Part shown: positions 1-64,000 of the stretch, piece by piece
Layout: each line of letters begins with the position of its first letter
Position numbering within the stretch: the stretch's first letter is position 1
Source of the DNA: an uncultured bacterium
GTDB lineage: Bacteria > Hinthialibacterota > Hinthialibacteria > OLB16
NCBI GenBank assembly: GCA_964481775.1
Contig: CAYZUX010000008.1
Span: 169-64,168, forward strand
DNA length: 64,000 nt
Reading direction: 5' to 3'
Position numbers and translations under genes: made by a program
The notes under the pieces: model-generated
Told to the model about the DNA's origin: nothing
The model's input: only the letters and a program-made list of their open reading frames with translations
Database searches by the model: none

Positions 1-1835
1 ACTTCGGCCCTGGTCTGGCTGACCTGCCACTCGCGGACCGTGCCACCATCGCCAACATGGGGCCGGAGTATGGCGCCACCTGCGGCATCTTCCCGGTCGA
101 TGAGGTGGCCATCGACTATCTGCGGTTCAGTGGACGACCCGAGGTGCAGGTCCGGCTTGTGGAAAGGTACATGAAAGAGCAGGGTCTGTTCCATACGGCG
201 GATACCCCAACCGCTGAATACAGCGAGACTCTGGAGCTCGATCTGGGAACCGTTGAACCCAGCCTGGCGGGTCCACGGCGCCCGCAGGACCGTGTCTCCC
301 TCAGGGAGGTCCGGGGTTCTTTCATTTCCCAGCTCACAACTGCGAGGGGCGAATCGGCGGTTCATGAACGGCCTGTCGTGGTTGAGGGACAGAAGGCCAC
401 CTTGCGTGATGGTGCGGTGGTCATCGCCTCGATCACCAGTTGCACGAACACTTCTAACCCCTCGGTCATGTTGGCGGCGGGGCTGGTGGCAAAGAAAGCG
501 CTTGCTCGAGGGCTGCGCCGTAAGCCCTGGGTGAAAACCAGCCTGGCCCCGGGTTCGCTGGTGGTGACTGAATACCTGCGCGAGGCAGGTCTGCTCGAGC
601 CGCTGGAGGCGCTTGGATTCCATCTCGTCGGTTATGGCTGCGCCACCTGTATTGGTAACAGTGGTCCCCTTCCGGAGCCGGTCGCGCGAGGCATCGAGGA
701 GGGTGATCTGCTGGTGGCGGCGGTGCTTTCCGGCAACCGTAACTTCGAGGGGCGTGTTCATGCGCAGGTGCGGGCCAATTACCTCGCCTCTCCACCGCTC
801 GTGGTGGCCTATGCTCTGGCGGGAAGGGTGGATCTCGATTTGAGTGCTGACCCCATCGGAGAGGATGCAGATGGGAAATCGGTGTACTTGAAAGATATCT
901 GGCCGAGTCACAGGGAAATCGAGGAGGTGGTAAAAGCTTCAGTCCATTCCAGAATGTTCAAAAAGTCTTATTCAGATGTCTTCAAAGGGGATGGGCGTTG
1001 GCGCGGGCTGACTGTCCCTGGTGGGGATACCTTTGCCTGGGATGAAAATTCGACTTATGTGAAACAGCCTCCTTTTTTCCAGAACCTGGCCAGCGAGCCA
1101 GCAGCTGTAAGGGATATCCAGGGGGCACGTGCCCTGGCGGTTCTGGGTGACAGTATCACCACCGACCACATTTCCCCCGCCGGTTCCATCAAGCCGAACA
1201 GTCCCGCCGGGAAATATCTTCAGAGCCTGGGGGTTGCCCCGGCCGATTTTAATTCCCTTGGATCACGGCGTGGTAACCATGAGGTCATGATGCGCGGAAC
1301 CTTTGCCAATGTCCGCCTGCGCAACGCCATGGTTCCCGGAGTCGAGGGTGGATTCACGCTGCACCTCCCCGATGGCGAGCAGATGAGCATTTATGATGCC
1401 GCCATGAAGTATCAGGCCGAGGGGGTACCTCTCGTGGTGCTTGCGGGGAAGGAATATGGATCAGGCTCCTCGCGCGACTGGGCCGCCAAAGGACCACGTC
1501 TCCTGGGGGTGCGTGCGGCGATCGCCGAGAGCTTCGAACGCATTCATCGCAGCAACCTGGTGGGCATGGGGATTGTTCCTCTGCAATTTGAGCCTGGCCA
1601 GAATGTGGCCTCGCTGGGCCTGAGTGGGCGTGAAGTTTATGAAATCGAGGGACTTGCCGCAGGGATTGAGAGTGGTTTCAGGGAAGAGCGCAAGGTCACG
1701 GTCCGGGCGCGGCGTGAGGATGGGACAGTCTGCGAATTCAAAGTGATCGTGCGTATTGATACCCCGCAGGAGATTCAATACTACCGGCATGGCGGGATCT
1801 TGCAGTTTGTTTTGCGGAAACTGCTGGCGGAGTAA
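1..1835 (+). CDS. acnA: Aconitate hydratase AcnA, 5' end outside window
   Basis: Frame open from base 3 ([19 protein letters not shown]). Has motifs [25 protein letters not shown] (Fe-S cysteines), [12 protein letters not shown] and [13 protein letters not shown]. Confidence 0.97.
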
Positions 1836-1867
1836 TTCGGCCCGGCAGATAGATACAGAAGACAGGT

Positions 1868-1948
1868 GGAGTAGCGAATTTATTCGCTCTGTGTCTCTCC
1901 CATGAATCGTAACGTGTCGAGTCACAGGGCGAATAAATTCGCTACTCC
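1868..1948. repeat. REPIN-like doublet, REP family B (GTAGCGAATTTATTCGC), between convergent acnA and ddl
   Basis: Perfect 20-bp inverted repeat GGAGTAGCGAATTTATTCGC (1868-1887) / GCGAATAAATTCGCTACTCC (1929-1948). Each arm is GTAG plus the small palindrome GCGAAT-x-ATTCGC. Confidence 0.8.
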
Positions 1949-1981
1949 GATCTCAGCTATTGTGTTGTGAGCAAAACCAGC

Positions 1982-3064
1982 CTACTGCGCTACCGTCAAC
2001 ACTTCTTCCCTGAACAGCGCTTCACCGATAACTCGGTCCAGGATTGCCTCGAAATCCAGACCTGCCGCAGTACAGGCTCTCGGAATCAGGCTCATGCGGG
2101 TCATACCCGGGATGGTGTTCACCTCGAGGATCACGGGTTTGCCCTCATTCAGCAGAAAATCGGTTCGTGTGATTCCGGCGCAGCCGCAGGCACGGTGCGC
2201 ACGGAGTGCCAATGACTGAATCTCCCGGGAGAGTTCTTCACTGATCACAGCAGGAGTGATTTCCTCTGCTCCTCCAGGCTGGTACTTGGCCTCATAGTCG
2301 AAGAAACCACTTTGTGTCTTGATTTCTGTCACCGGCAATGCCTCGGTTGTTTCCTTGCCGATGACGCCGCAAGTGAACTCCCTTCCCGTGATCCGGTTCT
2401 CCACCAGAACCTCCACACTCAGCTGTAAGGCCTGGTGAATCGCGGAACTGGGATCTTCTCCCGCCTCGAGAAGAGACATTCCCACGCTGGAACCCTGGTT
2501 ATTGGGTTTAACCACCATCCCTTTTGGGAAAGATTCGAGCAGGTAATCACTCAGATCCTCTCCGCGTGATTCCCAGTCTGTACGTGAAAAGAAGGTCCAA
2601 TCCGGTGTGGGCAGTCCCATGGCGCGCAGAAAGACCTTGCAACGAGCCTTGTCCATGGTGAGTGCGCTGGCAAGGACACCTGATCCGACATACGGGATGT
2701 CCAGAGTTTCCAGGTATCCCTGGATGGTTCCATCCTCCCCTCCCGGTCCATGCAGAACGGGAAAGAGCACATCGACACGTCCTTTCAACACCCGTGCGGT
2801 CACCAGTTCGGAGTAAGTGGTTGAAGGGGGAGTATAAGAGCGGTCGAGGGCCACCTCTCTCCCGATGGTCCTTCCCTGGGCCAGCAGAGGAGAGTCGATA
2901 TGGTGAAGATACCACTTGCGGTCTTCCCCGATCTCGATGGGGTGAATCTCGTAGCGGTTTCTGTCGAGGATTTCCACCACATGACAGCCAGATGCCAACG
3001 AGACCTCCCGCTCAGCCGAGGGGCCGCCCATCAATATCCCAATCCGTATGCGTTCCTTGTACAT
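1982..3064 (-). CDS. ddl: D-alanine--D-alanine ligase
   Basis: MGGPSAEREVSLASG, LHGPGGEDGTIQG, GSSVG, omega loop FFDYEAKY and LEVNTIPGMT motifs. Confidence 0.96.
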   Translation of the reverse strand: MYKERIRIGILMGGPSAEREVSLASGCHVVEILDRNRYEIHPIEIGEDRKWYLHHIDSPLLAQGRTIGREVALDRSYTPPSTTYSELVTARVLKGRVDVLFPVLHGPGGEDGTIQGYLETLDIPYVGSGVLASALTMDKARCKVFLRAMGLPTPDWTFFSRTDWESRGEDLSDYLLESFPKGMVVKPNNQGSSVGMSLLEAGEDPSSAIHQALQLSVEVLVENRITGREFTCGVIGKETTEALPVTEIKTQSGFFDYEAKYQPGGAEEITPAVISEELSREIQSLALRAHRACGCAGITRTDFLLNEGKPVILEVNTIPGMTRMSLIPRACTAAGLDFEAILDRVIGEALFREEVLTVAQ

Positions 3065-3207
3065 CGCGCTCTCCCCAATCTGGGCCTACCGGACAATCAA
3101 CTTCGGCCACCTCCCCATGCAGGTGCCCCGAAGGAGTCCGCGTGAACTTAATGATAGCCCAATATGGAAGGTACCAACAAGGTTGATTACCAAACCGTTG
3201 GTGTGGG

Positions 3208-4152
3208 TCAGGGTTTGGAGGCGAAAGGCTGGGGAAAAACCCGGACTGGTTTGAGGACTTCCAGGTCCCCGCCAAGCCGTGCCACCTGGGTGGAATCGAA
3301 CATGGATTTCCCCAGGCCTACCAGTCTTCCATCCCGCGATTTGATGCGAAGGAGTGCATCACGGCTGAAGTCAGCACTGGCCGAAAGGATCGCTCCGCTC
3401 CGGATGGAACGGCCTGTCATCCAGGACTTCACTTCAGAGTCCTGGATCGTAACTGCTGGGAACCTCGTCAGGGCCAGGTCGGGTGAGAGCAGGTGCTCCC
3501 GCACCGAGTCAGGGTCTTTGAGCAACGCACTATCCACGGAATCGGTGACTGACAGTGGACCGCAACGAGTCCTCACCAGGCTGGCCATGACCGCCCCGCA
3601 ACCGAGTTCTTTCCCGATGTCGTGGCAGAGAGTACGGACATAGGTTCCCTTGGAACATAACACCCGGATCTCAAGGTCAGGAGGTGTGTAACCCAGAACC
3701 TCCAGCTCAAAGACATTGACACTGACCGGTTCACGTTCCACCTCGACTCCCTGACGCGCCAGGTCATAGAGGCGTTTCCCCTGATGGCGCTTGGCGCTGA
3801 CCATGGGGGGGATCTGCCGGATCTCACCACGGAAGCGGGGGAGCAGATCCTCGATCTGTCCGAGGGAGAGGTCCAAGGCGGATTTCGTGGCGAGGGTTTC
3901 CCCGGTGATGTCCTGGGTATCGGTCACGATGCCAAAACGGCAGACCAGACGGTATTCCTTTTCCTCCGCGGTCAGGAATTCCGAGAGCTTGGTGGCATTC
4001 CCAAGGCACAAGGGCAAGACACCGGTGGCGATCGGATCCAGGGTTCCCGCATGGCCAACCTGGCGTTGCCGGGCGGCTTTACGGACCAGGTCCACGACAT
4101 CATGCGAGGTCAGCCCCTTGGGCTTGTCGACATTAAGGATTCCGCTCAGCAT
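3208..4152 (-). CDS. truB: tRNA pseudouridine(55) synthase TruB
   Basis: ILNVDKPKGLTSHDVV, GHAGTLDPIATGVL and CSKGTYVRTL motifs. Start placed at MLSGIL (4152), overlapping the rbfA end; the ORF-track start at 4218 lies inside rbfA. Confidence 0.96.
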   Translation of the reverse strand: MLSGILNVDKPKGLTSHDVVDLVRKAARQRQVGHAGTLDPIATGVLPLCLGNATKLSEFLTAEEKEYRLVCRFGIVTDTQDITGETLATKSALDLSLGQIEDLLPRFRGEIRQIPPMVSAKRHQGKRLYDLARQGVEVEREPVSVNVFELEVLGYTPPDLEIRVLCSKGTYVRTLCHDIGKELGCGAVMASLVRTRCGPLSVTDSVDSALLKDPDSVREHLLSPDLALTRFPAVTIQDSEVKSWMTGRSIRSGAILSASADFSRDALLRIKSRDGRLVGLGKSMFDSTQVARLGGDLEVLKPVRVFPQPFASKP

Positions 4153-4513
4153 CTTCCCAATCTTCTCGTACAAGTTTGAGCAGTGACTCGATCCGCTCGG
4201 CACGTTCCTCGGTGTCATCCAGCTGGAACTGGAGCCGGGGAGTTTTCTTGATTCGGATCCGGGGTGCCAGGAGCCGGCGCACCTTCTCAGCGGCTGTGGT
4301 CAGGTCTCCTTCCGGCAAAGGCTGTACCTGTCCATGCTCATCAAACTTACGTGCCATCACATAGACACGTGCCGAGCTCAGATCGGCGGTGACGCGAACC
4401 TCGGTGACAGTCAACGCGGATAGGACCGGATCGGTGTTCTCGTGCAACATGATGGAGCCGATCTCCTCGCGGAGAAGCGAGTTCACCTGCTCCAGGCGGC
4501 GCTTGTTTGTCAT
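4133..4513 (-). CDS. rbfA: 30S ribosome-binding factor RbfA
   Basis: RRLEQVNSLLREEIG, TVTEVRVTADLSSARVY and KKTPRLQFQLD motifs; sits between infB and truB. Confidence 0.95.
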   Translation of the reverse strand: MTNKRRLEQVNSLLREEIGSIMLHENTDPVLSALTVTEVRVTADLSSARVYVMARKFDEHGQVQPLPEGDLTTAAEKVRRLLAPRIRIKKTPRLQFQLDDTEERAERIESLLKLVREDWEDAERNP

Positions 4514-4587
4514 GTTCTCATTGCCCCATCAAAATTCCGCCCCACTCAGTTCCGAGGGATACAGGTGAACCAAGCGATGGGGCCTTC

Positions 4588-7428
4588 CTAAAGCGTCGCA
4601 GCAATGGTCTCTGTCTGGATACATTCAATGATGTCGCGTGGGTGGACATCCTGGAAATTGGCGATGCCGAGACCACATTCCAAACCTTGTGCAACCTCGC
4701 TGGCTTCATCCTTGAAACGGCGGAGGGTCACAAGCCTGGTTTCAGCCAGGATACGATTGTCACGCAGCACGCGGACAGGCCGTCCTTTAACCAGTTTTCC
4801 TTCACGGACAACGCCGCCGATGATGAGACCAGCCTTGGAGCTTCGGAAGATTTCCATCACCTCCAGGCGTCCGATGACCACCTCTCGTTGCTCATCGGCC
4901 AGGAGTCCCAGCATGGCCTTCTTGATATCTTCGATGGCATCGTAGATGACCGTGTAAGTGCGGACATCCACCCGTTCACGCTGCTGGGCGGGAACCACAT
5001 CGGCGGGTACCGCGACATTGAAGCCGAGGATGATCGCATCGGATGCCGAGGCCAACATGATGTCTGATTCCGAGACCGCACCAACGCCACGGTGCAGGAT
5101 GCGAACCTTGACCTTTTCGCTTTCGATCCGCTCCAGCGATTCACAGACCGCCTCGACTGATCCCTGCACATCGCCCTTGACAATGATGTTGAGGTCTTTG
5201 ACAGAACCTTCCTCGATCCGGCTGAAGAGGCTTTCCAGGGTGACATGCGCCACCTGCGCCATCTCACGTTCGCGGCGAATCTGCTGCAGCTTGTTGCCCA
5301 GTTCCCGTGCGGTTTTCTCATCCGGCACGCCGCGCAACTCATCACCGGCCACGGGTGTTCCCGATAAGCCCAAAATAGCCACCGGGACACCCGGTGTGGC
5401 GACTGGAATCCGCTGGCCATGCTCGTTCATCAGTGCCCGTACCTTACCTGCCCAGACACCCGCCACGATGGGATCACCGACACGCAATGTCCCCTCCTGG
5501 ACAAGGGCTGTGGCGATCGCGCCGCGCCCTTGCTCAAGGCGTGCTTCGATGATGGTCCCCTTGGCGCGTTTATCCGGATTGGCTTTCAGCTCAAGCAGTT
5601 CCGCCTGCAGATGGATCAGGTCCACCAGGGAGTCGATCCCGATTTTCTTCAGGGCACTGATCTCAGCGACCGGTGTTTGTCCTCCCCACTCCTCAGGAAG
5701 CAGACCTTCGGCGGCGAGCTCCTGTCTCACCCGTTCCACATTGGCGCCGGCAACATCGATCTTATTGATTGCCACGATGATCGGGACATTGGCGGCACGA
5801 GCGTGGGCGATCGCCTCACGGGTTTGTGGCATGACTCCGTCATCAGCGGCCACCACCAGCACGACCACATCGGTCACCATGGCGCCGCGGGCACGCATGG
5901 CAGTGAAAGCTTCGTGACCAGGAGTGTCAATAAAAGTAATCGTCTTGCCATCCGGCAGCTGGACAAAATACGCTCCGATATGCTGGGTGATCCCTCCGGC
6001 TTCACCCGAGGCAACATCCGCGCTGCGGATCGCATCCATCAGCTTGGTCTTGCCATGGTCTACGTGTCCCATCACGGTGACTACCGGCGGACGTGGTTGG
6101 AGCTTGTTGGGATCATCAACCTGTTCGAATTCCTCGAAGGGGTTCACATCCATCAGGCTGGATTCTTCAACATTGAATCCGAATTCTTCGGCGATCAGGT
6201 CGATGGTTTCACGATCGACACGCTGGTTGACGGTGACGACCCGGCCCAGGTCAAGGAGGATCTTGAGAATTTCGCTTGGGTTCACACCCAGGCCATAGGC
6301 GACATCAGCCACTGTAGTGGCCTCGTGAATGCGCAAGGTGGTTTTTTCCTTCTCGTCCCGCTCCCGTTGGGCCTCCTGGGTGGCCGCCATGCGTTCGCGT
6401 TTGGTCCTCTTGTAGCGCTGGCTGCGTGACTTTTTCTTTCCCGTAAAGAAGGCCAGGACCTTGCGCTCCACGACAGTGGATTCACGATCCTTCTTGGCCT
6501 CGGTGATTTCTTCAACCTTGGTTTTTTTGCCTTTGGGTCTTTTGACAGCCGCAGCTGCCGCGGCAGCGGGTGATTGAACTGGAACCGGGGGTGTTGTATC
6601 CGTGGCGGGCTTAGCCTTTGTCTCCCGGCTCTCCCGAGCTTCCCGGCTTTCCCCCTCACGAGGCTGCCGTTTTCCACCTGCCTGCTGAGGACGCCGACGA
6701 TCCTCGGAAGGACGTCCACCTGTCTGTCCGGACTCACGGCGTTTTGGTTGGGATGGAGCTGCCTGTTGGGTACCCCCCTGGGAAGTCCTGCGGCGCTCCT
6801 CTTTGTGGGCAGGTTTAGCTGCTTCAGGTTGGGCAGCCGGGGGAGGTGGTGGTGGAGGCGGTGGTGGAGGCGGTGGGGGTGGTGCTGGTGCTTCCACCGC
6901 GGCAACCGGGACGGGTTCGGGAACCGGTTCGGCCACAGGTTCCGGAGTGGGAGCCACCGGCGGCTCCTCCGGTGTGGGAGCCACCACTTGAGTCTTTGGC
7001 TTGATCCCGCTTTCCCTGAGGCGTTTGGCACGCAGCAGATCCCGTGCTTTTGTTTCGACTCCCACACGGCGTGGCTCCCCTTTGTCTGTGGCTGGCTGGT
7101 CTTTTTTGGGAGCCGCTTTGGCAGTGGTTTTGGGTTGTGCCTGTCCGGGTGTGATGCCTGCTGACCGCGGAACTGTCGAGGGACGTTCTCCCGGGCCTGC
7201 TTTGCGGATGATCGGGGTTGCCGCCCCTGGACGCAGAACCTTGACACCGGGACTCACCAGGACTGGCCTCTTGGGAGCCATGGCCACGAGACGCCCTTCC
7301 ACCTGGCTCAGCTCCGTATCGTTCAGAGCAGAGGCAGGATCTTTGCCTCGTATGCCCGACTCTTCCAGCAGGGTTAATACCTTCTGGACTGAGACTCCAT
7401 GCTTTCGTGCGACTTCAGCAACCTGCAT
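4588..7428 (-). CDS. infB: Translation initiation factor IF-2
   Basis: G-domain motifs [17 protein letters not shown] and INKID; long Pro/Ala/Arg-rich N-terminal region. Confidence 0.98.
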
Positions 7429-7545
7429 TCCTGGAATTGAACCTCCAAATCCTCCGCGTCAGGACTCATTCACGGCGAAAGCGGGGAGGCATGTAACCTT
7501 CTTCTGTCTACATGTAACCCTCTCTCCGTCAAGGGAATCCGCCCG

Positions 7546-8853
7546 CTATTCCTCAACCGGCTTAGCCGGTTTGTCTTCTTCCGATGCTTCTTCACGCAAA
7601 TAAGCCGGGACCGCTGAGCCCGACAGGAAGGCTTTTGCGCCTTCAAACACTTTTTCAGCCAGGGATGGCTCCAGGCGTGCTGTTTCCACCAGCCCATCCA
7701 CCCCATACTCCACGGCGTCCTCATAGGACCACACACCGGCGGACATGAGCAACTCCACTGTTTCGGTGTCCACACCCGGAAGCGAGGCCAGCATTTCGCG
7801 GGTTTCGCGTTCACTGGCTTCGACTTCGGAGGCACTCACAATATCGATATGGATCCCGGTCAGTTCGGAGGCCAGCTTGGCGTTTAGTCCACCCTTCCCG
7901 ATGGCCAGCGACAGCTGATCGTCTTTCACAACCAGAGTGGCATTCCTGCCATCCGGCTGGATCTCAACGGATTCCACCTCGGCAGGCTTGAGCGAGTTCA
8001 TTACAAACTTGGCTTTATCGGCACTGTAAGGGATGATGTCGATCCGCTCGCCTTTCAGTTCCTGAACCACCATCTGTACACGTGAACCTTTCATCCCCAC
8101 GCAAGCGCCGACAGGATCGACATCCAGATTGGTCGACATGACAGCGATTTTGGTTCGTTTCCCCGGTTCCCGTGCGATGGCCTTGATGACGACAGTTCCA
8201 TCACGGACCTCGCTGACCTCCTGTTCGAAGAGCTTACGGACCAGATCGGGACTTTTCCGTGAAAGAACCACCTGGGCCTCGCGAGCGGTCTGGTTGACTT
8301 CCAGGATGATTGCGCGCACACGGTCGCCATAATGATAGCGTTCGCCCTTGGCTTGTTCGTTAAAGGGCAGTAAGGCCTCGGCATAGCCGATATCCACGAT
8401 CACGTTGCCACGTTCATACTGCTGGACAGTTCCGGAGACGAGTTCACCGATGCGGTTGGAGTAGCGTTCAAACACCATCTCACGCTCCGCCTCACGGATA
8501 CGCTGGGTAATCACCTGTTTGGCGTTCTGCGCCGCGATTCTTCCGAAATCACTGGGAGTGACATCGATCTCGACATTTTGTGTCAGGCGAGCGTTGGGAT
8601 CGTAAAGACGGGCCTCGGGGAGTGAAATTTCGCGTGCTTCATTGACCACTTCGGGAACGACAGTCTTCTGGGCATAGACCCGGTATTCACCTGTCTTGGG
8701 GTCGATGGCGGCCCGGGTGACTTCCAATTCCGGATCCAGCATCTTCTTGGAGGCGGAAACCAAAGCCGCCTGGAGTGCATCTTCCAGAATCTCAATCGAG
8801 ATGTTGCGCTCGTTGGCGATGCGACGCAGCAAGTCCCATGTTTCTCTGCTCAT
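7546..8853 (-). CDS. nusA: Transcription termination/antitermination factor NusA
   Basis: FGRIAAQNAKQVITQRIREAER, S1 and KH domains (AREPGKRTKIAV, GACVGMKGSRV, AIGKGGLN), plus a C-terminal HhH-like repeat. Confidence 0.97.
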   Translation of the reverse strand: MSRETWDLLRRIANERNISIEILEDALQAALVSASKKMLDPELEVTRAAIDPKTGEYRVYAQKTVVPEVVNEAREISLPEARLYDPNARLTQNVEIDVTPSDFGRIAAQNAKQVITQRIREAEREMVFERYSNRIGELVSGTVQQYERGNVIVDIGYAEALLPFNEQAKGERYHYGDRVRAIILEVNQTAREAQVVLSRKSPDLVRKLFEQEVSEVRDGTVVIKAIAREPGKRTKIAVMSTNLDVDPVGACVGMKGSRVQMVVQELKGERIDIIPYSADKAKFVMNSLKPAEVESVEIQPDGRNATLVVKDDQLSLAIGKGGLNAKLASELTGIHIDIVSASEVEASERETREMLASLPGVDTETVELLMSAGVWSYEDAVEYGVDGLVETARLEPSLAEKVFEGAKAFLSGSAVPAYLREEASEEDKPAKPVEE

Positions 8854-9033
8854 GTGCTCATTTCCGTTTGACGGGAGGAGTCCTGCTCCGGCTGGAGTTT
8901 CGTTTCAGCAATCCCCAACCACGCTGGACTCATTCCTCTCAGACCTTGTCTGGACAGTCCTCTGGCGTGAGGGGCTTATTCTCTCTTCTTGTCCGGTCCA
9001 TCCGAGGGGGTTCGAAGACCACGGTCGGTTGAC

Positions 9034-9066
9034 AAAAAAAGAAGTGGGAGTTGCCCCCCACTTTCC
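9034..9066 (-). terminator. Intrinsic terminator hairpin resembling the rimP leader, upstream of nusA
   Basis: Minus strand reads GGAAAGTGGGGGGCAACTCCCACTTC-TTTTTTT: an AAGTGGG/CCCACTT stem followed by 7 U. It lies about 10 nt after the methyltransferase stop and about 180 nt before nusA. Confidence 0.75.
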
Positions 9067-9075
9067 GATAGAAAT

Positions 9076-9873
9076 CTAGCAGTTCAATCCAACAGGGTCA
9101 AGGGTTAGTTGATTTTTTCGTGCAAGAAGTATGATCCGCCGTGCTGAAAGCCTTGGCGGCTCCAAATGATAACCTCCACACGCGGCCTCAATCGAAAAGC
9201 CTTTGGCGAAAAGATATCCTGCCAATTCATGGAAACTGAATAACCGAATCCGGTACTGGGTCTGATGCTTTCCGCCATGAGTATCAAGCAAGGTACAGGT
9301 GGTCGTGACACGGCTGGTGACCGGGTCGAAAACGGTTTCCTCCAGGATCGTCTCTTCGCCGCGTTGCCACCAGTTACGGACTACATCGGGATGTTGAACC
9401 ATGAAATCTCTGTTGGCGACATCCAGCAACAGGAGTCCATCTTCCTTGAGGGAATTAGCCAGTGAGTCCAGCATCGTCCAGTGATCGGATTCCTTTTCAC
9501 AATAACCGAGAGAGGTGAACATGCAGATGACTGCATCAAAAACAGCAGAGAATGGAGCCACACGCAGGTCACCACGGACCCAAATGGGTAGCCGGAGGGA
9601 AACTTTTCCACTTTCGAAAGCTACCTGTTGGGCAAGTCCCAACAGGTAGCTTGAATAATCCAGTCCAATCACCCTCCAGCCCAGCCCTGAAAGCGGGATG
9701 GAGTGACGCCCATGTCCGCAACAGGCATCCAACAGGAGCCTTCCCTCTCCAGGGCCGAGAAGATTCTGGATAAGAGCGATCTCAGCATCCGTCTCCTCCT
9801 GGGGACGGCTCTGACGGAAAGCCAGGTAATCTTTGTCAAAAAATGTTTTCCACCAGTCCCGGTCAATGACCAT
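9076..9873 (-). CDS. Class I SAM-dependent methyltransferase
   Basis: Motif I LLDACCGHGRHS, post-I GLDYS, FDAVICMFTSLG and LKEDGLLLLD. Confidence 0.9.
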   Translation of the reverse strand: MVIDRDWWKTFFDKDYLAFRQSRPQEETDAEIALIQNLLGPGEGRLLLDACCGHGRHSIPLSGLGWRVIGLDYSSYLLGLAQQVAFESGKVSLRLPIWVRGDLRVAPFSAVFDAVICMFTSLGYCEKESDHWTMLDSLANSLKEDGLLLLDVANRDFMVQHPDVVRNWWQRGEETILEETVFDPVTSRVTTTCTLLDTHGGKHQTQYRIRLFSFHELAGYLFAKGFSIEAACGGYHLEPPRLSARRIILLARKNQLTLDPVGLNC

Positions 9874-9897
9874 GTCTTCCCACCGTTACTCAGGAAT

Positions 9898-10887
9898 CTA
9901 TTGCAGGCGGACCATCTCCCCGCTGACAACTGATTGGTCCACTGCTTGAGTCAGAGCCTGGGTTTTCAACGCATCCGCATAATCCGACCTGACCAGCCTG
10001 GGATCGCGTGTCCGTGTGAACTCCACGAAAGTCTCCATGAGCGGACGGTGGAGCTGCACTTCCTGATGAACCTCGAAATCCTCACCATCCACGTGCCCGG
10101 TGACACGGTTCTCGCCCAGGTTGAGAGTGAGATTGAATCCCTGGCCAAAGATCTGCATCACGATTTCCCAGCGCGGGAAGGCCCAGGTGTGCAGGTGATT
10201 GACCACAACCTCGTTGTCCAGCTGCATTTGCAGGGCGACAGTTTCCTCAGTGGTGATACCGGGTCCCTTGGGGCACATCATGTTGTTACCAAAGGCGCAA
10301 ACAGCACGGGCTTCAGCACCTGTCAGACAGCGGATCAGGTCGATGATATGCAGTGCCTGGTCTCCCACCATACCCCCGGAAAGAGCCTTGTCGTAATACA
10401 CCTTGGCGCAACGGGCACGGGCTTCAGGGAACATCATGTCAGCGTAATAATGGCTCTGAATGCCATAGATCTGATGCTCTTTCACGACCTTGAAAACCGG
10501 TTCCAGGAAGGTGGTCCAGCGGAAAACAAAACCGACAAAATGGGGATGGTCGTGTCTTTCCAGCAGCTGCCGGATCCGTTCTCCCTCCTCCAGGCTGACC
10601 GCGGGGGGCTTTTCGACAAAGACCGGGACTCCCTTACGGACACAAGCCGCGATGGGGTCATACCGTACGGCGGGGGGGGTGCACAGAAGGACTCCATCGA
10701 GTGGCTCTTTCTCCAGCATCTCGTGGAAATCCGTGTAACCTTTCCCCCCAAAAAGTTCCAACCTTGAAGACAAAGCCTGTTCCGAAATATCGCAGAGCGC
10801 AGCGATCTCGACTCCCTCGATGGTCTTGAGGTTGTCCATGTGAACTCCAGCAATTCCACCCGTACCAATTACGCCAATCCGTGTCAT
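9898..10887 (-). CDS. Gfo/Idh/MocA family NAD(P)-dependent oxidoreductase
   Basis: RIGVIGTGGIA Rossmann motif, VFVEKPP and GGMVGDQALHIID. Confidence 0.92.
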   Translation of the reverse strand: MTRIGVIGTGGIAGVHMDNLKTIEGVEIAALCDISEQALSSRLELFGGKGYTDFHEMLEKEPLDGVLLCTPPAVRYDPIAACVRKGVPVFVEKPPAVSLEEGERIRQLLERHDHPHFVGFVFRWTTFLEPVFKVVKEHQIYGIQSHYYADMMFPEARARCAKVYYDKALSGGMVGDQALHIIDLIRCLTGAEARAVCAFGNNMMCPKGPGITTEETVALQMQLDNEVVVNHLHTWAFPRWEIVMQIFGQGFNLTLNLGENRVTGHVDGEDFEVHQEVQLHRPLMETFVEFTRTRDPRLVRSDYADALKTQALTQAVDQSVVSGEMVRLQ

Positions 10888-10938
10888 CGATGCCTTCCTT
10901 CCCTTCCTTTTGCAGAGATACCAGCGAGAAAGCCAAGC

Positions 10939-11670
10939 TTAGCATGGGAGCGCTGAAGTCTCACCCCACACGGCGCGTTGGATGACCGCTTTCTCCAATC
11001 CCCGCAGATTCCCAGTCCGTTTTCCGCAACAGATTTCGTCTTTCAAATTTCCGGGGACTGGCACCGATAATCCATGCAGCTCGCAAACACCTTCCCATAA
11101 AATCTCAAGGTCCTCCAACCGTTCACTCAAGGAAGGAAGACATATTTCAAGACAGCGGATTCGTGAAAGCAGATCCGGCCGGAACTGTCCCAGGCGGGCT
11201 TCCTGCTCGAGGTCTCTGTTTGTGGCGCAGATCAGGCGCACATCAATTTGTCTGAGTGCTTGTGCCCCCAGGCGTTCAAGCCTTCCCCGGTCCAAAATTT
11301 TGAGCAGCATGGGTTGGACCAGGGGATCGAGCTCACCAATCTCATCAAGGAACAGAGTTCCTCCATGAGCCAGCTCGAAACATCCCTTGTGAAGTCGATC
11401 CGCCCCGGTGAAAGCTCCCTTCTCATGCCCAAACAGGAGCGAGTGAACCATGGAATTTCCATTCCAGCAGGAAGCATTGACCTCGATGAAGGGAGCCCGA
11501 TGGCGTGGGGAAAGATGGTGGATCCATTCGGCCGCAGCTTGCTTTCCGGTCCCGGACTCTCCCGTCAGCAGGATCGGGTAGTGAGTTTTCGCCGCCCGGC
11601 TGAGAAGCTCCCGTGTCTGCACAATGGCAGGGCTGTCACCCCGCAGGGGAAAGGGAATAAGCATAGGCAC
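10939..11670 (-). CDS. Stand-alone sigma-54 interaction (bEBP AAA+) domain protein, no sensor domain and no HTH
   Basis: Walker A GESGTGKQ, GAFTGA loop, Walker B LFLDEI and FRPDLLSRI. The protein ends just after a degenerate sensor II (GNLRGLE). SD AAGGAGG precedes the GTG start. Confidence 0.88.
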   Translation of the reverse strand: MPMLIPFPLRGDSPAIVQTRELLSRAAKTHYPILLTGESGTGKQAAAEWIHHLSPRHRAPFIEVNASCWNGNSMVHSLLFGHEKGAFTGADRLHKGCFELAHGGTLFLDEIGELDPLVQPMLLKILDRGRLERLGAQALRQIDVRLICATNRDLEQEARLGQFRPDLLSRIRCLEICLPSLSERLEDLEILWEGVCELHGLSVPVPGNLKDEICCGKRTGNLRGLEKAVIQRAVWGETSALPC

Positions 11671-12020
11671 AGAACCTCCTTTTTCTTATGCGGGAAACCT
11701 GTCACAGCACGGAACCAAGGGGGAAGAACGGGAGTTGGGGAGGGGGGAACGGGGGTATGCGAGGGATGGGTTCTCCCCAGAATGAATGGAAAAAAACCAT
11801 TGACGGATGTCTTCAGCGGGTTGAAACTGAACGGCAACGCGGGGGAATCCACTTATAGGGCTCTCTACCATCTCCCCGCAGGTTTCTTCGCTGTCTGATC
11901 GTGAGCTTTCATACACACTTGATCGTCACAACTCGGTTCAGGAAAAAAACGCCAGACAGAGAATGGATGGACTCATATCCCAGAGTCATATCGATCTACT
12001 TCGGTCAGGGAGGTTACACC

Positions 12021-13355
12021 GTGTCTTTACGGATCAGAATGATCATTGTTGGTTTGGTTTTGGCTGTTTTACATCCACTGACACAAGCCGCACCCGTGGA
12101 TGTCGATGGAGATGGGAGAGTCGGCCCGCAGGAAGTCATTGACCTGTCGCAGCATTGGAAGGGTCTAGCCTCTCCGCAGCCATGGCAAATCAACGGATCC
12201 TCGATTTTCTACAACACCGGCAATGTCGGCATCGGGACGGCAACACCAGAGACGAAGCTGCATGTTAAAGGTACCTCCTGGTTCCAAGGAGACAATACGC
12301 CATTGCCGTTTAGTGCTGGCAAAGGGATCGCAATTGGATTCGCGGGCGAGCAGGGATACATCTTCGGATTTGATTACACGAACTTCCTGCCAAAGAACCT
12401 TCTGTTGCAGAACCCGGGAGGCAATGTCGGTATTGGAACGCTCAGTCCAACCAGTGGCAGGTTGCATGTCGAGGGCGGAAATAGTTCTGCCGTTTTTGGA
12501 AATTCGACCGGAGGATCAGGATTGGTAGGGCAAAGCAGCACGAACAACGGAGTATACGGCTACAGCGGCTCAGGCAACGGGGTTTTCGGCTTCAGCAGCT
12601 CAGGCAACGGGTTTTACGGTTACAGCGGCTCAGGCTTCGGTGTCGAAGGACTGAGCAACAGTCACATCGGTGTCTATGGTCACTCGTCTGGTCCCTTGTC
12701 AGGAGGTGTTCTTGGCATTGCACCCTATATCGGCGTCCAAGGTAGTGCGACCGGTTCGGATGTGAATCGCCAGGCGGTTCGTGGCGATAACGGAGGAAGC
12801 GCCACAGGTTATGCGGGGCTGTTTAACGGCAATACATGGGTGGTGGGAACTCTGACCAAGAATGCAGGATCCTTCAAGATTGATCACCCACTCGATCCGG
12901 AAAACAAATATTTGTCCCACTCTTTTGTTGAAAGCCCGGACATGATGAATATCTACAACGGGAACATTGTAACCGACAACAAAGGCTATGCTGAGATTGT
13001 CCTGCCTGAATGGTTCGAGGCTCTCAACAGGGACTTCCGCTATCAACTCACCGTGCTGGACGACCAGGACAGCGCGGATTTCGTTCAGGCGAAGGTTGTC
13101 AGGAAGGTCATCGCCAACAAGTTCACGATCCGTACCAGCCGTCCGGGCGTGGAGGTTTCCTGGCAAGTGACCGGTATCCGGCAGGATGCATGGGCAAATG
13201 CCCATCGTATCGCCGTGGAGGAAGACAAGTTAGAGGGCGAAAAAGGAAAATATGTCAACCCGGGTGTGTTCGGACAATCACGGGAAAAGGGCTTGCCCGC
13301 CATAGTCTCAGGAACCGATAAGCTGCAGCTGACCCAAGAACAAGAGGGACGATGA
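12021..13355 (+). CDS. Secreted fibre/adhesin-like protein: dockerin/EF-hand-like motif, GNVGIGT repeats, Gly-rich repeats and C-terminal FKIDHPLDP domain
   Basis: SD GGGAGG 7 nt before GTG 12021 and a signal peptide. Contains DVDGDGRVGPQEVIDLSQHW, two GNVGIGT..P...LHV.G units, (NGVYGYSGSG)n repeats and GSFKIDHPLDPENKYLSHSFVESPDMMNIYNG. Confidence 0.75.
   Translation: MSLRIRMIIVGLVLAVLHPLTQAAPVDVDGDGRVGPQEVIDLSQHWKGLASPQPWQINGSSIFYNTGNVGIGTATPETKLHVKGTSWFQGDNTPLPFSAGKGIAIGFAGEQGYIFGFDYTNFLPKNLLLQNPGGNVGIGTLSPTSGRLHVEGGNSSAVFGNSTGGSGLVGQSSTNNGVYGYSGSGNGVFGFSSSGNGFYGYSGSGFGVEGLSNSHIGVYGHSSGPLSGGVLGIAPYIGVQGSATGSDVNRQAVRGDNGGSATGYAGLFNGNTWVVGTLTKNAGSFKIDHPLDPENKYLSHSFVESPDMMNIYNGNIVTDNKGYAEIVLPEWFEALNRDFRYQLTVLDDQDSADFVQAKVVRKVIANKFTIRTSRPGVEVSWQVTGIRQDAWANAHRIAVEEDKLEGEKGKYVNPGVFGQSREKGLPAIVSGTDKLQLTQEQEGR
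12545..12634 (+). repeat. 3 x 30-bp in-frame tandem repeat (NGVYGYSGSG / NGVFGFSSSG / NGFYGYSGSG)
   Basis: Units start at 12545, 12575 and 12605 with pattern caacgg..t...cgg.t.cagc.gctcagg. Confidence 0.9.
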
Positions 13356-13450
13356 TCCTGGTCATCATTCATTTGCTGAGGAAGGAAGGTCAGGACAACC
13401 TGAAAGAGCGAACAGATACACTCCTCCGGCGATTGGGGAAAGTTGCTTTA

Positions 13451-15466
13451 TTAAAGCAGCTTCCGTAATTCCAACCCTTCAACCCCGATGAGGAGTTCGG
13501 TATGCGCATCCAGCCAGTCTTTGGGCGGCCAGCCCTGGCTGGGGTCTCCGATGCGCACATTAGAACGAAACCCCGGCTGGACTTCCGGAGGGGGGGCAGG
13601 CTCTCTTCCTTGGGTTGTGTCTGGCGGGTTTCCATCCAGAATGAGATGGGTGAAACCCATTTCCTTCAGCTTACCGGAAATGGGCTCCCAGCTTCCATAT
13701 TGCCTCAGCAGTTGCGGTAAAAGCTCTTCCTCGTAATCACAGACGCAATACACCCGCCGGGGGATGCCAAAGGGATATCGCACCCCGTGTCCCAGGATAT
13801 AACTGCCCTCCGGGACCAGCGAGGGGAGAGCTTTCCAGACCTTCTTGTGACCGGGGTGTTCGTTGTAGCGTTGCAGAAATTCCTCATGTCCCGCACGGGT
13901 AAGATAAGGCCTTCCATACCAGTTCACCAGTCCGCACCAGCGGGTCTGGAAATTCAGCATGGTCAAGGCCAGGGCCACCGCCACAATTCCCCGGAAAAGT
14001 TGAGGCCTGGAGGTCAAACCGAACACCGCACTCAGTTGTATCCCCGCCAGGACGGCCGCGAGGGGATAACTGACCGAGAAAAAGCGGTTGATATGAGCTC
14101 CATAAATGAAGAAAAAAATCAGGTTCGCCGCCAGTCCCGCCCAGGCATGGCCACGCCACTCAGGGATGGAAAGGAAAACTCCAGCAATCGAGGTCCCCAG
14201 AAAAAGAAGCAGCAGATAATCCCCTTCGAAAACAGACCATCGGATCTTTGCACGGTATCCCAGGAAGACCCTGAAGGGAGTGAATCCCCCTTGTGCGGCA
14301 GCGGCTTCCTTTGGATCGGAGCTTGCCAGGTCATTTCCAGGTTCGTTGTAATAGAAATTGGTTTTGTGTTCGTACTCGAAAAGCCGTTGGGCGATAGCAT
14401 CATAGGGAGGAGGGCTGGGGAAGAGCTTTCCGAGCATTGGGTAAAGTGGATTTCCGGTACAGAGAGCATTCTTGGCCATCCAGGGTGTGAAGAGGAGGAT
14501 TGTCAGAGCGCCGAATGAGACAAGCGGTTTCAGGAGCCATCGAGAGGTTTCTTGATCAGTCTGCCTCCGGAAAAACACTCCCTTCCAGATCAGGTAAACC
14601 AGCAGCAAGGGGGTGACAAAGGCAGGAGCCACCAGTTTTGTTCCCCAAGCCAGGCCATTGAACACCCCCGCCAGGAACACGCTGGGATACCATGTTTCCG
14701 GAGTGGCCCGTGCGAGGAAGTAAAATCCCAATGCCAGGAACAATGCCACTGGTACATCCGAACCGGCCTCCATGGGGGAACGGACATACACACCACCCAC
14801 TGCCACGAGATACAGCAAGGCGCTCAGATATCCCACTCGACGATCCAGCATGCGTGACCATGTCAGCAGAGTCAAAAGCAACACCACCAGCATGCTCCAC
14901 TGAACCAGCTTGCAGAGCATCTCGCTGCCCAAGCCGAGGCACAGAAGATAAATCATCTCGGCGTTATAAGGAAAATTCCCATGCAAGAGGTTCGGAGTGG
15001 CATGGATGTAATGGGCAATCAGGTATTGACGCGGCATGGTGAGGTGATAGGTGAGTTCATCCTGTCCAAAAGTGGGAAGGAAACAACCGAGCATGTGGAA
15101 GGACAGGATACCGGCCAGGATGACCACCATCAGCCATTCACTCCGGTCCGTTGGTTTGAGGAGATGAGGCAGCTCGGACCATGCTACTGAGCGCCGGTTC
15201 CGCCAGAAGAGGAGGAGCCCCCCAGCCAGAACCAGCCACATCACCGGGAGGTAAAGCAGGTGTAGCGTTCCCAGAAGGAGCACCCCCATCGCCACTACTC
15301 CCAATCCGAGTCCATATCCGGCGAGTAGGGTGGGGCTTGCCCCACCGGTGTCAGGGGTGAGGTGGATTTTATTCAGCCAACGCAAGGTCTCGAAGCCAAA
15401 TCCAAGGAGACAGGCCACCACCAAGGGGAAAAGCGGAATGTCGCACCACAGAGGGAGCGGAGACAT
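13451..15466 (-). CDS. Polytopic membrane glycosyltransferase, GT-C fold (family 39/ArnT-like)
   Basis: More than 10 hydrophobic segments, luminal DELTYHL motif and HGNFPYN after an early TM, GLAWGTKL, and a soluble C-terminal domain. Confidence 0.7.
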   Translation of the reverse strand: MSPLPLWCDIPLFPLVVACLLGFGFETLRWLNKIHLTPDTGGASPTLLAGYGLGLGVVAMGVLLLGTLHLLYLPVMWLVLAGGLLLFWRNRRSVAWSELPHLLKPTDRSEWLMVVILAGILSFHMLGCFLPTFGQDELTYHLTMPRQYLIAHYIHATPNLLHGNFPYNAEMIYLLCLGLGSEMLCKLVQWSMLVVLLLTLLTWSRMLDRRVGYLSALLYLVAVGGVYVRSPMEAGSDVPVALFLALGFYFLARATPETWYPSVFLAGVFNGLAWGTKLVAPAFVTPLLLVYLIWKGVFFRRQTDQETSRWLLKPLVSFGALTILLFTPWMAKNALCTGNPLYPMLGKLFPSPPPYDAIAQRLFEYEHKTNFYYNEPGNDLASSDPKEAAAAQGGFTPFRVFLGYRAKIRWSVFEGDYLLLLFLGTSIAGVFLSIPEWRGHAWAGLAANLIFFFIYGAHINRFFSVSYPLAAVLAGIQLSAVFGLTSRPQLFRGIVAVALALTMLNFQTRWCGLVNWYGRPYLTRAGHEEFLQRYNEHPGHKKVWKALPSLVPEGSYILGHGVRYPFGIPRRVYCVCDYEEELLPQLLRQYGSWEPISGKLKEMGFTHLILDGNPPDTTQGREPAPPPEVQPGFRSNVRIGDPSQGWPPKDWLDAHTELLIGVEGLELRKLL
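15325..15346. repeat. REP family A copy (GTAGGGTGGGGCTTGCCCCACC) inside the GT-C CDS
   Basis: 22/22 identical to the REP at 24767-24788; read in frame on the minus strand as GGASPTL. Confidence 0.85.
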
Positions 15467-15570
15467 GGGGGCATTATCGAAAGGGGATACTATCCTGGCA
15501 ACACATCACCCCTCTGGCCAGATTCCCTTTGCTCAGTCTAGAGTGTGTATATGTACACCGATGCACCTGA

Positions 15571-18315
15571 ATGATCGATTATACGGATCTGGTGAAGGAG
15601 TCTTCCATGTTAAGGCAAACCCGCCTTTCCTCCATTTTTTTATTGAACAGACCAGGAATCATCCAGGGTCTTATCCTGTTGCTGCAGTTGAGTCTCTGTC
15701 CTGAAGTTCTGGCCGCTGATGACAATGGGGCATATCCCGGTACTACGGTACTGGCCCACAATCGGGACTACACCTTTGGCTTTTACCCATACGGCTGGCG
15801 TGGAACCGATCCACGCGGAAACCGTATCTTTGCGGTCCAAACCAATGCGTATGGCCTTTGGGTGAATGCTTCGAAAGCTCGTGTTGAGCGGCTTGGAGCT
15901 TTTCCCCAGGGGGTGAGCGAGGAAGAGGCAGTAGGTCAGGGGAATGAAGTCCTTCTTGGATTACCGGAGACCAGTTTGACCTTTTCCGTCTCGATCCAGG
16001 GCGAAACCTATGAAGCGGTCTCGGCAGTCCCCGCTCTGGACCGGCTTCTGATCAAACGTACCGGAAGGTATGTCCAGCATTTCGAACTCCTCGATGTGGC
16101 CCTGAAAAAAGAGGATGGAACGACACTTCCGGATGTCAACGCCAAGCTGGTTTTCTACTGCTGGCCGGATCGTTTTTCGGTCACGCTTTCTCTGACTCCT
16201 GTTCAGGTTGCTCTCAATGAGGTCAGGTTCTCCATGTCCCTGTATGCGGCAGAGAGCTTTCTCAGGCTCTGGCTTTGGAAAGATGGAGGCTTTGTGGAGG
16301 GGGTGCCTAGAGGAAGCTCCTCTTATGGGCTGGTGGCTTTGACCGAACCGGGCGATTCGGGAATCGCGCTGATTAACCCAACTCCGCAGAGCCAGAAACT
16401 CCGGGTTGTGTCATCCCAGCGGGTTGTCTGTGAGAGCCTCTCAGCAGCGGCTGTGTCCAAAGCCAGCGAGATCACCTTTTCAATAGTGGCAACTGCTTCC
16501 AAACAGGAACTGTCTCATTGGGTCGACAGAGAAATCGAGGCAATGCTGTCTCCCTTGGCAGCCGCGGATATCACCGCCTCGGCTACTGGGCCTGTCACTG
16601 GTATCCAACCGGTCCATTATGATCCCGTGACCGGAGAGTACAGGATTCTGACACCCTCCAAGAACAACCACTACAGCCAGGTGGAGCGGATCCTCCTGCA
16701 CCTGGCCAATCCTTCCGCAATCCCGCGCACCTTACGGCTTCATTTCTACAAAGATTCGACTCTCGGGGGCGGTTTCTCCATTACAGGCATGTCACCCCTC
16801 TTGAGGGACCTGAACGGTCTCCCCATCGCCCTGCCAGTTCAGATTTCGAAGAACTGGCATGTGAATCCTTCCTGGTTCAGTGGCTTAACCATGCTTTCGC
16901 TGGACCCGGACCAGCAGGTGGATCTGGAGTATGATCTGACCTATGCCTACTGGGGGAAGCGTGATATGGAGAATCCCCTTCCGGCGGTTTCTCATGCGCA
17001 CTTGTGCCTGGAGGGATATGGTGGAAACCAGCAGTGGGATCAGCTGGCGATTGGCTCTTTCGGGGAGAGCATCTGCTATGACCCGGATGTGAATTTGAAG
17101 CGGGCCATGGGCGATGACATCCGTCCCTTGATGGTACGTAGCATGGATGCCAAAAGCCCCCAGTGGACTTGGACCAACAACGTGGGCGGACTCGATTTCC
17201 TGGTCTATTACAAAAACAACCAGAAACAATTCCTTTCTCGCCAGAAAACCCTCTTCAGCCGTTATTGCCCAGTTCTGACTGATGTCACCTATGCCGGGGA
17301 AACTCCCGATGGAGCAGTCCAGTCAAGGATCAGGACTCAGACCTGGCGCACCGATGACTATGTGCGAGGACTTTATACGATTCGGTATGATGTCGTGGCT
17401 CCAGTCGACAACCTGACAAGATTAGCGTTCTTCCAGATGGGAGCGGATGGGTACAACACCAATCCGTTCGACAAGTTCGCGCGTGGAAGCCTGGCTGGTC
17501 TGGAGGAAACCTGGGATGCCTCCACCACACGGGGAGGTTGGACCTATCACCGGCGAGGGATCGAGCTCACCGGAGAGCAGCCCTGGTTTGCCATGTATGA
17601 GTATGGAGTACCGGAAAAGAATGCAGGGGCCTGGGCTAACCGTGGCGTCATCATCCGCAGCTGGAAAGCGCGGCTGGGTGGAGTGGAGTGTCCCCACCCG
17701 TTTTATTCCGTTTATGGTACGGTGGATGGGAATGTCCCCAGCGCATTGGTGGAGCTCTCGCCACCTGAGGGGTTGACCCGTCTGACAGCAGGTGATTTCG
17801 TGGAGGCAGTGGTGGAGATGATGGTTGTTCCCCAATTCGCCGCGGACTACTATGGTCCCAATCAAAATCTGTCTGCTTTGTTGAATGCACACCCGGACAG
17901 CTGGGAACCGGTTCTCCGGGAGGCTCAAAGCAACAACCTGATTGTCACTGCATTTGGGGGAAGTGTGGAACGGACTCTGCCGGTTGAAATCCGGACGGAG
18001 AATGGTATACAAGTGCGATTTTCCATCACGGGGGGAGTGGGCTTCGTTCCAGTCACTATACGGGGAGTGAGGCGGCAGGGGCCTTTCCAACTGAAGCACA
18101 AATTGAAGGATTATCGATGGGAGAGGATCGACCAGTCTTCCTCTCTTGGGAACGATTGGTGGCAGACCGGTCCTGGAAACAAAGCGGGTGAAGCAGACAT
18201 AACCTTCACCGTACAACTGGAAAATCCAGACGGCCAAATCAGCACCCATGAATTCGAGTGGTCCTTGTGGGATGACCCCACGGAAGACAGGAAGCGAAAA
18301 CCAGCATCAGGATAA
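15571..18315 (+). CDS. Large secreted protein of unknown function (possibly carbohydrate-active)
   Basis: 914-codon ORF with a signal-peptide-like N-terminus (start may be ATG 15607). Trp/Tyr/Asp-rich core (HAHLCLEGYGGNQQWDQLAIGSFGESICYDPD); no family motif recognised. Confidence 0.75.
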   Translation: MIDYTDLVKESSMLRQTRLSSIFLLNRPGIIQGLILLLQLSLCPEVLAADDNGAYPGTTVLAHNRDYTFGFYPYGWRGTDPRGNRIFAVQTNAYGLWVNASKARVERLGAFPQGVSEEEAVGQGNEVLLGLPETSLTFSVSIQGETYEAVSAVPALDRLLIKRTGRYVQHFELLDVALKKEDGTTLPDVNAKLVFYCWPDRFSVTLSLTPVQVALNEVRFSMSLYAAESFLRLWLWKDGGFVEGVPRGSSSYGLVALTEPGDSGIALINPTPQSQKLRVVSSQRVVCESLSAAAVSKASEITFSIVATASKQELSHWVDREIEAMLSPLAAADITASATGPVTGIQPVHYDPVTGEYRILTPSKNNHYSQVERILLHLANPSAIPRTLRLHFYKDSTLGGGFSITGMSPLLRDLNGLPIALPVQISKNWHVNPSWFSGLTMLSLDPDQQVDLEYDLTYAYWGKRDMENPLPAVSHAHLCLEGYGGNQQWDQLAIGSFGESICYDPDVNLKRAMGDDIRPLMVRSMDAKSPQWTWTNNVGGLDFLVYYKNNQKQFLSRQKTLFSRYCPVLTDVTYAGETPDGAVQSRIRTQTWRTDDYVRGLYTIRYDVVAPVDNLTRLAFFQMGADGYNTNPFDKFARGSLAGLEETWDASTTRGGWTYHRRGIELTGEQPWFAMYEYGVPEKNAGAWANRGVIIRSWKARLGGVECPHPFYSVYGTVDGNVPSALVELSPPEGLTRLTAGDFVEAVVEMMVVPQFAADYYGPNQNLSALLNAHPDSWEPVLREAQSNNLIVTAFGGSVERTLPVEIRTENGIQVRFSITGGVGFVPVTIRGVRRQGPFQLKHKLKDYRWERIDQSSSLGNDWWQTGPGNKAGEADITFTVQLENPDGQISTHEFEWSLWDDPTEDRKRKPASG

Positions 18316-18345
18316 CAAAAGCCTTCAGGGAGAAGGAAATTACAA

Positions 18346-18834
18346 ATGAAAGAAGCACTCAAGATCGAGATTGAGGATCGGAATCCGCTCACGATTGTCC
18401 ATCTGTTCGGGGCATTGGCGGCGATGGAGGTTTACAGGGTCAAGGCGATGACGGATGCCTGGCTCCGTGAAGGCAGGAAATACATCGCCCTTGACATGGT
18501 CTATGTCAGTTTTCTGGATAGTGCCGGTATCGGACTTCTCCTCCAACTGCGCAATAACTGTCAGTCCGCGGGAGGGGGAATGGTTCTGGTCCGTTCGGCG
18601 GAGAACCAGGTGATGCGGACCCTTGAAACCGCCTCGATTGAGAAACTGATCCCTTTTTTCAATGATCTGCAGAATGCACTCAATTATATTCAAACTACAT
18701 TCGGTATTTGTTTGACACCGACCCCAGCTTCGTCTCCCTCGGGGGATCTCGAGGAGACCCTCAGGAGCCTGGCTGTACGTCTTGGGCGAGTGGAAGAACG
18801 ACTCGGACGAATTGAGGCCAAACTGGAGGTGTAG
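18346..18834 (+). CDS. STAS-domain protein (anti-sigma antagonist type) with C-terminal coiled coil
   Basis: VSFLDSAGIGLL retains the phospho-Ser motif; C-terminal heptads LRSLAVRLGRVEERLGRIEAKL. Confidence 0.85.
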   Translation: MKEALKIEIEDRNPLTIVHLFGALAAMEVYRVKAMTDAWLREGRKYIALDMVYVSFLDSAGIGLLLQLRNNCQSAGGGMVLVRSAENQVMRTLETASIEKLIPFFNDLQNALNYIQTTFGICLTPTPASSPSGDLEETLRSLAVRLGRVEERLGRIEAKLEV

Positions 18835-18839
18835 AAAAG

Positions 18840-19370
18840 TTACAGGCTGTAGATGTCCGGAAGATTACGGAACCGTTCCGATAGATCGAGTCCATACCCA
18901 ACCACCCAGACATCCGGAACACGCAGCCCCACAAAATCCGGAAGGCATCCGGCACGTGAACGTGCTCCCTCTTTTTCGAGAAGGTACACCCAACGCAAAC
19001 TTGCAGGTTGGTGAAGCTCCAGGGCCTGTTTCAGAGCCTGATAAGTATGACCCTGGTCCAGGATATCATCGGCCACCAACAAGTCCTTTCCCGCCAGTTC
19101 CACCTCCCCCGTGAAAATGACCCGGGAATCTTTCACAGCCGTGGTTCCATGGGGGTAAGTGACCACACGGATCCATTCGACCGGAGGATCGAGTGTCATC
19201 TGACGAAGTAAATCGGAGACAAAATGAACAGCGCCCTTGAGCACCCCGACAACCACCAGGTCTGAATTCTGATAGAAAGCATCGGTTTCCCGGGCGAGTG
19301 TCTGGACACTCTCCTGGATCTGGGTGGAGCTGACCAAGAGCTGAGCAGAGCCGGGTAGTTGGGATTGCAT
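18840..19370 (-). CDS. hpt: Hypoxanthine-guanine phosphoribosyltransferase
   Basis: VVVGVLKGAVHFVSDL, PRPP motif LVADDILDQGHT and WVVGYGLDLSERFRNLP. Start at ATG 19370; the ORF-track extension to 20381 is antisense to the next gene. Confidence 0.92.
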   Translation of the reverse strand: MQSQLPGSAQLLVSSTQIQESVQTLARETDAFYQNSDLVVVGVLKGAVHFVSDLLRQMTLDPPVEWIRVVTYPHGTTAVKDSRVIFTGEVELAGKDLLVADDILDQGHTYQALKQALELHQPASLRWVYLLEKEGARSRAGCLPDFVGLRVPDVWVVGYGLDLSERFRNLPDIYSL

Positions 19371-19535
19371 GGGGAGAAAGGGTACATGGGTGCGAAAAAA
19401 TGAAGAAGATGTTTGAAGCGGCGCCGGTATTGTGGTAAGGTCGATCCTTCTTTGGGATTGGTGGGTTTGTTCTTTCATTTGGCGCTTCGTTATGGAAGTG
19501 CTGACTTGTCTTAAGCCACAAGGAGGAGGATATCC

Positions 19536-20531
19536 ATGTCCTCTCGCAGGTCTCACGTCATCACTTTGTTGTTGGGCAGTCTCCTCGTTTTCGCACCCAT
19601 GACCGGATATGGTTTTGATGAACCGCCGATCAACCTCGGTTTCACCTCCTTCATGGATGGTGGTCCGCCATCGGGCCCCGGCTGGTATTTCTCTCAATAC
19701 ATGTAGTACTGGAATGACAATCAATTTGCAAACTCGCGCGGCGGTGACCTTCAAATCCCGATCTTTGGTGAAAATGGACAGGTCATCGGACTGGAAGACG
19801 ACCTGAAGCTGGATGCCTGGGTTGGGTTGAGCCAGTTGATCTACCAGTCCAACCAGGAGGTCTTCTGTGGCGCCAAGTGGGGTATGAACCTGATTGTTCC
19901 CGAGGTCTGGTTGGACCTGAACACCGGCAAATCCGACTTTCTCAATGAGAACAGTTTTGGAGTGGGGGATCTCTGGGTAGGGCCTTATCTTCAGTGGGAT
20001 CCGATCATGGGCAAGGATGGCCCGATCTTCATGCACCGGATCGAGTTCCAGTTGATCATGCCAACGGGTGACTATGATGAGGATCTGGCACTCAATGCGG
20101 GAAGCAATCACTTCTCCTTTGATCCCTACTGGGCCGGGACCTACTTCTTCACTCCCAAGCTGACTGCTTCCTGGCGCCTGCATTACCTGTGGAATGACGA
20201 AAATGAGGATCCCAATCCCTTCCTCTACCCCGGGGCCGATACAGTGCAACCCGGCCAGGCTGTCCACGTCAACTTTGCCACTGATTACGAGGTGATCCCG
20301 AAGACCATGCGGGTGGGTATCAATGGTTACTACATGGACCAGATCACCGACACCAAGATGGATGGCCATGATGTGCCCCATAGCCAGGAGAGAGTTTTCG
20401 CGATTGGTCCCGGTCTGCTTTATTCAATGGATAAGGACAATCACCTCTTCCTCAATGTCTATTTCGAAACCGGAGCGGAGAACCGTCCGGAAGGCGAACG
20501 CTTTACGGTCCGTTATGTGAGGCATTTCTAA
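19536..20531 (+). pseudogene. SphA/MetA-pathway (phenol degradation-like) outer-membrane beta-barrel, interrupted by in-frame TAG at codon 57
   Basis: SD AGGAGGAGG, ATG 19536, signal peptide, [28 protein letters not shown](19704)-YWND. The same frame continues into ORF 19827-20531 and ends in a terminal Phe (YVRHF). Confidence 0.8.
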
Positions 20532-20618
20532 GGGATTCCGCCCGCTGGGGGGAACTCTTGCTATCCAGCGGACCCTTGCAAGCCAGACTGGACCTCTCCC
20601 TCGAAGAAGACCGTGGGA

Positions 20619-20648
20619 TTGCCATCCAGAGAGGTTGTCCGTTATGCT
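20619..20648 (+). promoter_or_regulatory. Candidate sigma-70 promoter for the nuo operon
   Basis: TTGCCA-18nt-TATGCT about 65 nt upstream of nuoA; pattern match only. Confidence 0.3.
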
Positions 20649-20712
20649 TCAAAGCGAGCTGGTGGCGACAAGATCGCTTCCGGGAATCATTGATCAAATA
20701 TTGTGGTAGCTC

Positions 20713-21201
20713 ATGTATGAACAGTATGCCCATGTCTTGATTTTTGCTTTCGTCGCGGCCGCGGTGGTCATCGCTCCTATCGTCCTGTTCGCGCTGATCC
20801 GTCCCGTCAAACCCCATACAGAAAAACTGACTCCATACGAATGCGGGGAACGTCCGGTCGGAGAGCCCTGGATTCAGTTCAACATCCGGTACTACGTGGT
20901 CTGTATCATCTTCCTTGTGTTCGAGGTGGAAGTTCTCTTCATGCTGCCCTGGGCGGTGGTGTTCAATGCCTTCCGGGATGGCGGCCCGGCTTTGGAGAAA
21001 GCGGCTGGTGGCTTGTCCAATCTACAAGGCGCCAGTGGGGGACTGGCCTTCATCGAGATGCTGGTTTTTCTCGTGATTCTGGCCGTTGGCTTGGCCTATG
21101 TATGGGTAAAAGGGCATCTGGAGTGGGTCAAGGAAGTGACACAACCGACTGAGATGAACAAAGAAAATTCCCTCCCAGGGACTGGGACCTACGGGCAATA
21201 G
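20713..21201 (+). CDS. nuoA: NADH-quinone oxidoreductase subunit A
   Basis: [30 protein letters not shown] and [10 protein letters not shown]; extra Gly-rich loop before TM3. Confidence 0.95.
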
Positions 21202-21217
21202 AGATTCAGGAGTAATC

Positions 21218-21715
21218 ATGGGCCTTTTGGAGCACCAGTTCGAGGACAGCGCGATTTTCGCCACGGCGGATGAGGTCATCAGTTGGGTACGCGAAAGCTC
21301 CATCTGGCCGATGACCTTCGGATTGGCCTGTTGTGCGATTGAGATGATGTCGACCGCCGCCTGCAAGTTTGATCTGGACCGTTTCGGTGCGGGGGTTTTT
21401 CGCGCTTCGCCACGCCAGTCGGACCTCATGATTGTCTCGGGAACTGTGACCAAGAAGATGGCCCCACGGCTCAAGCTGTTGTATGACCAGATGCCCGATC
21501 CCAAGTGGGTAATCGCTATGGGGAGTTGCGCGATCGGTGGAGGACCTTATTACATCCATGGTTATCATGTGGTCAAAGGTGTGGATCTGATTGTTCCGGT
21601 GGATGTGTATGTTCCCGGTTGTCCGCCTCGTCCGGAAACCCTGATTGCGGGGATCCTGGAGCTGCAGAAGAAAATTGAAGAGACGCCGACCCTGCGCCGT
21701 CCCAGCGCGGCTTAA
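21218..21715 (+). CDS. nuoB: NADH-quinone oxidoreductase subunit B
   Basis: [24 protein letters not shown] and PGCPPRPE (N2 cluster ligands); no NuoC fusion. Confidence 0.97.
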
Positions 21716-21750
21716 GGTGGTGCTTCTCAACACGATATAAGGAGCGAAGG

Positions 21751-22878
21751 TTGCCGACCGGTTCACTGAAAAGCGAACGCATGTTGATCTCGATGGGGCC
21801 GCAGCACCCTTCGACCCATGGCGTTCTACGTCTCCTTCTCCAGACCGATGGCGAGGTGATCGAAACAGCCGAGCCCTATCTCGGGTATCTGCACCGTTGC
21901 GCCGAAAAAATCGGCGAAAACCTTACCTACAATCAATACACCCCCTACACCGACCGGATGGATTACCTCGCCTCGATGAACGAGAACTGGGCGTGGTGCC
22001 GCGCGGTGGAAACCCTTTGCGGAGTGGGAGTCCCCGACCGTGCCGAGTACATCAGGGTCATTGTCTGCGAGCTCAACCGGATCGCCAGTCACCTGCTGGC
22101 TCTCGGTACCCATGGTCTCGACACTGGCGCCTTCACCCCCTTCCTCCTGGCTTTTCGTGAACGTGAGCATGTGGTTCTGATTCTCGAGGCCATCTGCGGG
22201 GCGCGTCTCACCTACAACTATGTGCGCATCGGAGGGGTGCTGTGGGACCTTCTCCCGGAACACATCGAGATGACCCTCAAATTCCTCGATCAGTTCGATG
22301 CCCGTCTGGATGAGATCAATGATCTGCTCACCCACAACCACATTTTTGTCCGGCGGACCGCCAATGTGGGAATCGTGACTCCTGAGCAGGCGATCGAGTA
22401 TGGCTTTACCGGGCCAAACCTGCGTGCCTCGGGCATCGATTGGGATTTGAGGCGGGATGAGCCTTTCTCAGTATACCCTGAGTTGAGTTTCGAGATCCCG
22501 GTTGGGAGAGGCATCAAGGGAACTATCGGAGATTCCTGGGACCGCTATTGGGTCCGTTTCGAGGAGATGCGCCAGTGTTCACGTATGATCCGGCAAGCCA
22601 TCGAGCAGCTTCCCGCAGGACCCTGCTGCGGCCCTGTTCCCAAGGTGCTCAAGGCTCCCAAGGGACGTGAAGTGTATGTCCGTACCGAGAACCCGCGCGG
22701 CGAGCTGGCCTTCTATATCGTCAGCGAGGGCAAGAACATCCCCTACCGGGTTAAGGTCCGTGCCCCGGCCTTTGTCAGCCTGTGTATTATAGAAGATCTG
22801 TGGACCAACATCTTTGTCGCCGATATGGTGGCCGCGGTGGGAAGTCTCGACATTGTCATGGGGCAGGTGGACCGCTAG
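21751..22878 (+). CDS. nuoD: NADH-quinone oxidoreductase subunit D (not fused to NuoC)
   Basis: MGPQHPSTHGVLRL, GYLHR, DRMDYL, ENPRGE and C-terminal LDIVMGQVDR. No Ni-binding CxxC pairs. SD AAGGAG before the TTG start. Confidence 0.96.
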   Translation: MPTGSLKSERMLISMGPQHPSTHGVLRLLLQTDGEVIETAEPYLGYLHRCAEKIGENLTYNQYTPYTDRMDYLASMNENWAWCRAVETLCGVGVPDRAEYIRVIVCELNRIASHLLALGTHGLDTGAFTPFLLAFREREHVVLILEAICGARLTYNYVRIGGVLWDLLPEHIEMTLKFLDQFDARLDEINDLLTHNHIFVRRTANVGIVTPEQAIEYGFTGPNLRASGIDWDLRRDEPFSVYPELSFEIPVGRGIKGTIGDSWDRYWVRFEEMRQCSRMIRQAIEQLPAGPCCGPVPKVLKAPKGREVYVRTENPRGELAFYIVSEGKNIPYRVKVRAPAFVSLCIIEDLWTNIFVADMVAAVGSLDIVMGQVDR

Positions 22879-22881
22879 ATC

Positions 22882-24114
22882 ATGTACTCCAAGCTCTACG
22901 ATATCCTCTACTCCAGCCTCGAGTTCCTTTTGAATATCCCCTTCTGGGTATTCGGATCGCAGGTACCGGACTGGCTGGTTTTCATCCATGTCAGCCTGGT
23001 GCTGGGCGGAATCTGTGTCATGGGCTTTGTCTCGGTGCTGGCCATGTTTTCGGTTTGGGCGGAGAGAAAAGTTTCGGCTTTCATGCAGGCCCGTCTCGGA
23101 CCGATGGAGGTGGGGGCCTATCATGGCTGGCTGCAAACTGTGGCCGATGCCATGAAACTCCTGCTCAAGGAAGACATCATCCCCGCTTCCTCGGACAAGG
23201 CGCTTTTCCTCATTGCGCCGATGCTGGTGTTTACTGGGACATTGATCTCTTACGTGGTCATCCCCTTCGGTCCTTTTCTCAAAGTTGCGGATATGGATCT
23301 GGGGGTGTTCTACATCCTGGCCACCTCGGCCCTGGTGGTGGTCGGGATCATTTCGGCTGGGTGGGCCTCCTTCAACAAGTGGTCCATCTATGGCTCCATG
23401 CGTGCCGCCTCACAGTATATCAGTTATGAGATCCCGACTGCGTTGCACCTGCTGCCGGCAATCCTGATGGCTGGATCGCTGAATATGTCGGTCATCGCGG
23501 ATAGCCAGACGTATTACCTGGGCGATCCGAATCAACCTTTCTACAAAGACTTCAGCTTCCTGAACTGGGCGGTATGGCCCTGGATCAATCCCTTTGCCAC
23601 TGCCTCCTTCATCATGTACTACATTGCCAGCCTGGCGGAGACACAGAGGACACCATTCGATCTGGCCGAATCCGAGTCGGAGCTCGTGGCGGGCAGTCAC
23701 ACCGAGTTTTCGGGCATCCGCTGGTCATTCTTCTTCCTGGCGGAATATGCCGATATGTTCGTGGTTTCAGCCCTGGGGACCGTGGTGTTCCTCGGCGGCT
23801 GGCATGGAATTCCGTTGATTCCACCATTACCGGAGTTCATGCTCAAAACTTTGTTCCTGATGTTCGTGGCCATCTGGCTGCGCTGGACTTTGCCACGCTT
23901 GCGTGTTGACCAGCTGACCTATGTCTGTTGGAAGGTGCTGCTCCCCTTCGGTTTCGTCACCGTGTTGGGGACTGCTTTCTGGCAGCTTTATTTCACACGC
24001 CGTCCAGCGGGTTATGTGGCGGGGATCGTGTTGACCGCACTGGTGGTTTTTGTGATCCACCGGATCTGGAAAAGCGAGCCGGTGCCCAAACGGCAGCCGG
24101 TGTTAGCGGTGTAG
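22882..24114 (+). CDS. nuoH: NADH-quinone oxidoreductase subunit H, extended termini
   Basis: AERKVSAFMQARLGP, ADAMKLLLKED, ETQRTPFDLAESESELVAG and RWTLPRLRVDQL. Confidence 0.96.
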   Translation: MYSKLYDILYSSLEFLLNIPFWVFGSQVPDWLVFIHVSLVLGGICVMGFVSVLAMFSVWAERKVSAFMQARLGPMEVGAYHGWLQTVADAMKLLLKEDIIPASSDKALFLIAPMLVFTGTLISYVVIPFGPFLKVADMDLGVFYILATSALVVVGIISAGWASFNKWSIYGSMRAASQYISYEIPTALHLLPAILMAGSLNMSVIADSQTYYLGDPNQPFYKDFSFLNWAVWPWINPFATASFIMYYIASLAETQRTPFDLAESESELVAGSHTEFSGIRWSFFFLAEYADMFVVSALGTVVFLGGWHGIPLIPPLPEFMLKTLFLMFVAIWLRWTLPRLRVDQLTYVCWKVLLPFGFVTVLGTAFWQLYFTRRPAGYVAGIVLTALVVFVIHRIWKSEPVPKRQPVLAV

Positions 24115-24184
24115 GGCGGGGCTTGCCCCGCCGTGGAAGTCAGGGTTCCTATGGACCAAATCGGTGGGGCAAGCCCCACCCTAC
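24111..24184. repeat. REPIN, REP family A doublet between nuoH and nuoI
   Basis: GTAGGGCGGGGCTTGCCCCGCC (24111-24132) and inverted GGTGGGGCAAGCCCCACCCTAC (24163-24184). Confidence 0.88.
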
Positions 24185-24233
24185 AAGGGTCAGGTTCGGT
24201 TGGTTAAACCGCACCCCACAAGAGATAAGGAAT

Positions 24234-24770
24234 ATGGAATCAGTCCGTCGGTATTTCAAAGAAGTCGTGGATGGGTTCGTCACCGTGCTGGTCGGCATGG
24301 TGGTGACCGGGCGCGAGTTCGTGCAGCACAAGGAGCGGGTCATCACCACCCAATACCCCAAGGAGGCGACAGTCCTGCCGCCGCGTTTCCGGGGGATGCT
24401 CTTCAATGATGTTCAGAAGTGCATCGCGTGCCTGCTGTGCGCCAAGGACTGCCCTGTGGACTGCATTGTGGTGACAGGTGTTGGCAAGGGAAAAGCGCGC
24501 CGCCCCGATGTCTTTACAATCGATTTTAACAAATGTATGTGGTGCAATCTGTGCGTGGAGGTCTGCCCGGTCGAGAGCCTCTACATGACCCATGAATTCG
24601 AAACCACCTTCCGGGACCGGAGGAACATGCTGGTCGATTTCATGAAGTATGATCAGGCTCCGCCGCGTCCCATCGGGGATGAGATTGCACCTGAGAAGCA
24701 ATGGACCGGCCCGAAGGCCAAGGTGGTGGAGCCACCAGTTACGGAGGAGCCACCGAAAACGGAGGCGTAG
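24234..24770 (+). CDS. nuoI: NADH-quinone oxidoreductase subunit I
   Basis: Two ferredoxin motifs, CIACLLCAKDCP and CMWCNLCVEVCP. ATG 24234 follows SD AAGGA. Confidence 0.96.
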   Translation: MESVRRYFKEVVDGFVTVLVGMVVTGREFVQHKERVITTQYPKEATVLPPRFRGMLFNDVQKCIACLLCAKDCPVDCIVVTGVGKGKARRPDVFTIDFNKCMWCNLCVEVCPVESLYMTHEFETTFRDRRNMLVDFMKYDQAPPRPIGDEIAPEKQWTGPKAKVVEPPVTEEPPKTEA

Positions 24771-24839
24771 GGTGGGGCTTGCCCCACCATGTTTTTACGA
24801 CGGTTGTTGATTACCCCGGTGGGGCAAGCCCCACCCTAA
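24767..24839. repeat. REPIN, REP family A doublet between nuoI and nuoJ
   Basis: GTAGGGTGGGGCTTGCCCCACC (24767-24788) and inverted GGTGGGGCAAGCCCCACCCTAA (24818-24839). Confidence 0.88.
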
Positions 24840-24844
24840 AAGAT

Positions 24845-25357
24845 ATGTTTGACTTCATCTTCTATCTCTTTTCCTTGGTGTGCGTGGGCTCGGCGTTGTT
24901 CGTGGCCTTCACTCCCAATGTGGTCCATGCGGCCCTCTCGCTGGGAGCCACCTTCGCGAGCATGGCGGGCCTTTATCTCCTGCTGGGAGCGGACTTCATC
25001 GCGGTCACCCAGGTGGCCATCTATGTCGGCGCGATCCTGGTCCTCATGCTCTTTGGCATCATGTACACCCACAATGTGGCGCGGATCTCCGGGGAGGAGG
25101 TCACCATGCAGGTCGGCGCGGGATTGGTGGTGGCGTTTCTGACCCTCTTCACCCTGGTGGCTGCGGTGGTTTCGACCCAGTGGCCGGTCAAGGAAGTGGC
25201 CAGTCCGCAGCCCACCGTGGAACGCATCGGCGTCCTGTTTCTGACCGACTACCTGATTCCCTTCGAGGTGGCCTCGGTGCTGCTTCTGGTGGCTCTCATC
25301 GGCGCGGTTGTCATCGCCCACTCAGTCCAGACAGCCAGGAGCGAGGATGAATCATGA
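24845..25357 (+). CDS. nuoJ: NADH-quinone oxidoreductase subunit J
   Basis: NVVHAALSL, QVAIYVGAILVLMLFGIM and YLIPFEVASVLLLVALIGAV. Confidence 0.95.
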   Translation: MFDFIFYLFSLVCVGSALFVAFTPNVVHAALSLGATFASMAGLYLLLGADFIAVTQVAIYVGAILVLMLFGIMYTHNVARISGEEVTMQVGAGLVVAFLTLFTLVAAVVSTQWPVKEVASPQPTVERIGVLFLTDYLIPFEVASVLLLVALIGAVVIAHSVQTARSEDES

Positions 25358-25659
25358 TCGGGCTGACCCACTTTCTCATTGTCAGCGCGCTGTTGTTCTC
25401 CATTGGCCTGTTCATTGTCATCACACGCCGTCATGGGATCATGATGTTGATGGGACTGGAGATCATCCTGAATGCGGCCAACCTGAATCTGGTGGCCTTC
25501 AGCCGTTATGTCGAGGGTGGGGTGCGCGGCCAGGCTTTCGCGGTCTTCGTGATCATCCTCGCGGCGGCAGAGGCGGCCATCGCGCTGGCGATCATCCTCT
25601 CGATCTACTCGAATCTTTCGAAGATCAATCTCGATGAACTCAAGAGTATGAAGGAATAG
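25354..25659 (+). CDS. nuoK: NADH-quinone oxidoreductase subunit K
   Basis: MLMGLEIILNAANLNLVAFS and AAAEAAIALAI (both conserved Glu present); ATGA overlap with nuoJ. Confidence 0.96.
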   Translation: MIGLTHFLIVSALLFSIGLFIVITRRHGIMMLMGLEIILNAANLNLVAFSRYVEGGVRGQAFAVFVIILAAAEAAIALAIILSIYSNLSKINLDELKSMKE

Positions 25660-25665
25660 GCCGCC

Positions 25666-27828
25666 ATGGTGATCCGTCCCCTGCTCATTGTCCTGTTCCC
25701 CCTGCTCTCTTTCTGGGTGATCATGCTTTTCGGAAGGATGGGGAAGCTGCGCGGCATCTGTGACAAGATCGCGGTCGGCGCGATCGCCTTGTCTTTCCTG
25801 CTCTCCTACACCATCTACCGCCAGGCTATCTCGGCTTACAATGGCGGCGAGGAATTTCTGGTTCTCAACCAGACTCCTTATGCCTTTATGACCTTCACCA
25901 ATCCCGAAACAGGGGCTCCCCTAGTCTGGAAGCTCGGTTTCTGGATCGACAGCCTGACCGCGATGATGCTGATGGTAGTCACCATTGTCAGTCTCCTGGT
26001 CCACATCTTTTCATTGGGCTATATGAAGGGTGAGGAGAATTATGGACGATTTTTCGGATTTCTCAGTCTTTTCTCCTTCTCGATGCTGTTGCTGGTTCTG
26101 ACTGACAACCTCTTCATCCTGTATGTCTGCTGGGAGCTGGTCGGCATCTCCTCGTTCCTGTTGATCGGGTTCTATGTGAACCGGGCTTCGGCGGCGGCCG
26201 CCGCCAAGAAGGCCTTTCTTACCAACCGGGTGGGCGATCTGGGCTTCGCGATCGGCCTCTTCATCATTTACTCCAAGTTCCACACTTTCTCGTATATCGA
26301 GGTCTTCGAACGGATCAAGGCCGGCGAAATGAGTGGAACCCTGCTCACCATTACCAGCCTGTTCCTGTTCTGCGGCGCGGTGGGCAAGTCGGCGCAGTTC
26401 CCACTTCACATTTGGCTCCCCGATGCCATGGAAGGCCCGACTCCGGTCAGCGCCCTGATCCATGCCGCGACCATGGTGGCCGCCGGGGTCTACATGGTGG
26501 CGCGTCTGTTCCCCATCTTCACTCCCGATTCACTGCTGGTGGTGGCCTACATCGGGACTTTCACCGCACTCATGGCCGCGACCATTGCCATCACTCAGTT
26601 CGACATCAAACGGGTGCTGGCCTATTCCACCCTGAGTCAGCTTGGCTACATGATGGCGGGCCTGGGTGTGACCGCTTATACCGCATCCATGTTCCACCTG
26701 ACCACCCATGCCTTTTTCAAGGCGTTGCTCTTTCTCTGCTCCGGTTCGGTCATTCTTGCGCTGCACCATGAGCAGGATATGCGCAAGATGGGCGGCCTGT
26801 GGAGGAAGACACCCATCACCTGTCTGACCATGCTGATAGGCTGCCTGGCGATCTCGGGAATCCCCTTCCTCTCAGGATTTTATTCGAAGGACATGATCCT
26901 TGCCGGCGCGCTCCACTTTGGCATGGAACACCCGCAACACATGCTGCTGCCCATCGCCCTCTTCGCCGCCGCCGGGATGACCGCCTTTTACATGTTCCGT
27001 CTCTTCTTCATGACCTTCACCGGAACTCCCAGAGATTCCCATGCCTTCAGCCATGCCCATGAAAGCCCGCGAGTGGTTACCATTCCCCTGATATTGCTCG
27101 CTTTGCTTTCGATCGGTTCGGGGTGGGAGCATGTGGGATTGGGCGGGTTCTTCAAGGAACGGGTCATTCCATTCGGGAGCCCTCCGCCAGCTGTCAGTCA
27201 TCAGGCTTCCGTTGATGCGGGCGGGCAGGCCGCCTTCGCCCAGGATACCCATGAAGCGCCCGCCGCTCCGGTGGCTCATGGAACCGCTGCTCCACCCGAA
27301 GGGCACTCAACAGGTGGTCATGCCACCCATGACATCGCGCACACCGCGCATGTCCTGGCCATGACCTTGAGCGTAATTGGCTCGGTAATCGCCATTTTCT
27401 TTTCCGCCTTGTGCTACTGGGAACGCTTCCGGGTGATCGATCCGGCACGTGGTGCGCGGATGTTTGGCAAGCTCTATGACCTTTCCTACAACAAGTACTA
27501 TGTCGATGAGTTCTATGACCGCACCCTCTACCGGGCTGTGGACTGGTTGCGAGGATCTCTGGCTCGTTTCGACCTGGGAATCATCGATGGGATTGTGAAT
27601 GGATCAGCTCATTACACCGCCAGGTTCTCCAAAGGAACTGGACGTTTTGACCTGGGAATCATTGATGGCATTGTGAACTGGTTTGCCGATTTCTGTCAGG
27701 ACATCGGTCAACGGGTTCGCAGGGTGGAGACCGGTATCATCCAAAATTACATTCTCAGGGCCGGTGGTGCGGTGGGAGTGATCGTGATTGTCTGGATTGT
27801 AGTGAAGAGTCTTGTGGGAGGGGCATAA
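25666..27828 (+). CDS. nuoL: NADH-quinone oxidoreductase subunit L with His-rich loop and 26-aa duplicated transverse-helix segment
   Basis: CWELVG, GKSAQFPLHIWLPDAMEGPTPVSALIHAATMV, FHLTTHAFFKALLFL, FYSKD and NKYYVDEFY motifs. Confidence 0.97.
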   Translation: MVIRPLLIVLFPLLSFWVIMLFGRMGKLRGICDKIAVGAIALSFLLSYTIYRQAISAYNGGEEFLVLNQTPYAFMTFTNPETGAPLVWKLGFWIDSLTAMMLMVVTIVSLLVHIFSLGYMKGEENYGRFFGFLSLFSFSMLLLVLTDNLFILYVCWELVGISSFLLIGFYVNRASAAAAAKKAFLTNRVGDLGFAIGLFIIYSKFHTFSYIEVFERIKAGEMSGTLLTITSLFLFCGAVGKSAQFPLHIWLPDAMEGPTPVSALIHAATMVAAGVYMVARLFPIFTPDSLLVVAYIGTFTALMAATIAITQFDIKRVLAYSTLSQLGYMMAGLGVTAYTASMFHLTTHAFFKALLFLCSGSVILALHHEQDMRKMGGLWRKTPITCLTMLIGCLAISGIPFLSGFYSKDMILAGALHFGMEHPQHMLLPIALFAAAGMTAFYMFRLFFMTFTGTPRDSHAFSHAHESPRVVTIPLILLALLSIGSGWEHVGLGGFFKERVIPFGSPPPAVSHQASVDAGGQAAFAQDTHEAPAAPVAHGTAAPPEGHSTGGHATHDIAHTAHVLAMTLSVIGSVIAIFFSALCYWERFRVIDPARGARMFGKLYDLSYNKYYVDEFYDRTLYRAVDWLRGSLARFDLGIIDGIVNGSAHYTARFSKGTGRFDLGIIDGIVNWFADFCQDIGQRVRRVETGIIQNYILRAGGAVGVIVIVWIVVKSLVGGA
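27565..27678 (+). repeat. In-frame direct repeat in nuoL, period 78 bp (RFDLGIIDGIVN x2)
   Basis: 27565-27600 vs 27643-27678: 32/36 nt identical, all four differences synonymous. Confidence 0.95.
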
Positions 27829-27833
27829 ACCCG

Positions 27834-29393
27834 ATGTTCAGTCTGACTTTCCTGACCTTCTTCCCCATTATCGGCGCGGCGATACTCTGCGTCCTGCGCG
27901 ATGATGAGACCATCCGCCGTGTGGCTCTGGTGATCACGCTGATCACCTTCGTGCCTGGGTTGGCGATGATGTTAGACTTCAACGAAAGCTACAGCGAAGC
28001 TCAGGTGGCTGCCGCCGCCATGCCCCAAGCCGCCGGAAAGATGGTTTTCGCTTATGAGAAAAAAAACCCCTGGATCGGTTCCTTCAATATCAACTACCAC
28101 ATGGGCGCTGATGGGCTGTCCATGCCCTTCATATTCCTCACCGCTTTTCTCTGTCCCTTGTGTGTACTGGCCTCTTGGGGGATCAAGGAAAAGGTGAAGG
28201 GCTACATGGCGCTCTTCCTGCTGTTGGAGGGGGCCATGATCGGAGTTTTCGCGGCCCTGGATCTCTTCCTCTTTTTTGTGTTCTGGGAGCTGATGCTGGT
28301 GCCGATGTATTTCCTGATCGGCATCTGGGGCGGGCCACGGCGGGTGTATGCCGCCATCAAGTTCGTGCTTTACACCCTTTTTGGCTCGGTGTTCCTCTTC
28401 ATCGCCATGCTGGTCCTGTTTGCCAAGACCGGTTCCTTCAGTCTGGTTGACCTGCCTGCCATGATGAGCGGGATAGGGATGTCCTGGGGGATCAAGGTGG
28501 CCCTCTTCATCGGATTGTATGTCGCCTTCGCGATCAAGATCCCGGCCTTCCCCTTCCACACCTGGTTGCCGGATGCCCATGTGGAGGCTCCCACAGCGAT
28601 CAGTGTGATCCTGGCGGGGATCCTGTTGAAGATGGGAACTTACGGTCTTTTCAGGATCAGCTTTCCCATCTTCCCGGAGGCGACCGCCTGGTTCTGTACT
28701 CCTCTGGCCATCTTCGGTCTGATCAACATCGTGTATGGTGCGCTCTGCGCCATGGCCCAGTCTGACCTCAAGAAGCTGGTTGCCTACTCCAGCATCAGCC
28801 ACATGGGGTATGTCATGCTGGGGATGGCGGTTTACAAGGAGGAGGCCCTGCAAGGAGCGGTCTTCCAGATGTTCAACCATGGAACCATCACCTCCATGCT
28901 GTTCCTTCTGGTCGGTGTGGTTTATGACCGTGCCCACCACAGGGAGATCGATGGCTTCGGCGGGCTGGTCAAACCGATGCCGATCTATGGCGGCTACACC
29001 GCTTTCGCTTTCTTTGCGGCCTTGGGACTGCCGGGCTTGAGCGGATTTATTTCCGAGGCGTTGATCTTCTTCGGGTCTTTCCAGGAGCAACGGTTGATCG
29101 CCTGTCTGGCCACCTCGGGGATTTTGCTTGGTGCGGCTTACATGTTGTGGACCTACCAGCGTGTCTTCATGGGGCCGCTTAATGAGAAATACGAAACCAT
29201 CCCCGAGATCAACCTGCGTGAGATCTGCACCCTCGCCCCGCTGGCCTTTGTCATTCTCCTGTTGGGAATCTTCCCTTCCATCTTTCTCAATTCGATTGAT
29301 CCGACCATGGATGCGATGTTGGCCCTGTTGCAGAAAGGGAGAGTGGCCTACGAGGCGATGAGCGCTCAGGTGGCGATGATAGGGATGCCCTGA
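27834..29393 (+). CDS. nuoM: NADH-quinone oxidoreductase subunit M (single copy)
   Basis: FFVFWELMLVP, AFAIKIPAFPFHTWLPDAHVEAP, LLKMG, AYSSISHMG and GFISE. Confidence 0.97.
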   Translation: MFSLTFLTFFPIIGAAILCVLRDDETIRRVALVITLITFVPGLAMMLDFNESYSEAQVAAAAMPQAAGKMVFAYEKKNPWIGSFNINYHMGADGLSMPFIFLTAFLCPLCVLASWGIKEKVKGYMALFLLLEGAMIGVFAALDLFLFFVFWELMLVPMYFLIGIWGGPRRVYAAIKFVLYTLFGSVFLFIAMLVLFAKTGSFSLVDLPAMMSGIGMSWGIKVALFIGLYVAFAIKIPAFPFHTWLPDAHVEAPTAISVILAGILLKMGTYGLFRISFPIFPEATAWFCTPLAIFGLINIVYGALCAMAQSDLKKLVAYSSISHMGYVMLGMAVYKEEALQGAVFQMFNHGTITSMLFLLVGVVYDRAHHREIDGFGGLVKPMPIYGGYTAFAFFAALGLPGLSGFISEALIFFGSFQEQRLIACLATSGILLGAAYMLWTYQRVFMGPLNEKYETIPEINLREICTLAPLAFVILLLGIFPSIFLNSIDPTMDAMLALLQKGRVAYEAMSAQVAMIGMP

Positions 29394-29421
29394 TGGACTG
29401 AAGTAAGAACGGTAACGAAAC

Positions 29422-30918
29422 ATGCTCACATGGCTCAGTAACATAGAATCCTTACGGTACTTTATTCCGGAACTGTGGCTCACTTTATGGGTTTTGATCC
29501 TGCTCATTCAACCTTTGATTCCCAGGTTCTCCAGCCCCAGGCTGTCCTCTCAGCTGGCGCTGGTAGCGTTGATCGGGGCATGCCTGCTGGTCTTTAACCT
29601 GCCTGTAATTGAAGGTTCTCAAGGACTCTTCTTTGGCATGCTGGCGGGGGATGGCCTGGCGAAATTCTTCAAGATCCTGTTTGTCCTCACCACGCTGGTC
29701 ACGGTCCTCATGACCGCCGGGGGTCAGGAAGTCGACGACTCTCGCAAGCCGGAGTTCTATTCCATCCTGTTGGGCATCCTGTTGGGCATGTTCCTGGCGG
29801 CTTCCTCAATGGACCTGTTGATGCTGTACCTTGCCATTGAGCTGCTCTCCCTGGGGTCCTATGTTCTGGCTGGTTTTGCCCAAAATGAGAATCGTTCCGA
29901 TGAAGCCGCCATGAAGTATCTCCTTTATGGAGGCCTTTCCACGGGAGCGATGCTGTACGGGATGACTTACCTGTATGGGATGTCTGGCACCACCAGTCTG
30001 ACCGGTATTCGTGATGCCATCGCCCAGGGCACACATAGTCCCGTGGCGTTTTTTGTAGCCTTTCTGTTTGTGTTCGTGGGGATTGGCTACAAGGTTTCGG
30101 CGGTTCCCTTCCACTTCTGGGCGCCGGATGTCTATGAAGGCTCCCCCACGGTACTTGTGGCATTCCTCTCTGTGGCTTCGAAGGCCGCCGGTTTCGCCGC
30201 TTTCATCCGTTTGTTCTTCACCTCGATCCTTTCGCTTGGCAACAATGGGATCTGGACACCGATTGTGGAACTCGATTGGAGGGTCATCCTCTCGTTGATC
30301 GCGATAGTCACCATGACCTTTGGCAACCTGGGGGCTTTCCGTCAGGAGAACATCAAGCGTCTTTTCGCCTATTCAGGAATTGCCCATGCCGGTTATGTTC
30401 TGGTGGGTGCTTTGGCTTTGACCACCGCAGGTGTACAAAGTGTTCTGTTTTACCTCCTCACATACCTCTTCACCAATCTCGCGGCCTTCGCTGTGATTGT
30501 TTACCTTTCGGACCGTCATGGGATGGAGGGGGTTGAGGATTACCGTGATCTGGGAAGACGTTCTCCCTTATTGGCGCTGATGTTGACCCTCTCGATCTTC
30601 TCACTGATTGGTGTACCTCCCATGGCGGGTTTCCTGGGCAAGTGGTATCTGTTTGCGGCGGCGGCCAAAACTTTGGATCCCTGGTGTATCGCGGCGGTGG
30701 TGGCTGGCCTGTTGAACTCCACTTTGTCGGTTTACTACTACATGCGAATCGTCAAAGCCATGTACCTGGATCGTTTGGAGAATCCCCCGGTGCTCACTCC
30801 AGACCATACCCTGACCACTCTTGCAACCGTTCTATCGATTCCCGTGGTCTTCCTGATCTTCACAGTGGGACCGGTCTATGACTGGACCGGGAAACTCACC
30901 CAGATGCTCCTGGGATAG
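29422..30918 (+). CDS. nuoN: NADH-quinone oxidoreductase subunit N
   Basis: AIELLSL, EAAMKY, YKVSAVPFHFWAPDVYEGSP, IKRLFAYSGIAHAGY and GFLGKW. Confidence 0.96.
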   Translation: MLTWLSNIESLRYFIPELWLTLWVLILLIQPLIPRFSSPRLSSQLALVALIGACLLVFNLPVIEGSQGLFFGMLAGDGLAKFFKILFVLTTLVTVLMTAGGQEVDDSRKPEFYSILLGILLGMFLAASSMDLLMLYLAIELLSLGSYVLAGFAQNENRSDEAAMKYLLYGGLSTGAMLYGMTYLYGMSGTTSLTGIRDAIAQGTHSPVAFFVAFLFVFVGIGYKVSAVPFHFWAPDVYEGSPTVLVAFLSVASKAAGFAAFIRLFFTSILSLGNNGIWTPIVELDWRVILSLIAIVTMTFGNLGAFRQENIKRLFAYSGIAHAGYVLVGALALTTAGVQSVLFYLLTYLFTNLAAFAVIVYLSDRHGMEGVEDYRDLGRRSPLLALMLTLSIFSLIGVPPMAGFLGKWYLFAAAAKTLDPWCIAAVVAGLLNSTLSVYYYMRIVKAMYLDRLENPPVLTPDHTLTTLATVLSIPVVFLIFTVGPVYDWTGKLTQMLLG

Positions 30919-31048
30919 AGGGTTTCTGTGGCAGAAGATGAGTTCTCTCACTGAATTGTCCCCTTTATTTACTGACCATTCTGTACGATGATACTGGTGT
31001 TCATTCCTGAAGGGTTAACCGATTGATATAGGGAGAAGGTGACTTTTC

Positions 31049-32059
31049 ATGCTGCGGGTTGCCGTGATTGGCGCGGGTCCGATTGGGAACCTCCACGCCG
31101 ATATCCACAAGTCCGACCCATTGGCCGAACTCGTTGGCATTTGTGACATTATCAAGGAGCGGGCGGATAAAGCCTCAGCCCGACTGGGCATTCCCGCCTT
31201 TTATGATGCGGAAGAAATGATCCGCTCCCTGGCCCCCGACATCGCCGATGTGTGTACCGGGGGATACGAATATGGTAGCGACCACTATCTGCCCACCATG
31301 CAGGCCCTCGAGGCTGGCTGTCATGTGCTCTGTGAGAAACCGATCTCTAACGAGATCCCCCCGGCTGAGGAAATGGTCGCCAAGGCCCAGGAAAAGGGGG
31401 TCTGTTTCGGTGTCAATCTGAATCACCGTTTTACTCCCGCTGCTCGTTTGGCCAAAAAGTGGGTTGAGGAGGGGAGACTGGGCCACCTGCTGTTTATCAA
31501 TATGAGCATGTGGATCAAGAATCCCGCCGAGAGTTCTCCCTACTTCCAGATCAAGGCGCTTCATCCCCATACGGTGGATGTCATGCGTTACTACTGTGGT
31601 GATATCGAAGCCGTTCAGTGTTTCGCGGTTAAGGCTCCGGGACGTTCCATCTGGTCGACTGCCCAGTTCAATATGCGGTTCTGCAATGGTGTCGTGGGGC
31701 ACCTGACCGGCAGTTATGACATCGAGCGTGGCCACCCCATGGAGCGTTGCGAAGTAGCGGGAATAGGTGGACGCTTTGTGCTCGAGGACATGTTCCGCGA
31801 GGTGACCCTCTATCCAGCCGGGAACCTTGAAAAAACTGTGTATACCAATCCTGTTTTCGGGGGAATGCGTGAATTCAAGGATACCTTCCGAAATCGGATT
31901 CACACCTTCCTGGAACAGGTAACTGAGGGAGTCAGTCCAGGGGACATCGATGGATCGGGTGCCTCGGCTTTGGCGGCCCAAAGGGTCCTGGCCGCGGCGA
32001 TCGAGTCACTCGAGACCGAATCCGTGGTGCATGTCAGTGGTGTCCCCTGCACTGTATAA
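31049..32059 (+). CDS. Gfo/Idh/MocA family oxidoreductase
   Basis: RVAVIGAGPIG, HVLCEKPIS and GVNLNHRF. Confidence 0.92.
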   Translation: MLRVAVIGAGPIGNLHADIHKSDPLAELVGICDIIKERADKASARLGIPAFYDAEEMIRSLAPDIADVCTGGYEYGSDHYLPTMQALEAGCHVLCEKPISNEIPPAEEMVAKAQEKGVCFGVNLNHRFTPAARLAKKWVEEGRLGHLLFINMSMWIKNPAESSPYFQIKALHPHTVDVMRYYCGDIEAVQCFAVKAPGRSIWSTAQFNMRFCNGVVGHLTGSYDIERGHPMERCEVAGIGGRFVLEDMFREVTLYPAGNLEKTVYTNPVFGGMREFKDTFRNRIHTFLEQVTEGVSPGDIDGSGASALAAQRVLAAAIESLETESVVHVSGVPCTV

Positions 32060-32084
32060 TCGAACGTGAGAATAGATGAGGCAT

Positions 32085-32852
32085 TTAAGGCCCCGTCCGA
32101 TAAAGGTCCCCTTCGCTTCTGGTTCCGTTGGTTGGGCTATACACAAGCAATGAAATCTGGTTTTCCAGCAATCCACGGGGAAGTTGCCCCGCAAATCCGG
32201 TGGCATCGGAGCCGGGATGAGCGGCGCGTTCGTTGATATCCCCATGCCGTCCCCCCACTTGAGCATCGACCGCGGGCAAGAACGGAGTCCGGGTACCTGG
32301 TCCGCCACCGCTCCCTCCTGGATTGGTGAATTCGTCCATATCCGGACCAAAGCTGGTAAGAACCCATCCTTCGAGAGGCTTGGCACGGTCTTCACGATAA
32401 GAGTAAGTCAGGAAACCAGGCAGGGTTGTGAAAGGATCAGTAGGAACCGTCTTCATGTAGGCAACAGGAGTTGTCAACCCGGGCACTACCCCCACAGGCG
32501 TTCCATTTGGAACAGAGGGGAATCCCAAAGTCTCGGCCCCGTTACCTGAGAACACGGTTCGAAATGTGTAAAAGGCATAAGGACCGTGAGTGATGAAATG
32601 CTCTTTGACTTCGACAGGAACAGCATCGGGATTGTCGGTTCCAATCGGGTAGGTTGAGTGTTCGGTACGAAAGAATTCGATGGCAGTGGCCAAGGCTCGC
32701 ATATCAGCATTGGCTTTGGCCACCTTTGCTCTTATCTGAGACGATAAGAAACTTGGTAGAGCAATGGAAATCAGAATCAACATGATGGCAATTACAATCA
32801 GCAACTCGATGAGTGTGAATGCGGAGAGACCAGTCTTTGGGCGGGTAAACAT
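32085..32852 (-). CDS. Prepilin-type N-terminal cleavage/methylation domain protein (type IV pilin/pseudopilin-like)
   Basis: SA|FTLIELLIVIAIMLILISIALP with Glu5, then AKVAKANADMRALATAIE, DPF and YSPTNGT.S.GDL. Confidence 0.88.
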   Translation of the reverse strand: MFTRPKTGLSAFTLIELLIVIAIMLILISIALPSFLSSQIRAKVAKANADMRALATAIEFFRTEHSTYPIGTDNPDAVPVEVKEHFITHGPYAFYTFRTVFSGNGAETLGFPSVPNGTPVGVVPGLTTPVAYMKTVPTDPFTTLPGFLTYSYREDRAKPLEGWVLTSFGPDMDEFTNPGGSGGGPGTRTPFLPAVDAQVGGRHGDINERAAHPGSDATGFAGQLPRGLLENQISLLVYSPTNGTRSEGDLYRTGP

Positions 32853-32912
32853 GGTGTTTCATTCCTCTTTCTGAGATAAATTGGATGGCCTGAAGGTCAT
32901 CATGTTAGGCAT

Positions 32913-32941
32913 ACCTTACACATAATTGGCATACATGTCAA
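32913..32941 (-). promoter_or_regulatory. Sigma-70-type promoter of the pilin-like gene, overlapped by a GGCATAC direct repeat
   Basis: Minus strand TTGACA-17nt-TAAGGT; direct repeats at 32908-32914 and 32928-32934. Confidence 0.55.
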
Positions 32942-33103
32942 TCGGGTGGCTTGCCTTAATTTTTTTCTTCGATCATCCGGTTATCCCCCTCCTATCTGTC
33001 CCTTCCCGCCTATACACTCACGTGGTGAATTGAGACAGAATCCGGTTTCCGGAAGCCGCTTTTGGGCTGTCGATATGAGATTGATCTGAGGAGTGTGATT
33101 GTG

Positions 33104-34603
33104 ATGACCTGGCCCCTTTTCCGTTGTTTGTTGTGCCTTTCTGGATTTTTATTCGTGATTTGTGTTCCCAGTTGTCCAGCAGGTCTTCTGGAGGATCTGA
33201 CCACCATCAAAAACGAGGCTTCCCATCGCTCCTCGAGTTCGGGGGAACCCTGGACGGAATCAAATGGAGATTGCCGTCCCATCGAACCGGGGCAAACCCT
33301 ACTGTTGGGTGACCTGGAGGGACCGGGGGAGATCCGTCATATCTGGTTTACCGTGGCGGCCGAAGATGATTATTACCCGGCATCCATGGTCTTCCGTATT
33401 TTTTACGATGACCGCAAGGAGCCCGCTGTCGAATCCCCGCTGGGAGATTTCTTTGGGGTCGGGCATGGGATGAAGAAGGCCTATGACAGCCTACCGGTGG
33501 AAATCTCCTCCGATGGCAGGGCTTACAATTGCTTCTGGCGAATGCCGTTCGGGAAAAGGGCACGTCTGGAGATGACCAATGAGTCCGACAAGCGGGTCGG
33601 CTGCCTCTTTTACTACATTGACTGGGTTTCCATCCCTGCGCTCCCGCACAACACCGCTTATTTCCATGCCCAATATCGTCAGGAAAAGCCTTGCCAGCCT
33701 GGACCGAATTACCTTCTTCTGGATACCGAAGGCAGCGGGCATTATGTGGGGACTGTCCTCTCCGTGTTTCATGCCGAACCATCCTGGTTTGGGGAGGGAG
33801 ATGACTTCTTTTTCATCGATGGCGCCAAGGAGCCACAACTCAAAGGAACTGGTTCCGAGGATTATTTCTGTGATGCCTGGGGATTCCGTGAGTTTCAGCA
33901 CCTCAATCATGGGGTGACTATCTGGGAGGGATTCGATACAGGGGACCGTGGCACTGCCTATCGCTGGCATGTTCAGGACCCCATCCGGTTCGCCAAATCT
34001 CTGCGGGTGGAAATTGAACACAAAGGCGCCCGTGTGAGAGCTGATGGGAGTATGGAATCGGGCTTCATCGAACGTGCTGATGATTATTCCTCAGTCGCCT
34101 TCTGGTATCAGACGGGTGAGCCGAAACGCTTTGCTCCGCTCCCCCCCTTATCCGAAAGACGGCGGAAGACCCTGACCATCGAGACCGAGGCTTCCCTGGA
34201 TTCCATTGAGCATTCGGAAGGTGGCCTGACAATTCAGGAGGGGGGGACCTGGAATGGAGGGAAACAGGTTCTCTTCAGCCCCAGGCAGGATGGGGCCACG
34301 CTCTCGATACCTTTTGAGGTGAAAGAGCCGATCAAGGCTGTCATGCGTCTGGTTTTGACCACATCTTTTGACTATGGAACCTATGAAATTTCCATGGATG
34401 ATCAGGAGCCGGTCAAGAAGGATCTGTACTCACCGACTGTCGATAAAACAAAGGTGACCCTGAGGAAGGGGGAGATCCCTGCCGGTAAACACACACTTCG
34501 TTTTAAGGGAGTGGGTACGAATCCGAAATCGAAAATGCACAAATCCGAAGATCCAGGATATTACCTGGGTGTCGACGGGATCGAGCTGATGGAGCTGCCC
34601 TGA
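33104..34603 (+). CDS. DUF2961 / glycoside hydrolase family 172 protein with C-terminal beta-sandwich
   Basis: GPGEIRHIWFT, SPLGDFFG, NCFWRMPF, FYYID, YFHAQYR, GEGDDFFFIDG, GTGSEDYF and YRWHVQDPIRF. SD GAGGAG near 33088; the exact start (33095/33101/33104) is uncertain. Confidence 0.88.
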   Translation: MTWPLFRCLLCLSGFLFVICVPSCPAGLLEDLTTIKNEASHRSSSSGEPWTESNGDCRPIEPGQTLLLGDLEGPGEIRHIWFTVAAEDDYYPASMVFRIFYDDRKEPAVESPLGDFFGVGHGMKKAYDSLPVEISSDGRAYNCFWRMPFGKRARLEMTNESDKRVGCLFYYIDWVSIPALPHNTAYFHAQYRQEKPCQPGPNYLLLDTEGSGHYVGTVLSVFHAEPSWFGEGDDFFFIDGAKEPQLKGTGSEDYFCDAWGFREFQHLNHGVTIWEGFDTGDRGTAYRWHVQDPIRFAKSLRVEIEHKGARVRADGSMESGFIERADDYSSVAFWYQTGEPKRFAPLPPLSERRRKTLTIETEASLDSIEHSEGGLTIQEGGTWNGGKQVLFSPRQDGATLSIPFEVKEPIKAVMRLVLTTSFDYGTYEISMDDQEPVKKDLYSPTVDKTKVTLRKGEIPAGKHTLRFKGVGTNPKSKMHKSEDPGYYLGVDGIELMELP

Positions 34604-34674
34604 TAACGGCAGGTGAGATGTATTGGCCCGGACGGTGGCTAAGAACCTGATCGTAATGGATAGGAGATGAACCG

Positions 34675-35787
34675 ATGAGAAGCGATCTTCCCTTTCTGGT
34701 ACGCGCCCGTGCTCCAGTGCGTGTGGATCTTGCGGGTGGATGGACCGATGTGGCTGAGTTTTGTGAAACCACCCCGGGGGGTGTGGTGAATGTCGCCATC
34801 GACCTGTGTTCGACCGTGACGGTTATGGCCAGGACTACCAAGGTCGAGGCGGGTAGCCGGGGATGGACACTGCATTCACGGCTGGAAGATGAATCGGTGG
34901 AAATCTACTCCGCTGATTTTGATATCTACATTGAAGCCAAGCGGGTGGCGGACCTGGAGTACGATGGGAATGTGGATCTGGTGAAAGCAGCTATCAAGGA
35001 GATGGACCTGCCGGGAGGATTCACACTCATCACTGAGAGCACCGCTCCACCCGGCAGTGGATTGGGAACCAGTGCATCGCTTGGGGTTGCACTCCTGGGA
35101 GCCCTTGCCAAATATGCGGGGAAACCCTTTCTCCCATCGGAGATCGCTGAGCTGGGCAGCTCCATTGAAAGAAAACGGCTGGGAATTCGTGGCGGCAAGC
35201 AAGACCACTATGCCAGTGCGCTGGGGGGTCTGGAATTCATGGAGTTTCGTGGTGAGGATGTTAAAGCCTCTCACTTGATCACCTCGCGCAGTGTCCTTCG
35301 GGAACTGGAGTGCAACCTGGTTTTGATCTACACCGGCAAGTCCCGTCTTTCGGGAGACATCCACCAAAGGGTCAGTGATGCCTATCACTCGGGGCGTGGT
35401 GAGACTCACGATGCCATCGAGGAAATGAAACGGATCGCCCGGGAGATGAAAGACGCCCTGATTCTGGACGATCTGGATGCGGTTGGACCCTTGATGAGCC
35501 GTAACTGGGAGTGCCAGAAAAAACTGCATCCGGATGTCACCAATCCCACCATCGATCACCTGTTTGAGGTTGCGATGACCTCCGGAGCCTCGGGAGGGAA
35601 AGCCTGTGGTGCGGGTGGAGGAGGCTGCCTCGTGTTCATCTGTGGTCCGCATGATACGCACCGCTTAAAAAGAGCGCTCCGTGCGGTTCCGGGAGTCCAG
35701 GTTCTACCGGTCCGGATCGATTCGCGTGGACTTGATAACTGGGATCCCCCTTTACCAGCCAGTTTTGGAGGTGATTCGATCTCCTGA
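34675..35787 (+). CDS. GHMP-family sugar kinase (HddA/fucokinase-like)
   Basis: RAPVRVDLAGGWTD, PPGSGLGTS, GKQDHYASALGG and GKACGAGGGG. Confidence 0.88.
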   Translation: MRSDLPFLVRARAPVRVDLAGGWTDVAEFCETTPGGVVNVAIDLCSTVTVMARTTKVEAGSRGWTLHSRLEDESVEIYSADFDIYIEAKRVADLEYDGNVDLVKAAIKEMDLPGGFTLITESTAPPGSGLGTSASLGVALLGALAKYAGKPFLPSEIAELGSSIERKRLGIRGGKQDHYASALGGLEFMEFRGEDVKASHLITSRSVLRELECNLVLIYTGKSRLSGDIHQRVSDAYHSGRGETHDAIEEMKRIAREMKDALILDDLDAVGPLMSRNWECQKKLHPDVTNPTIDHLFEVAMTSGASGGKACGAGGGGCLVFICGPHDTHRLKRALRAVPGVQVLPVRIDSRGLDNWDPPLPASFGGDSIS

Positions 35788-36034
35788 AGTTAGAACCAGA
35801 GGCAGTGGATTCCTTTCTTTGTGAAGATGATTCCGTACAGATGAATCACGCGAAGAACGATTTTTATGTGAATCTCACAAAACCGGGAATCCATGGTGAT
35901 CGGGGAGTTCTAGGGAATCGCTTAGATCGAGAAAATACTCTACAATCGGGTGTAGCAGTCCGATATAAAAAACATTCGCTATACCGCTCTCTGGTGGAGT
36001 TCTTCCAAGTGGAGTGTAAGAAAGCGCCACATCC

Positions 36035-38356
36035 ATGACCCCTACTCCCTTCGAAGTTGAGAAGATGGTTAAAAAGAATACTGTCATTCTCAGACTGAGC
36101 GGGATGCTGAACACCGAAACCCGTGCTGATCTGGAACCTTATGTCGAGGAACTCGATTCATCACAGAATCTTCAGGAAGTCATCCTCAACCTGGATCGCC
36201 TGACCCATATCGATTCACGGGGACTTTCCACCCTTCTCTCCATGCACCGCCGGTTTACAGAGCGGGATGTCGGGTTCCGCCTGGTGAATGTCAACGATTA
36301 TGTCCTGCGGCTCTTCCAGGTCTCCAATCTGGTCAACCTGTTTGAGATCGGTCCCCCACCCCAAGACCATGCTTCCCTTGTCCACGACCGCCGTGAAGCG
36401 CTGTGGCAATCCCATGCTTTTACGACGCAACTGCTGGCGGCACTGGGAGAGGCGGTTCTTGGTGTGGATGCGGATGGAAGGGTGTTGTTTGTCAATCCAG
36501 CCGCGGAACGCCTTCTGGGTTGGGAGGAAGCAGACCTGTTGGGCCGGGTTCTCTCGGATGCCTTGAATCCGCGTGACCAGTCTGGACGTCCGGTACTGAT
36601 GGCCTTGTCTCCCCACCCGGCCTTGGAAGAAACACAAAACCCGGTTGTCCGTGTGGAGGTGACACTCCATAAACGATCTGGAGAAACCACCGAGGTGGAA
36701 TGGGTTGCAACCACGATTTTCCAGGCGGGTCAACGGATTGGCCGCGTGATTGGAATCCGTGATCTCAGTCAACGGCGCAGGGCGCAGGATGAGGTAAAAC
36801 GTCTCGCCACGGCGGTGGATCAAGCTGCCGAAATGATCGTGGTTACCGATCCCGATGGGGTAGTCCAGTATGTGAATCCGGCTTTTGAGAGAGTGACTGG
36901 TTACTCCCGGGAAGAAGCGGTTGGCAAGCGGACGAACATCCTCAGTTCAGGGGTTCACGACCAGGCGTTTTTCGAGGATCTCTGGCGTACCATTCGAGGG
37001 GGACGTGTTTGGACAGGACGGTTCATGAACCGCCGCAAGGATGGCAGGCTCTATGAAGAGGAAGCCACCATCTCGCCGGTCCATGATGCCGCGGGCGCCA
37101 TCATCAATTTTGTGGCGGTGAAACGGGACATTACCCAGGAGGTTCTTCTTGAGCAGCAACTGCGTGAATCGCAGAAATTCGAGGCGATCGCTCAGCTTGC
37201 AGGCGGTATCGCTCATGATTTCAACAACCTGCTCACCTCGGTGATTGGAAACATCCAACTGGCCAAGATCAAGAAAAAAGGAGATGTCACCGCTTACCTT
37301 GAGAAAGCTGAACAGGCCTGTCTGAGAGGAGCTTCGCTTGTTCAGCAGTTGTTGCTCTATAGCCGTAAGTCCACTTCCACCAAAGAGCGAGTCAGCCTCA
37401 ATTCGATTGTTCGTGAGGTCCTCGCGCTTGCCCGTGAGACTATTGACCGGCGGATCGAGTTTAAGGTGGAATTACACCAACAGCTCCCCCCGGTTCGTGC
37501 TGACTCGGGGCAAATGCACCAGGTCCTGTTGAACCTGGTGCTGAATGCACGCGATGCAGTTGAAGACCGTCGTGTTGCGGAATCGTCCACTGAGAAAAAG
37601 CCGACAACGCCTTTTGAGCAGAAGATCACAGTCAAGACGGATATTGTGTCTCCTGATTCTCAAAAGATTCCCAAAGATGCCCTTCCACCCGCGGAGGATT
37701 ATGTAGTTCTGACTGTGTCTGATACCGGAACTGGTATGGACAGTAAAACTCGTCAGCATCTTTTTGAGCCATTTTTTACGACCAAAGAGGTGGGGAGGGG
37801 AACCGGACTGGGATTGGCAACCGCATATGGAATCGTGAGAAACCATGGAGGATGGGTGGAGGTCCAAAGCAGTCCAGGGGTCGGTTCCACATTCAATGTA
37901 TACCTGCCTGCTGACATGGCCTCCAAAGTTGATCAGTCACAGCAGGTGGTTTTGGAACCGGTTCCAGGGGGGAATGAGACGATTCTTGTGGTAGATGATG
38001 AGATCTCGATCTGTGAGGTGGCCAAGGATATCCTGGAAGGCCACGGATATCAGGTTCTGATTGCCTTGGATGGCGTTGAGGGGTTAGACATCTATTCCCG
38101 TGAGATGGCCCATGTGGATTTGGTTATTCTGGATCTCTCGATGCCGAAGTTGTCTGGAAGGGAAGTTCTGGAACGTCTTAAGGCCTTGAATCCTTCTGTC
38201 CGTGTGATCATTTCGAGCGGTTACCTGGGCGATGATATCCACTCGACCGCCAGCGATTGTGTGTTTGTCCAGAAACCCTACAGGACCGATGACCTCCTCA
38301 GGGGGGTACGTGAAGCTTTGGATCGATTACCACTGAAGTCATTACGTTCTGCTTAG
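36035..38356 (+). CDS. Hybrid histidine kinase STAS-PAS-PAS-HisKA-HATPase-REC
   Basis: STAS (THIDSRGL), two PAS (VNPAAE; VNPAFERVTGYS..RRKDG), H-box GIAHDFNNLL, N-box NLVLNARDA, G boxes FEPFFTTK/GTGLGL, REC ILDLSMP. Confidence 0.93.
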   Translation: MTPTPFEVEKMVKKNTVILRLSGMLNTETRADLEPYVEELDSSQNLQEVILNLDRLTHIDSRGLSTLLSMHRRFTERDVGFRLVNVNDYVLRLFQVSNLVNLFEIGPPPQDHASLVHDRREALWQSHAFTTQLLAALGEAVLGVDADGRVLFVNPAAERLLGWEEADLLGRVLSDALNPRDQSGRPVLMALSPHPALEETQNPVVRVEVTLHKRSGETTEVEWVATTIFQAGQRIGRVIGIRDLSQRRRAQDEVKRLATAVDQAAEMIVVTDPDGVVQYVNPAFERVTGYSREEAVGKRTNILSSGVHDQAFFEDLWRTIRGGRVWTGRFMNRRKDGRLYEEEATISPVHDAAGAIINFVAVKRDITQEVLLEQQLRESQKFEAIAQLAGGIAHDFNNLLTSVIGNIQLAKIKKKGDVTAYLEKAEQACLRGASLVQQLLLYSRKSTSTKERVSLNSIVREVLALARETIDRRIEFKVELHQQLPPVRADSGQMHQVLLNLVLNARDAVEDRRVAESSTEKKPTTPFEQKITVKTDIVSPDSQKIPKDALPPAEDYVVLTVSDTGTGMDSKTRQHLFEPFFTTKEVGRGTGLGLATAYGIVRNHGGWVEVQSSPGVGSTFNVYLPADMASKVDQSQQVVLEPVPGGNETILVVDDEISICEVAKDILEGHGYQVLIALDGVEGLDIYSREMAHVDLVILDLSMPKLSGREVLERLKALNPSVRVIISSGYLGDDIHSTASDCVFVQKPYRTDDLLRGVREALDRLPLKSLRSA

Positions 38357-38539
38357 TTCTAACCAAGTCTGATTCTTTTTGAACACGGTTTTGAGGCATG
38401 GTCCTCCAGGTTACCTGTATTTATTCCAATCACATCCCCGAAGTCCCAGATTCGCAACTTGAACAGGAACAAGCCAAAGCGAACCGCCCCCGCCATTGAC
38501 GGTCATTGAGATCCCATCCAGATCGAGTTCCGGGATTAT

Positions 38540-38556
38540 CTGGCCTGAATCATGCT
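38540..38556 (+). promoter_or_regulatory. Possible sigma-54 -24/-12 element upstream of the PII gene
   Basis: CTGGCCTGAATCATGCT has GG-N10-GC spacing, but the implied start site (about 38567) falls only 3-6 nt before the start codon. Confidence 0.25.
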
Positions 38557-38569
38557 TTAGAAGGGAAAT

Positions 38570-38908
38570 GTGGTGCAATCTGAACTGCTGGAGATTCTTT
38601 TACGCCCCGAAATGGTCGGGGAGGTTTTGGAGCTTCTCGACCATTTGGATGTCGAGTGGGTCTGTTATGGCAATGTCCAGGGCACCGGCAGGCAACGAGG
38701 CCACACCGAGATCTTCCGGGGGCGTGAGTATTCCATAGAACCCCTCCCCAAGGTCCGGCTCGAAATACTGCTGGATGATCCTACCCGTCGTGAGGAGGTC
38801 ATCCGTCAGGTTCGGGATTGTGTCCACACAGGGCGAATCGGTGATGGGAAAGTTTTTGTGATGCGGGTGGAGGTTCCTGGCCAAAACTCAAGTGTTCCCA
38901 CCGCCTAG
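38570..38908 (+). CDS. glnB: Divergent P-II family nitrogen regulator (GlnB/GlnK-like)
   Basis: T-loop [25 protein letters not shown] and B-loop [12 protein letters not shown]; immediately upstream of glnA. Confidence 0.85.
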
Positions 38909-38970
38909 ATACGGCTTCAGTTTCCGTTTATCGAGACGGAATAGCAATAAACAAACAACAGGAGGTTCAC

Positions 38971-40383
38971 ATGGACGCAAAGGGTGTACTTAAATTCATC
39001 AAGGAGAAAGGGGCGAAGTTTGTTGATTTCAAGTTCATGGATTTCATTGGAACCTGGCAGCATTTCACTGTTCCCGAGGCTGAAGTCAGCGAATCCAGTT
39101 TCGAGGATGGATATGGTTTTGATGGTTCCAGTATCCGTGGATGGCAGGCGATCAATGAGTCCGACATGCTGTTGCTTCCTGATCCAGCGACAGCATTCCT
39201 GGATCCTTTCTACACGATTCCAACCGTTTCACTGACCTCAACCATTCTGGATCCAATCACCAAAGAACCCTATTCACGCGATCCTCGCTCGATCGCTCTT
39301 AAAGCTGAGGCTTACCTCAAGAGCACCGGCCTGGCGGACACCGCCTTTTTTGGACCCGAGGCTGAGTTTTTCTGCTTCGACAATGTCCAGTATGGCAGCT
39401 CGGCCAACCAGGCCTTCTATTCAGTGGATTCGAATGAGGGGACCTGGAACACAGGCCGTGCTGAGAATCCCAATTTGGGTCACAAACCGCGCCACAAGGA
39501 GGGATACTTCCCCTGCCCGCCTTCCGATGAGCTCGCAAATTTCCGTCAGGATGTGGTTGCCACGCTGTTGGAACTGGGGGTAGCGGTTGAGGCCCACCAT
39601 CATGAGGTCGCCACTGGTGGGCAGTGCGAAATCGATCTGCGCTTCTCGCCACTCGTTCGTATGGCGGATGCCCTGATGACCTACAAATACACAGCCAAGA
39701 ACATCGCCAAGAAGCATGGCAAGACAGTCACCTTTATGCCCAAGCCTCTCTTCGGTGACAATGGTTCCGGAATGCATGTCCACGTCTCCCTTTGGAAGGG
39801 CGGCACTCCGCTCTTTGCGGGCAGCGGTTATGCGGGACTTTCTGACATGGCCCTGAACTTTATCGGCGGTCTGTTGAAACATGCCGCCTCGATTCTGGCC
39901 TTCGCCGCGCCGGGGACCAACTCCTACCGCCGTCTGGTTCCCGGGTATGAAGCACCAGTCAATCTGGCCTATTCACAGCGTAACCGCAGTGCCGCCTGCC
40001 GTATCCCGATGTACTCGCCCTCGCCCAAGGCGAAACGTGTCGAGTTCCGTCCGCCCGACCCGAGCTGCAATCCTTACCTGACCTTCTCGGCCATCCTCAT
40101 GGCCGGCCTGGATGGAATCCAGAACAAGATCGATCCAGGCGATCCGCTCGACAAAAACATTTACGACCTTCCGCCGGAGGAGCTGGCTGCGGTTCCAAGT
40201 GTGCCGGGTTCATTGTCCGAGGCTTTGGATGCTCTGGAGAAAGATCACCAGTACCTGCTCAAAGGTGATGTCTTTACTCAGGATGTGATTGACACTTGGA
40301 TCGAGTACAAGCGGAGCAATGAAGTGGATCCAATCCGCCTGCGCCCGCACCCTTACGAGTTCCACCTGTATTTCGACGCATAA
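38971..40383 (+). CDS. glnA: Glutamine synthetase type I (adenylylatable form)
   Basis: [63 protein letters not shown] and NIYDLPPEE (Tyr adenylylation site). Confidence 0.98.
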
Positions 40384-40400
40384 GACAAAGGACCAGTCCT

Positions 40401-40436
40401 GGCCCTCTCCCTGTTGCATGGAGAGGGCCGGTTTTC
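40401..40436 (+). terminator. Hairpin after glnA
   Basis: GGCCCTCTCC-ctgttgcat-GGAGAGGGCC followed by ggttttc. Confidence 0.6.
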
Positions 40437-40617
40437 AGTCATCAAGCCGCCCGCGCCCCGGTGAGGTCTAAAGCCCGCCGGGGCGCTCTTCGTGGGCCAG
40501 CCAGCCAGAGGATGATTGTTTCACATCTATCCAAATCTTCTGAAAGATTCATGGTTGTTTAACTCCCCACGATCAAGTCGATTCCTCTCTCTTCGATAAG
40601 GAAGGGGTGTATATCTG

Positions 40618-41001
40618 TTATGAGATAATCTGTTTACTGATAGGTGGGAATCTGGATGGGTTCTTGATAGATTCAACTGAAAGGTCCACATCCAAAGCGG
40701 GCCAATACAAGTGATTGGGTGTCAAGGCCTCAACCTCTGTAATCTGCGCGATGGTGGCTTCACGGAACCAAGGAAATTCTGAGAACGGAAGAAAGAATTC
40801 ATCTTCGTTCTCATCGCCCAAACGCTGCGCTCGATGGATGTCACGCTCAGAGAGCCCATGGCTCGCCGCAAGCACAATTTCTGGTTCGAGCCAGAAATTG
40901 GCCTCTCCTCCATGTCCGATTGTGTGAACAGGGATTCACCTTTCTTCCCGTGAAAAGAAGAAAAAGCGGAATCCATCCTCGATGAAAACAGCCGGTGCCA
41001 T
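40618..41001 (-). pseudogene. Fused remnant of a DUF4160-DUF2442 gene pair (putative toxin-antitoxin) with internal TGA
   Basis: One frame reads MAPAVFIEDGFRFFFFSREER-TGA(40936-38)-IPVHT..ANFWLEPEIVLA (DUF4160-like), joined directly to FFLPFSEFPWFREATI..HLYWPALDVDLSVESIKNPSRFP (DUF2442-like). Confidence 0.8.
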
Positions 41002-41072
41002 CGAAGTGTGCAATATCATCTCATCCATCGACACCTCCACGATGCGGTTTGTTGGAGTTGCCAGAACGCCCC

Positions 41073-44000
41073 TCAATACCCCTCCCACGCCTTGATCTCA
41101 GCGGGCGGAACCCCGAATGAGATGGTCTCCGTTTCGAGTTCATGGACAAATCGAATCAACAGGTGAGGAGACTTGGTCTGCCAACCTTCGGAAGTGGTAT
41201 CGATGTTGGTCACCTTGGGGAGTGTGGTTTCCCCCTCCCAGACATTCCCGCCCACTGGTTGTGTCCACCCCGCCACAAGCAGGCGTGTGGTCTCCCCTAC
41301 CTTGTTTTTAATATTCAGAGAGATGTACTGACCGGGGACAAACGATTGGACAGTCATATCATCCACAAGACCGGTTATAAGAACTGTACCGGTCTGGGAT
41401 GCCTGTGCTGAACCCAGCTGGAGCGTGGTCAGCTCAGGTGACTTGTCCAGCATGAAATAGACATTTTTGAGGATATCCTCGGGATTGATATAGACCGGTT
41501 GAGGATTGTTACCCACCATGTTCCAGCCATCCGGGTAGGTTCCCATGAGAGAACCGGGGGTGACGACCTGTTGATGGATCCCGCTGGTAGCAACACCCTC
41601 CGCAATGGTGCGCCAGTCATAGGAGGAATCATGATTCGCCAGCAGGAAGAGAGCATGCGAATAGACCAGTCCGTTCCATTGGACTGCCTTGCCAAACCAG
41701 GAGCCGGTATAGAAGGTAGCGCCGAACACCGGCACACTCCCATAGCGCATGGTGGTCCGGTCGGGTGGATTCCAGAACCACAGGAATGGCAATCCCGCTC
41801 TGGCCCAGTAGATGGCTTCATCCAGGTAGCTGCTGTCCCCAAAGGCTTCATAACCGGCCACAAAGGCCTCCACCGCCTGTCCGGCAGCGAGGAGATCCGG
41901 TGTGTGTTGAGGGATCTCCCAGGTCTGCGCAGCGCGTGGCACGGTGAAGGTCTTCATGTGTTCCAAGGAACGTTTTCCGCCATTCAGGAAATCTGCCCGT
42001 TTGAGCTGCCGTCCCATGCTGAGTAATTGATAGGCACGTCGTGCGGTCCAACCCAGCTCCCGGTCATTGGCGTCATATAAGCTTGGGTCCCCAAAGGGAG
42101 GATAGGAGCCATCGTTACGCAGTTGGGAGATCTGTCCCAGGCCCATCGAGACCATTGAGTTGATGCCGGCATTCATTTCTCCAAAAACGAAGGGAGCCTG
42201 GACACCAAAAATGTGTAAACCGGATTGACTGGTGAGAACTGAGGCTCCGCTGGTCTGGATGTAGTACTGAATTGCCTCAAGGGCACGGTCTTTCGCTGTG
42301 ATGCTGCCGGTGGTGAGGTAATCGAGCCAGAGGAGATAGGCGAATCCCGGCGTCTGGCTACAACTGAATCCGGTGGCGTGTTGCCAGCATTTCGTATCCT
42401 CTCCCCACAGGGTGGTCAGGAAAGCCTCGCGGGAGGCCACTACAGTTTCCTCGAGAGTCCGGGGCAGGGGATAAGGCGGTGGCTGATGGCCATGCAGATC
42501 CAGCCACTGATCCACCAGGTCGAGGATCGTTGTACAGGTGGCCTGAACGACAATCCGGGTACTCAGGTGAACAGTTTCTCCGGTTTTCATGGGGTAGGGG
42601 TTTGCAGCATGAAGCGAGTTGACCGGCACAAAGTCAGGGATGGAGGGAGCAAAGATTTCAAGGCGGTGATTTTCCTGGCCATCCAGGAAATTTGGTGAAG
42701 CGAATAAGGCAGTCGGTTTGATCTTTCCCTCCGCCCACTCCTGAGTCGCTTCCCAGACCAGCCCAGCCAGCAGATTGTCTGGAGTGAGCACACCCATTCC
42801 GGGGATCGTGACAAAATGGGGGTCAGGGGCATAACGCAGGTTCTGAGGGGGGGCAATATCCAGAGTGGAGGAGGAAACCTCCCCGGAGATCAGCCATTCG
42901 ACACCAGGGAAAAGGGCCTCCTGCTGTGATGCTCCATAAGCCCGTTCTCCTACCTTGAGGTTGATGGGTGCGAAACGGTACAGATCCACCGCTTGGGAGG
43001 CTGTGAGATGGCCATCGGCCTGCATAAAGGTGCTGTCAGCGCTCACGGCAAGATCGAGTCGATAGGAGGCATTCAAACCCAGGTCTCCCAGGAGGTTGGA
43101 GGTGAACCGGATGGAGGCTGAGTCGGGATTGTCCGATAGAACCTGGGCATTGGAGGGCTGGACCTGAGCCGATTTGAGAAGGGGATTCCCCGGTGCGGCC
43201 AGGATGACATCCCCCACTGGGGAGAGCACACCTGCAAGGAGCCAATCAGCTCCGGAGCTGGAACGGCCATAGAGGTAAATGGGTCCGAATCCACCTGGAT
43301 TGGATACGGCCACGGCCCTTAAGCGTGAGGATTGAAGAACCATGTTGCCGGACGCATCGGTAACTGCGTGGGCATTGTCAGTTGCCGGTATCGAATCAGG
43401 GTCGGGAGGAGGACTCGAGACCAGCACCCGCGCAGATTGGGTATTGTGCGGCGTGCTCCCGCCAAGATCCACCGAGACGTTGATCGTGCGGATCCCGGGA
43501 TCCTGAGAGGCTTGCACACTCCAGGTGGCCTGTTTGGAGGGGCCACCTGGGACCAGGCTACCCACACCATTTTCCAAGTCTGCCGAGAGCAGGGAAATCT
43601 CTGGGGGTAAGGTAAGGGTCAGGGTGGCTGCGGACACTGTTTCGGTCCCAAGGTTTTTCACTTCGGCACGAATCTCGAAGGTTTCCCCTTTCTGAACGAC
43701 ACTCCGGTCTGGCCCGAAAGTGACAAACTGGACATTGTGTTTCGAGGGAAGTACCCAGATCCGGTTGATCCGGAACTGCCCGGTATTCCCCTGGCTGGTC
43801 GGATCGATCCGCAACTGGGTAATGGTCCCTTTCCAGGTCGTGAGGTTTTCCAGCGGGATCTCGTAAACATGGAAATCCACTCCAGCCTGGATATTGAAGT
43901 GGGTCGACTTGGCCTCGCTCCAGACAGGGTCGGTGGAAGTGATCCAGAAAAGCTGGGCGGAGGTACCCACATCCACGCGCATATCCACCACCAGGGAACC

Positions 44001-44672
44001 AGCTTCGATGGCCCCCAGATCCAACATGGGACCATGCAGAAAAGGATCGTTCCCGGTAATTGTGCCACGCAGTGTTCCCCCACTGGTGGTTAATGCATTC
44101 ATTCCATGGACAGCGGTCCAGCCTTCCGTGTCACCCGTGATGCCGAATTCCCACATCCGGCTGGGCGGAGCAGAAAGACACATGAAGTAGTCAATCTGGA
44201 CAGTTCCCGAGTTGGCACTGTTACCGGGATCGAGACGGTACCGTACGATCGTGTTATTCCAGGCATCATTCGCCCGCATATCCACCAGATAGGTGTGCCA
44301 TTGGTTATCGGAAAGGATGGAAAAAACCACGCTTTTGTCGGCGGAGAAATTTGGAGAGGTGGTGGTGGCGAAGAACAGCTCCGCGCCATTGTCTCCTGAG
44401 TTTGTTTTCATACGGATGGCGAGGTATGGATAGGCGGTCCCACTGAAGGAAACGGAAGGACCAAACATGTAAGGGTCGGAGCCGGTGATCTGGGTGGTCA
44501 GGACACCATTACTTACTGTAAAAGAGCTGAGGGAATGAGTTGGCGACCACCCTTCGGCATTCCCAGTATTGAGGAAGTCATACTGAAGAGTTGAATTGGG
44601 AATGGTTGCTCAGGCAAATCCCAGTGGAGCATTCAAAACGAGTAACAAGGTGAATACCTTACGAATTGACAC
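41073..44672 (-). pseudogene. Large secreted glycosidase-like protein (2 CBM-like repeats, CARDB-like domain, putative catalytic domain) with in-frame TGA at codon 21
   Basis: SD AGGAGG and GTG 44672, then MSIRKVFTLLLVLNAPLGFA-TGA(44610-12)-ATIPNSTLQYDF..., in frame with ORF 41073-44468. The repeat (W/Y)xF...N/DxEGW...L...ITGxDP(Y/F)..GP occurs twice, once on each side of 44468. Confidence 0.7.
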
Positions 44673-44774
44673 GAAAATGGGCCTCCTGGGATTTGGAAGA
44701 TTCGAAAAAAGATTGATAGAAAAAATCCGGTTTTGATGGATTAATCTGATTGTATCAGCGGCTTGAGTGTGATG

Positions 44775-45608
44775 TCAGCGTTCCTCCAGGCGGTCAGGTT
44801 GGGCGGTGCCCACCCACAGCGGGGCTTCCGGCATGAGACGGTGGAAGAAACGCTCCAGGCTGCCCGGATCATCAGAAACAAAGTACCGTGAAGAGACAGC
44901 AGAACCCTTGGGAGTTTCGATACCTCTTGCACCCAAAATCCGGGCAACCGCCTCGGCGGTGCATTCAGCGCTGTCAACCACCGTAACTCCCGGCCCCACT
45001 GTCTCCTGGATGGCTTCTCGCAGGAGTGGGTAGTGAGTACATCCCAGGATCAGAGTATCGATACCCTGATCAAGCAAGGGACTTAAATATTCCTTCGCGA
45101 TCAATCGGGTGGCGGTATGGTTCTCCATGCGTTCTTCGGCCAAGGGCACAAACAGCGGACAGGCGGTGCTGTAAACCCGGGCTTGCGGGAGACGTTCCAG
45201 CAGAGCACGTTCATAAGCGGCACTGTTGATGGTGGCCAGTGTTCCGATGACTCCCACACACTGGTTGCGGGTTTTCATCACGGCGGCCTCCACGCCGGGT
45301 TCAATCACTCCCAGCACTGGCCCATCGAACTCCTCTGCCACGCAATCCAGAGCGGTTGCCGTACAGGTATTGCAGGCGGCTACTATCATCTTGACGCCTT
45401 GACGGCGAAGGAAGCGGGTGATTTCGCGAGTAAAGCGGCGGATGGTCTCGGTCGACTTGGGACCATAGGGAACCCGTGCAGTATCTCCAAAGTAGAGGAT
45501 GGATTCATCAGGAAGACGTTTGCGCAGGGCGCGTACCACGGTGAGACCGCCAAGGCCAGAATCAAAAACACCAATAGGTTTGTCCAGTTCGAGCACGGGA
45601 TTCGTCAT
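44775..45608 (-). CDS. murI: Glutamate racemase
   Basis: IGVFDSGLGGLTV, DTARVPYG, ACNT and LGCTHYP (both catalytic Cys). Confidence 0.97.
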   Translation of the reverse strand: MTNPVLELDKPIGVFDSGLGGLTVVRALRKRLPDESILYFGDTARVPYGPKSTETIRRFTREITRFLRRQGVKMIVAACNTCTATALDCVAEEFDGPVLGVIEPGVEAAVMKTRNQCVGVIGTLATINSAAYERALLERLPQARVYSTACPLFVPLAEERMENHTATRLIAKEYLSPLLDQGIDTLILGCTHYPLLREAIQETVGPGVTVVDSAECTAEAVARILGARGIETPKGSAVSSRYFVSDDPGSLERFFHRLMPEAPLWVGTAQPDRLEER

Positions 45609-45620
45609 CGAGTGTGTGTT

Positions 45621-46301
45621 TCAGTTCGTTGACTGCGCTCCAAGCCAATCTTCAGAGGGGGAGAAAGGTTCTGAGAGAACGATCCCGCCCGGGCTCGAAT
45701 CAGTCTCTTTTCCATCCACCAGGAAACGGACAAATTGGAAGTCAGAGCCCAGGTTAGTCACTGTGTGAACCACCGAATAAAGACACAGCCCCACAGTTAC
45801 TGGATCGGCATTAGTCCAGCTTTCCGGCAGCTTGGCGATGTCGATGTAGACAGTCCTGGTGTCGCGGTCATAGAAGGCGGACCGGAATTGAATCTCAGGT
45901 GGAACCGCAGGGCGAAGAGCAGGTGAAGCCGGGGGGGCACGGAGTGCTTCAAGAACTCGCAGGACCTTGCCCATCGTGTGGGGTGCTCCCGCGACCGGCC
46001 GGTCTTCATAGACAAGCTGTTCCGTCAGGGGGTTCACACAAAAAATCCGGGCTTTGAAGGAACCGGTCGCTTTGAGAAGCGGGTCTTCCGTGGTCGTTCC
46101 TGTTTGCAGAACAGAGGCAATGGATTCCGAGGTGGACTCCACCAGGGGTACCTGACCCGAGAGCAGGCCTGAACGCCAGACAAAGACCAGTGTGATCGTC
46201 AGGATCCCCAATAACAGCAGGGTGACCACAATCAACCAGGCAAATATGAATTCGTTGCGTGCCACTTCAACCTTTCCGTAACTGCGCGAGAGACTGTCCA
46301 A
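45621..46301 (-). CDS. GerMN domain membrane-anchored protein
   Basis: N-terminal TM; VYIDI, YSVVHTVTNL and VRFLVDGKE; located between an amidase-like gene and murI. Confidence 0.8.
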   Translation of the reverse strand: MDSLSRSYGKVEVARNEFIFAWLIVVTLLLLGILTITLVFVWRSGLLSGQVPLVESTSESIASVLQTGTTTEDPLLKATGSFKARIFCVNPLTEQLVYEDRPVAGAPHTMGKVLRVLEALRAPPASPALRPAVPPEIQFRSAFYDRDTRTVYIDIAKLPESWTNADPVTVGLCLYSVVHTVTNLGSDFQFVRFLVDGKETDSSPGGIVLSEPFSPSEDWLGAQSTN

Positions 46302-47313
46302 TCACTTCGGCGGCCTTCCGAGCTTCTTCTTTCACATGCCCTGGATCGAGCCCGATGGTGAGCAGGACACCCGGAACTTCCCGTCCCTGCAGAACGTCGA
46401 TGGGGGCGCTACGCAGTCCAATTGAACGTTTTTCTCCAAAAACTCCCACATAATTCCGGTACATCAGGTCGGCGATGGCACGGCTGTCGCGCTTGTGGTT
46501 CAGGCTCACCCGGCTCCACTCATACAACCGGGTTCCTTTGACCTCGGTGGATAATCCGGGAGCATCGTAATAGCAGAAGGATGAACGCAAAGGAGGAGAG
46601 GCAGCCTCAACCCGCAAGGCAACCAGGGCATCCGCTTCCACATAACTCTTTTCCGGGGTTTTGGGATCCCAATTGACCGAGGTGAGCTTGATCCCATTGG
46701 CATCCAGTACCTTGCGCAGTTCGCCAGCCATGATCCCGGCGGGAGTGGTTTTTTCGCCAGTTCCCTCCGCGATCACGGACTTTGAGGGAAGGAGAATCGC
46801 CAGCACATTCTGAATAGGCTTGTCGCCCCCCATCTCTGAGGGGGGTGGTTCTTCCGGAACTGCCCCGGATGATGCGCCTTCTTCAGGAGTGGGTTCGGGT
46901 TCTTCCACTTCCTGACCGGGGAGTTGGTAATTGGGGTAACGTTTGAACACAGCCTCCAGTAAGCCGCGTGAAACGTAAACCTCGCCACGCCGCTGGGTAG
47001 GAGCATCCGGCCATTCCACGATCTCGGTTCCCACACGGCCCAGAGGAGATTCCACCACCAGTGCAAAGGTCAATCCACTTTCAGGTTCTTTGAGAATGGC
47101 GCGCCGAAGGAGTGCATTCCATGAAAGGGAAGCTCCCAAAACCGCCTGGATATCCGTGAGTGAATAGATATTCCGGTCGCCCGCTGTTTCATCTATCGGA
47201 ACTTTCTCCAGTAAGGTATCCAGGACACCTTGAGCAGGGAGGGGAGTCTGATTCGTCAACAGACAGATGAGAATCAGGAAGGATTTTCCTGTCAAGCAGG
47301 ACCGCCGGTTCAT
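46267..47313 (-). CDS. N-acetylmuramoyl-L-alanine amidase (Amidase_3)-like protein with degenerate active site
   Basis: Signal peptide, N-terminal stalk-like domain, PE-rich linker, then EKTT..ELRKVL..G, ADALVALRVEA, DSRAIA, APIDVL and PGVLLTIG, aligning to Amidase_3 secondary-structure motifs. Confidence 0.65.
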   Translation of the reverse strand: MNRRSCLTGKSFLILICLLTNQTPLPAQGVLDTLLEKVPIDETAGDRNIYSLTDIQAVLGASLSWNALLRRAILKEPESGLTFALVVESPLGRVGTEIVEWPDAPTQRRGEVYVSRGLLEAVFKRYPNYQLPGQEVEEPEPTPEEGASSGAVPEEPPPSEMGGDKPIQNVLAILLPSKSVIAEGTGEKTTPAGIMAGELRKVLDANGIKLTSVNWDPKTPEKSYVEADALVALRVEAASPPLRSSFCYYDAPGLSTEVKGTRLYEWSRVSLNHKRDSRAIADLMYRNYVGVFGEKRSIGLRSAPIDVLQGREVPGVLLTIGLDPGHVKEEARKAAEVIGQSLAQLRKG

Positions 47314-47363
47314 GCGGGCATCTTAGCAGTCCCGTTTCCCTTCCGGCAACGGTGGTGGTGGGA

Positions 47364-48383
47364 TCAGGTGGAGGAGATGGTTTTTTTCCTCTTTTCAATC
47401 AATTCAACCGACGACGTAAAGACCTTCTCCACCGTCAGGGACTTCATGCACTCGCGCCCAAGCGGGCATTCACGCAGGAAGCAGGGTGAACAGGGGACAT
47501 CAGACTGAAGAACTTTATGATGCGGGGCCTGTGGACCAGTCCAGGAAGAGTCCGTCGATCCGAACAAGGCCACAGCGGGTACCCCCAGGGCGTCGGCCAG
47601 ATGCATCGGGCCGCTGTCATTGGTGATCAGGCAAGTGCATAGCGAAAGGAGGGCCATCATTTCCCTCAGGCTGGTCTGTCCGGAGAGGTTCACCCCTTGG
47701 TTACCAGCCAGACCATCGAGTATGAAAGCACCTTGGTCGTGGTCTTTTTCCGTCCCCAATACCATGACGAAACAACCCTGTCTGGAAAGCCTATGAGCGG
47801 TCTCCCGGAACCACTCCGGTTCCCAGCGCTTGGCCGATCCAAATGCCGCTCCCGGTGTGATACCGAGTAGAGACGTGGAGTCAGTGGCTCCCAACCTGGA
47901 AAGACATTCCTGTGCCCAGCAGATTTCCTTTTCCGAAAGAAAGAGTTCCGGTTGACGGTATATGGGGGCACACCGCCAGGATCTGGGGAGGAGATGAAGG
48001 TAATAGTCCACCATGTGCAGGTATCGTACCCGCGGACCGCAGAAGACTCCGCGGGTTAGCAGAGGCCCTCTCCAGTCGCGCCGGTATCCGATCCGTTCCG
48101 GGATTCCCAGGCTTTTGGCGGTCTTGGCTGATGAGAAGGAATTGGTCAACAGATAGATCCTGTCGAATGCGGTTTCCCTGATTGGTTCGAGAAGCTCCGG
48201 ATTGTTCTTTTCATCCAGAGCGAAAATGAAATCGATGCCGGGGAATTGCTCGAAAAGAACCGCTGTGTGTGCCGGACCCCAAACCGAGCAAGATCCTTCC
48301 TTTTCAATGATCAGGCGGATGGCGGGCACTGCCATCACGGTATCCCCGATCCAGTTGGGTAGACGGACAAGGACTTTGCTCAT
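47364..48383 (-). CDS. waaF: Lipopolysaccharide heptosyltransferase II (GT9)
   Basis: RLPNWIGDTVMA, PGAAFGSAKRW, LSGQTSL, TNDSGPMHLA and CSPCFLRECP. Confidence 0.92.
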   Translation of the reverse strand: MSKVLVRLPNWIGDTVMAVPAIRLIIEKEGSCSVWGPAHTAVLFEQFPGIDFIFALDEKNNPELLEPIRETAFDRIYLLTNSFSSAKTAKSLGIPERIGYRRDWRGPLLTRGVFCGPRVRYLHMVDYYLHLLPRSWRCAPIYRQPELFLSEKEICWAQECLSRLGATDSTSLLGITPGAAFGSAKRWEPEWFRETAHRLSRQGCFVMVLGTEKDHDQGAFILDGLAGNQGVNLSGQTSLREMMALLSLCTCLITNDSGPMHLADALGVPAVALFGSTDSSWTGPQAPHHKVLQSDVPCSPCFLRECPLGRECMKSLTVEKVFTSSVELIEKRKKTISST

Positions 48384-50374
48384 ACCGGCAGGTCTGGGGA
48401 TGGAGAGGATTCGGGGGGAGTCCTCAGGAAGACTTCCATCACCGCGCCTTCCTGGTTGCCCCGGTTGGAAGGGACCAGACGGCCCTGGTGAATATCGACA
48501 ATGATGCTGTGGACCCAGGCCAGGCCCAAACCGCCCTGCCGTTTCTTCGTGGTAAAATCGAAATGGAAAATCTGTTGGAGTTCCACTCCCTCCAGGCGTT
48601 GTCCAAATGGATTCTGGAATCCTGTCCCGTTATCCACCACTCGCAACACTGCCCAGCCATTGGATTGATGGCAGTCGATCTCGACTTTGCCGGGTGGAGT
48701 CGGATGTTCGGCTTGCCTTTCCGCAATCGCCTGAGTCGCATTGGCCAAAAGGTTGAAGAGTACCAGCTTGAGCAGTCTCGGATCTGCATGGGCAACGGGG
48801 CTGGTTTCCCCCTTGAGGAGTTCATAAACCACTTGCCGTGATGTGGAGTGGCGGTAAAGCTCGATGACCTCCGCGACCAGGGAATTGAGATCCACACATT
48901 CGAACTGAGGTTCGCGGGTGTAGCTGAATGCCCGGTAGACATTGACAACCTCCTGAAGCAGTACCGTGGTCCTGCGGAGCCCCTCAACAGCGGCATGAAC
49001 CATCTCTTTCTTCTCTCCCGGGACTTCCACGATGCCACGGCGGAAAGCAGTCCGGAGAGTCTCAAGTTCCAACCGCCCGGTGGCCAGGATATTGGTCAGG
49101 TCATGGCCCATGCTGGCCGAAAGATCGATGCTGACTTCATAACGTCCACGATCCAGAGCCTCCAGACGTTCCAGGGAACGGGTGAGGATTAATCCCAGCT
49201 GACGGACCAGCCCCCGGAAATAGGGTAATGCCAGGCCGGGGGTATCCTCGCTGCGTGGAAGGGCGGCCAGGAGCAGCCCCATCCTTTGGCCACGCCGCTG
49301 GACCACTCCGCCAAACCAGATCCTCGCATGACTGGCAGGATTCCCCATGGATAACTTTCCAGCTGAGGGATCCTGGAAAAGCATGTCCCCTTCGGACTCG
49401 CTGGTTTTTGCGAACCAGGCCAGATCTCCCGGTTCAGGACAAGTGATCTCATCTCCTCCAGATCCTTTCCACCGCGAGAGGATGACATTGGATGCAAGGT
49501 TTTCAGCACCATCGAAGGGTATCCAGGCGGCTCGATCATACCCCATGCCCACCTGAATCAGGTTCATCGCCTCCGTCCAGAATGAGGCATCCTCTCCAGG
49601 GAGTTTTTGGGCGGGCTCTCCCAGGTGTTCGCCCAAATCTGAAAGGTCGAAATGAACAGCGGTCAGACGAGTGCCACGGGCCATGGAGTTGTAGGCTCGT
49701 TCCACCTCGTGCCTGGGGCGTACGATGATGGGGGGAGGCTGATCTGGAGGACTGGCCAGGGCGCGGGCGATCCGTGCCAGAGGGCGGATTGCACCTGTGA
49801 ACAGCAGGAAGGCGATAAGGAGGTTGGAGAGTGTGAAAACAAGGGCATAAACACGGTACTCGATCACCAGGTCGTGAACCTCGGGGATTTCCGGCCAGCT
49901 CACGAGATGAACCCAGACCTCATACCCCTCCGAAACCGTTCCACGTGCGGTGAATTCGAAGTTGCGTGTGAACAGGCAGTTGCTCCAGGTGTTGAAGACC
50001 TTTCTCTTGTCTTCGGCATTGGCTGGTTCTTCGCGGAAAAGCACCTCGCCGGAGGCATTTGTCACCTCGAAGAATACCGCGGGAAAATCGGGTTGGCTGA
50101 TGAGGGTATAGACATCCCTCGAGGCTTGCCGGATCTCCTCCTTCACCACAGCGGATTGGACCAGGCCACTTGCACGGATTCCCTTCATCCGGCGTTGGAT
50201 CTCGGTCAGGGGACGTTTCTTCTCGATGATGATGTCTTTTTTCTTGAGATTGAAATTATTCTCCATCAAGGCAAGCACCAGGATCTCGATCACCACCACA
50301 GCAGCCACGAGTGCCACGGTGAGCAGGCGGAAACGGTAACGCCCCGAAAGTGAACGCACCCTGGTGGAGGTCAT
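48380..50374 (-). CDS. Membrane sensor histidine kinase (TM-periplasmic-TM-HAMP-GAF-like-HisKA-HATPase)
   Basis: Two TMs, IRPLARIA (HAMP), H-box SMGHDLTN, N-box NLLANATQA, DNGTG and DFTTK..GGLGL; ATGA overlap with waaF. Confidence 0.88.
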   Translation of the reverse strand: MTSTRVRSLSGRYRFRLLTVALVAAVVVIEILVLALMENNFNLKKKDIIIEKKRPLTEIQRRMKGIRASGLVQSAVVKEEIRQASRDVYTLISQPDFPAVFFEVTNASGEVLFREEPANAEDKRKVFNTWSNCLFTRNFEFTARGTVSEGYEVWVHLVSWPEIPEVHDLVIEYRVYALVFTLSNLLIAFLLFTGAIRPLARIARALASPPDQPPPIIVRPRHEVERAYNSMARGTRLTAVHFDLSDLGEHLGEPAQKLPGEDASFWTEAMNLIQVGMGYDRAAWIPFDGAENLASNVILSRWKGSGGDEITCPEPGDLAWFAKTSESEGDMLFQDPSAGKLSMGNPASHARIWFGGVVQRRGQRMGLLLAALPRSEDTPGLALPYFRGLVRQLGLILTRSLERLEALDRGRYEVSIDLSASMGHDLTNILATGRLELETLRTAFRRGIVEVPGEKKEMVHAAVEGLRRTTVLLQEVVNVYRAFSYTREPQFECVDLNSLVAEVIELYRHSTSRQVVYELLKGETSPVAHADPRLLKLVLFNLLANATQAIAERQAEHPTPPGKVEIDCHQSNGWAVLRVVDNGTGFQNPFGQRLEGVELQQIFHFDFTTKKRQGGLGLAWVHSIIVDIHQGRLVPSNRGNQEGAVMEVFLRTPPESSPSPDLPV

Positions 50375-50396
50375 GGATGCTGTTTCCTTGTTTGAA

Positions 50397-52409
50397 TTAC
50401 TTCCATTCTGATGGATTCTCCCCAGTCAGCACCTGGAAGAGGCTCCAGACACAAGGGTTCGAGTAATAATGAATTCCCCAGCGGATCGCACCGGTTTCAC
50501 GGTCCAGGCACCAGGGGATGTTCCAGGGGGTTTTCTGGAGCAGCGCGATGTTCTCATAGCTCCGGTTGAAGAGGGTGATCGCCTCCTCCTTCATCCCCGA
50601 CGCTGCAGCCATCGCACAGAAGCACCACACCTCGCCGATGGTGATGACCGAGGAGTGGTCCTTGAAGCTCTCATCCACCTTCCCATCCGGTCCCACCCCA
50701 TTCACCGCGCCAAAGGGGGTGGCGGCCACATTGAGTTTGAACACACTCTGAATATGTTTGGTGAGTTGATCCCTGGACACCAGATCCGGCAGTCCATTGC
50801 ATGCGGCGAACCATTGGCCGCACAGGGCATTGGTCAATAAGGTGTTGCTGATGCGCTTTCCAGTGGTGTCGTTGTAAAGGCGGTAATACTCGCCGGTCCA
50901 CAATTTCTGATCAAAGGATTTTGAACCCTTTTCGAACAGGGCTTTGAGTTCCTCTGCGAATGCGGTATCACCCGCTGCCTGTGCCATCTGCTCTCCCGCT
51001 TTAAGTGCTGCAAGGCAGAGGCTCCCGGTGTAGGAACTCACCCCCCACCAGGGCCAAATGTCGTAATACTGGTTGGCCGGGAAACCAGTTTCGCTGCCGG
51101 GATCCTCATCCGCCAGCCCATCTCCATCTTTGTCGAGGGTCATGGCGAACTGAAGTGCTTTCTTGACCGTGGGATACATCTCCTTCAGGTAGGCTGTGTC
51201 TTTCCAGAGCAGTTGGTTGCGCCAGCAAAGCAGGACAAACTCGGTGGAGACAATCGGGTGCTGGCAGTGGAAATAGGGGGACTTGGAGCCCATCGGGATG
51301 CCGAAGCCGAAGGGGATTTCGCCGTTGGGCACTTGTGCGGCGGCGACCTGGCCCATTGTGGCCTTCTCCAGCTCCGGCCAGAAAAGCGCCAGAGGAAGCG
51401 AACCATAAAAACGGCACACAAAGGTCTCGGTGATCGCACAACCGGTAAAAGACTCACTCTGGAAGAAACGTCCGTCATCCATCCACCAGGAATTCCGTGC
51501 GAGGATATACAAGCCATTGATAACCGCATCCTTTAGTTGATCTGACACGTTGCTCCGGTAGACCTGTTCCTGCCAGGCACAGATTTTTTTGTCGATCTCA
51601 GTAGTTTGAGGGAGAACTGCTGTCAGCACCTCGGCTGCGTTTGAGTACCCCTGGGAGTATCGGTGTTTCAGTGCCTCGTGGTCGCTGGAGGTCCATTGCG
51701 GGAAATGCCAACCCACCCCGAAGGTGATCACACGTGTTTCGCCCGACATGAGGCTGGCACGCGCCTCCAGGCGGGTGACATCCGCTTGTCCCATCAGGGG
51801 TGTCAGGTCCCAGCCTTCGCCCATCGCCCCGATGGCATAGGTCCCCGAAGCAGCATTGATGAGGCACACATTGGCATCCCCCTCGGTGGGATATGGAGAT
51901 CCAGCCCCAGACCAGTTCAGGGCGATGGTGACGGGAGCGCCTTTCTTTCCCTGGTTGGTGACAGTAAAGCTGAACAACGCGGCGGGTAACGCCGAGAGGG
52001 TGTAATCATGTGGAATCAGGGGGGAGAACGCTCGGATGGAACACCTAATCCCATTCAGGTCTCCACACTCGATGTCCGCTGCGGGGAAGTGCCCCCAGAA
52101 ACGGGTGGCGATCCGGTTGTGCGCACTGGACCCAAACCCATAGGTTCTCTCTCCCACACTGATCTCGAAGCCACAGTTGGCGGAGACAGGCTTGGGCTTG
52201 AGCCAATCGTTCTCGCAGGAGGTGGCCCCGAAGGTGCCATCCGAGTTCAGTTCGATGAAGCCGGTTCCGAGTGCCCCCAAAGGCATGGCGCTGGTGGCCT
52301 CCCCGGCCTCGTACCAGACACCCGCTACCGGGACTTTGAAGCCAGCCGGGGTGAAGGTGTCAAACTGAGGTGCGGCAACCAAGAGGGAAAGTAGAGGCAG
52401 GATTGGCAT
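50397..52409 (-). CDS. Glycoside hydrolase family 116 (beta-glucosidase/glucosylceramidase-like)
   Basis: MPLGALGTGFIEL, AFSPLIPHDY.LSALP, NQYYDIW, YTGSL.LAAL, LWTGEYY and LCGQWFA; SD AGGAG before ATG 52409. Confidence 0.85.
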   Translation of the reverse strand: MPILPLLSLLVAAPQFDTFTPAGFKVPVAGVWYEAGEATSAMPLGALGTGFIELNSDGTFGATSCENDWLKPKPVSANCGFEISVGERTYGFGSSAHNRIATRFWGHFPAADIECGDLNGIRCSIRAFSPLIPHDYTLSALPAALFSFTVTNQGKKGAPVTIALNWSGAGSPYPTEGDANVCLINAASGTYAIGAMGEGWDLTPLMGQADVTRLEARASLMSGETRVITFGVGWHFPQWTSSDHEALKHRYSQGYSNAAEVLTAVLPQTTEIDKKICAWQEQVYRSNVSDQLKDAVINGLYILARNSWWMDDGRFFQSESFTGCAITETFVCRFYGSLPLALFWPELEKATMGQVAAAQVPNGEIPFGFGIPMGSKSPYFHCQHPIVSTEFVLLCWRNQLLWKDTAYLKEMYPTVKKALQFAMTLDKDGDGLADEDPGSETGFPANQYYDIWPWWGVSSYTGSLCLAALKAGEQMAQAAGDTAFAEELKALFEKGSKSFDQKLWTGEYYRLYNDTTGKRISNTLLTNALCGQWFAACNGLPDLVSRDQLTKHIQSVFKLNVAATPFGAVNGVGPDGKVDESFKDHSSVITIGEVWCFCAMAAASGMKEEAITLFNRSYENIALLQKTPWNIPWCLDRETGAIRWGIHYYSNPCVWSLFQVLTGENPSEWK

Positions 52410-52499
52410 GATTGGTTCTCCTGAGGAGACGATGAATCGCGGAAAAGATCCGTCAATACACCGAGTATAGAACAATGGTTTAAGGTAGGGCAGCAGATA

Positions 52500-52548
52500 T
52501 CACCCCCCAAATCCCGTCGCCCCGCGGGAGAGGGATTTAGGGGTGAGG
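52500..52548. repeat. Palindromic MITE-like element, family C (single hairpin)
   Basis: TCACCCCCCAAATCCC..CCCCGCGGG..GGGATTTAGGGGTGAGG. Confidence 0.7.
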
Positions 52549-52665
52549 TTTTTGTTGCCGCATCACTCCAACAAAGTACTAGCACTCTGGACTGAGAGGT
52601 TCATACTGAGTCATCTTCCCGCCCCATCCTCCTGGGGATGGTGTGCATTTCAAGGAGGAACATCA

Positions 52666-54408
52666 ATGAATCGCCGTACATTCCTTCGGGCCTCCGGTTC
52701 CGGAGCCGTGCTGTTGTTTTCAGGAATCACTGGAATGGGAAAGGATCAGGTCATGGCTTCGAATCGGGCTCGTGCATGGATGAAGGACTTCTCACGGCTG
52801 GAGAACAGGAACCAGAACCGTTCGGATGTAATCGGTTCGCACGGTATGGTCTGCACCAGTCAGCCGTTGGCCAGCCTGGCGGGACTCGACATTCTCCGCA
52901 AAGGGGGGAATGCCATCGATGCGGCGGTTGCGGCAAATGCGATGCTTGGACTGGTGGAGCCGATGAGCTGTGGCCTGGGTGGAGACCTCTTTGCCATCCT
53001 GTGGGTTGAGAAAGAAAAGAAACTTTTTGGTTTGAACGCCAGTGGACGGGCTCCCGCGAATTGGAGCATCGAGGCCGCGAAGAACCTTGGTTTGACAGAG
53101 ATCCCGGGTAGAAGTCCACTCTCCTGGAGTGTGCCGGGTTGCGCGAGTGGATGGGGATTGCTGCTCGAACGGTTCGGACAGATCGGGATCAGGGAGGTTT
53201 TGGCTCCGGTGATCCAATATGCGCGTGAGGGCTTCCCTCTCTCTCCACAGATTGCTTCCAACTGGGGCTTCAATCCAAAAGATTCGCCAACCCTTGGAGA
53301 AACCTATCTCCCGGAAGGAACCGCGCCTCAGTGTGGAGACATCTTTCGTAATCCGGAACTGGCCTCCACCCTGGAGATCCTGGCCCGGGATGGAGCGATG
53401 GCTTTCTACCAGGGGGATATCGCGGAACGGATCGTGAAGTTCTCGCAGAAGCAGGGAGGGCGTTTCGAAATCGGCGATTTCCACAATCACAAGGCGGACT
53501 GGGTGGAGCCGGTATCCACCAGTTACCGTGGCTTTGATGTGTGGGAGCTGCCGCCCAATGGTCAAGGCATTGCAGCCTTGCAGATTCTGAACCTGCTGGA
53601 GATCTTCGACATCGGCGCTCTCGAAATGAACTCGGCGCAGCACCTCCACCTGTTCATTGAAGCGAAGAAACTCGTATATGAGGACAGAGCCGTTTTTTAT
53701 GCTGACATGGACTTTACCGATGTGCCCATCGATTGGCTGATCTCGAAGGAGTATGCGCGCGAGAGGGCGAAGTTAATCGATCCCGCACGAGCTGCGGAAC
53801 GTGTCCTGCCGGGCAAAGCTCCTGGATCGGAGACCATCTACCTGACCGCCTCGGATGGCGAGGGGAATATGGTCTCATTGATCCAGAGCATCTATGCCGG
53901 CTGGGGATCACGCTTTGTTCCCGATCATCTGGGGTTTGCGTTGCAGAATCGAGGAGAACTTTTTTCACTGAATCCCGCTGACCGGAACTGCCTCAAGCCG
54001 GGCAAGCGGCCTTTTCACACCATCATCCCCGCGTTTGTCACCGGGCAGGGCAGGCCGGTGTATTCCTTTGGAGTGATGGGTGGTGATTTCCAACCGCAAG
54101 GCCACACCCAGGTCCTGATGAATCTCATCGATTTCGGCCTTTCGCCCCAACAAGCCGGAGAACAACCTCGTGTCCAGCATTCCGGCAGCTCGACTCCTAC
54201 AGGCAACAGGATGAAAGGGGGGGGAACGGTCACTCTCGAGAATCTGATTTCAGACAAAGTGCGAGCCCAGCTGGTGGAGCTGGGGCATCAGGTGAAAGAA
54301 GGAGTAGGATCTTTCGGCAGTTACCAGGGCATCTGGAGAGAGGACAACCCCTTGAGGTACTTCGGTGGCTCCGATCCACGTCACGATGGTTGCGCGATGG
54401 GATACTGA
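52666..54408 (+). CDS. ggt: Gamma-glutamyltransferase with twin-arginine signal peptide
   Basis: MNRRTFLR Tat motif after SD AGGAGG; GGNAIDAAVA, CGLGGDLF, SVPG, nucleophile Thr in ETIYL, KRPFHTIIP and GVMGG..QPQGH. Confidence 0.93.
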   Translation: MNRRTFLRASGSGAVLLFSGITGMGKDQVMASNRARAWMKDFSRLENRNQNRSDVIGSHGMVCTSQPLASLAGLDILRKGGNAIDAAVAANAMLGLVEPMSCGLGGDLFAILWVEKEKKLFGLNASGRAPANWSIEAAKNLGLTEIPGRSPLSWSVPGCASGWGLLLERFGQIGIREVLAPVIQYAREGFPLSPQIASNWGFNPKDSPTLGETYLPEGTAPQCGDIFRNPELASTLEILARDGAMAFYQGDIAERIVKFSQKQGGRFEIGDFHNHKADWVEPVSTSYRGFDVWELPPNGQGIAALQILNLLEIFDIGALEMNSAQHLHLFIEAKKLVYEDRAVFYADMDFTDVPIDWLISKEYARERAKLIDPARAAERVLPGKAPGSETIYLTASDGEGNMVSLIQSIYAGWGSRFVPDHLGFALQNRGELFSLNPADRNCLKPGKRPFHTIIPAFVTGQGRPVYSFGVMGGDFQPQGHTQVLMNLIDFGLSPQQAGEQPRVQHSGSSTPTGNRMKGGGTVTLENLISDKVRAQLVELGHQVKEGVGSFGSYQGIWREDNPLRYFGGSDPRHDGCAMGY

Positions 54409-54433
54409 CTGCCAAGCTGGTTGAGCGACCGGG

Positions 54434-55273
54434 TCAGGGTGTTTTCTGCCCTGATTGTTCGTAGACCCGCACATAGTCGATCAGGTACTTTTGCGGGAAA
54501 ATGCTGTCATCGATTTCGCCACCCCAGGCACCTCCCAGGGCCAGGTTGATCAGGAGGAAGAAGGGTTTCCGGAAACGGTTGTCTTCACCCTTACCCGCCT
54601 CATCGATGAGGAAGGTGTTGTATTTTTTCTCATCAAAAAAGAAGTCGATGCGGTCTTCGAACCATTCGATGGCATAGACATGGAAATCATTGAAGGGTGC
54701 CTGTGTCTCGATCTTGTTGCCTTTGAAAGTGTGCTTCCCATCGACATCATAGTGGACAGTGCCATGGATATGGTTCGGGTCATGCCCCACGAACTCCATG
54801 ATGTCGATCTCACCACACAGAGGCCAGCCAATCTCCTTGAAATTGGTTCCCAGCATCCAGATCGCGGGCCAGACACCCTTGCCTTGTGGTAGTTTGGCAC
54901 GGACCTCGATCCGTCCATATCTCCAGCTGGCCTTACCCAGTGTGATCAGGCTGGCTGCGGTGTACTGAGCAAACTCACGTTCCCTGATCCAATCCGTGGG
55001 GGATGTCTTGTAGAGAGGATTTCGGACAGGTTCTTTGCGTCCCTCGATCACAAGCACTCCATTTTCGACGCGTGAATTCTCGAGACGTTCACGCTGGTAA
55101 TACTGGCCCTCAAAGTTGCGGACCAGGCCTTCCTCATAATCCCATTTTGTTTTGTCGGGTAAGCCGGTGTAGTCAAACTCATCGGACCAGACCAGTTTCC
55201 ATTCCGTTGCCGGGACTGCGGTGGTTGCCATCATCACGATAGCAGAAAGTAAAAGGTTCGTTTGCATGATCAT
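54434..55273 (-). CDS. Glycoside hydrolase family 16 (laminarinase-like)
   Basis: WSDEFD, YGRIEVRAKLP, WPAIWMLG, catalytic GEIDIME, FHVYAIEW and DYVRVY. Confidence 0.94.
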   Translation of the reverse strand: MIMQTNLLLSAIVMMATTAVPATEWKLVWSDEFDYTGLPDKTKWDYEEGLVRNFEGQYYQRERLENSRVENGVLVIEGRKEPVRNPLYKTSPTDWIREREFAQYTAASLITLGKASWRYGRIEVRAKLPQGKGVWPAIWMLGTNFKEIGWPLCGEIDIMEFVGHDPNHIHGTVHYDVDGKHTFKGNKIETQAPFNDFHVYAIEWFEDRIDFFFDEKKYNTFLIDEAGKGEDNRFRKPFFLLINLALGGAWGGEIDDSIFPQKYLIDYVRVYEQSGQKTP

Positions 55274-55288
55274 ACTCCGTTTTTAAGA

Positions 55289-55374
55289 CCTCATTCCCAA
55301 CTCCATCTTCCACAGGGCGAGGGGGCAATTCACACCCTTTCTCTCTTTGGGAGAAGGGGATTGGGAGGATGAGG
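55289..55374. repeat. Palindromic MITE-like element, family C (double hairpin)
   Basis: Termini CCTCATTCCCAA / TTGGGAGGATGAGG; internal AGGGCGAGGGGG and GGGAGAAGGGG; homologous to 60283-60370. Confidence 0.7.
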
Positions 55375-55420
55375 TGGTCCGTAGTACCCTCTTCAAAACT
55401 CAGAAGGAGGATAAAGGTAA

Positions 55421-57475
55421 ATGACCCCAGTCTCCAGATTCATTCTCCTGGCTGGATTGTTGTGCTCGTTTCAGTCTCAAGCGTCTGATCTCCCCAATGA
55501 TAAGACCTTCACCAATTCAATCGGGATGACTCTGGTTCGAATCGAACCCGGGACTTTTTCGATGGGTACACCGGATGAACCTTTGCCCGATGGTCTCACC
55601 CATCCCAAGGAGGCCAATGGAGTTGATTCCATCCATGTCCCCAAGACAGGTGACTTCGATGAACGGCCAGTTCACCAGGTTGCACTCACAAAGCCTTTTT
55701 TTATGGGAACTACCGAGGTGACCAACCAGCAGTACGAGGAGTTCGATCCGCTTCATGCTTACCTGAGGGGTAAGCATGGCTTCTCCATTGATCATGACGA
55801 GGCTGCTGTGTTCATCTCCTGGGAAGAAGCCAATGCATTCTGCGAGTGGCTCTCCAGGAAAGAGGGGCTACCCTACCGGCTTCCCACCGAGGCGGAGTGG
55901 GAATATGCCTGCCGCGCGGGAACGACTACCCCTTTTTCCACCGGCGAAGCCTTACCGGAGGGATGTGTCAAAAATCCTGACAACAGCTGGTACCCCGAAC
56001 CCACAAGGAGCCGTGGCAGGGAGGAAGTGGTCCCTCTCCATGTGGGCAAGACACCCGCCAATCCCTGGGGGCTGTATGATATGCATGGCAATGTGGAGGA
56101 GTGGTGCCATGATTGGTATGGACCTTACTCGAGTGATTCGAGCTCGGACCCAGCCGGACCTGAAAAGGGGGATTTCAAGGTCACACGCGGTGGGAGCCAT
56201 GGCACTGTGGCCTATTACCTGCGTTCCTCCAACCGCATGGGCACTCTTCCCGAGGACAAGACCTTCATGATCGGCTTCCGGGTGGTGATCGGATCCCTGC
56301 CGGAGAGTAAGCCCTCACAGACCTGGCCTGTTCCGCTCAGCCAGCAACAGGTTCGTCAGGAGATTCCGGCGAATGTGACTCAAGGACCAGATCCCAACAC
56401 CCCTTACTTCAAAGGTCCACGCAAGTATGTCCATATTCCTGCAGGGTCGGAGGGACCCCTTTTCTCGCATCACAACCATGATCCCGGTATCGCGGAGTGT
56501 CCGAATGGCGACCTGCTGGCGATCTGGTACAGCACTGTCACTGAGAGAGGGCGTGAACTCGGTCTGGCCGCAAGCCGTCTCCGTTATGGTGCCGAGGAGT
56601 GGGAGAGCGCTTCACCCTTCTGGGATGCGCCAGACCGGAATGACCATGCGCCCGCGCTCTGGCATGATGGCAGGGGTCGGCTCTACTTTTTTGTGGGTCT
56701 TTCCAATGCCGCCACCTGGGGACCATTGGCGATTGTCATGAGAACATCAGATGATAGTGGGGCAAGTTGGTCGAAGGCACTGCCTGTGATACCCGAACAT
56801 GTGGGACGTCACCAGCCAGTCGAGTCGGTCATCCAGGCCCGGGATGGTGCCATAATCCTGCCCTGCGACAGTTATCCCGGTGGTCTCGGAGGAACAGCCC
56901 TCCATTTGAGTTATGACCAAGGCCAGACCTGGACAGATCCAGGCGGATCCATCCGTGGAATCCATGGAGGAGTGGTTCAACTGAAAGACGGGCGCTTGAT
57001 GGGGCTTGGCCGCGGGCAATCCATAGAGGACAAAATGCCCAAGAGCCTCTCCTCCGATATGGGCAAGACCTGGACCTATGAACCCAGCATTTTCCCTCCG
57101 ATCGGCGGTGGGCAACGTCTCGCATTGCTGCGCCTGAAAGAGGGGCCTCTCTTTTTCGCTTCTTTCAGTCGTGAGCCGCTGATGGTAACGGATGCCTCTG
57201 GCAAGCAACGACCGGTGACAGGGCTGTTTGGCGCCATCTCCTATGATGAGGGGGTCACTTGGCCCAGGATGAGGCTCATCAGTGATGATGGCCCCGGGCG
57301 TGAGGTGGAAGCGATGGATGGACGTCCCTTTACGCTCAGCGTGAGCAGTGGTGAGCCGAATGGGTACCTCTCGGTCTGTCAGGGGCTGGATGGAGTGATC
57401 CACCTGATCAGCAGCCAGCAGCATTACGCCTTCAACTTGAAGTGGCTGGAGACTCCGCCTCCGGCTGTGCAGTGA
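55421..57475 (+). CDS. SUMF1/FGE-sulfatase-domain plus BNR/Asp-box sialidase-like fusion protein
   Basis: RLPTEAEWEYACRAG, NPWGLYDMHGNVEEW and RGGS, then four Asp boxes (SDDSGASW, SYDQGQTW, SSDMGKTW, SYDEGVTW); signal peptide. Confidence 0.88.
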   Translation: MTPVSRFILLAGLLCSFQSQASDLPNDKTFTNSIGMTLVRIEPGTFSMGTPDEPLPDGLTHPKEANGVDSIHVPKTGDFDERPVHQVALTKPFFMGTTEVTNQQYEEFDPLHAYLRGKHGFSIDHDEAAVFISWEEANAFCEWLSRKEGLPYRLPTEAEWEYACRAGTTTPFSTGEALPEGCVKNPDNSWYPEPTRSRGREEVVPLHVGKTPANPWGLYDMHGNVEEWCHDWYGPYSSDSSSDPAGPEKGDFKVTRGGSHGTVAYYLRSSNRMGTLPEDKTFMIGFRVVIGSLPESKPSQTWPVPLSQQQVRQEIPANVTQGPDPNTPYFKGPRKYVHIPAGSEGPLFSHHNHDPGIAECPNGDLLAIWYSTVTERGRELGLAASRLRYGAEEWESASPFWDAPDRNDHAPALWHDGRGRLYFFVGLSNAATWGPLAIVMRTSDDSGASWSKALPVIPEHVGRHQPVESVIQARDGAIILPCDSYPGGLGGTALHLSYDQGQTWTDPGGSIRGIHGGVVQLKDGRLMGLGRGQSIEDKMPKSLSSDMGKTWTYEPSIFPPIGGGQRLALLRLKEGPLFFASFSREPLMVTDASGKQRPVTGLFGAISYDEGVTWPRMRLISDDGPGREVEAMDGRPFTLSVSSGEPNGYLSVCQGLDGVIHLISSQQHYAFNLKWLETPPPAVQ

Positions 57476-57488
57476 AAAAAACCACATT

Positions 57489-57526
57489 CCCCCTCTCCCT
57501 GTGGGGAGAGGGGGGCAGGGGGTGAG
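57489..57526. repeat. Family C half element between convergent genes
   Basis: CCCCCTCTCCC-TGT-GGGGAGAGGGGG-CAGGGGGTGAGG. Confidence 0.7.
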
Positions 57527-57536
57527 GTGGGGTCTC

Positions 57537-60155
57537 TCAACGCCTCCAGGGCAAACGATCCTCACGCATCAGCCAGGCCTCGGAGACAATCGTTCCCCAT
57601 CCCCCGCTGTTACGCCAGATTTCCCGTTCAACCCGGGGACCAATGGCCACATCGGCTGCTTTTTGGAACCGGACGACCAGCTCCCCATCTGCCACACACT
57701 CCCTGGGAATCTGGAAGGTGAAAAAGTCACTCATCTGTTCAGGAAGCTCCAGGTCTTCCACAAGAGGAATATCATCCGCGTAGATGGACTCACTCTTCTG
57801 ATTCATCCGGGTGGCATACCGTTCCTGATACCAGGGCCTGACCAGGGTGAAGCACACCCGGTATTGAGCCTGAGGATCGAGATCCCTGTAATGAAAAGTC
57901 ACCCCCTGGGATTCATCTTGGGTGAACGACATCGAACGCTGGCTGGGACGATTGGCTTCGGAGAGCATCCCTGTCACATAAGGTTGCCCGTGATCATAGG
58001 GGTAACCGGCCACCAGGTTCGGTGCTGGATTGAAGGTTCCGCAATTATCATAGAACCCACCTTCCCCGGCATCTTCATACCGAATGATCCGCCACAGTAA
58101 TTCCCGTTGCGGGTCATCTTCAGCCTTGAGAGCACGTTCGAGCTGACGGTGGATCCAACCCAGGCCGATGAAGTCGTGTTCGAGGCTATAAATTCCCTCG
58201 CTGCGCACTCCAAAGAGTTCGTTGCTTTCCTCTCCAAGCTGTGTAGCTTCCTCGCGCAGCTGCTGCATTTCTCTCGTTTCTTCGAGTTGTCCCACCAAGT
58301 CCAGCGCCTCTCTGATGGCGGATTCATAATCGCCCGTTTTGAATCCCTCCTCGATACGTTGTTCAATCTGTTCACGAAGGGCAACCTGCTGCTGAACACG
58401 CAGCTTGACATACTTGTCGATCGCTCCTTTCTGCATGTACTCCCGCCAGAGCCAATTTCTGGAGAGTAGCGTTGGGGAAATCTTCTGGCCGGCTTCCTTT
58501 ACCAGGTTGTAGTAGTTGTCGATTCCCTCCTTGCGGGTAATCGGGGTGCCAGGATCTTCTTCGAGATACTCTTCCATCTGGAAAATCGCCCTGGCCATCA
58601 GGGGTGCGGCTTCCCTGCCGAACCAGGTGCGGCAATATTCAGAGACAAGATCCTCAACGGATGTTTGGGGTGCCCAGAGCAGCCGTTGCCACATCCATTG
58701 GTTGAAGTGGTCATGACTTCCGCTCGAATGAGTCATGTCGCCCACGCCATAACGGAGCAGCTGGTTGAAGACCCAATGGTAATAGCGTGGCCAGGCATAA
58801 AAGGTCAGGCGGTCATACACCATGGTGAGCGCCTGGTCGGGACGGCGTTCGTAGATGAAGTGGTTCCAATGGGGAGGCTGGTTACCAACCCGGTCCGCTC
58901 GAGGATACATCTGGATATAGCCATGCTGTGAATACCGCCAGTGGGTGATCTCGTTGTAAAAGAGGAGAACCTGGTGGGGGGGAAGCTGGTGCAGAATTTC
59001 CTGGCAGTAACGTCCAAAAGGACCGAAACCGGGATACCGAAAGAGGTCCATCCGGTGGGTTTGACGGTGCCCGGGTTGCCAGCTCATGGCATCCGAACCG
59101 GGACCATAGCAAAACCCCCACAGCCATGTCCGCGGCTTTTCCTGAAGATATTCGAAGATCACATTGTCATCTTCATTGTCAAATTTCTGATTGGTGATAT
59201 AGACCCTGGAATCGGGGTGGTACTTGTGGACAATGCCCGCCATCTCCTCGACAAGGTGGATGAAGGTCTTCCCATAGGGATCGCACTTGTCACATTCACA
59301 TCCACCTCCATCGCCCCCATGGAACCTGACAAAATCGAAGAAAGGGGATTCGCGGAAATGTTTATCGCAGGCCTCAAGCAATGCCGCATGGGCTTCTGGA
59401 ACCGAAGGACAGAGATATCCTTCACGGCCAATGGATTCCTTGGCTGCCCATTCCGGAGGTCCGGTTCCGGTGTTGGGTCCGAAGCCATCCTGAGTCATCA
59501 GTCCAAATGATTTAATGAAGTCATAAAAAGGGCCAGGCTCAACTGCGAGCACATTCGCACCGGCGAGGGCATAATCCAGGATGACCCGTTGAGTTTCCTC
59601 TTCAGTCCAATCACGTACTTTGGCGAGGCGCTTGGCAACTCCACTCTGACCAAATTGGGTTCCGCGCACCATAAAGGCAGGCGCAGTACGGAATTCTTTG
59701 GGAAGAACCAGATTGTATCCCGTTGGATTCCATTCCACACGCCTTAGAATCTCCCCGGCGGCATAGAGAACTCCGCGTTCATCGACCCCAGCGGCCAGCA
59801 GGCATTGTCCATTTAAGCCGGGAAGGAGCTGGAGAAGAAATCCTTCCGGGCCTGGATCCTGAAACGAGAGAGGCTTGATCCTGTGTGTGTTGATTTCCCT
59901 GGAAATGCAGTCGTGATTGGTTGGAAGGCCCAGAAGGAGGATCAACTCGTTGGTCGATGGCGAGATGGAGGAAGATTCCGGGACGATCTGTACAGGCAAG
60001 CCGGTGGGTTCTGAAAGACGTGCCTGAAGCAAATCCGCAACACGCTGTTCAATGGCCGTGGCGCGATTCCCGGTTTGAATTACGATGCCAGTGACATCGA
60101 GGTGCTCTTCGATGGGGGCAAGAGTAAGAAGCATCGGAACCAGAATGTGAAGCAT
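57537..60155 (-). CDS. Secreted hypothetical glycoside hydrolase-like protein (GH20/GH67-type N-terminal domain)
   Basis: EGFLL..LLAAGVDERGVLYAAGEILR..APAFMVRG N-terminal module, HGGDGGGCECDKC, and a C-terminal beta-sandwich. Start moved to MLHILVPM. Confidence 0.65.
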   Translation of the reverse strand: MLHILVPMLLTLAPIEEHLDVTGIVIQTGNRATAIEQRVADLLQARLSEPTGLPVQIVPESSSISPSTNELILLLGLPTNHDCISREINTHRIKPLSFQDPGPEGFLLQLLPGLNGQCLLAAGVDERGVLYAAGEILRRVEWNPTGYNLVLPKEFRTAPAFMVRGTQFGQSGVAKRLAKVRDWTEEETQRVILDYALAGANVLAVEPGPFYDFIKSFGLMTQDGFGPNTGTGPPEWAAKESIGREGYLCPSVPEAHAALLEACDKHFRESPFFDFVRFHGGDGGGCECDKCDPYGKTFIHLVEEMAGIVHKYHPDSRVYITNQKFDNEDDNVIFEYLQEKPRTWLWGFCYGPGSDAMSWQPGHRQTHRMDLFRYPGFGPFGRYCQEILHQLPPHQVLLFYNEITHWRYSQHGYIQMYPRADRVGNQPPHWNHFIYERRPDQALTMVYDRLTFYAWPRYYHWVFNQLLRYGVGDMTHSSGSHDHFNQWMWQRLLWAPQTSVEDLVSEYCRTWFGREAAPLMARAIFQMEEYLEEDPGTPITRKEGIDNYYNLVKEAGQKISPTLLSRNWLWREYMQKGAIDKYVKLRVQQQVALREQIEQRIEEGFKTGDYESAIREALDLVGQLEETREMQQLREEATQLGEESNELFGVRSEGIYSLEHDFIGLGWIHRQLERALKAEDDPQRELLWRIIRYEDAGEGGFYDNCGTFNPAPNLVAGYPYDHGQPYVTGMLSEANRPSQRSMSFTQDESQGVTFHYRDLDPQAQYRVCFTLVRPWYQERYATRMNQKSESIYADDIPLVEDLELPEQMSDFFTFQIPRECVADGELVVRFQKAADVAIGPRVEREIWRNSGGWGTIVSEAWLMREDRLPWRR

Positions 60156-60282
60156 GGAATCCACCTCCAGGGGAATCATTGTTGTGGATCGTAGTGGATT
60201 CCCGCTTTCGCGGGAATCCACGGTTACGCCCTTTTTCAACGGCTGCTGGTGCTTCGTTGATTTGGTTGTGCAACGTTTCAGA

Positions 60283-60370
60283 CCTCATCCCCCCACCCCC
60301 CTTCTCCCATAGGGCGAAGGGGGAGCCACAAGTCCCCTCGCCCCGCGGGAGAGGGGATATAGGGGTGAGG
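60283..60370. repeat. Palindromic MITE-like element, family C (double hairpin)
   Basis: CCTCATCCCCC..CCTTCTCCC-AT-AGGGCGAAGGGGG..CCCCTCGCCCCGCGGGAGAGGGG..GGGGTGAGG. Confidence 0.72.
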
Positions 60371-60487
60371 TTTCTGTTGCTACATCATTCCTACAACGCA
60401 CTAGGTTTTCCTGCTCCATGCCTTACAATGGCAACCTGTGGCAGCCTTGTTTTGATCAGTCACCTGGAGAGCCGTGAGGTATTTCTG

Positions 60488-62254
60488 ATGAAAAGAATTC
60501 CAGCGTTTTTTGTCGCCATGCTGTGTATTGCGGGGAGCATGCCAGCAATGACGGAGGAGGAGAAGCAGATGTTGCTCAAGGGAGCTTTGGAAGAACCCCT
60601 GTATCTTTATGAATTGAATACGCATGGAACCAGCGTTGCCTATGATGAAGCCCTGGTGGTGGCCTGTCTCCAGGGTATCCTCAACCGGGATATGCCCCGT
60701 CTGTATGTCCTCTCCTCGGCCAACACCAAACCGAAGTACTGGCTGGAGAAGATGACCAGTGAGGGTTACTGGCTTGCATCCCGCAGACAGGAAAAGCTCC
60801 CGGACATCGATGCTCTGGTTTCACTTGCGAATGAAAAGTTGAAGGGGGTGGTTATCTGGGATCCGGAGGTGCCCGCCTCAGTCAATGTTGCCACCACCAT
60901 CGCCGGAGTGAAGGACGGGGTGGTTCTCAGCCCGGAGATGGCGGAGCGATTCAATGCGAAATGGAAACTCCCCGTTCTCGAAGATCTGAGAGGGCGCTTC
61001 ACCGGCGCAGAAACCGGCAGCAGGAAAAATGATGCTTACCGTTGGGCGGTTCGTGAATACCTCGCGAAAGGATTGTGCTCTTCACACCTTCTTTGTCTCT
61101 TCGAAGACAGTGCCAAGGTCAGGGAGACCGGTGGCACGGGATATGTCATCACACGCGACTGGGCAGTCAGGAACCGCTCTTTTGTTTTTGACCTCTCACC
61201 CTGGGGGGATGAAACTCCCAAGGATGACCCCACTCAACCTCTGGGGACCGATCTCGCGACATACCACATGATCCTCCAGGAGACGCTCAACCATTCAGCG
61301 GGAAAATGCATGACCGAGCTGACCGGTTTCTTTTCATTCTGGAAATACAGCCATGTCGAGGGATATGCCAGCAAGCATGAGCCAGTTCCAACCGAGTGGG
61401 AAACGGTCTACCTCATCTCGCCTTACAACTGTTATCAGAACACCATCTCCAGCGATTGTTTCAACCAATCGCTCCACTGCCAGGCTCCATTTTCCAAGTT
61501 GACGCAACGCCGTCCGAAACCGATCGGCCAGGTGGAGAAGAAGGCCTATATCAGCATCCTCATGGCCGACTATGACTCGGCAACTCCGCTCTATGATTTC
61601 CTCCCCAGGCTCTGGGATGACCCCAACCGGGGGAAAATCCCGCTCGCCTGGGGGATCAATCCGAATCTCATTGAGACCTACCCGGATCTTATCAGTTACC
61701 TGTACGCCACCGCCACGGAAAACGACATCTTCACCGCCGATGCCAGCGCCGCGGGGTACATGAATCCCAACCGGGTGAAACCGGAGTATCTCCCTCTCTT
61801 CATCCAGCACAACAAGCGTTTCTTTGAGCTGACGGATATGACCATGGCTCCCATGGTTCTCGATTGGGACCAACCCACTACGGCTGTGAAAGATGCCTTC
61901 ACCCAGTTTTCACCGGATGGATTCGCGACGATCGTGATGGATCTGCATGAGACTGGTGGAGTAACCCCCAAGCCACATGTCTGGAAGGGAATGCCGGTGA
62001 CCGAACTGATCAACGACACCTGCAACTTCTCAAGCGCCAAACAGACCGCCGACGCCATGTATGGCGCCATCAGGCAGCGTGGGAATACGAAGCCTGGATT
62101 CTATTTCTTCCGGATCGTGTGGACTCCGCCCGCCTCCATTCTTGAATCTCTTGATGTTCTTCGCTCCGAGCATCCGGATTTGGATTTCCAGGTGGTGGAT
62201 CCGTATAACTTCTTCGGTTTGTTCAAAAAACACAGCGGGGAGAACATAGAATAA
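60488..62254 (+). CDS. GxGYxYP-domain putative glycoside hydrolase
   Basis: ACLQGILNR..PRLY, VIWDP.VPAS.NVATTIAG, EDLRGRF, DAYRWA and IPLAWGINP; signal peptide from ATG 60488. Confidence 0.82.
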   Translation: MKRIPAFFVAMLCIAGSMPAMTEEEKQMLLKGALEEPLYLYELNTHGTSVAYDEALVVACLQGILNRDMPRLYVLSSANTKPKYWLEKMTSEGYWLASRRQEKLPDIDALVSLANEKLKGVVIWDPEVPASVNVATTIAGVKDGVVLSPEMAERFNAKWKLPVLEDLRGRFTGAETGSRKNDAYRWAVREYLAKGLCSSHLLCLFEDSAKVRETGGTGYVITRDWAVRNRSFVFDLSPWGDETPKDDPTQPLGTDLATYHMILQETLNHSAGKCMTELTGFFSFWKYSHVEGYASKHEPVPTEWETVYLISPYNCYQNTISSDCFNQSLHCQAPFSKLTQRRPKPIGQVEKKAYISILMADYDSATPLYDFLPRLWDDPNRGKIPLAWGINPNLIETYPDLISYLYATATENDIFTADASAAGYMNPNRVKPEYLPLFIQHNKRFFELTDMTMAPMVLDWDQPTTAVKDAFTQFSPDGFATIVMDLHETGGVTPKPHVWKGMPVTELINDTCNFSSAKQTADAMYGAIRQRGNTKPGFYFFRIVWTPPASILESLDVLRSEHPDLDFQVVDPYNFFGLFKKHSGENIE

Positions 62255-62287
62255 GGGAAACCCATTGATCGAGCCTGTAGCATAACC

Positions 62288-62369
62288 GAGTGGCGAATCT
62301 ATTCGCCTTTTTCTATGCAGCAACCTCATCGTCCGCATGGGACTCAGAGAGCGAATGAATTCGCCACTC
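62288..62369. repeat. REPIN-like doublet, REP family B variant (GTGG), between convergent genes
   Basis: GAGTGGCGAATCTATTCGC (62288-62306) and inverted GCGAATGAATTCGCCACTC (62351-62369). Confidence 0.75.
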
Positions 62370-62408
62370 CGCTTTTTTTCGTTTTCTGGGTTATTTCAAG
62401 GGAGCATT

Positions 62409-63167
62409 CTACGTCGAGCTCACAATATCCGTCAGTTCCTCGATACTCGTGTCCTCTTTGCGGACCTCCCTGATAATCTGTCCCTTGCTGAGAATCACGA
62501 ATCTCTCGGCGGTGTGGTAACCATGGTACATGTTGTGAGTCACTAGGACGCTGGAGACGCCTTCATTTTTGAGATCGCGGATATATTGCAGCGTTTTTTC
62601 GGTTTCCCTGACCGAGAGGGCGCTGGTGGGTTCATCCAGCAGGAGGATCCTGTTCTTGAAGTGCACCGCGCGGGCGAGGGCCACCGCCTGTTTTTGTCCG
62701 CCGGAAAGACCGCCCACATACTGATCAGTTGAGCGGATTCCGGAGATCCCCACAGTGTGTTCCAGGACCTCCATGGCCTTCTTTTTCATGTGGTTCATGC
62801 GCAGGAAACCGAGAAAGTTGGTCTCCTCGCGTCCCAGGAAAATGTTCCGCATGATATCCATCTGATCGATGAGCGCAATATCCTGGTAGATCGTTTCGAT
62901 ACCCAGCAGGTATGAATCCTTTCGCGACCTCACCCGCACGGGTTTCCCATCCGCCAGGAATTCCCCGCTGGTCGGTTGGACAATCCCGGACAGGATTTTC
63001 ACCAGGGTCGATTTCCCGGCGCCATTATCACCAAGCAGGCCGATCACCTCGCCCGGGTTGATCTGGAAATTGATCTGATCGAGCGCCACCACTGCACCAT
63101 AGCGTTTGGTCACGCCACGCAGTTCGATCAGGGGTGTCAGGTTACTCGCGGGAGCCTGGACGCTCAT
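62409..63167 (-). CDS. Sugar ABC transporter ATP-binding protein (single domain)
   Basis: GDNGAGKST, IYQDIAL, LSGGQKQ and LLLDEPT. Confidence 0.95.
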   Translation of the reverse strand: MSVQAPASNLTPLIELRGVTKRYGAVVALDQINFQINPGEVIGLLGDNGAGKSTLVKILSGIVQPTSGEFLADGKPVRVRSRKDSYLLGIETIYQDIALIDQMDIMRNIFLGREETNFLGFLRMNHMKKKAMEVLEHTVGISGIRSTDQYVGGLSGGQKQAVALARAVHFKNRILLLDEPTSALSVRETEKTLQYIRDLKNEGVSSVLVTHNMYHGYHTAERFVILSKGQIIREVRKEDTSIEELTDIVSST

Positions 63168-64000
63168 GATCCGTGCTCCCGGTTTGAAAGATTATTCAGG
63201 ATCGCGGCAGCAACAATCAGCAGCCCGATGAACAGTTCCAGTGAATCACCCGGCGCGCGCAGCAGGATCAGCACATTATCGATGGTATGCAGCAGCGCGG
63301 CTCCCAGCAGAATTCCCAGGATGGTACCGCTTCCGCCGCTCAGGGAGAGACCACCAATCACGCAGGCGGCGATGGCCTGCAGCTCCATGCCGCGTCCCTG
63401 GACAGGCGAGACCGAGTGAACACGGACGGTGCTGAGGACTCCCGCCAGCGCCGCCAAGACACCGACAAGGACAAAACAAACCACCTTCACCTGTTTCGGA
63501 TTCACCCCAATGGCGATCGCCGAGGCAGCATTTCCACCCACCGCGAAGACATGATTTCCAAACTTGTGCCGTTCCAGCAACAGGTAACCTCCCACTGCAA
63601 TGACAATCAGCCACAGGAACTGAATCTGCAGAATCCCATAGGATCCGGCGAAGAACGACTCCAAAGAGGATTCGGGACGGAATGGTTGAGTGACTCCCTG
63701 CGAACAGACCAGGATGATCCCCCGCCAGAACATCATCGTTCCCAGTGTCGCAATGAAAGAGGGGATCCGTGCCTTCACTGTAATCAGTCCATTGAGCAAC
63801 CCCATGAGCCCCCCCATGAGGATGGCGAGTAGCGCAGCCAGGGATGCAGGCAGAAATTGGTGGTTGAACATCCAGGCCATTGCAAAGGATGTAAAAGCGA
63901 AGGTCGATCCCACCGAGAGATCAAACTCCCCGGCGATCATCAGGATCCCGACCCCGACGGACAGAATCGCGAGGACTGGCACTGTCTTGAGCAGGGTTTC
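63164..64000 (-). CDS. Sugar ABC transporter permease (RbsC family), 5' end outside window
   Basis: GEFDLSVGS, RIPSFIATLG, KFGNHVFAVGGN and ELQAIAACVIGG.SL.GG.G. Confidence 0.94.
   Translation of the reverse strand, partial: ETLLKTVPVLAILSVGVGILMIAGEFDLSVGSTFAFTSFAMAWMFNHQFLPASLAALLAILMGGLMGLLNGLITVKARIPSFIATLGTMMFWRGIILVCSQGVTQPFRPESSLESFFAGSYGILQIQFLWLIVIAVGGYLLLERHKFGNHVFAVGGNAASAIAIGVNPKQVKVVCFVLVGVLAALAGVLSTVRVHSVSPVQGRGMELQAIAACVIGGLSLSGGSGTILGILLGAALLHTIDNVLILLRAPGDSLELFIGLLIVAAAILNNLSNREHGS

Follow-up and report, generated by a model that had tools for sequence, protein, structure and literature searches.

Can a complex I-type enzyme work without NuoC? This subunit (Nqo5, NDUFS3, NdhJ, FpoC or MbhK in other systems) is treated as a conserved core subunit across the complex I superfamily, and all complex I-type enzymes so far described have kept a homologue. 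It is counted in the 11-subunit minimal core and regarded as acting early and centrally in the assembly and stability of the Q-module, and its human homologue causes disease when mutated (PMC3144371; PMC4932448). The question is raised by a nuo operon without nuoC, found in a stretch of 64,000 nucleotides (hereafter the window) from Candidatus Hinthialibacterota (OLB16), a non-phototrophic candidate phylum (PMC9324843). The reading that we prefer, tentatively and with a confidence just short of even, is that of a genuine lineage-wide nuo operon, the enzyme of which would work without an orthologous NuoC.

The ten-gene operon and its nuoB-nuoD junction

Pfam assigned ten consecutive genes on the plus strand, at 20713-30918, to nuoA-B-D-H-I-J-K-L-M-N (Table 1), exactly the cassette and the order proposed by a first-pass annotation of the window. 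Comparison with relatives placed the start of nuoI at 24234 and moved that of nuoJ from 24701 to 24845, and the resulting NuoJ N-terminus, MFDFIFY, agrees with five relatives; nuoD and nuoH are separated by 3 nt.

Table 1. Coordinates of the nuo genes and of the nuoB-nuoD spacer in the window.
Feature	Position	Strand	Description
nuoA	20713..21201	+	162 aa; Pfam PF00507 (Oxidored_q4), E 6e-32
nuoB	21218..21715	+	165 aa; Pfam PF01058 (Oxidored_q6)
nuoB-nuoD spacer	21716..21750	+	35 nt; Shine-Dalgarno AAGGAG at 21739-21744
nuoD	21751..22878	+	375 aa, TTG start; Pfam PF00346 (Complex1_49kDa), E 1.5e-89
nuoH	22882..24114	+	410 aa; Pfam PF00146, E 1e-105
nuoI	24234..24770	+	178 aa; Fer4 family matches; start according to relatives' gene calls
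nuoJ	24845..25357	+	170 aa; Pfam PF00499
nuoK	25354..25659	+	101 aa; Pfam PF00420; E36 and E73 present (E. coli residue check)
nuoL	25666..27828	+	720 aa, antiporter-like subunit; Pfam PF00361 and PF00662
nuoM	27834..29393	+	519 aa, antiporter-like subunit; Pfam PF00361
nuoN	29422..30918	+	498 aa, antiporter-like subunit; Pfam PF00361

The first-pass annotation had also described the N2, quinone-site, NuoI-cluster and antiporter residues as intact and the operon as apparently functional, and the residue checks point the same way, with all catalytic and coupling residues kept. The ligands of cluster N2 in NuoB are C38, C39, C104 and C135, including the tandem CC. The quinone site of NuoD consists of H23, Y72 and D124, corresponding to H38, Y87 and D139 of Thermus thermophilus Nqo4; H23 and D124 are invariant in 19/19 clade sequences, and Y72 lies within a DYL motif that is kept in all 13 aligned sequences. 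NuoI carries two CxxCxxCxxxCP motifs (CIACLLCAKDCP and CMWCNLCVEVCP), both intact as [4Fe-4S] binding motifs.

In the membrane arm (NuoL, M, N, K, H and A), 27 of the 28 Lys, Glu, His and Asp positions used as E. coli references are identical, the sole non-identical one being a conservative acidic swap, D79 to E, in NuoA, where E71 and E73 occupy the positions of E. coli D79 and E81. NuoL has E157, K241, H266, H344, H348, K352, K408 and D409 at the positions of E. coli E144, K229, H254, H334, H338, K342, K399 and D400. The equivalents of E. coli E144, K234, K265 and E407 in NuoM are E152, K235, K266 and E408, those of E133, K217, K247 and K395 in NuoN are E140, K224, K254 and K407, and the acidic residues of the NuoH E-channel loop are kept. 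Alignment with relatives revealed clade-specific additions, namely an insertion of about 22 aa, probably periplasmic, in the loop that joins TM2 and TM3 of NuoA, and in NuoH a longer N-terminus and one more hydrophobic helix at the C-terminus. All of them belong to the membrane or the periplasm, and a cytoplasmic domain that might compensate for the missing subunit was not found.

The stop codon of nuoB occupies 21713-21715, and nuoD starts at 21751. At this position relatives have a gene, some 500 nt long, that bears the NuoC signature; the spacer of 35 nt holds no nuoC remnant and has a clean Shine-Dalgarno sequence, as had been noted before. A fusion was sought as well. None of the ten operon genes matched PF00329 (Complex1_30kDa) in Pfam, NuoB (165 aa) and NuoD (375 aa) are too short to leave room for a fused NuoC domain, and the N-terminus of NuoD aligns with unfused NuoD, which bears out the earlier statement that there is neither a B/C nor a C/D fusion.

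A mis-join of nuoB and nuoD, the error by which the first-pass annotation thought its proposal might fall, is excluded by unitigs from three sequencing runs and by nine further clade contigs. In two runs (X1 and X2), Logan unitigs extend over 21481-21797 with zero differences, a unitig from a strain of about 96% identity (run X3) covers 21488-22038 without gaps, and no alternative joints at 21716-21750 occur among the unitigs of the three runs. Two JGI assemblies have the A-B-D order with a spacer also of 35 nt, and an identical NuoB is followed directly by nuoD on two JGI contigs. The same B-D adjacency is seen in different samples, on nine contigs besides that of the window (JGI, NCBI and ENA). 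The sole hint of a mis-joined or collapsed region from which nuoC might have dropped out is that in L001, the closest GTDB representative, a contig ends within nuoD, and the probability of such an assembly artefact is in our view negligible.

Loss of nuoC in the clade and the search for a copy elsewhere

The nine further contigs, with NuoD 78-100% identical, extend the observation to the Hinthialibacterota clade. The ten clade loci come from at least eight samples and differ in their flanks, and none has nuoC between nuoB and nuoD. Their B-D spacers measure 22-69 nt when estimated by tblastn and 9-62 nt when taken from gene calls, apart from a single exceptional spacer of 219 nt that contains a palindromic repeat insertion. 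Outside the clade, nuoC stands between nuoB and nuoD in 79 of 96 related loci, and two sister lineages (L003; L088/L089) have the order A-B-C-D-H onwards with a canonical NuoC. Since the sister lineages and these related loci keep the gene, its absence from the clade, which is a fixed trait, reads from gene order as a clean, lineage-specific deletion.

The ten remaining genes are intact, lie close together and evolve under ordinary purifying selection. All ten reading frames are intact in clade members down to 78% NuoD identity, none of 117 NuoD sites conserved elsewhere carries a fixed change in the clade, and NuoD, NuoB and NuoI evolved at the rates of the sister lineages, with no acceleration on the clade stem. 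All nine Nqo4 residues reported to contact Nqo5 (L89, V/I229, E307, V308, E318, Y332, K335, R337 and R375) are kept in the clade. Such kept contacts and the missing rate burst in NuoD would be predicted if NuoC were supplied in trans; the clade is shallow, and the pattern is not decisive.

Neither a NuoC profile nor tblastn with NuoC of five relatives and of E. coli gave a match in the six-frame translation of the window, and tblastn with E. coli queries found no NuoE, NuoF or NuoG there. The check for PF00329 and the NADH module, which the first-pass annotation had proposed across the genome and relatives, yielded nothing in the 64 kb of the window. NuoC was likewise absent within 10 kb of the operon in the nine clade relatives read. 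The flanks differ (the window, L082, L083, L085 and L086), no gene is conserved beside the operon across the clade, and an input module was found neither in the window nor as a conserved neighbor of the operon.

The search was extended to a database of 5.8 billion proteins, which contains 11 NuoD clusters of the clade. Among the matches listed, phmmer with sister-lineage NuoC retrieved only the two sister lineages and one further protein (P0142), which sits in a B-C context. A tree built after an exhaustive NuoC profile search pointed to P0244/P0391, the locus of which is a normal A-B-C-D operon. No orphan NuoC at the phylogenetic position expected for a vertically inherited copy was present among the matches listed from this database. 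These searches covered the best 120-150 matches, in which a NuoC belonging to another lineage type would go unrecognised. Because searches with the sister NuoC gave only conventional B-C-D operons among the matches listed, a vertically inherited nuoC elsewhere in the clade genomes appears unlikely.

Relation to described complex I-type enzymes

Complex I-type enzymes of 11 subunits without NuoEFG, known as NUO11, occur in many organisms, among them Chlorobi and Bacillus cereus (Moparthi and Hagerhall, 2011; PMC3144371). The sister operons L003, L088, L089 and L173 belong to this type and share with the Hinthialibacterota operon the order and content of A, B, D and H-N, NuoE, F and G being missing between D and H. 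They also share the NuoD subtype (60% identity to L003), which lacks the same internal segment of the canonical 49-kDa subunits, and their quinone-site and pump residues are equally intact. The Hinthialibacterota operon has the N2 ligands, a NiFe-free NuoD with quinone site, the NuoI clusters and the membrane arm of this type, and lacks NuoEFG. It differs in that NUO11 operons encode NuoC between B and D, whereas all ten clade loci are without it, PF00329 being absent from the operon, the window and the 10-kb flanks of the nine relatives.

The NUO10 operons of Nautiliales carry a fused NuoCD (Degli Esposti, 2015; PMC4758237) and resemble the present operon in having ten nuo genes and no N-module. 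In such NuoCD proteins, as in E. coli, the NuoC domain is the N-terminal half of about 590-600 aa (a length taken from E. coli and from C/D fusions in the PDB). A fusion of this kind was rejected here: NuoD, with its 375 aa, starts 15 residues before the GPQHP motif and shows no PF00329 match.

Ech hydrogenases (group 4e) have a NuoB/NuoD/NuoI/NuoH-like core, are usually described without a separate NuoC-type subunit, and suggest that a related module can work in this way. They differ from the Hinthialibacterota operon by a NiFe site, a single antiporter-like subunit and proton reduction with ferredoxin, whereas here NuoA, J and K and three antiporter-like subunits are encoded. An assignment to the group 4 [NiFe] hydrogenases (Ech, Mbh, Hyc) was rejected, since the N- and C-terminal cysteine pairs that bind NiFe in their large subunit are replaced in NuoD by GPQHPSTHG and DIVMGQVDR. 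The best PDB matches of NuoD are complex I 49-kDa subunits (E about 1e-99); matches to MbhL of MBH (5e-56) and to HycE are far weaker. The NDH-1 of cyanobacteria and plastids is without NuoEFG and is fed by ferredoxin, and its NdhH matches NuoD at E about 1e-93. However, NDH-1 keeps the NuoC homologue NdhJ, besides the oxygenic-specific subunits NdhL-S, and no NdhJ/NuoC was found in the window.

A possible NuoC-free enzyme and its alternatives

The preferred reading starts from an ancestor with an 11-subunit complex I lacking NuoEFG, of the order A-B-C-D-H-I-J-K-L-M-N, in which a clean deletion of nuoC would have occurred in the ancestor of the Hinthialibacterota clade. From the ten remaining genes a working membrane enzyme would be made. 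The two [4Fe-4S] clusters of NuoI would take up electrons and pass them to cluster N2 in NuoB, a quinone, probably menaquinone, would be reduced in the pocket formed by NuoD, NuoB and NuoH, and proton pumping would be driven through NuoH, A, J and K and the antiporter-like NuoL, M and N. Assembly would proceed without an orthologous NuoC, and the Q-module would therefore be naturally NuoC-free. Since the enzyme would have no NADH-binding module of its own, a separately encoded electron donor may feed it; we speculate that, as for cyanobacterial NDH-1 and Fpo-like enzymes, reduced ferredoxin is the most likely candidate. That a Q-module of only NuoB, NuoD and NuoI serves a quinone-reducing proton pump with three antiporter-like subunits, which would be the first natural NuoC-less relative of complex I, is a proposition with almost even chances.

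The first-pass annotation had left two choices, a nuoC acting in trans or independence from NuoC, the latter with a donor such as ferredoxin or flavodoxin, which is speculative. Both choices stand, narrowed by the ten clade loci without nuoC and by the lack of a vertical copy among the matches listed. A nuoC elsewhere in the genome, the product of which joins the complex, would make this an ordinary 11-subunit complex I relative encoded by a split operon; the gene might lie in a second nuo cluster, have arrived by horizontal transfer, or have moved and diverged strongly. We regard this as a serious possibility, though one that falls clearly below even. The retained NuoC-contact residues of NuoD and the steady rates of NuoD, B and I are consistent with it, as are the universality of NuoC in characterised enzymes (PMC3144371; PMC4932448) and the chance that a NuoC of another lineage type escaped notice among the best 120-150 matches. 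In related Planctomycetota, moreover, nuo genes are commonly scattered, with orphan nuoD and C-D pairs away from A-B. Two nuoD loci (L047 and L058) also occur together in a single MAG. However, NuoC is absent from 64 kb of the source genome and from the 10-kb flanks of nine relatives, every candidate close to the sister NuoCs among the matches listed stands in a conventional B-C-D operon, and two events would be needed, the loss of one gene from the middle of a ten-gene operon that is perfectly conserved in all else, and its retention elsewhere.

The conserved NuoC-facing residues of NuoD, in the face of no NuoC orthologue among the matches listed, might also be explained by an unrelated protein, encoded elsewhere, that fills the position of NuoC on NuoD and NuoI. 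The small subunit EchD of Ech-type hydrogenases, which has no complex I counterpart, offers a parallel; but no gene is conserved beside the operon and no candidate was identified, and we consider such a replacement improbable. Still less probable, indeed very much so, is a decaying relic that makes no working complex. The lost subunit is regarded as essential for assembly (PMC4932448), but the intact reading frames even at 78% NuoD identity, the retention of every functional residue checked, the 117 unchanged NuoD sites and rates like those of the sister lineages all argue against decay.

Should the enzyme indeed work without NuoC, this subunit would not be part of the irreducible complex I core, and a long-lived lineage with a conserved NuoC-less operon would constitute a natural experiment on its role. 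A smaller minimal Q-module would be defined for structural and synthetic work, and the question of electron input to the many NuoEFG-less complexes would be sharpened. If nuoC lies elsewhere in the genomes, the finding shrinks to an unusual split operon of interest mainly for annotation, since automatic pathway calls would score the complex I of the phylum as incomplete.

A precedent for B-D adjacency without nuoC is found in 17 Planctomycetota loci of the same NuoD family (L011, L019, L023, L024, L039, L046, L096, L099, L100, L103, L105, L107, L108, L110-L112 and L118; 54-58% identity), in which nuoB is followed directly by nuoD and in some cases nuoI. Unlike the Hinthialibacterota operon, these mini-clusters have no nuoA, H, J, K, L, M or N nearby, and they form a separate paralogous clade in the tree. 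At least one of the genomes (L039) also has a full A-B-C-D locus, and one mini-cluster is preceded by a NifU_N gene.

Gene content and the nuoB-nuoD junction

The cassette consists of ten consecutive ORFs that were assigned by Pfam, in order, to NuoA, B, D, H, I, J, K, L, M and N, and none of the ten matched Complex1_30kDa (PF00329), the domain of the 30-kDa subunit NuoC. The first-pass annotation had described a 35-nt gap between nuoB and nuoD with an SD sequence, no remnant and no fusion, and this was borne out by the sequence, protein lengths, Pfam, HMM and tblastn analyses. Since NuoB (165 aa) and NuoD (375 aa) both have the usual single-domain length, no fused NuoC is hidden in either protein, and the 35-nt spacer leaves insufficient room for a nuoC remnant. 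A NuoC profile built from five relatives and tblastn with the same proteins gave no match in six frames across the whole 64-kb window, which together with the protein lengths and Pfam led us to reject a fused or hidden NuoC; tblastn with E. coli NuoC, NuoE, NuoF and NuoG also returned nothing in the 64-kb window. A scan for promoters and terminators did no better than chance.

The exact NuoB protein was found on two JGI metagenome contigs, where its gene is preceded each time by nuoA and followed, after 35 nt, by nuoD. Logan unitigs of the biofilm sequencing runs X1 and X2 cover 21481-21797 with zero differences, those of the bioreactor run X3, representing a strain of about 96% identity, are gapless over 21488-22038, and no alternative joint or loose end within 21716-21750 was present in the unitigs. 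A mis-join at this point, raised earlier as a possible refutation, was therefore not found, and mis-assembly was rejected on the JGI contigs, the spanning unitigs and the same adjacency across the loci of the clade.

Elsewhere the window carries ordinary chromosomal genes (aconitase, ddl, truB, infB, nusA, glnB-glnA, glycoside hydrolases, signalling proteins). Two STAS-domain proteins are encoded there, one small and stand-alone, two genes upstream of nuoA and kept in the closest relatives (L084, a JGI contig), the other fused to PAS, histidine kinase and receiver domains; a regulatory tie between them and the nuo operon is possible. Moreover, REP-like G-rich palindromes of the form GGTGGGGC(TT/AA)GCCCCACC occur as inverted pairs in the window (five matches against 0.01 expected).

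Coordinates of features in the window and, where stated, in related loci
Feature	Position	Strand	Remark
nuo cassette	20713-30918	+	ten ORFs
nuoA	20713-21201		
nuoB end	21715	+	
nuoD start, TTG	21751	+	six bases past AAGGAG
nuoH	22882-24114		
nuoI start, corrected	24234	+	comparison with relatives
nuoJ start, corrected	24845	+	comparison with relatives
REP-like palindromes	24115-24180		nuoH-nuoI spacer, filled
REP-like palindromes	24771-24835		nuoI-nuoJ spacer, filled
REP-like palindromes	15329-15346		
STAS gene, stand-alone	18346-18834		
STAS gene, fused	36035-38356		
L084 palindromic element	6400-6590		nuoB-nuoD spacer of L084
L082 Fic-domain gene	17631-18638		GCA_045863435.1, BTVQ01000003.1

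The clade carrying the operon and the loss of nuoC

Among the NuoD homologues, 11 database clusters with 78-96% identity form a tight group, after which identity falls to 61%. One member carries the source name Candidatus Hinthialibacteria, and among GTDB representatives an 'OLB16' bin comes closest, OLB16 being the earlier name of the phylum Ca. Hinthialibacterota (PMC9324843); the taxonomic label of the clade is based on such source names. All recovered clade contigs (L081-L087, L093, L094 and one JGI contig known from gene calls alone), at least two of which were contributed by a metagenome scan, show the order A-B-D-H-I-J-K-L-M(-N), and the variation in the genes flanking the operon implies that several species are represented. 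A nuoC gene lies between B and D at none of the 10 clade loci, but at 79 of the 96 loci from other lineages. The B-D spacers measure 9-62 nt by gene calls, except in L084, where a 215-nt spacer consists of a G-rich palindromic insertion without similarity to NuoC and was for this reason rejected as a nuoC remnant. This larger element is related to the REP-like palindromes of the window. In L082, a Fic-domain gene follows nuoM at the expected place of nuoN and the contig stops just beyond, which reflects an insertion or else a break in the assembly at nuoN.

In NJ trees of NuoD with midpoint rooting, the two lineages L003 and L088/L089 come out as sisters of the clade, and their operons read A-B-C-D-H-I-J-K-L-M-N and encode a NuoC with the classical 30-kDa signature; L003 is nearer to the clade than the other outgroups for all ten subunits. 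The presence of nuoC in both sister lineages indicates that the ancestor possessed the gene and that the operon of the clade lost it by clean deletion.

Signs of function and the NuoC-facing surface

As read from the sequence and its translation, NuoB has its N2 ligands; NuoD likewise has its quinone-site His, Tyr and Asp, and NuoI both cluster motifs. NuoL, M, N, K, H and A agree with the E. coli reference at 27 of 28 positions checked, the exception being a conservative change of NuoA D79 to Glu, so that the earlier statement on intact ligands, quinone-site residues, NuoI clusters and antiporter Lys/Glu residues holds. In a set of 192 other sequences, 117 NuoD positions reach a conservation of at least 93%; the 19 clade sequences show no fixed change at any of them (0-5 changes in comparable lineages), and neither relative-rate nor three-lineage counts revealed an acceleration of NuoD, NuoB or NuoI. 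Every feature that can be read from the sequence points to a functional operon. A search of RNA runs turned up none containing it.

Clade-fixed substitutions of NuoD at sites strongly conserved elsewhere are E10R, N14S, N343S and I362A, and the C-terminal GE(V/I)DR motif reads GQVDR in the clade; these changes (residues 10, 14, 343, 362 and 372) are concentrated in the first strand of NuoD and in its last. The NuoD family as a whole (L001-L172, including NuoC-bearing relatives) is without a segment of about 22-28 aa of the canonical 49-kDa subunits, located at about 299-303 of the window NuoD and corresponding to about 315-336 of T. thermophilus Nqo4 (NuoD), the 'SMExxIxHFK' helix. Pfam and PDB alignments split in two at this gap, by which the family is MbhL-like.

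In T. thermophilus, the Nqo4 residues touching Nqo5 (NuoC) are L104, V244, E341, V342, E352, Y366, K369, R371 and R409 (PMC4932448). The corresponding positions of the window NuoD are L89, I229, E307, V308, E318, Y332, K335, R337 and R375, and all nine are kept in the clade as identical or conservative residues. The clade-specific C90 and an inserted R306 adjoin contact residues, which is within chance, and relative-rate, three-lineage and conserved-site tests detected no excess change in NuoD, NuoB or NuoI of the kind that interface decay would leave. Such retention without a rate burst is expected if a NuoC-like partner still binds; its weight is limited, since the clade has little depth (identity of at least 74%), just four of the nine residues never vary among its members, which is not above the average site, and several are conserved in paralogues too.

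Two membrane subunits carry clade-specific additions. In NuoA, about 22 aa are inserted into the TM2-TM3 loop; NuoH is extended at its N-terminus by about 25 aa, has a loop insertion, and bears one more hydrophobic helix, with a basic tail, at its C-terminus. These additions show no obvious connection to the loss of NuoC. They are all membrane or periplasmic, none could stand in for a cytoplasmic domain of about 160 aa, and a compensating domain was rejected; the tail of NuoI is common to the NuoC-containing sisters.

Known systems, electron input and the place of NuoC

The cassette shares all defining features of the 11-subunit NuoEFG-less class except NuoC, which is counted in the minimal core of that class (PMC3144371); it descends from these complexes and is predicted to work like them. 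It differs from the ten-gene 'NUO10', whose NuoC and NuoD form a single fused protein (PMC4758237). Nor does it belong to the group 4 hydrogenases, since the window NuoD is without NiFe ligands and its PDB matches favour complex I (about 1e-99) over MbhL (5e-56). No description of a nuoC-less nuo operon was found in the literature. Hydrogenases of groups 3c and 3d and a transhydrogenase figure in the Hinthialibacterota description, which has no mention of Rnf or Nqr and lists the respiratory enzyme simply as 'complex I' (PMC9324843).

Judged by its sequence, the operon specifies the whole membrane arm together with a redox module of B, D and I in which no ligand is missing. Electrons would enter at NuoI and pass through N2 to quinone in the NuoD/NuoB/NuoH pocket, and quinone reduction would drive proton translocation in the manner of complex I. 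NuoEFG are missing from the window operon and from all sister operons, so the enzyme would have no NADH site of its own and would need an electron donor whose gene lies elsewhere. Our best guess for this donor, on the analogy of NDH-1 and Fpo-like enzymes, is ferredoxin.

Neither the window nor the 10-kb flanking DNA read for nine relatives contained a NuoC. A vertically inherited copy would be expected to show about 45-50% identity and to rank within the first few dozen phmmer matches. When sister-lineage NuoC was searched by phmmer against 5.8 billion proteins, the top matches were the two sister lineages (the other lineage's NuoC at 48-60% identity) and the database protein P0142, which sits directly after a nuoB only 55% identical to that of the window, and nothing else. 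An exhaustive HMMER search with a sister-lineage profile against 1.84 billion cluster representatives, combined with a tree, singled out a further neighbouring lineage, P0244/P0391, whose context was read and is a normal A-B-C-D-H... operon; P0275 is a second nearby representative. Among the matches listed, phmmer, trees, profile searches and gene contexts yielded conventional operons only and no orphan NuoC, in the same database that holds 11 clade NuoD clusters. The contigs of X1 and X2, compared with sister nuoC at an insensitive 80% likeness, gave just short foreign matches at wrong depths. A vertically inherited copy that moved elsewhere and kept a normal evolutionary rate is thus unlikely. 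A fast-evolving NuoC, or a foreign one (e.g., belonging to a second nuo cluster), would be unrecognisable among the thousands of NuoCs in the sister-seeded searches.

We tentatively prefer the reading that the Q-module works without any NuoC orthologue, while placing it a little short of an even chance. Its main rival, a NuoC encoded elsewhere that completes the complex, is a serious possibility without being probable: the nine kept contact residues and the steady rates speak for it, whereas the window and the flanks contain no NuoC and the sister-seeded searches offered only conventional operons among the matches listed. A non-orthologous replacement of NuoC seems improbable. That the operon is a decaying relic is very unlikely, because the ligands and the catalytic and coupling residues are kept, the 117 conserved NuoD positions are free of fixed changes and no subunit has accelerated. 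An assembly artefact can practically be dismissed in view of the spanning unitigs of all three runs, the JGI contigs and the same adjacency across the clade.

Paralogous nuoB-nuoD(-nuoI) mini-clusters, without nuoC and without nuoA, H, J, K, L, M or N nearby, occur at 17 Planctomycetota loci (L011, L019, L023, L024, L039 (first copy), L046, L096, L099, L100, L103, L105, L107, L108, L110, L111, L112, L118) and may represent a soluble or separately anchored B-D-I module. The L019 mini-cluster is preceded by a NifU_N scaffold gene, and L039 carries a conventional A-B-C-D locus 6 kb from its mini-cluster. In a Phycisphaerae clade, neither nuoB nor nuoC nor nuoH lies within 10 kb of 'orphan' nuoD genes (L007, L008, L009, L012, L013, L014, L017, L018, L025, L026, L036, L038, L040, L052, L059, L062), and the MAG SRP323688_co1_276 holds both an operon nuoD (L047) and an orphan one (L058). 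In the superphylum, nuo genes are often scattered, as I-A-B, C-D and H-J-K-L-M-N units.

Follow-up and report, generated by a model that had tools for sequence, protein, structure and literature searches.

The window, that is the whole stretch of DNA analyzed here (64 kb from an uncultured bacterium), carries a ten-gene operon, nuoABDHIJKLMN, encoding a complex I-type enzyme without NuoEFG. Based on Pfam assignments, the genes follow the order A-B-D-H-I-J-K-L-M-N, with intergenic gaps of -4 to 119 nt, as listed below.

20713..21201, + strand, nuoA (Pfam Oxidored_q4, E 6e-32)
21218..21715, + strand, nuoB (Pfam Oxidored_q6, E 4e-29), followed 35 nt on by nuoD
21751..22878, + strand, nuoD, unfused, 375 aa (Pfam Complex1_49kDa, E 1.5e-89)
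22882..24114, + strand, nuoH (Pfam NADHdh, E 1e-105), 3 nt downstream of nuoD
24234..24770, + strand, nuoI, two 4Fe-4S ferredoxin motifs (Pfam Fer4 and Fer4_7), start likely the ATG at 24234
24845..25357, + strand, nuoJ (Pfam Oxidored_q3), start likely at 24845, giving 170 aa
25354..25659, + strand, nuoK (Pfam Oxidored_q2)
25666..27828, + strand, nuoL, intact, 720 aa (Pfam Proton_antipo_N and Proton_antipo_M), between nuoK and nuoM
27834..29393, + strand, nuoM, the sole copy (Pfam Proton_antipo_M and Oxidored_q5_N), 5 nt past nuoL
29422..30918, + strand, nuoN (Pfam Proton_antipo_M), best match of the nuoN ORFs from other loci

The start assigned to nuoJ agrees with the length of its homologue in locus L083, which also has 170 aa. 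The 3-nt interval between nuoD and nuoH holds no nuoE, nuoF or nuoG, and the 35-nt gap between nuoB and nuoD leaves no space for nuoC. A first-pass annotation of this DNA had reported nuoC as absent, and indeed five NuoC queries gave no tblastn match below E 0.09 in the window; within these 64 kb, the canonical module of 11 core subunits (NuoA-D, H-N) is thus found without its NuoC. The same annotation had recognized only L, M and N as antiporter-like subunits of the operon, which was confirmed both for the operon and for the entire 64-kb window, since Pfam and tblastn searches with the L, M and N cores returned these three genes and no second nuoM or further antiporter-like gene. Four independent contigs of close relatives (NuoL identity 64-87%) have the same gene order, and nuoC is likewise missing from these four related contigs. 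A literature search on nuoC-less operons yielded no relevant description, and an Rfam scan of the 64-kb window gave no matches. A paralogous nuo operon is present in one relative, Ca. Hinthialibacter antarcticus (locus L088).

The core domains of NuoL were assigned to PF00662 (E 4.9e-18) and PF00361 (E 2e-80), and its top PDB matches, by sequence as well as by fold, are NdhF, NuoL and ND5 chains. With phmmer, NdhF, NuoL and Nqo12 chains were recovered at E 1e-105 to 1e-123. Foldseek against the PDB gave TM-scores of 0.77-0.86 (normalised to the target), with an RMSD of 4-5 Å that increases to 9-12 Å once the target includes the lateral helix HL and TM16, as would result from a longer helix or from a poor model. 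The protein has the motifs WELVG (156), GKSAQ (240), HLTTHAFFKA (344) and SKD (407), and residues E157, K241, H344, H348, K352, K408 and D409 are invariant in an alignment of 32 sequences (A1). We take these charged residues to be the positions of the E. coli proton path, namely the TM5 Glu, the TM7 Lys, the TM8 His/His/Lys and the TM12 Lys-Asp. The C-terminal extension TM15-HL-TM16 is present as well, based on the predicted helices and on the alignment of HL with solved chains. In its fold, pumping residues and C-terminal extension, the window NuoL therefore resembles the canonical NuoL/Nqo12/ND5/NdhF proteins (4he8_L, 3rko_L, 8qby_L, 6hum_F). The features of this C-terminal part are the following.

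27181..27321, + strand, Pro/Ala/His-rich loop ahead of TM15, residues 506-552 (AF2 pLDDT <50, no secondary structure)
27322..27417, + strand, TM15, predicted helix, residues 553-584 (AF2 and DSSP)
27496..27735, + strand, HL, from YYVDEFY to ETG, residues 611-690 (alignment with cyanobacterial NdhF, Paracoccus NuoL and Thermus Nqo12)
27565..27642, + strand, HL module 1, residues 634-659, motif RFDLGIIDGIVN plus 14 residues, aligning with the single motif of solved chains
27643..27720, + strand, HL module 2, residues 660-685, motif RFDLGIIDGIVN plus 14 unrelated residues, with no PDB counterpart
27736..27816, + strand, TM16 anchor, predicted helix, residues 691-717 (AF2 and DSSP)

The Pro/Ala/His-rich loop (residues 506-552) differs in length between relatives. 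Within HL, the motif RFDLGIIDGIVN occurs twice, at residues 634-645 (nt 27565-27600) and 660-671 (nt 27643-27678), with a start-to-start distance of 78 nt, or 26 codons. As stated in the first-pass annotation, only synonymous changes separate the two copies, which are identical in protein (12/12) and match at 32/36 nt in DNA, the four differences being TTC/TTT, ATC/ATT, GGG/GGC and AAT/AAC. The likeness ends with the motif: the 14 residues after each copy share 1/14 positions, the remainder of the 78-nt unit is identical at 15/42 nt, and Tandem Repeats Finder (TRF) detected no DNA repeat at this place. Codon matches between the copies (8/12 versus 5.3 expected, P = 0.09) are not above expectation. 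Given this confinement of DNA likeness to 12 residues followed by unrelated ones, the repeat goes back to an old event in which one 26-residue HL module was duplicated in tandem, and the conserved core of the module is x-F-D-x-x-[VI]-[IV]-D-G-x-V-N.

The proposed lengthening of the helix by 26 residues and its placement in HL both held. From V613 to G690 there are 78 residues, and with the D of YVDE and the G of QTG as end points, the window NuoL has 76 residues versus 50-52 in the short form. In the HMMER alignment of HL, Thermus Nqo12 (4he8_L) shows a gap of ~26 residues, and the lone motif of NdhF and Paracoccus NuoL is matched with copy 1. The canonical solved chains possess one D-x-x-V-I-D-G-x-V-N copy, equally distant from YVDE and from QTG, and thus consist of one module, whereas the window NuoL has two; a two-module HL or a double motif was found in no PDB chain. 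AF2 models HL as two helices (611-657 and 666-688) followed by TM16, with a low-confidence break at 658-665 (pLDDT <50) and low confidence across HL as a whole (pLDDT 48-68). The glycine between the modules, G659, is nearly invariant among homologues. Because 26 residues end partway through a helical turn, an ideal helix would present the hydrophobic face of module 2 rotated by ~80 degrees from that of module 1, and the canonical short helix drifts comparably.

The same two-module helix was identified in 120/120 of the nearest homologues (identity 46-96%). To place it more broadly, the HL span was surveyed in 81 measurable nuoL loci (80 of the 82 genome and metagenome loci, plus the window), with the end of HL defined as G-x4-[YF] followed by a hydrophobic stretch, and nuoM copies per locus were counted from the ORF and tblastn tables. 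The span shows a bimodal distribution, with 50-52 residues in 51 loci and 76-86 in 30. Among the long-helix loci that are complete to nuoN, 25/27 read L-M-N and 2/27, both from Nitrospira, read L-M-M-N. The one-nuoM long-helix loci belong to about ten phyla (Ignavibacteria, Planctomycetota, Zixibacteria, Binatia, NC10, Acidobacteriota, Verrucomicrobiota and others), and in 25/27 of the complete long-helix loci no additional antiporter-like gene lies within 10 kb, except for complete second operons in three loci. The combination of the 26-residue insert with a single nuoM was observed in the window, in 25 other loci and also in L083 and L084. In addition, a nuoEFG-sized gap after nuoD is absent in 20/22 long-helix operons with data. 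Given that the two-module HL is usual in such a broad set of operons, nearly all with one nuoM, it is a trait of this class and does not by itself point to a second NuoM.

Both motif copies, with their acidic anchors at fixed offsets, are kept in 140/145 long-helix proteins. The conservation is D 100%, D 100%, G 95%, V 97% and N 97% for copy 1, and D 98%, D 98%, G 94%, V 94% and N 94% for copy 2; the window NuoL has the highest copy-to-copy motif identity among the 140 proteins. The conservation of both copies across homologues shows that both are under selection. The first-pass annotation had reached the same view from the synonymous differences within the gene, an argument that fails as proof (P = 0.09), and it is the comparison with homologues that upholds the claim. 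Being kept at fixed offsets, the two copies represent a selected state and not a relic.

According to two reports (PMC6606698, PMC9040806), a 26-residue NuoL helix extension is described for 2M complexes, and the first-pass annotation had taken it as their hallmark and as a sign of a 2M-type or otherwise exceptional architecture. The description is indeed in this literature, but the extension is not specific, with one nuoM in 25/27 complete long-helix loci, and a duplication so widespread in one-nuoM operons argues against an exceptional architecture. With the 2M complex I of Nitrospira (CI_1, PMC6606698), as described in papers citing Chadwick et al. 2018 (ISME J), the window shares an HL longer by one unit of ~26 residues and the absence of NuoE and NuoF; unlike it, and like the 25/27 loci, the window lacks the defining second nuoM within its 64 kb. 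In the Nitrospira 2M loci L022 and L029 the span is likewise 76 residues, and their second motif is recognisable but degenerate (e.g., WTEKHVIYGGLN), the two copies being identical at 2-4/12 positions. The second motif is far better conserved in the window, and one-nuoM proteins preserve both motif copies better than the 2M proteins of Nitrospira do.

For Ca. Manganitrophaceae, NuoL proteins with a 26-residue insert have been reported before from clusters with one nuoM (Yu et al. 2022, mBio, PMC9040806), and the window NuoL is a further case of this known combination. The authors of that paper left open whether an extra subunit is accepted or an evolutionary transition is seen. Going by this published description, the window is like Complex_I_1 and Complex_I_2 of Ca. 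Manganitrophaceae in having the HL insert and a single nuoM. It differs in belonging to another phylum, its nearest named relatives being Ca. Hinthialibacteria or 'Omnitrophica', and in an operon without nuoC and nuoEFG.

The module is also found outside complex I. A 45-residue query run against 1.84 billion representatives gave 40 matches, two of which are unrelated repeat proteins (P0146, P0152), the query being too short to size the family. Through this search we reached DabB-type (NuoL-like) proteins of NC10 / Ca. Methylomirabilis, which have 2-7 copies of the same module at a spacing of exactly 26 residues. Their C-terminus is like that of the window NuoL, in that this 26-residue module makes up the HL-TM16 part, and their genes adjoin DabA, without nuoM, nuoN or a further antiporter-like gene. 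Thus, the number of modules is not a count of antiporter subunits. However, these proteins are part of a different complex (DAB CO2-uptake) and show solely that the module is a repeatable unit; the solved DabB2 of H. neapolitanus has a short HL only (PMC13144422).

Overall, the long helix is probably best explained by an old duplication of the HL module that became a class trait, in a three-antiporter complex where HL acts as a longer strap. Module 1 would take the docking position that the single module has in solved enzymes, and about one subunit-width beyond it, module 2 would provide another acidic docking site of equal conservation. The anchoring point of TM16 would then be shifted along the membrane arm in the direction of its NuoK/J/A-NuoH end, perhaps following a kink at the nearly invariant G659 between the modules. 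Since there is no solved two-module HL, we infer the placement of module 2 and TM16. For annotation, this means that a 26-residue HL extension alone should not be used to call a 2M five-proton complex I, as a second nuoM accompanies it in 2/27 cases. For bioenergetics, a large complex I-type group, including the cultured Melioribacter and Caldithrix, has a strap ~39 Å longer than that of any solved enzyme. Where the extra module binds bears on the role of the lateral helix, given that both docking motifs are conserved, and also on a possible origin of 2M complexes in enzymes whose helix had the required length beforehand.

Helix length does carry some weight as an argument for a fourth antiporter-like subunit, since 26 helical residues (about 39 Å) correspond to one such subunit and both 2M loci sampled have the long helix. 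Such a hidden subunit, spanned by the extra module, could be NuoM occupying two adjacent positions or a paralogue from elsewhere. It would account for an extension by precisely one unit of 26 residues, close to the width of a subunit, for the long helix of both Nitrospira L-M-M-N loci, and for the acidic motif shared by module 2, as expected for an equivalent surface on a homologous subunit. Trans-supplied subunits are conceivable, as the lineage can carry a second nuo operon (L088 of Ca. Hinthialibacter antarcticus), and with nuoC also absent from the operon, supply in trans may already occur. Nevertheless, we regard a fourth subunit as distinctly unlikely. One nuoM is the state of 25/27 complete long-helix loci in about ten phyla, with no further antiporter-like gene within 10 kb outside the complete second operons of three loci, and the 64-kb window has no extra one. 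Moreover, the NuoM pair of known 2M clusters consists of diverged paralogues with their own neighbours each (331 and 240 bits versus the window NuoM), and DabB-type proteins with a single antiporter-like subunit carry 2-7 modules. The broader version, in which the NuoEFG-less long-helix class as a whole fills four antiporter-like positions from three genes (NuoM twice, or a second-operon paralogue), is to be doubted to the same degree; if true, five protons per cycle would be pumped in many phyla that are scored as ordinary by gene content. Unlikely, too, is that the strap keeps its usual reach, with HL kinked or folded back at the conserved glycine, TM16 in its canonical place and module 2 in contact with NuoN, lipid or a peripheral part. 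The AF2 model breaks at 658-665, at the nearly invariant G659, the faces of the two modules are ~80 degrees apart because of the incomplete turns, and the variable module numbers of the DabB-type proteins fit a segmented chain of short helices more easily. However, this break is predicted at pLDDT <50, the comparable drift in the canonical short helix weakens the phase argument, and the exactly conserved 26-residue spacing suggests a ruler-like role.

The strap of a three-antiporter complex can also be set against two historical explanations. A relic of the 2M state, one of the options in the first-pass annotation, would imply that the extra module has been decaying since the loss of a second nuoM and is now drifting. 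In a neighbour-joining tree of NuoL (200 bootstraps), 2M and one-nuoM long-helix proteins are mixed, with the NC10 locus L015 beside the Nitrospira 2M loci at a bootstrap of only 26%, and a single clade of all long-helix NuoL has 0% support; as the deep nodes are unresolved, we make no claim on one versus several origins, nor on whether 2M falls within a long-helix clade. The mixing could fit a relic, but module 2 is conserved as well as module 1 in 140/145 proteins, the module spacing is invariant and free of indels, and the motif copies are identical (12/12) in the window, while the more degenerate second copy (2-4/12) belongs to the known 2M proteins. Thus, decay is very improbable. We give practically no credence to the repeat having arisen recently in the window contig by duplication or gene conversion, or being an artefact of its assembly, despite the copies being identical at 12/12 positions in protein and 32/36 in DNA, the highest copy-to-copy identity among the 140 proteins. 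The other 42 nt of the unit are identical at just 15/42, TRF was negative, and codon identity is within expectation (P = 0.09), so that gene conversion between the motif copies is not needed. A recent duplication or artefact is refuted by the homologues, which have the same two modules at identities down to 46% and in independent assemblies.

The nuoL ORF of the window (25666-27828, + strand) encodes a 720-aa protein that Pfam classes as antiporter-like, with an N-terminal domain specific to NuoL, and toward its 3' end a 12-residue motif is present twice, 78 nt apart:

27565-27600, +, motif copy 1, RFDLGIIDGIVN, NuoL residues 634-645
27643-27678, +, motif copy 2, RFDLGIIDGIVN, NuoL residues 660-671

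As the first-pass annotation had noticed, the copies differ only synonymously (four differences, each at a third codon position), and the stretch from VDEFY to ETG, V613 to G690, comprises 78 residues. The 14 residues following each copy are identical at 1 of 14 positions and thus the likeness is limited to the motif; outside it, 15 of 42 nt of the 78-nt unit are identical, and Tandem Repeats Finder reported no repeat. Identical codons are used at 8 of the 12 positions (5.3 expected from the codon usage of the operon, P = 0.09), a count that calls for no special explanation.

The duplication sits within HL, the lateral helix between TM15 and TM16, and extends it by exactly one 26-residue unit (module), as had been proposed, which is based on PDB alignments, an AlphaFold2 model and Foldseek. 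When PDB sequences were searched with phmmer, the YYVDEFY...FDLGIIDGIVNG stretch paired with the HL start and the single D-x-x-V-I-D-G-x-V-N motif of solved chains. Cyanobacterial NdhF, chloroplast NdhF and Paracoccus NuoL align to it with one motif each, and for Thermus Nqo12 a gap of ~26 residues opens directly past the first motif, with the alignment resuming at QTG ahead of TM16. The double motif was found in no chain of the PDB sequences searched. The model (32-sequence alignment, mean pLDDT 76.6), whose top Foldseek matches are NdhF, NuoL and ND5 chains, predicts the following elements:

residues 553-584, TM15
residues 611-657 and 666-688, HL helices
residues 658-665, break between the HL helices (low confidence)
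residues 691-717, TM16

Separately, a Pro/Ala/His-rich loop between TM14 and TM15 (27181-27321, residues 506-552, AlphaFold2 pLDDT < 50) contributes a large part of the additional residues in this NuoL, and is of variable length in close relatives (718-780 aa).

The span and the two motifs are the same in all 120 best matches (46-96% identity) from a search of 5.8 billion proteins, under names including Omnitrophica, Calditrichaeota, Planctomycetes, Glassbacteria, Wallbacteria, Krumholzibacteriia, Chloroflexi and Caldithrix abyssi. After pooling these with the long-helix loci described below (145 proteins), both copies were found at fixed offsets from QTG in 140, each strongly conserved, which bears out the earlier claim that both are under selection.

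Conservation of motif residues in copy 1 and copy 2
F: 96%, 65%
first D: 100%, 98%
second D: 100%, 98%
G: 95%, 94%
V: 97%, 94%
N: 97%, 94%

The two copies usually share 7-8 of 12 residues; the window is the extreme at 12/12, and its 96%-identical relative has 10/12.

The repeat had been taken as the signature of a 2M complex I (L-M-M-N, with a second nuoM) and of an undescribed architecture. One genome per GTDB species was scanned, giving 80 nuoL loci with 10-kb flanks, plus two close relatives obtained separately; ORFs were called and compared by BLASTP with the Nuo proteins of the window, and antiporter-like genes were tallied by tblastn on both strands. Measured between the D of YVDE and the G of QTG, the span is bimodal, with 50-52 residues in 51 loci versus 76-86 (long helix) in 30, the window counted. 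Of the long-helix loci, 27 are complete as far as nuoN; 25 of these are L-M-N (nuoM being fragmented in two of them, L015 and L062), and L-M-M-N is found in two Nitrospira loci, L022 and L029. Within this sample, the long helix is therefore necessary for 2M (2/2) yet a poor predictor of it (2/27). The duplication is thus widespread in operons with three antiporter-like genes, the outcome that the first-pass annotation had named as counting against its own reading. The further close relatives L083 (87% NuoL identity) and L084 (64%) are also L-M-N, and three long-helix loci (L018; L023, assigned to Ca. Udaeobacter, Verrucomicrobiota; L036) have another complete L-M-N operon arranged tail to tail with the first.

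The window's NuoL is thus an ordinary representative of a widespread group combining a two-module helix with one nuoM, and the reading as a 2M signature or undescribed architecture peculiar to this locus is not supported. For 2M complexes, papers citing Chadwick et al. 2018 describe an HL that is 26 residues longer (PMC6606698, PMC9040806). Yu et al. 2022 (PMC9040806) also report the 26-residue HL insertion for Ca. Manganitrophaceae, in the NuoL proteins of Complex_I_1 and Complex_I_2, which are otherwise canonical, so the combination is on record for one family; what is new here is that it is widespread and strongly selected. When NuoL core sequences were placed in a neighbour-joining tree, long-helix proteins fell in several groups: the window with a large set of Ignavibacteria, Planctomycetota and Zixibacteria; an acidobacterial clade (94% bootstrap support, spans 77-86); NC10 near the Nitrospira 2M loci (26% support for NC10 plus Nitrospira); Binatia with Thermoanaerobaculia; and singletons. 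They are never monophyletic, and the unsupported deep nodes are compatible both with one origin followed by precise losses and with recurrent duplication. In the acidobacterial operons L025, L030 and L040 (span 86), a Gly-rich insert of ~10 residues precedes motif 1, and L020 and L047 have the order D-I-J-K-L-M-N-H.

In solved enzymes, 22 residues separate YVDE from the motif and 28 the motif from QTG, each roughly one subunit width. The simplest reading is that the extra period gives a longer strap over three antiporter-like subunits: the second acidic site would dock one period further along and TM16 would anchor nearer the NuoK/J/A-NuoH end, perhaps once the helix has bent at G659, a glycine that hardly varies. 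A less probable alternative is a kinked helix with its reach unchanged; the predicted break includes this glycine. A fourth antiporter-like subunit, whether NuoM occurring twice or a protein supplied in trans, is improbable given how rarely long-helix loci have a second nuoM. That module 2 is a relic in one-nuoM enzymes is opposed by the 2M loci themselves, where the second motifs (WTEKHVIYGGLN and WVEKYMVYGFLN) are recognisable but far more degenerate than in one-nuoM proteins (4/12 and 2/12 identical to their own first copy). The longer-strap reading concerns a class of enzymes without any solved structure.

The module is also a repeatable unit, which bears on the argument from helix length: its number varies where just one antiporter-like subunit is present. 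Searching 1.84 billion representatives with the 45-residue double motif turned up five modules in a metagenomic fragment (L085, 459-779; 78-nt period, ~80% DNA identity between copies, one in-frame stop). Related proteins, which carry the names Ca. Methylomirabilis or NC10 (P0175-P0196), have an HL of 2, 3, 4, 5 or 6 motif copies, spaced by exactly 26 residues without exception, some with one further degenerate copy at the end. Since DabA (PF10070), and not nuoM plus nuoN, follows the multi-module gene in contigs L086 (6427-8454) and L087 (4-909), the proteins are subunits of the DabB type, from CO2-uptake complexes. In the solved structure of H. neapolitanus DabB2, HL is no more than short (PMC13144422). 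Nearly all the NC10 genes come from short contigs labelled 'partial', and it may be that the repeats disrupt assembly.

The operon, nuoA-B-D-H-I-J-K-L-M-N (20713-30918), is tightly packed (gaps -4 to 119 nt). It lacks nuoC, as first annotated: nuoB and an unfused nuoD (375 aa) are 35 nt apart (21715-21751), and tblastn with five NuoC queries found no NuoC in the 64-kb window (all E > 0.09). This ten-gene order is common to L001, L002, L083 and L084 (64-87% NuoL identity). The other long-helix operons with nuoB and nuoD both seen have a nuoC-sized gap (11/11), and in more distant ones a NuoC ORF lies inside it. In Ca. Hinthialibacter antarcticus (L088), a paralogous operon of 11 genes includes nuoC and a single nuoM, and its NuoL has the long helix, so NuoC could possibly be supplied in trans. 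The window's lineage is probably related to it; a cluster at 75% NuoL identity contains Ca. Hinthialibacteria OLB16, along with 'Omnitrophica' MAGs.

No nuoE, F or G is present at the nuoD-nuoH junction (22878-22882). Likewise, nuoH or nuoI directly follows nuoD in 20 of the 22 long-helix operons for which data exist, and these 20 thus have no nuoEFG; the exceptions are the two Nitrospira loci, with ~2.9 kb between nuoD and nuoI. Most of the short-helix loci are operons of 14 genes that leave room for EFG, but eight EFG-less operons are also short-helix. NuoB retains the cysteines of CCxxE, GSC and PGCPP, and the NuoD termini are complex I-type, not hydrogenase-type. Cyanobacterial NDH-1 takes electrons from ferredoxin, and by analogy one might guess the same donor here.

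No RNA families were found by Rfam across the whole window. Downstream of the operon, 31049-38356 is syntenic with L083 15825-22157 (GFO/IDH/MocA oxidoreductase, DUF2961/GH172 protein, GHMP kinase, and STAS-PAS histidine kinase with a receiver domain), and in both a Phenol_MetA_deg porin-like gene lies immediately upstream of nuoA.

Follow-up and report, generated by a model that had tools for sequence, protein, structure and literature searches.

PII proteins and their receptor kinases form the core of bacterial carbon/nitrogen balance. In the NtrB/GlnB system, nitrogen status is reported to the kinase by PII, which binds it. NifL has no active kinase function and works through binding to NifA; MmoS regulates methane monooxygenase. 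To our knowledge, almost everything learned about PII proteins and receptor kinases has come from Proteobacteria, Cyanobacteria and Firmicutes. We know of no cultured member of the candidate phylum considered here, nor of any study of a histidine kinase headed by a STAS domain.

The locus lies in a stretch of 64,000 nt (the window) from an uncultured bacterium (GTDB lineage Bacteria; Hinthialibacterota; Hinthialibacteria; OLB16), positions 169-64,168 of the forward strand of contig CAYZUX010000008.1 in assembly GCA_964481775.1. Three plus-strand ORFs fill 36035-40383: a hybrid sensor histidine kinase (36035-38356, 773 aa), a PII protein (38570-38908, 112 aa) and glnA, encoding a type I glutamine synthetase (38971-40383, 470 aa). 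The ORF coordinates thus agree with a sequence-only reading of this DNA, which had placed the kinase directly upstream of PII and glnA. Its further remark that NtrC is missing applies to the locus alone. No bEBP gene occurs in the locus, but the genome encodes ∼25 sigma-54 activators (Sigma54_activat genes), of which 13 or more carry a receiver domain, and contains three adjacent kinase/REC-bEBP pairs.

The order STAS-PAS-PAS-HisKA-HATPase-REC proposed for the kinase was recovered in full, with all six Pfam domains above their curated cut-offs: STAS (residues 10-106), two PAS domains (134-225 and 256-366), HisKA (386-445), HATPase_c (490-627) and Response_reg (650-755). The protein is soluble: its Kyte-Doolittle hydropathy averaged over 19 residues peaks at 1.27 and reveals no hydrophobic segment. 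Full-length orthologues are present in five further genomes (G001-G005). The catalytic core (HisKA plus HATPase_c, 37190-37915, plus strand) contains a candidate phospho-acceptor, H394 (37214-37216), within a CckA-like HDFNNLL box, and intact N, G1, F and G2 boxes together with a variable insert of ∼45 residues. H394, N504, D563-G565-G567 (DTGTGM from 563) and G589-G593 (GTGLGL from 589) are invariant in 10 kinase orthologues, as are D654, D655, the acceptor D700 (38132-38134) and K747 of the C-terminal receiver domain (37982-38299, plus strand; Response_reg, 60 bits). The protein therefore has the H-box, the four ATP-binding-domain boxes and the receiver Asp and Lys of a HisKA-type hybrid histidine kinase, and from the invariance of these residues it looks active. 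Among NCBIfam models it matches PRK13557 and CckA best. Identity as NtrB was rejected (NF008293, 94 bits versus a cut-off of 240, and no bEBP in the locus), as was identity as NifL (TIGR02938, 158 bits versus 242, covering NifL positions 8-131 only); no nifA was found near the kinase in the locus.

PAS1 (residues 134-245; 36434-36769, plus strand), assigned by Pfam and conservation, resembles PDB entries only weakly, through generic PAS similarity. Its N-terminal linker is very conserved (residues 120-170 are near-invariant), the stretch from STAS to PAS1 being the most conserved part of the kinase. PAS2 (residues 256-366; 36800-37132, plus strand) is a putative flavin domain of the MmoS/NifL/Aer type. 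Its best PDB matches are MmoS 3EWK (E 1.3e-42; 87 bits to MmoS PAS-A) and NifL PAS1 2GJ3 (E 1.2e-19), with LOV domains ranking behind, which upholds the suggested likeness of this domain to the NifL and MmoS PAS domains; the motif quoted in its favour is also present. Equivalents of the flavin-pocket residues named for MmoS and NifL (PMC9668731) were mapped on the alignment to the PDB matches. PAS2 keeps T271, G275, W317 and N332, the equivalents of T103, G107 and N164 of MmoS and W87 of NifL. T300 occupies the MmoS H132/NifL E70 position and varies among orthologues, K363 occupies the MmoS R195 position, and the LOV cysteine is absent. PAS2 may bind flavin. Five other kinases of the genome carry the same NifL-like cassette (41-57% PAS2 identity).

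The STAS domain (36062-36352, plus strand; Pfam, 53 bits versus a cut-off of 22.6) has SpoIIAA as its best structural match (1TH8, E 6e-10). Ser61 of its IDSRGL motif (codon 36215-36217) falls opposite Ser58 of SpoIIAA in the alignment, which is phosphorylated there and is replaced by Ala in 1TID, and D60, S61, G63 and L64 are invariant in the 10 orthologues. Both results support the earlier recognition of a phospho-Ser motif, and Ser61 is the candidate phospho-serine. STAS-headed kinases carry the automatic annotation 'anti-anti-sigma factor'.

The sequence-only reading had missed that the PII encoded after the kinase is not an ordinary one. It is a divergent paralogue that has lost the C-loop arginines, here termed PII'. 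PII' scores 51 bits against Pfam P-II (cut-off 25) and has the PII fold when aligned to 3MHY, 2GW8 and 1HWU, but reaches only 75 and 64 bits against the NCBIfam GlnB/GlnK equivalogs (cut-offs 181 and 202). It keeps the T-loop tyrosine (ORF residue 54, canonical Y51), Q39, K58 and the B-loop TGxxGDGK. In this genome G27 is replaced by W and T29 by C, and R101 and R103 of the C-loop motif RIRTGE are absent. An alignment showed the same loss in all six PII' proteins, with W, V or P at G27 and C or S at T29, whereas the other 29 sampled PII proteins of the phylum all keep R101/R103, G27 and T29. In PII proteins, R101 and R103 bind the gamma-phosphate of ATP (PMC7919409). In the tree, a very long branch sets PII' apart as a clade of its own (100/100 support), the sole remodelled lineage among the sampled PII proteins of the phylum. 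Identities between genomes are 64, 67 and 48% for PII' versus 91, 85 and 79% for canonical PII in the same genomes, a divergence about two to three times faster, with dN/dS values of 0.07-0.19 indicating purifying selection.

The glnA product (TIGR00653, 661 bits versus a cut-off of 429) is the sole GSI recovered from the genome (one match in G000). Its translation contains an NxYDLP-type adenylylation motif with Tyr398 at 40162-40164, as in adenylylation-controlled type I enzymes. When the kinase-PII' spacers of the six orthologous loci were aligned, their length proved to be kept and conserved blocks to begin at the kinase stop codon. Element 1, TAGTTCTAA...TTTTGAACA (38354-38385, plus strand), has a TGAACA half-site at 38380-38385, and element 2, CAACTTGAACAGGAACAAGCCAAAGCGAACC (38453-38485, plus strand), has a half-site at 38460. 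A putative sigma-54-type promoter, TGGCCTGAATCATGCT (38541-38556, plus strand), lies 14-15 nt before the PII' start codon, with GG at 38542-43 and GC at 38554-55 in canonical spacing, 12 nt apart. By itself such a motif is no rarity (the window has 6, versus 2.15 expected), but TGGC-N8-TGC is kept in all six loci despite divergent surrounding sequence, and the genome contains rpoN along with its ∼25 bEBPs. PII'-glnA, which begins 213-245 nt 3' of the kinase across the loci, hence has its own sigma-54-type promoter. No terminator was found between kinase and PII', and no nitrogen-operon elements occur in the kinase's own upstream region. A small conserved hairpin in the PII'-glnA spacer (38922-38941, plus strand), seen in the alignment and in folds, corresponds to no Rfam family. 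The half-site of the kinase-PII' spacer recurs at amtB/glnK, 148-161 nt upstream of their sigma-54-like elements, and TGAACA elements occur at both amtB/glnK operons and in kinase-less sister families. These promoter elements therefore belong to a general nitrogen control independent of the kinase, and transcription of glnA needs no special kinase.

Six genomes from three genera (that of the window and G001-G005) share the kinase-PII'-glnA order, at kinase identities of 50-86%, while the flanking genes on both sides are rearranged even within a genus. The adjacency is therefore not unique to this genome; it was such uniqueness that the sequence-only reading had named as telling against it. STAS-headed kinases occur in 7/7 genomes of the family versus 0/28 other genomes of the phylum. 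PII' orthologues are found only in kinase-bearing genomes and always adjoin the kinase. Among 5.8 billion proteins there are ∼20 PII' clusters and 14 kinase clusters, at least five PII'/kinase cluster pairs of which lie on contigs of equal size. Two further families (f5 and f6) have PII-glnA without the kinase, the PII being canonical, which represents the older state. The kinase is a family-specific add-on. Since the whole pattern traces to one event in one family, however, the co-occurrence of kinase and PII' carries little statistical weight.

We tentatively propose, at close to an even chance, a family-specific three-gene nitrogen module in which a soluble hybrid kinase was gained upstream of PII and glnA, already a pair by then, after which the PII copy evolved into the specialised PII'. 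PII' may well be the dedicated partner of the kinase, a proposal to which we give slightly less than even prospects; it would report nitrogen status to the kinase as GlnB does for NtrB and GlnK for NifL. With Tyr51 retained and GlnD-type genes in the genome, such a protein could sense nitrogen status by way of its T-loop despite an altered nucleotide pocket, and on binding would shift the kinase/phosphatase balance. PAS2 would supply a flavin redox input and PAS1 a further ligand input, and the STAS head might serve as a docking or phosphorylation site for an RsbW-type kinase or PP2C phosphatase of the genome, and so take part in partner-switching. Phosphate would pass from H394 to D700, then to an Hpt protein and a response regulator encoded elsewhere; stand-alone Hpt and GlnD/GlnE-type domains are present in the genome. 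PII'-glnA itself would be transcribed from the sigma-54 promoter under control of the phylum's general nitrogen activator rather than of the kinase alone. Taken together, kinase, PII' and glnA suggest a lineage-specific extra input into nitrogen control.

The three genes could also be neighbours by descent only, the kinase being a further redox or ligand sensor with a non-nitrogen output and PII' having diverged independently, for example as a GS-specific regulator. We consider this unlikely, although it would suit genomes that each encode ∼30 paralogous PAS-kinase-REC hybrid kinases. STAS-headed paralogues occur outside nitrogen contexts, beside SurA-like and unknown genes (G000 C83, G006 C65), and, given also the reuse of the PAS2 cassette, neither module is nitrogen-specific. 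Separate promotion of PII'-glnA, a kinase upstream region free of nitrogen-operon elements and the origin of all instances in one family are likewise compatible with mere descent, and the CckA-type rather than NtrB-type core weighs against partnership with PII'. Descent does not readily explain, however, why the trio has not broken up in three genera whose kinases are down to 50% identity, with both flanks rearranged, why the only remodelled PII lineage of the phylum adjoins the kinase and is found nowhere without it, or why spacer length is kept with regulatory blocks starting at the kinase stop codon. Far less probable, indeed very improbable, is action of the kinase on the HTH-less activator at 10939-11670, at which the sequence-only reading had let the circuit possibly end. 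This AAA+ core spans positions 135-321 of the NtrC model and has no receiver domain, so it cannot be the phosphoacceptor and phosphotransfer is excluded. NifL-like anti-activation would draw on the resemblance of PAS2 to NifL PAS1, the sigma-54-type promoter of PII'-glnA and the location of the AAA+-only gene 25 kb from the kinase. Yet the kinase retains all the catalytic motifs that are dispensable for NifL, its sub-threshold NifL score spans PAS1 only, the two genes are unlinked, and the conserved upstream elements could not be recognised by an activator that lacks a DNA-binding domain.

As for the STAS head, it may be no phospho-switch at all, serving for dimerisation, as a scaffold or in small-ligand binding as in RsbR, YtvA and SLC26 transporters, with Ser61 structural. 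Many STAS domains keep the DSxG motif with no known phosphorylation, RsbW/SpoIIAB-type kinase and PP2C genes are unlinked to the locus here and in every orthologous genome examined, and the highly conserved STAS-PAS1 linker fits direct conformational coupling. Against this, the four motif residues are invariant, the closest solved relatives are phosphorylatable SpoIIAA proteins, and the genome encodes 5 RsbW-like kinases and 5 SpoIIE-type PP2C phosphatases elsewhere. It also encodes 18 STAS domains. A second REC-RsbW-like regulator occurs in no family but the one with STAS-headed kinases, two TciR-like REC-HATPase_c_2 proteins being encoded in this genome. A non-switching STAS domain is on balance doubtful. 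More speculative still, and rather improbable, is a scheme in which one of the REC-RsbW-like regulators phosphorylates or sequesters Ser61 of the kinase while PII', having lost normal ATP/2-oxoglutarate sensing, docks by its T-loop; if true, a His-Asp relay, a Ser switch and PII would form a closed circuit for redox gating of nitrogen assimilation, a new wiring of PII.

PII' is a natural experiment on the role of the nucleotide site, with the T-loop kept and the ligands of the ATP gamma-phosphate lost. The kinase, a hybrid with a flavin-type PAS, may be a new PII receptor, and it is one of the rare proteins in which a STAS switch domain precedes a histidine kinase. If the three parts cooperate, redox state, partner-switching and PII signalling would converge on a single protein. 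Should they act separately, the locus would still show how a candidate phylum organises a nitrogen regulon with sigma-54 promoters and TGT-N10-ACA-like sites.

Among described systems, SpoIIAA/RsbV, RsbR and YtvA share the STAS fold and a phosphorylatable serine in a DSxGL context, and RsbW-like kinases and SpoIIE-type phosphatases are encoded in this genome too. Here, however, the domain heads a histidine kinase N-terminally instead of being stand-alone or a C-terminal output, and the locus has neither a linked anti-sigma kinase nor a linked sigma factor. REC-RsbW-like regulators are represented by TciK/TciR of Vogesella indigofera (PMC12826045). TciK/TciR and SypE/SypA likewise join two-component signalling to partner-switch parts, although the TciR-like proteins of this genome are unlinked to the kinase and tied to it by a shared phyletic pattern only.

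The Proteobacterial glnA-ntrBC and glnB-glnA operons resemble this locus in having a gene for a soluble PAS-HisKA-HATPase kinase (NtrB, NRII) beside glnA and PII, a sigma-54 glnA promoter with upstream sites, a GS adenylylation tyrosine and GlnD/GlnE-type genes. They differ in that the kinase here lies far below the NtrB cut-off, has no adjacent NtrC and is a hybrid with a receiver, a CckA-like H-box, a STAS head and a flavin-type PAS, in that PII' lacks the C-loop arginines, and in that the upstream elements are TGAACA-type and not NtrC sites. The NifL-GlnK-NifA system of Azotobacter vinelandii (2GJ3, 9QQ6) has an N-terminal FAD-type PAS of the same subfamily in a sensor that joins redox state with a PII signal, as the present kinase may do. 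Unlike NifL, the kinase keeps all kinase motifs plus a receiver, has no linked nifA or nif genes, and carries a Thr, variable in orthologues, at the E70 position. MmoS of Methylococcus capsulatus (3EWK) has no STAS domain, and its H132 and R195 are Thr and Lys in this kinase, but it too is a multi-PAS hybrid sensor kinase, and the equivalents of its T103, G107 and N164 are kept.

The three open reading frames that the sequence-only reading had placed at this locus lie exactly where it put them, all on the forward strand: a 773-residue hybrid sensor kinase (36035–38356), a divergent 112-residue PII protein, here termed PII′ (38570–38908; Pfam P-II, at only 51 bits), and a 470-residue glutamine synthetase encoded by glnA (38971–40383), each assigned from its ORF and Pfam matches. 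The locus is flanked upstream by a GHMP sugar kinase gene and downstream by a convergent gene for an exported protein of 1131 residues, both unrelated to nitrogen. The assembly, in which the window is contig C8, comprises 6.3 Mb and is 94% complete. Relatives of the kinase carry the NCBI label "Candidatus Omnitrophica", and Ca. Hinthialibacterota (=OLB16) is a phylum that was once placed inside Omnitrophota (PMC9324843); it is sampled here by the 35 species genomes in the collection. A search of 35600–41200 against Rfam matched no RNA family, which rules out a glutamine riboswitch at the locus. The spacer between PII′ and glnA contains a small hairpin at 38922–38941 (TTCCGTTT...AGACGGAA) that is predicted there in all six orthologous loci and has no Rfam match.

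The kinase consists of STAS (residues 10–106), two PAS (134–225 and 256–366), HisKA (386–445), HATPase_c (490–627) and Response_reg (650–755) domains, and since no hydrophobic segment was found it is taken to be cytoplasmic. H394, D700, K747 and the N, G1, F and G2 boxes are invariant among its orthologues, and the protein looks like an active hybrid kinase. It belongs to the CckA/PRK13557 type and is neither an NtrB (94 bits versus a cut-off of 240) nor a NifL (158 bits versus 242, with a match over PAS1 only). The claims made for its STAS domain, second PAS domain and kinase core all hold. The nearest solved relatives of the STAS head are SpoIIAA proteins (1TH8, E 6e-10), and the proposed phospho-Ser motif (IDSRGL) is indeed retained, with Ser61 aligned to the phosphorylated Ser58 of SpoIIAA, the residue replaced by Ala in 1TID; D60, S61, G63 and L64 do not vary across ten orthologues. 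The likeness of PAS2 to NifL and MmoS is borne out by its best matches, the FAD-binding PAS-A of MmoS (3EWK, E 1.3e-42) and PAS1 of NifL (2GJ3, E 1.2e-19), which outscore every LOV and haem PAS. Compared with the MmoS flavin-pocket residues listed in PMC9668731, T271, G275 and N332 of PAS2 are equivalent to T103, G107 and N164, W317 is the equivalent of NifL W87, and Lys363 stands in place of R195. The position of MmoS H132, NifL E70 and the LOV cysteine is occupied by Thr300, which varies among orthologues; a LOV photoreceptor is thereby rejected, and flavin binding by PAS2 is plausible from its sequence. A search of PAS1 yielded no clue to a cofactor. Elsewhere in the window, a 664-residue protein encoded on the reverse strand (48380–50374) has HATPase_c at its C-terminal end and no recognised HisKA or sensor domain.

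The kinase–PII′–glnA locus has no linked gene for an RsbW-like kinase or a PP2C phosphatase. The genome as a whole encodes 18 STAS domains, one of them a stand-alone 162-residue ORF in the window (18346–18834, forward strand), five RsbW-like kinases and five SpoIIE-type phosphatases. Two of the RsbW-like proteins are receiver–RsbW fusions (REC plus HATPase_c_2), encoded at C182:9273–10262 (locus L186:4274–5266) and C4:44833–45744 (locus L187:4834–5748). They are orphan response regulators resembling TciR, which has the same architecture and is termed functionally uncharacterised (PMC12826045). Such fusions number two per genome throughout the family of the kinase and one in every other family of the phylum, a duplication that matches the distribution of STAS-headed kinases and that, as a single lineage event, is only a lead.

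Every one of the family's seven genomes has a STAS-headed kinase of this type, against none of the 28 genomes from the five remaining families of the phylum. Full-length orthologues including the STAS head are found in three genomes of the same genus and in one from each of two other genera (86–50% identity), and no more than 14 clusters in a collection of 5.8 billion proteins combine this STAS head with the length of the kinase. More distant orthologues of the kinase come from metagenomes (P0012–P0016). A scan of genome contigs returned only two close relatives, while a metagenome scan with PII′ added one further locus (L100), whose identity values suggest that it is conspecific with G002, a member of the genus. 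A second STAS-headed paralogue (978 residues, STAS-PAS-PAS-GAF-HisKA-HATPase-REC; contig C83, L180:5228–8164, reverse strand) adjoins a SurA-like gene and two unknown genes and is found only in this genome and two of its congeners, G001 and G003; a third type, of 1265 residues, in the family member G006 is not followed by PII–glnA. STAS-headed kinases as such are thus without a tie to nitrogen. When 1.84 billion representatives were searched, the closest STAS relatives from beyond the family were again N-terminal heads of PAS kinases, rare metagenomic singletons (P0143, P0158, P0248, P0157, P0142 and P0145) named at source, where annotated, 'anti-anti-sigma factor' or 'NtrC family sensor kinase'. 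Kinases with a STAS head thus represent a genuine architecture, thinly spread and as yet unstudied.

No other part of the locus is as unusual as PII′. The genome has five PII genes, of which the four others encode canonical proteins of 112 residues. Two of these adjoin amtB, and the remaining two (C21:9444–9725, L182:4436–4774; and C12:35240–35515) have unusual neighbourhoods, one lying directly before thiC and the other between genes for a REC-GGDEF protein and a class IV aminotransferase. PII′ and its five orthologues form their own clade on a very long branch from the other PII proteins of the phylum (support 100/100). The clade retains the T-loop with Tyr at the canonical position 51, Q39, K58 and the B-loop TGRIGDGK, and all six members have lost the C-loop RIRTGE with R101 and R103, with G27 replaced by W, V or P and T29 by C or S; RIRTGE, G27 and T29 are present in 29 of 29 other PII proteins sampled. 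The ATP gamma-phosphate is held in PII proteins by R101 and R103, and T29 ranks with their most conserved positions (PMC7919409). Pairwise identity of PII′ between genomes is 64, 67 and 48%, where the canonical C12-type PII of those genomes reaches 91, 85 and 79%. Its dN/dS of 0.07–0.19, above that of glnA (about 0.03), clearly indicates purifying selection. About 20 clusters of the subtype occur in the large protein collection, beyond which identity falls to the 45–49% generic for any PII, and at least five share their longest-contig size with a kinase cluster. PII′ is accordingly a PII that has been remodelled yet is functional, and it occurs nowhere but next to the kinase.

The adjacency is not peculiar to this genome, as the order kinase–PII–glnA is kept in all five orthologue genomes (G001–G005), and the flanking GHMP, DUF2961 and 1131-residue protein genes are already absent in G002, within the same genus. 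Families f5 and f6 have a canonical PII gene immediately ahead of glnA with no kinase upstream, and in f2 and f4 glnA and PII are not adjacent. Most simply, the PII–glnA pair is old and a single family later gained the kinase next to it.

Within the 213-nt spacer between kinase and PII′, a TGGC-N8-TGCT element (38541–38556) with canonical sigma-54 GG/GC spacing is kept in six of six orthologous spacers, which also retain two upstream TGAACA-containing blocks (38380 and 38460). As the motif is not rare in itself, it is its positional conservation that makes the case for a sigma-54 promoter. An rpoN gene and about 25 sigma-54 activators are encoded in the genome. A terminator scan of the interval found none, and upstream of the kinase itself there are no sigma-54 or TGAACA elements. 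The −12 element lies only 14–15 nt before the conserved GTG start of PII′ in all six loci, so a sigma-54 transcript would give PII′ almost no leader, whereas glnA has retained a strong AGGAGG ribosome-binding site. Both amtB/glnK operons of the genome have a sigma-54-like element with a TG(Y)T(S)A-N4-TGAACA site 148–161 nt upstream. Sites of this layout lie at about 11650 on C125 (forward), at about 10199 on C44 (reverse) and at 38541 in the window, loci L086–L090 also being covered, and the sigma-54-like element of the three nitrogen operons reads TGGC-N2-G-N-ATC-N-TG[CT], often with TGT for TGC at −12. In f5 and f6, TGGCAC-N5-TTGT and TGTTCA-N4-T(G/C)AACA precede the kinase-less PII–glnA. 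The layout common to amtB/glnK and these PII–glnA pairs therefore looks like the signature of a general sigma-54 nitrogen regulon of the phylum, to which PII′–glnA belongs with or without the kinase; its predicted activator site resembles the NifA-type TGT-N10-ACA.

The statement that no NtrC is present is correct at the locus and fails for the genome, which has at least 13 receiver-containing sigma-54 activators. Three of them adjoin NtrB-like kinases (on C13, C66 and C9), among which NCBIfam did not single out a nitrogen regulator, and no protein of the genome reaches the NtrC or NtrB equivalog cut-offs. The HTH-less activator suggested as the end point of the circuit (243 residues; 10939–11670, reverse strand) is an AAA+ core with no receiver, other sensor domain or HTH, and lacking a receiver it is excluded as phosphoacceptor.

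The best-supported account, which we put forward tentatively, is that kinase and PII′ work together as a pair that was added to the glnA locus in a single family. PII′ would report nitrogen status to the kinase through its T-loop, as GlnB does to NtrB, redox input may enter via PAS2 and input from a partner-switch network via STAS, and the signal would leave from H394 to D700 and then, via an Hpt protein, to an unlinked regulator; a stand-alone Hpt is encoded in the genome, at C121:17147–17380. The main rival, that the kinase is an unrelated neighbour of PII′–glnA, is less likely. Its generic modules and the independent PII′–glnA promoter favour this view, but the trio has been selectively retained and PII remodelling is restricted to the kinase-linked copy, both of which count against it.

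The earlier proposal of a nitrogen circuit combining partner switching, redox sensing and PII signalling thus keeps its architecture, its STAS and PAS2 assignments and its adjacency, and loses the genome-wide absence of NtrC and the HTH-less end point. What is new is the combination, above all the link between a STAS-headed kinase and a PII that lacks the C-loop motif (literature searches for such a protein found no paper); the parts themselves, hybrid kinase, FAD-type PAS, STAS, PII, GSI and sigma-54 promoter, are all of known kinds.
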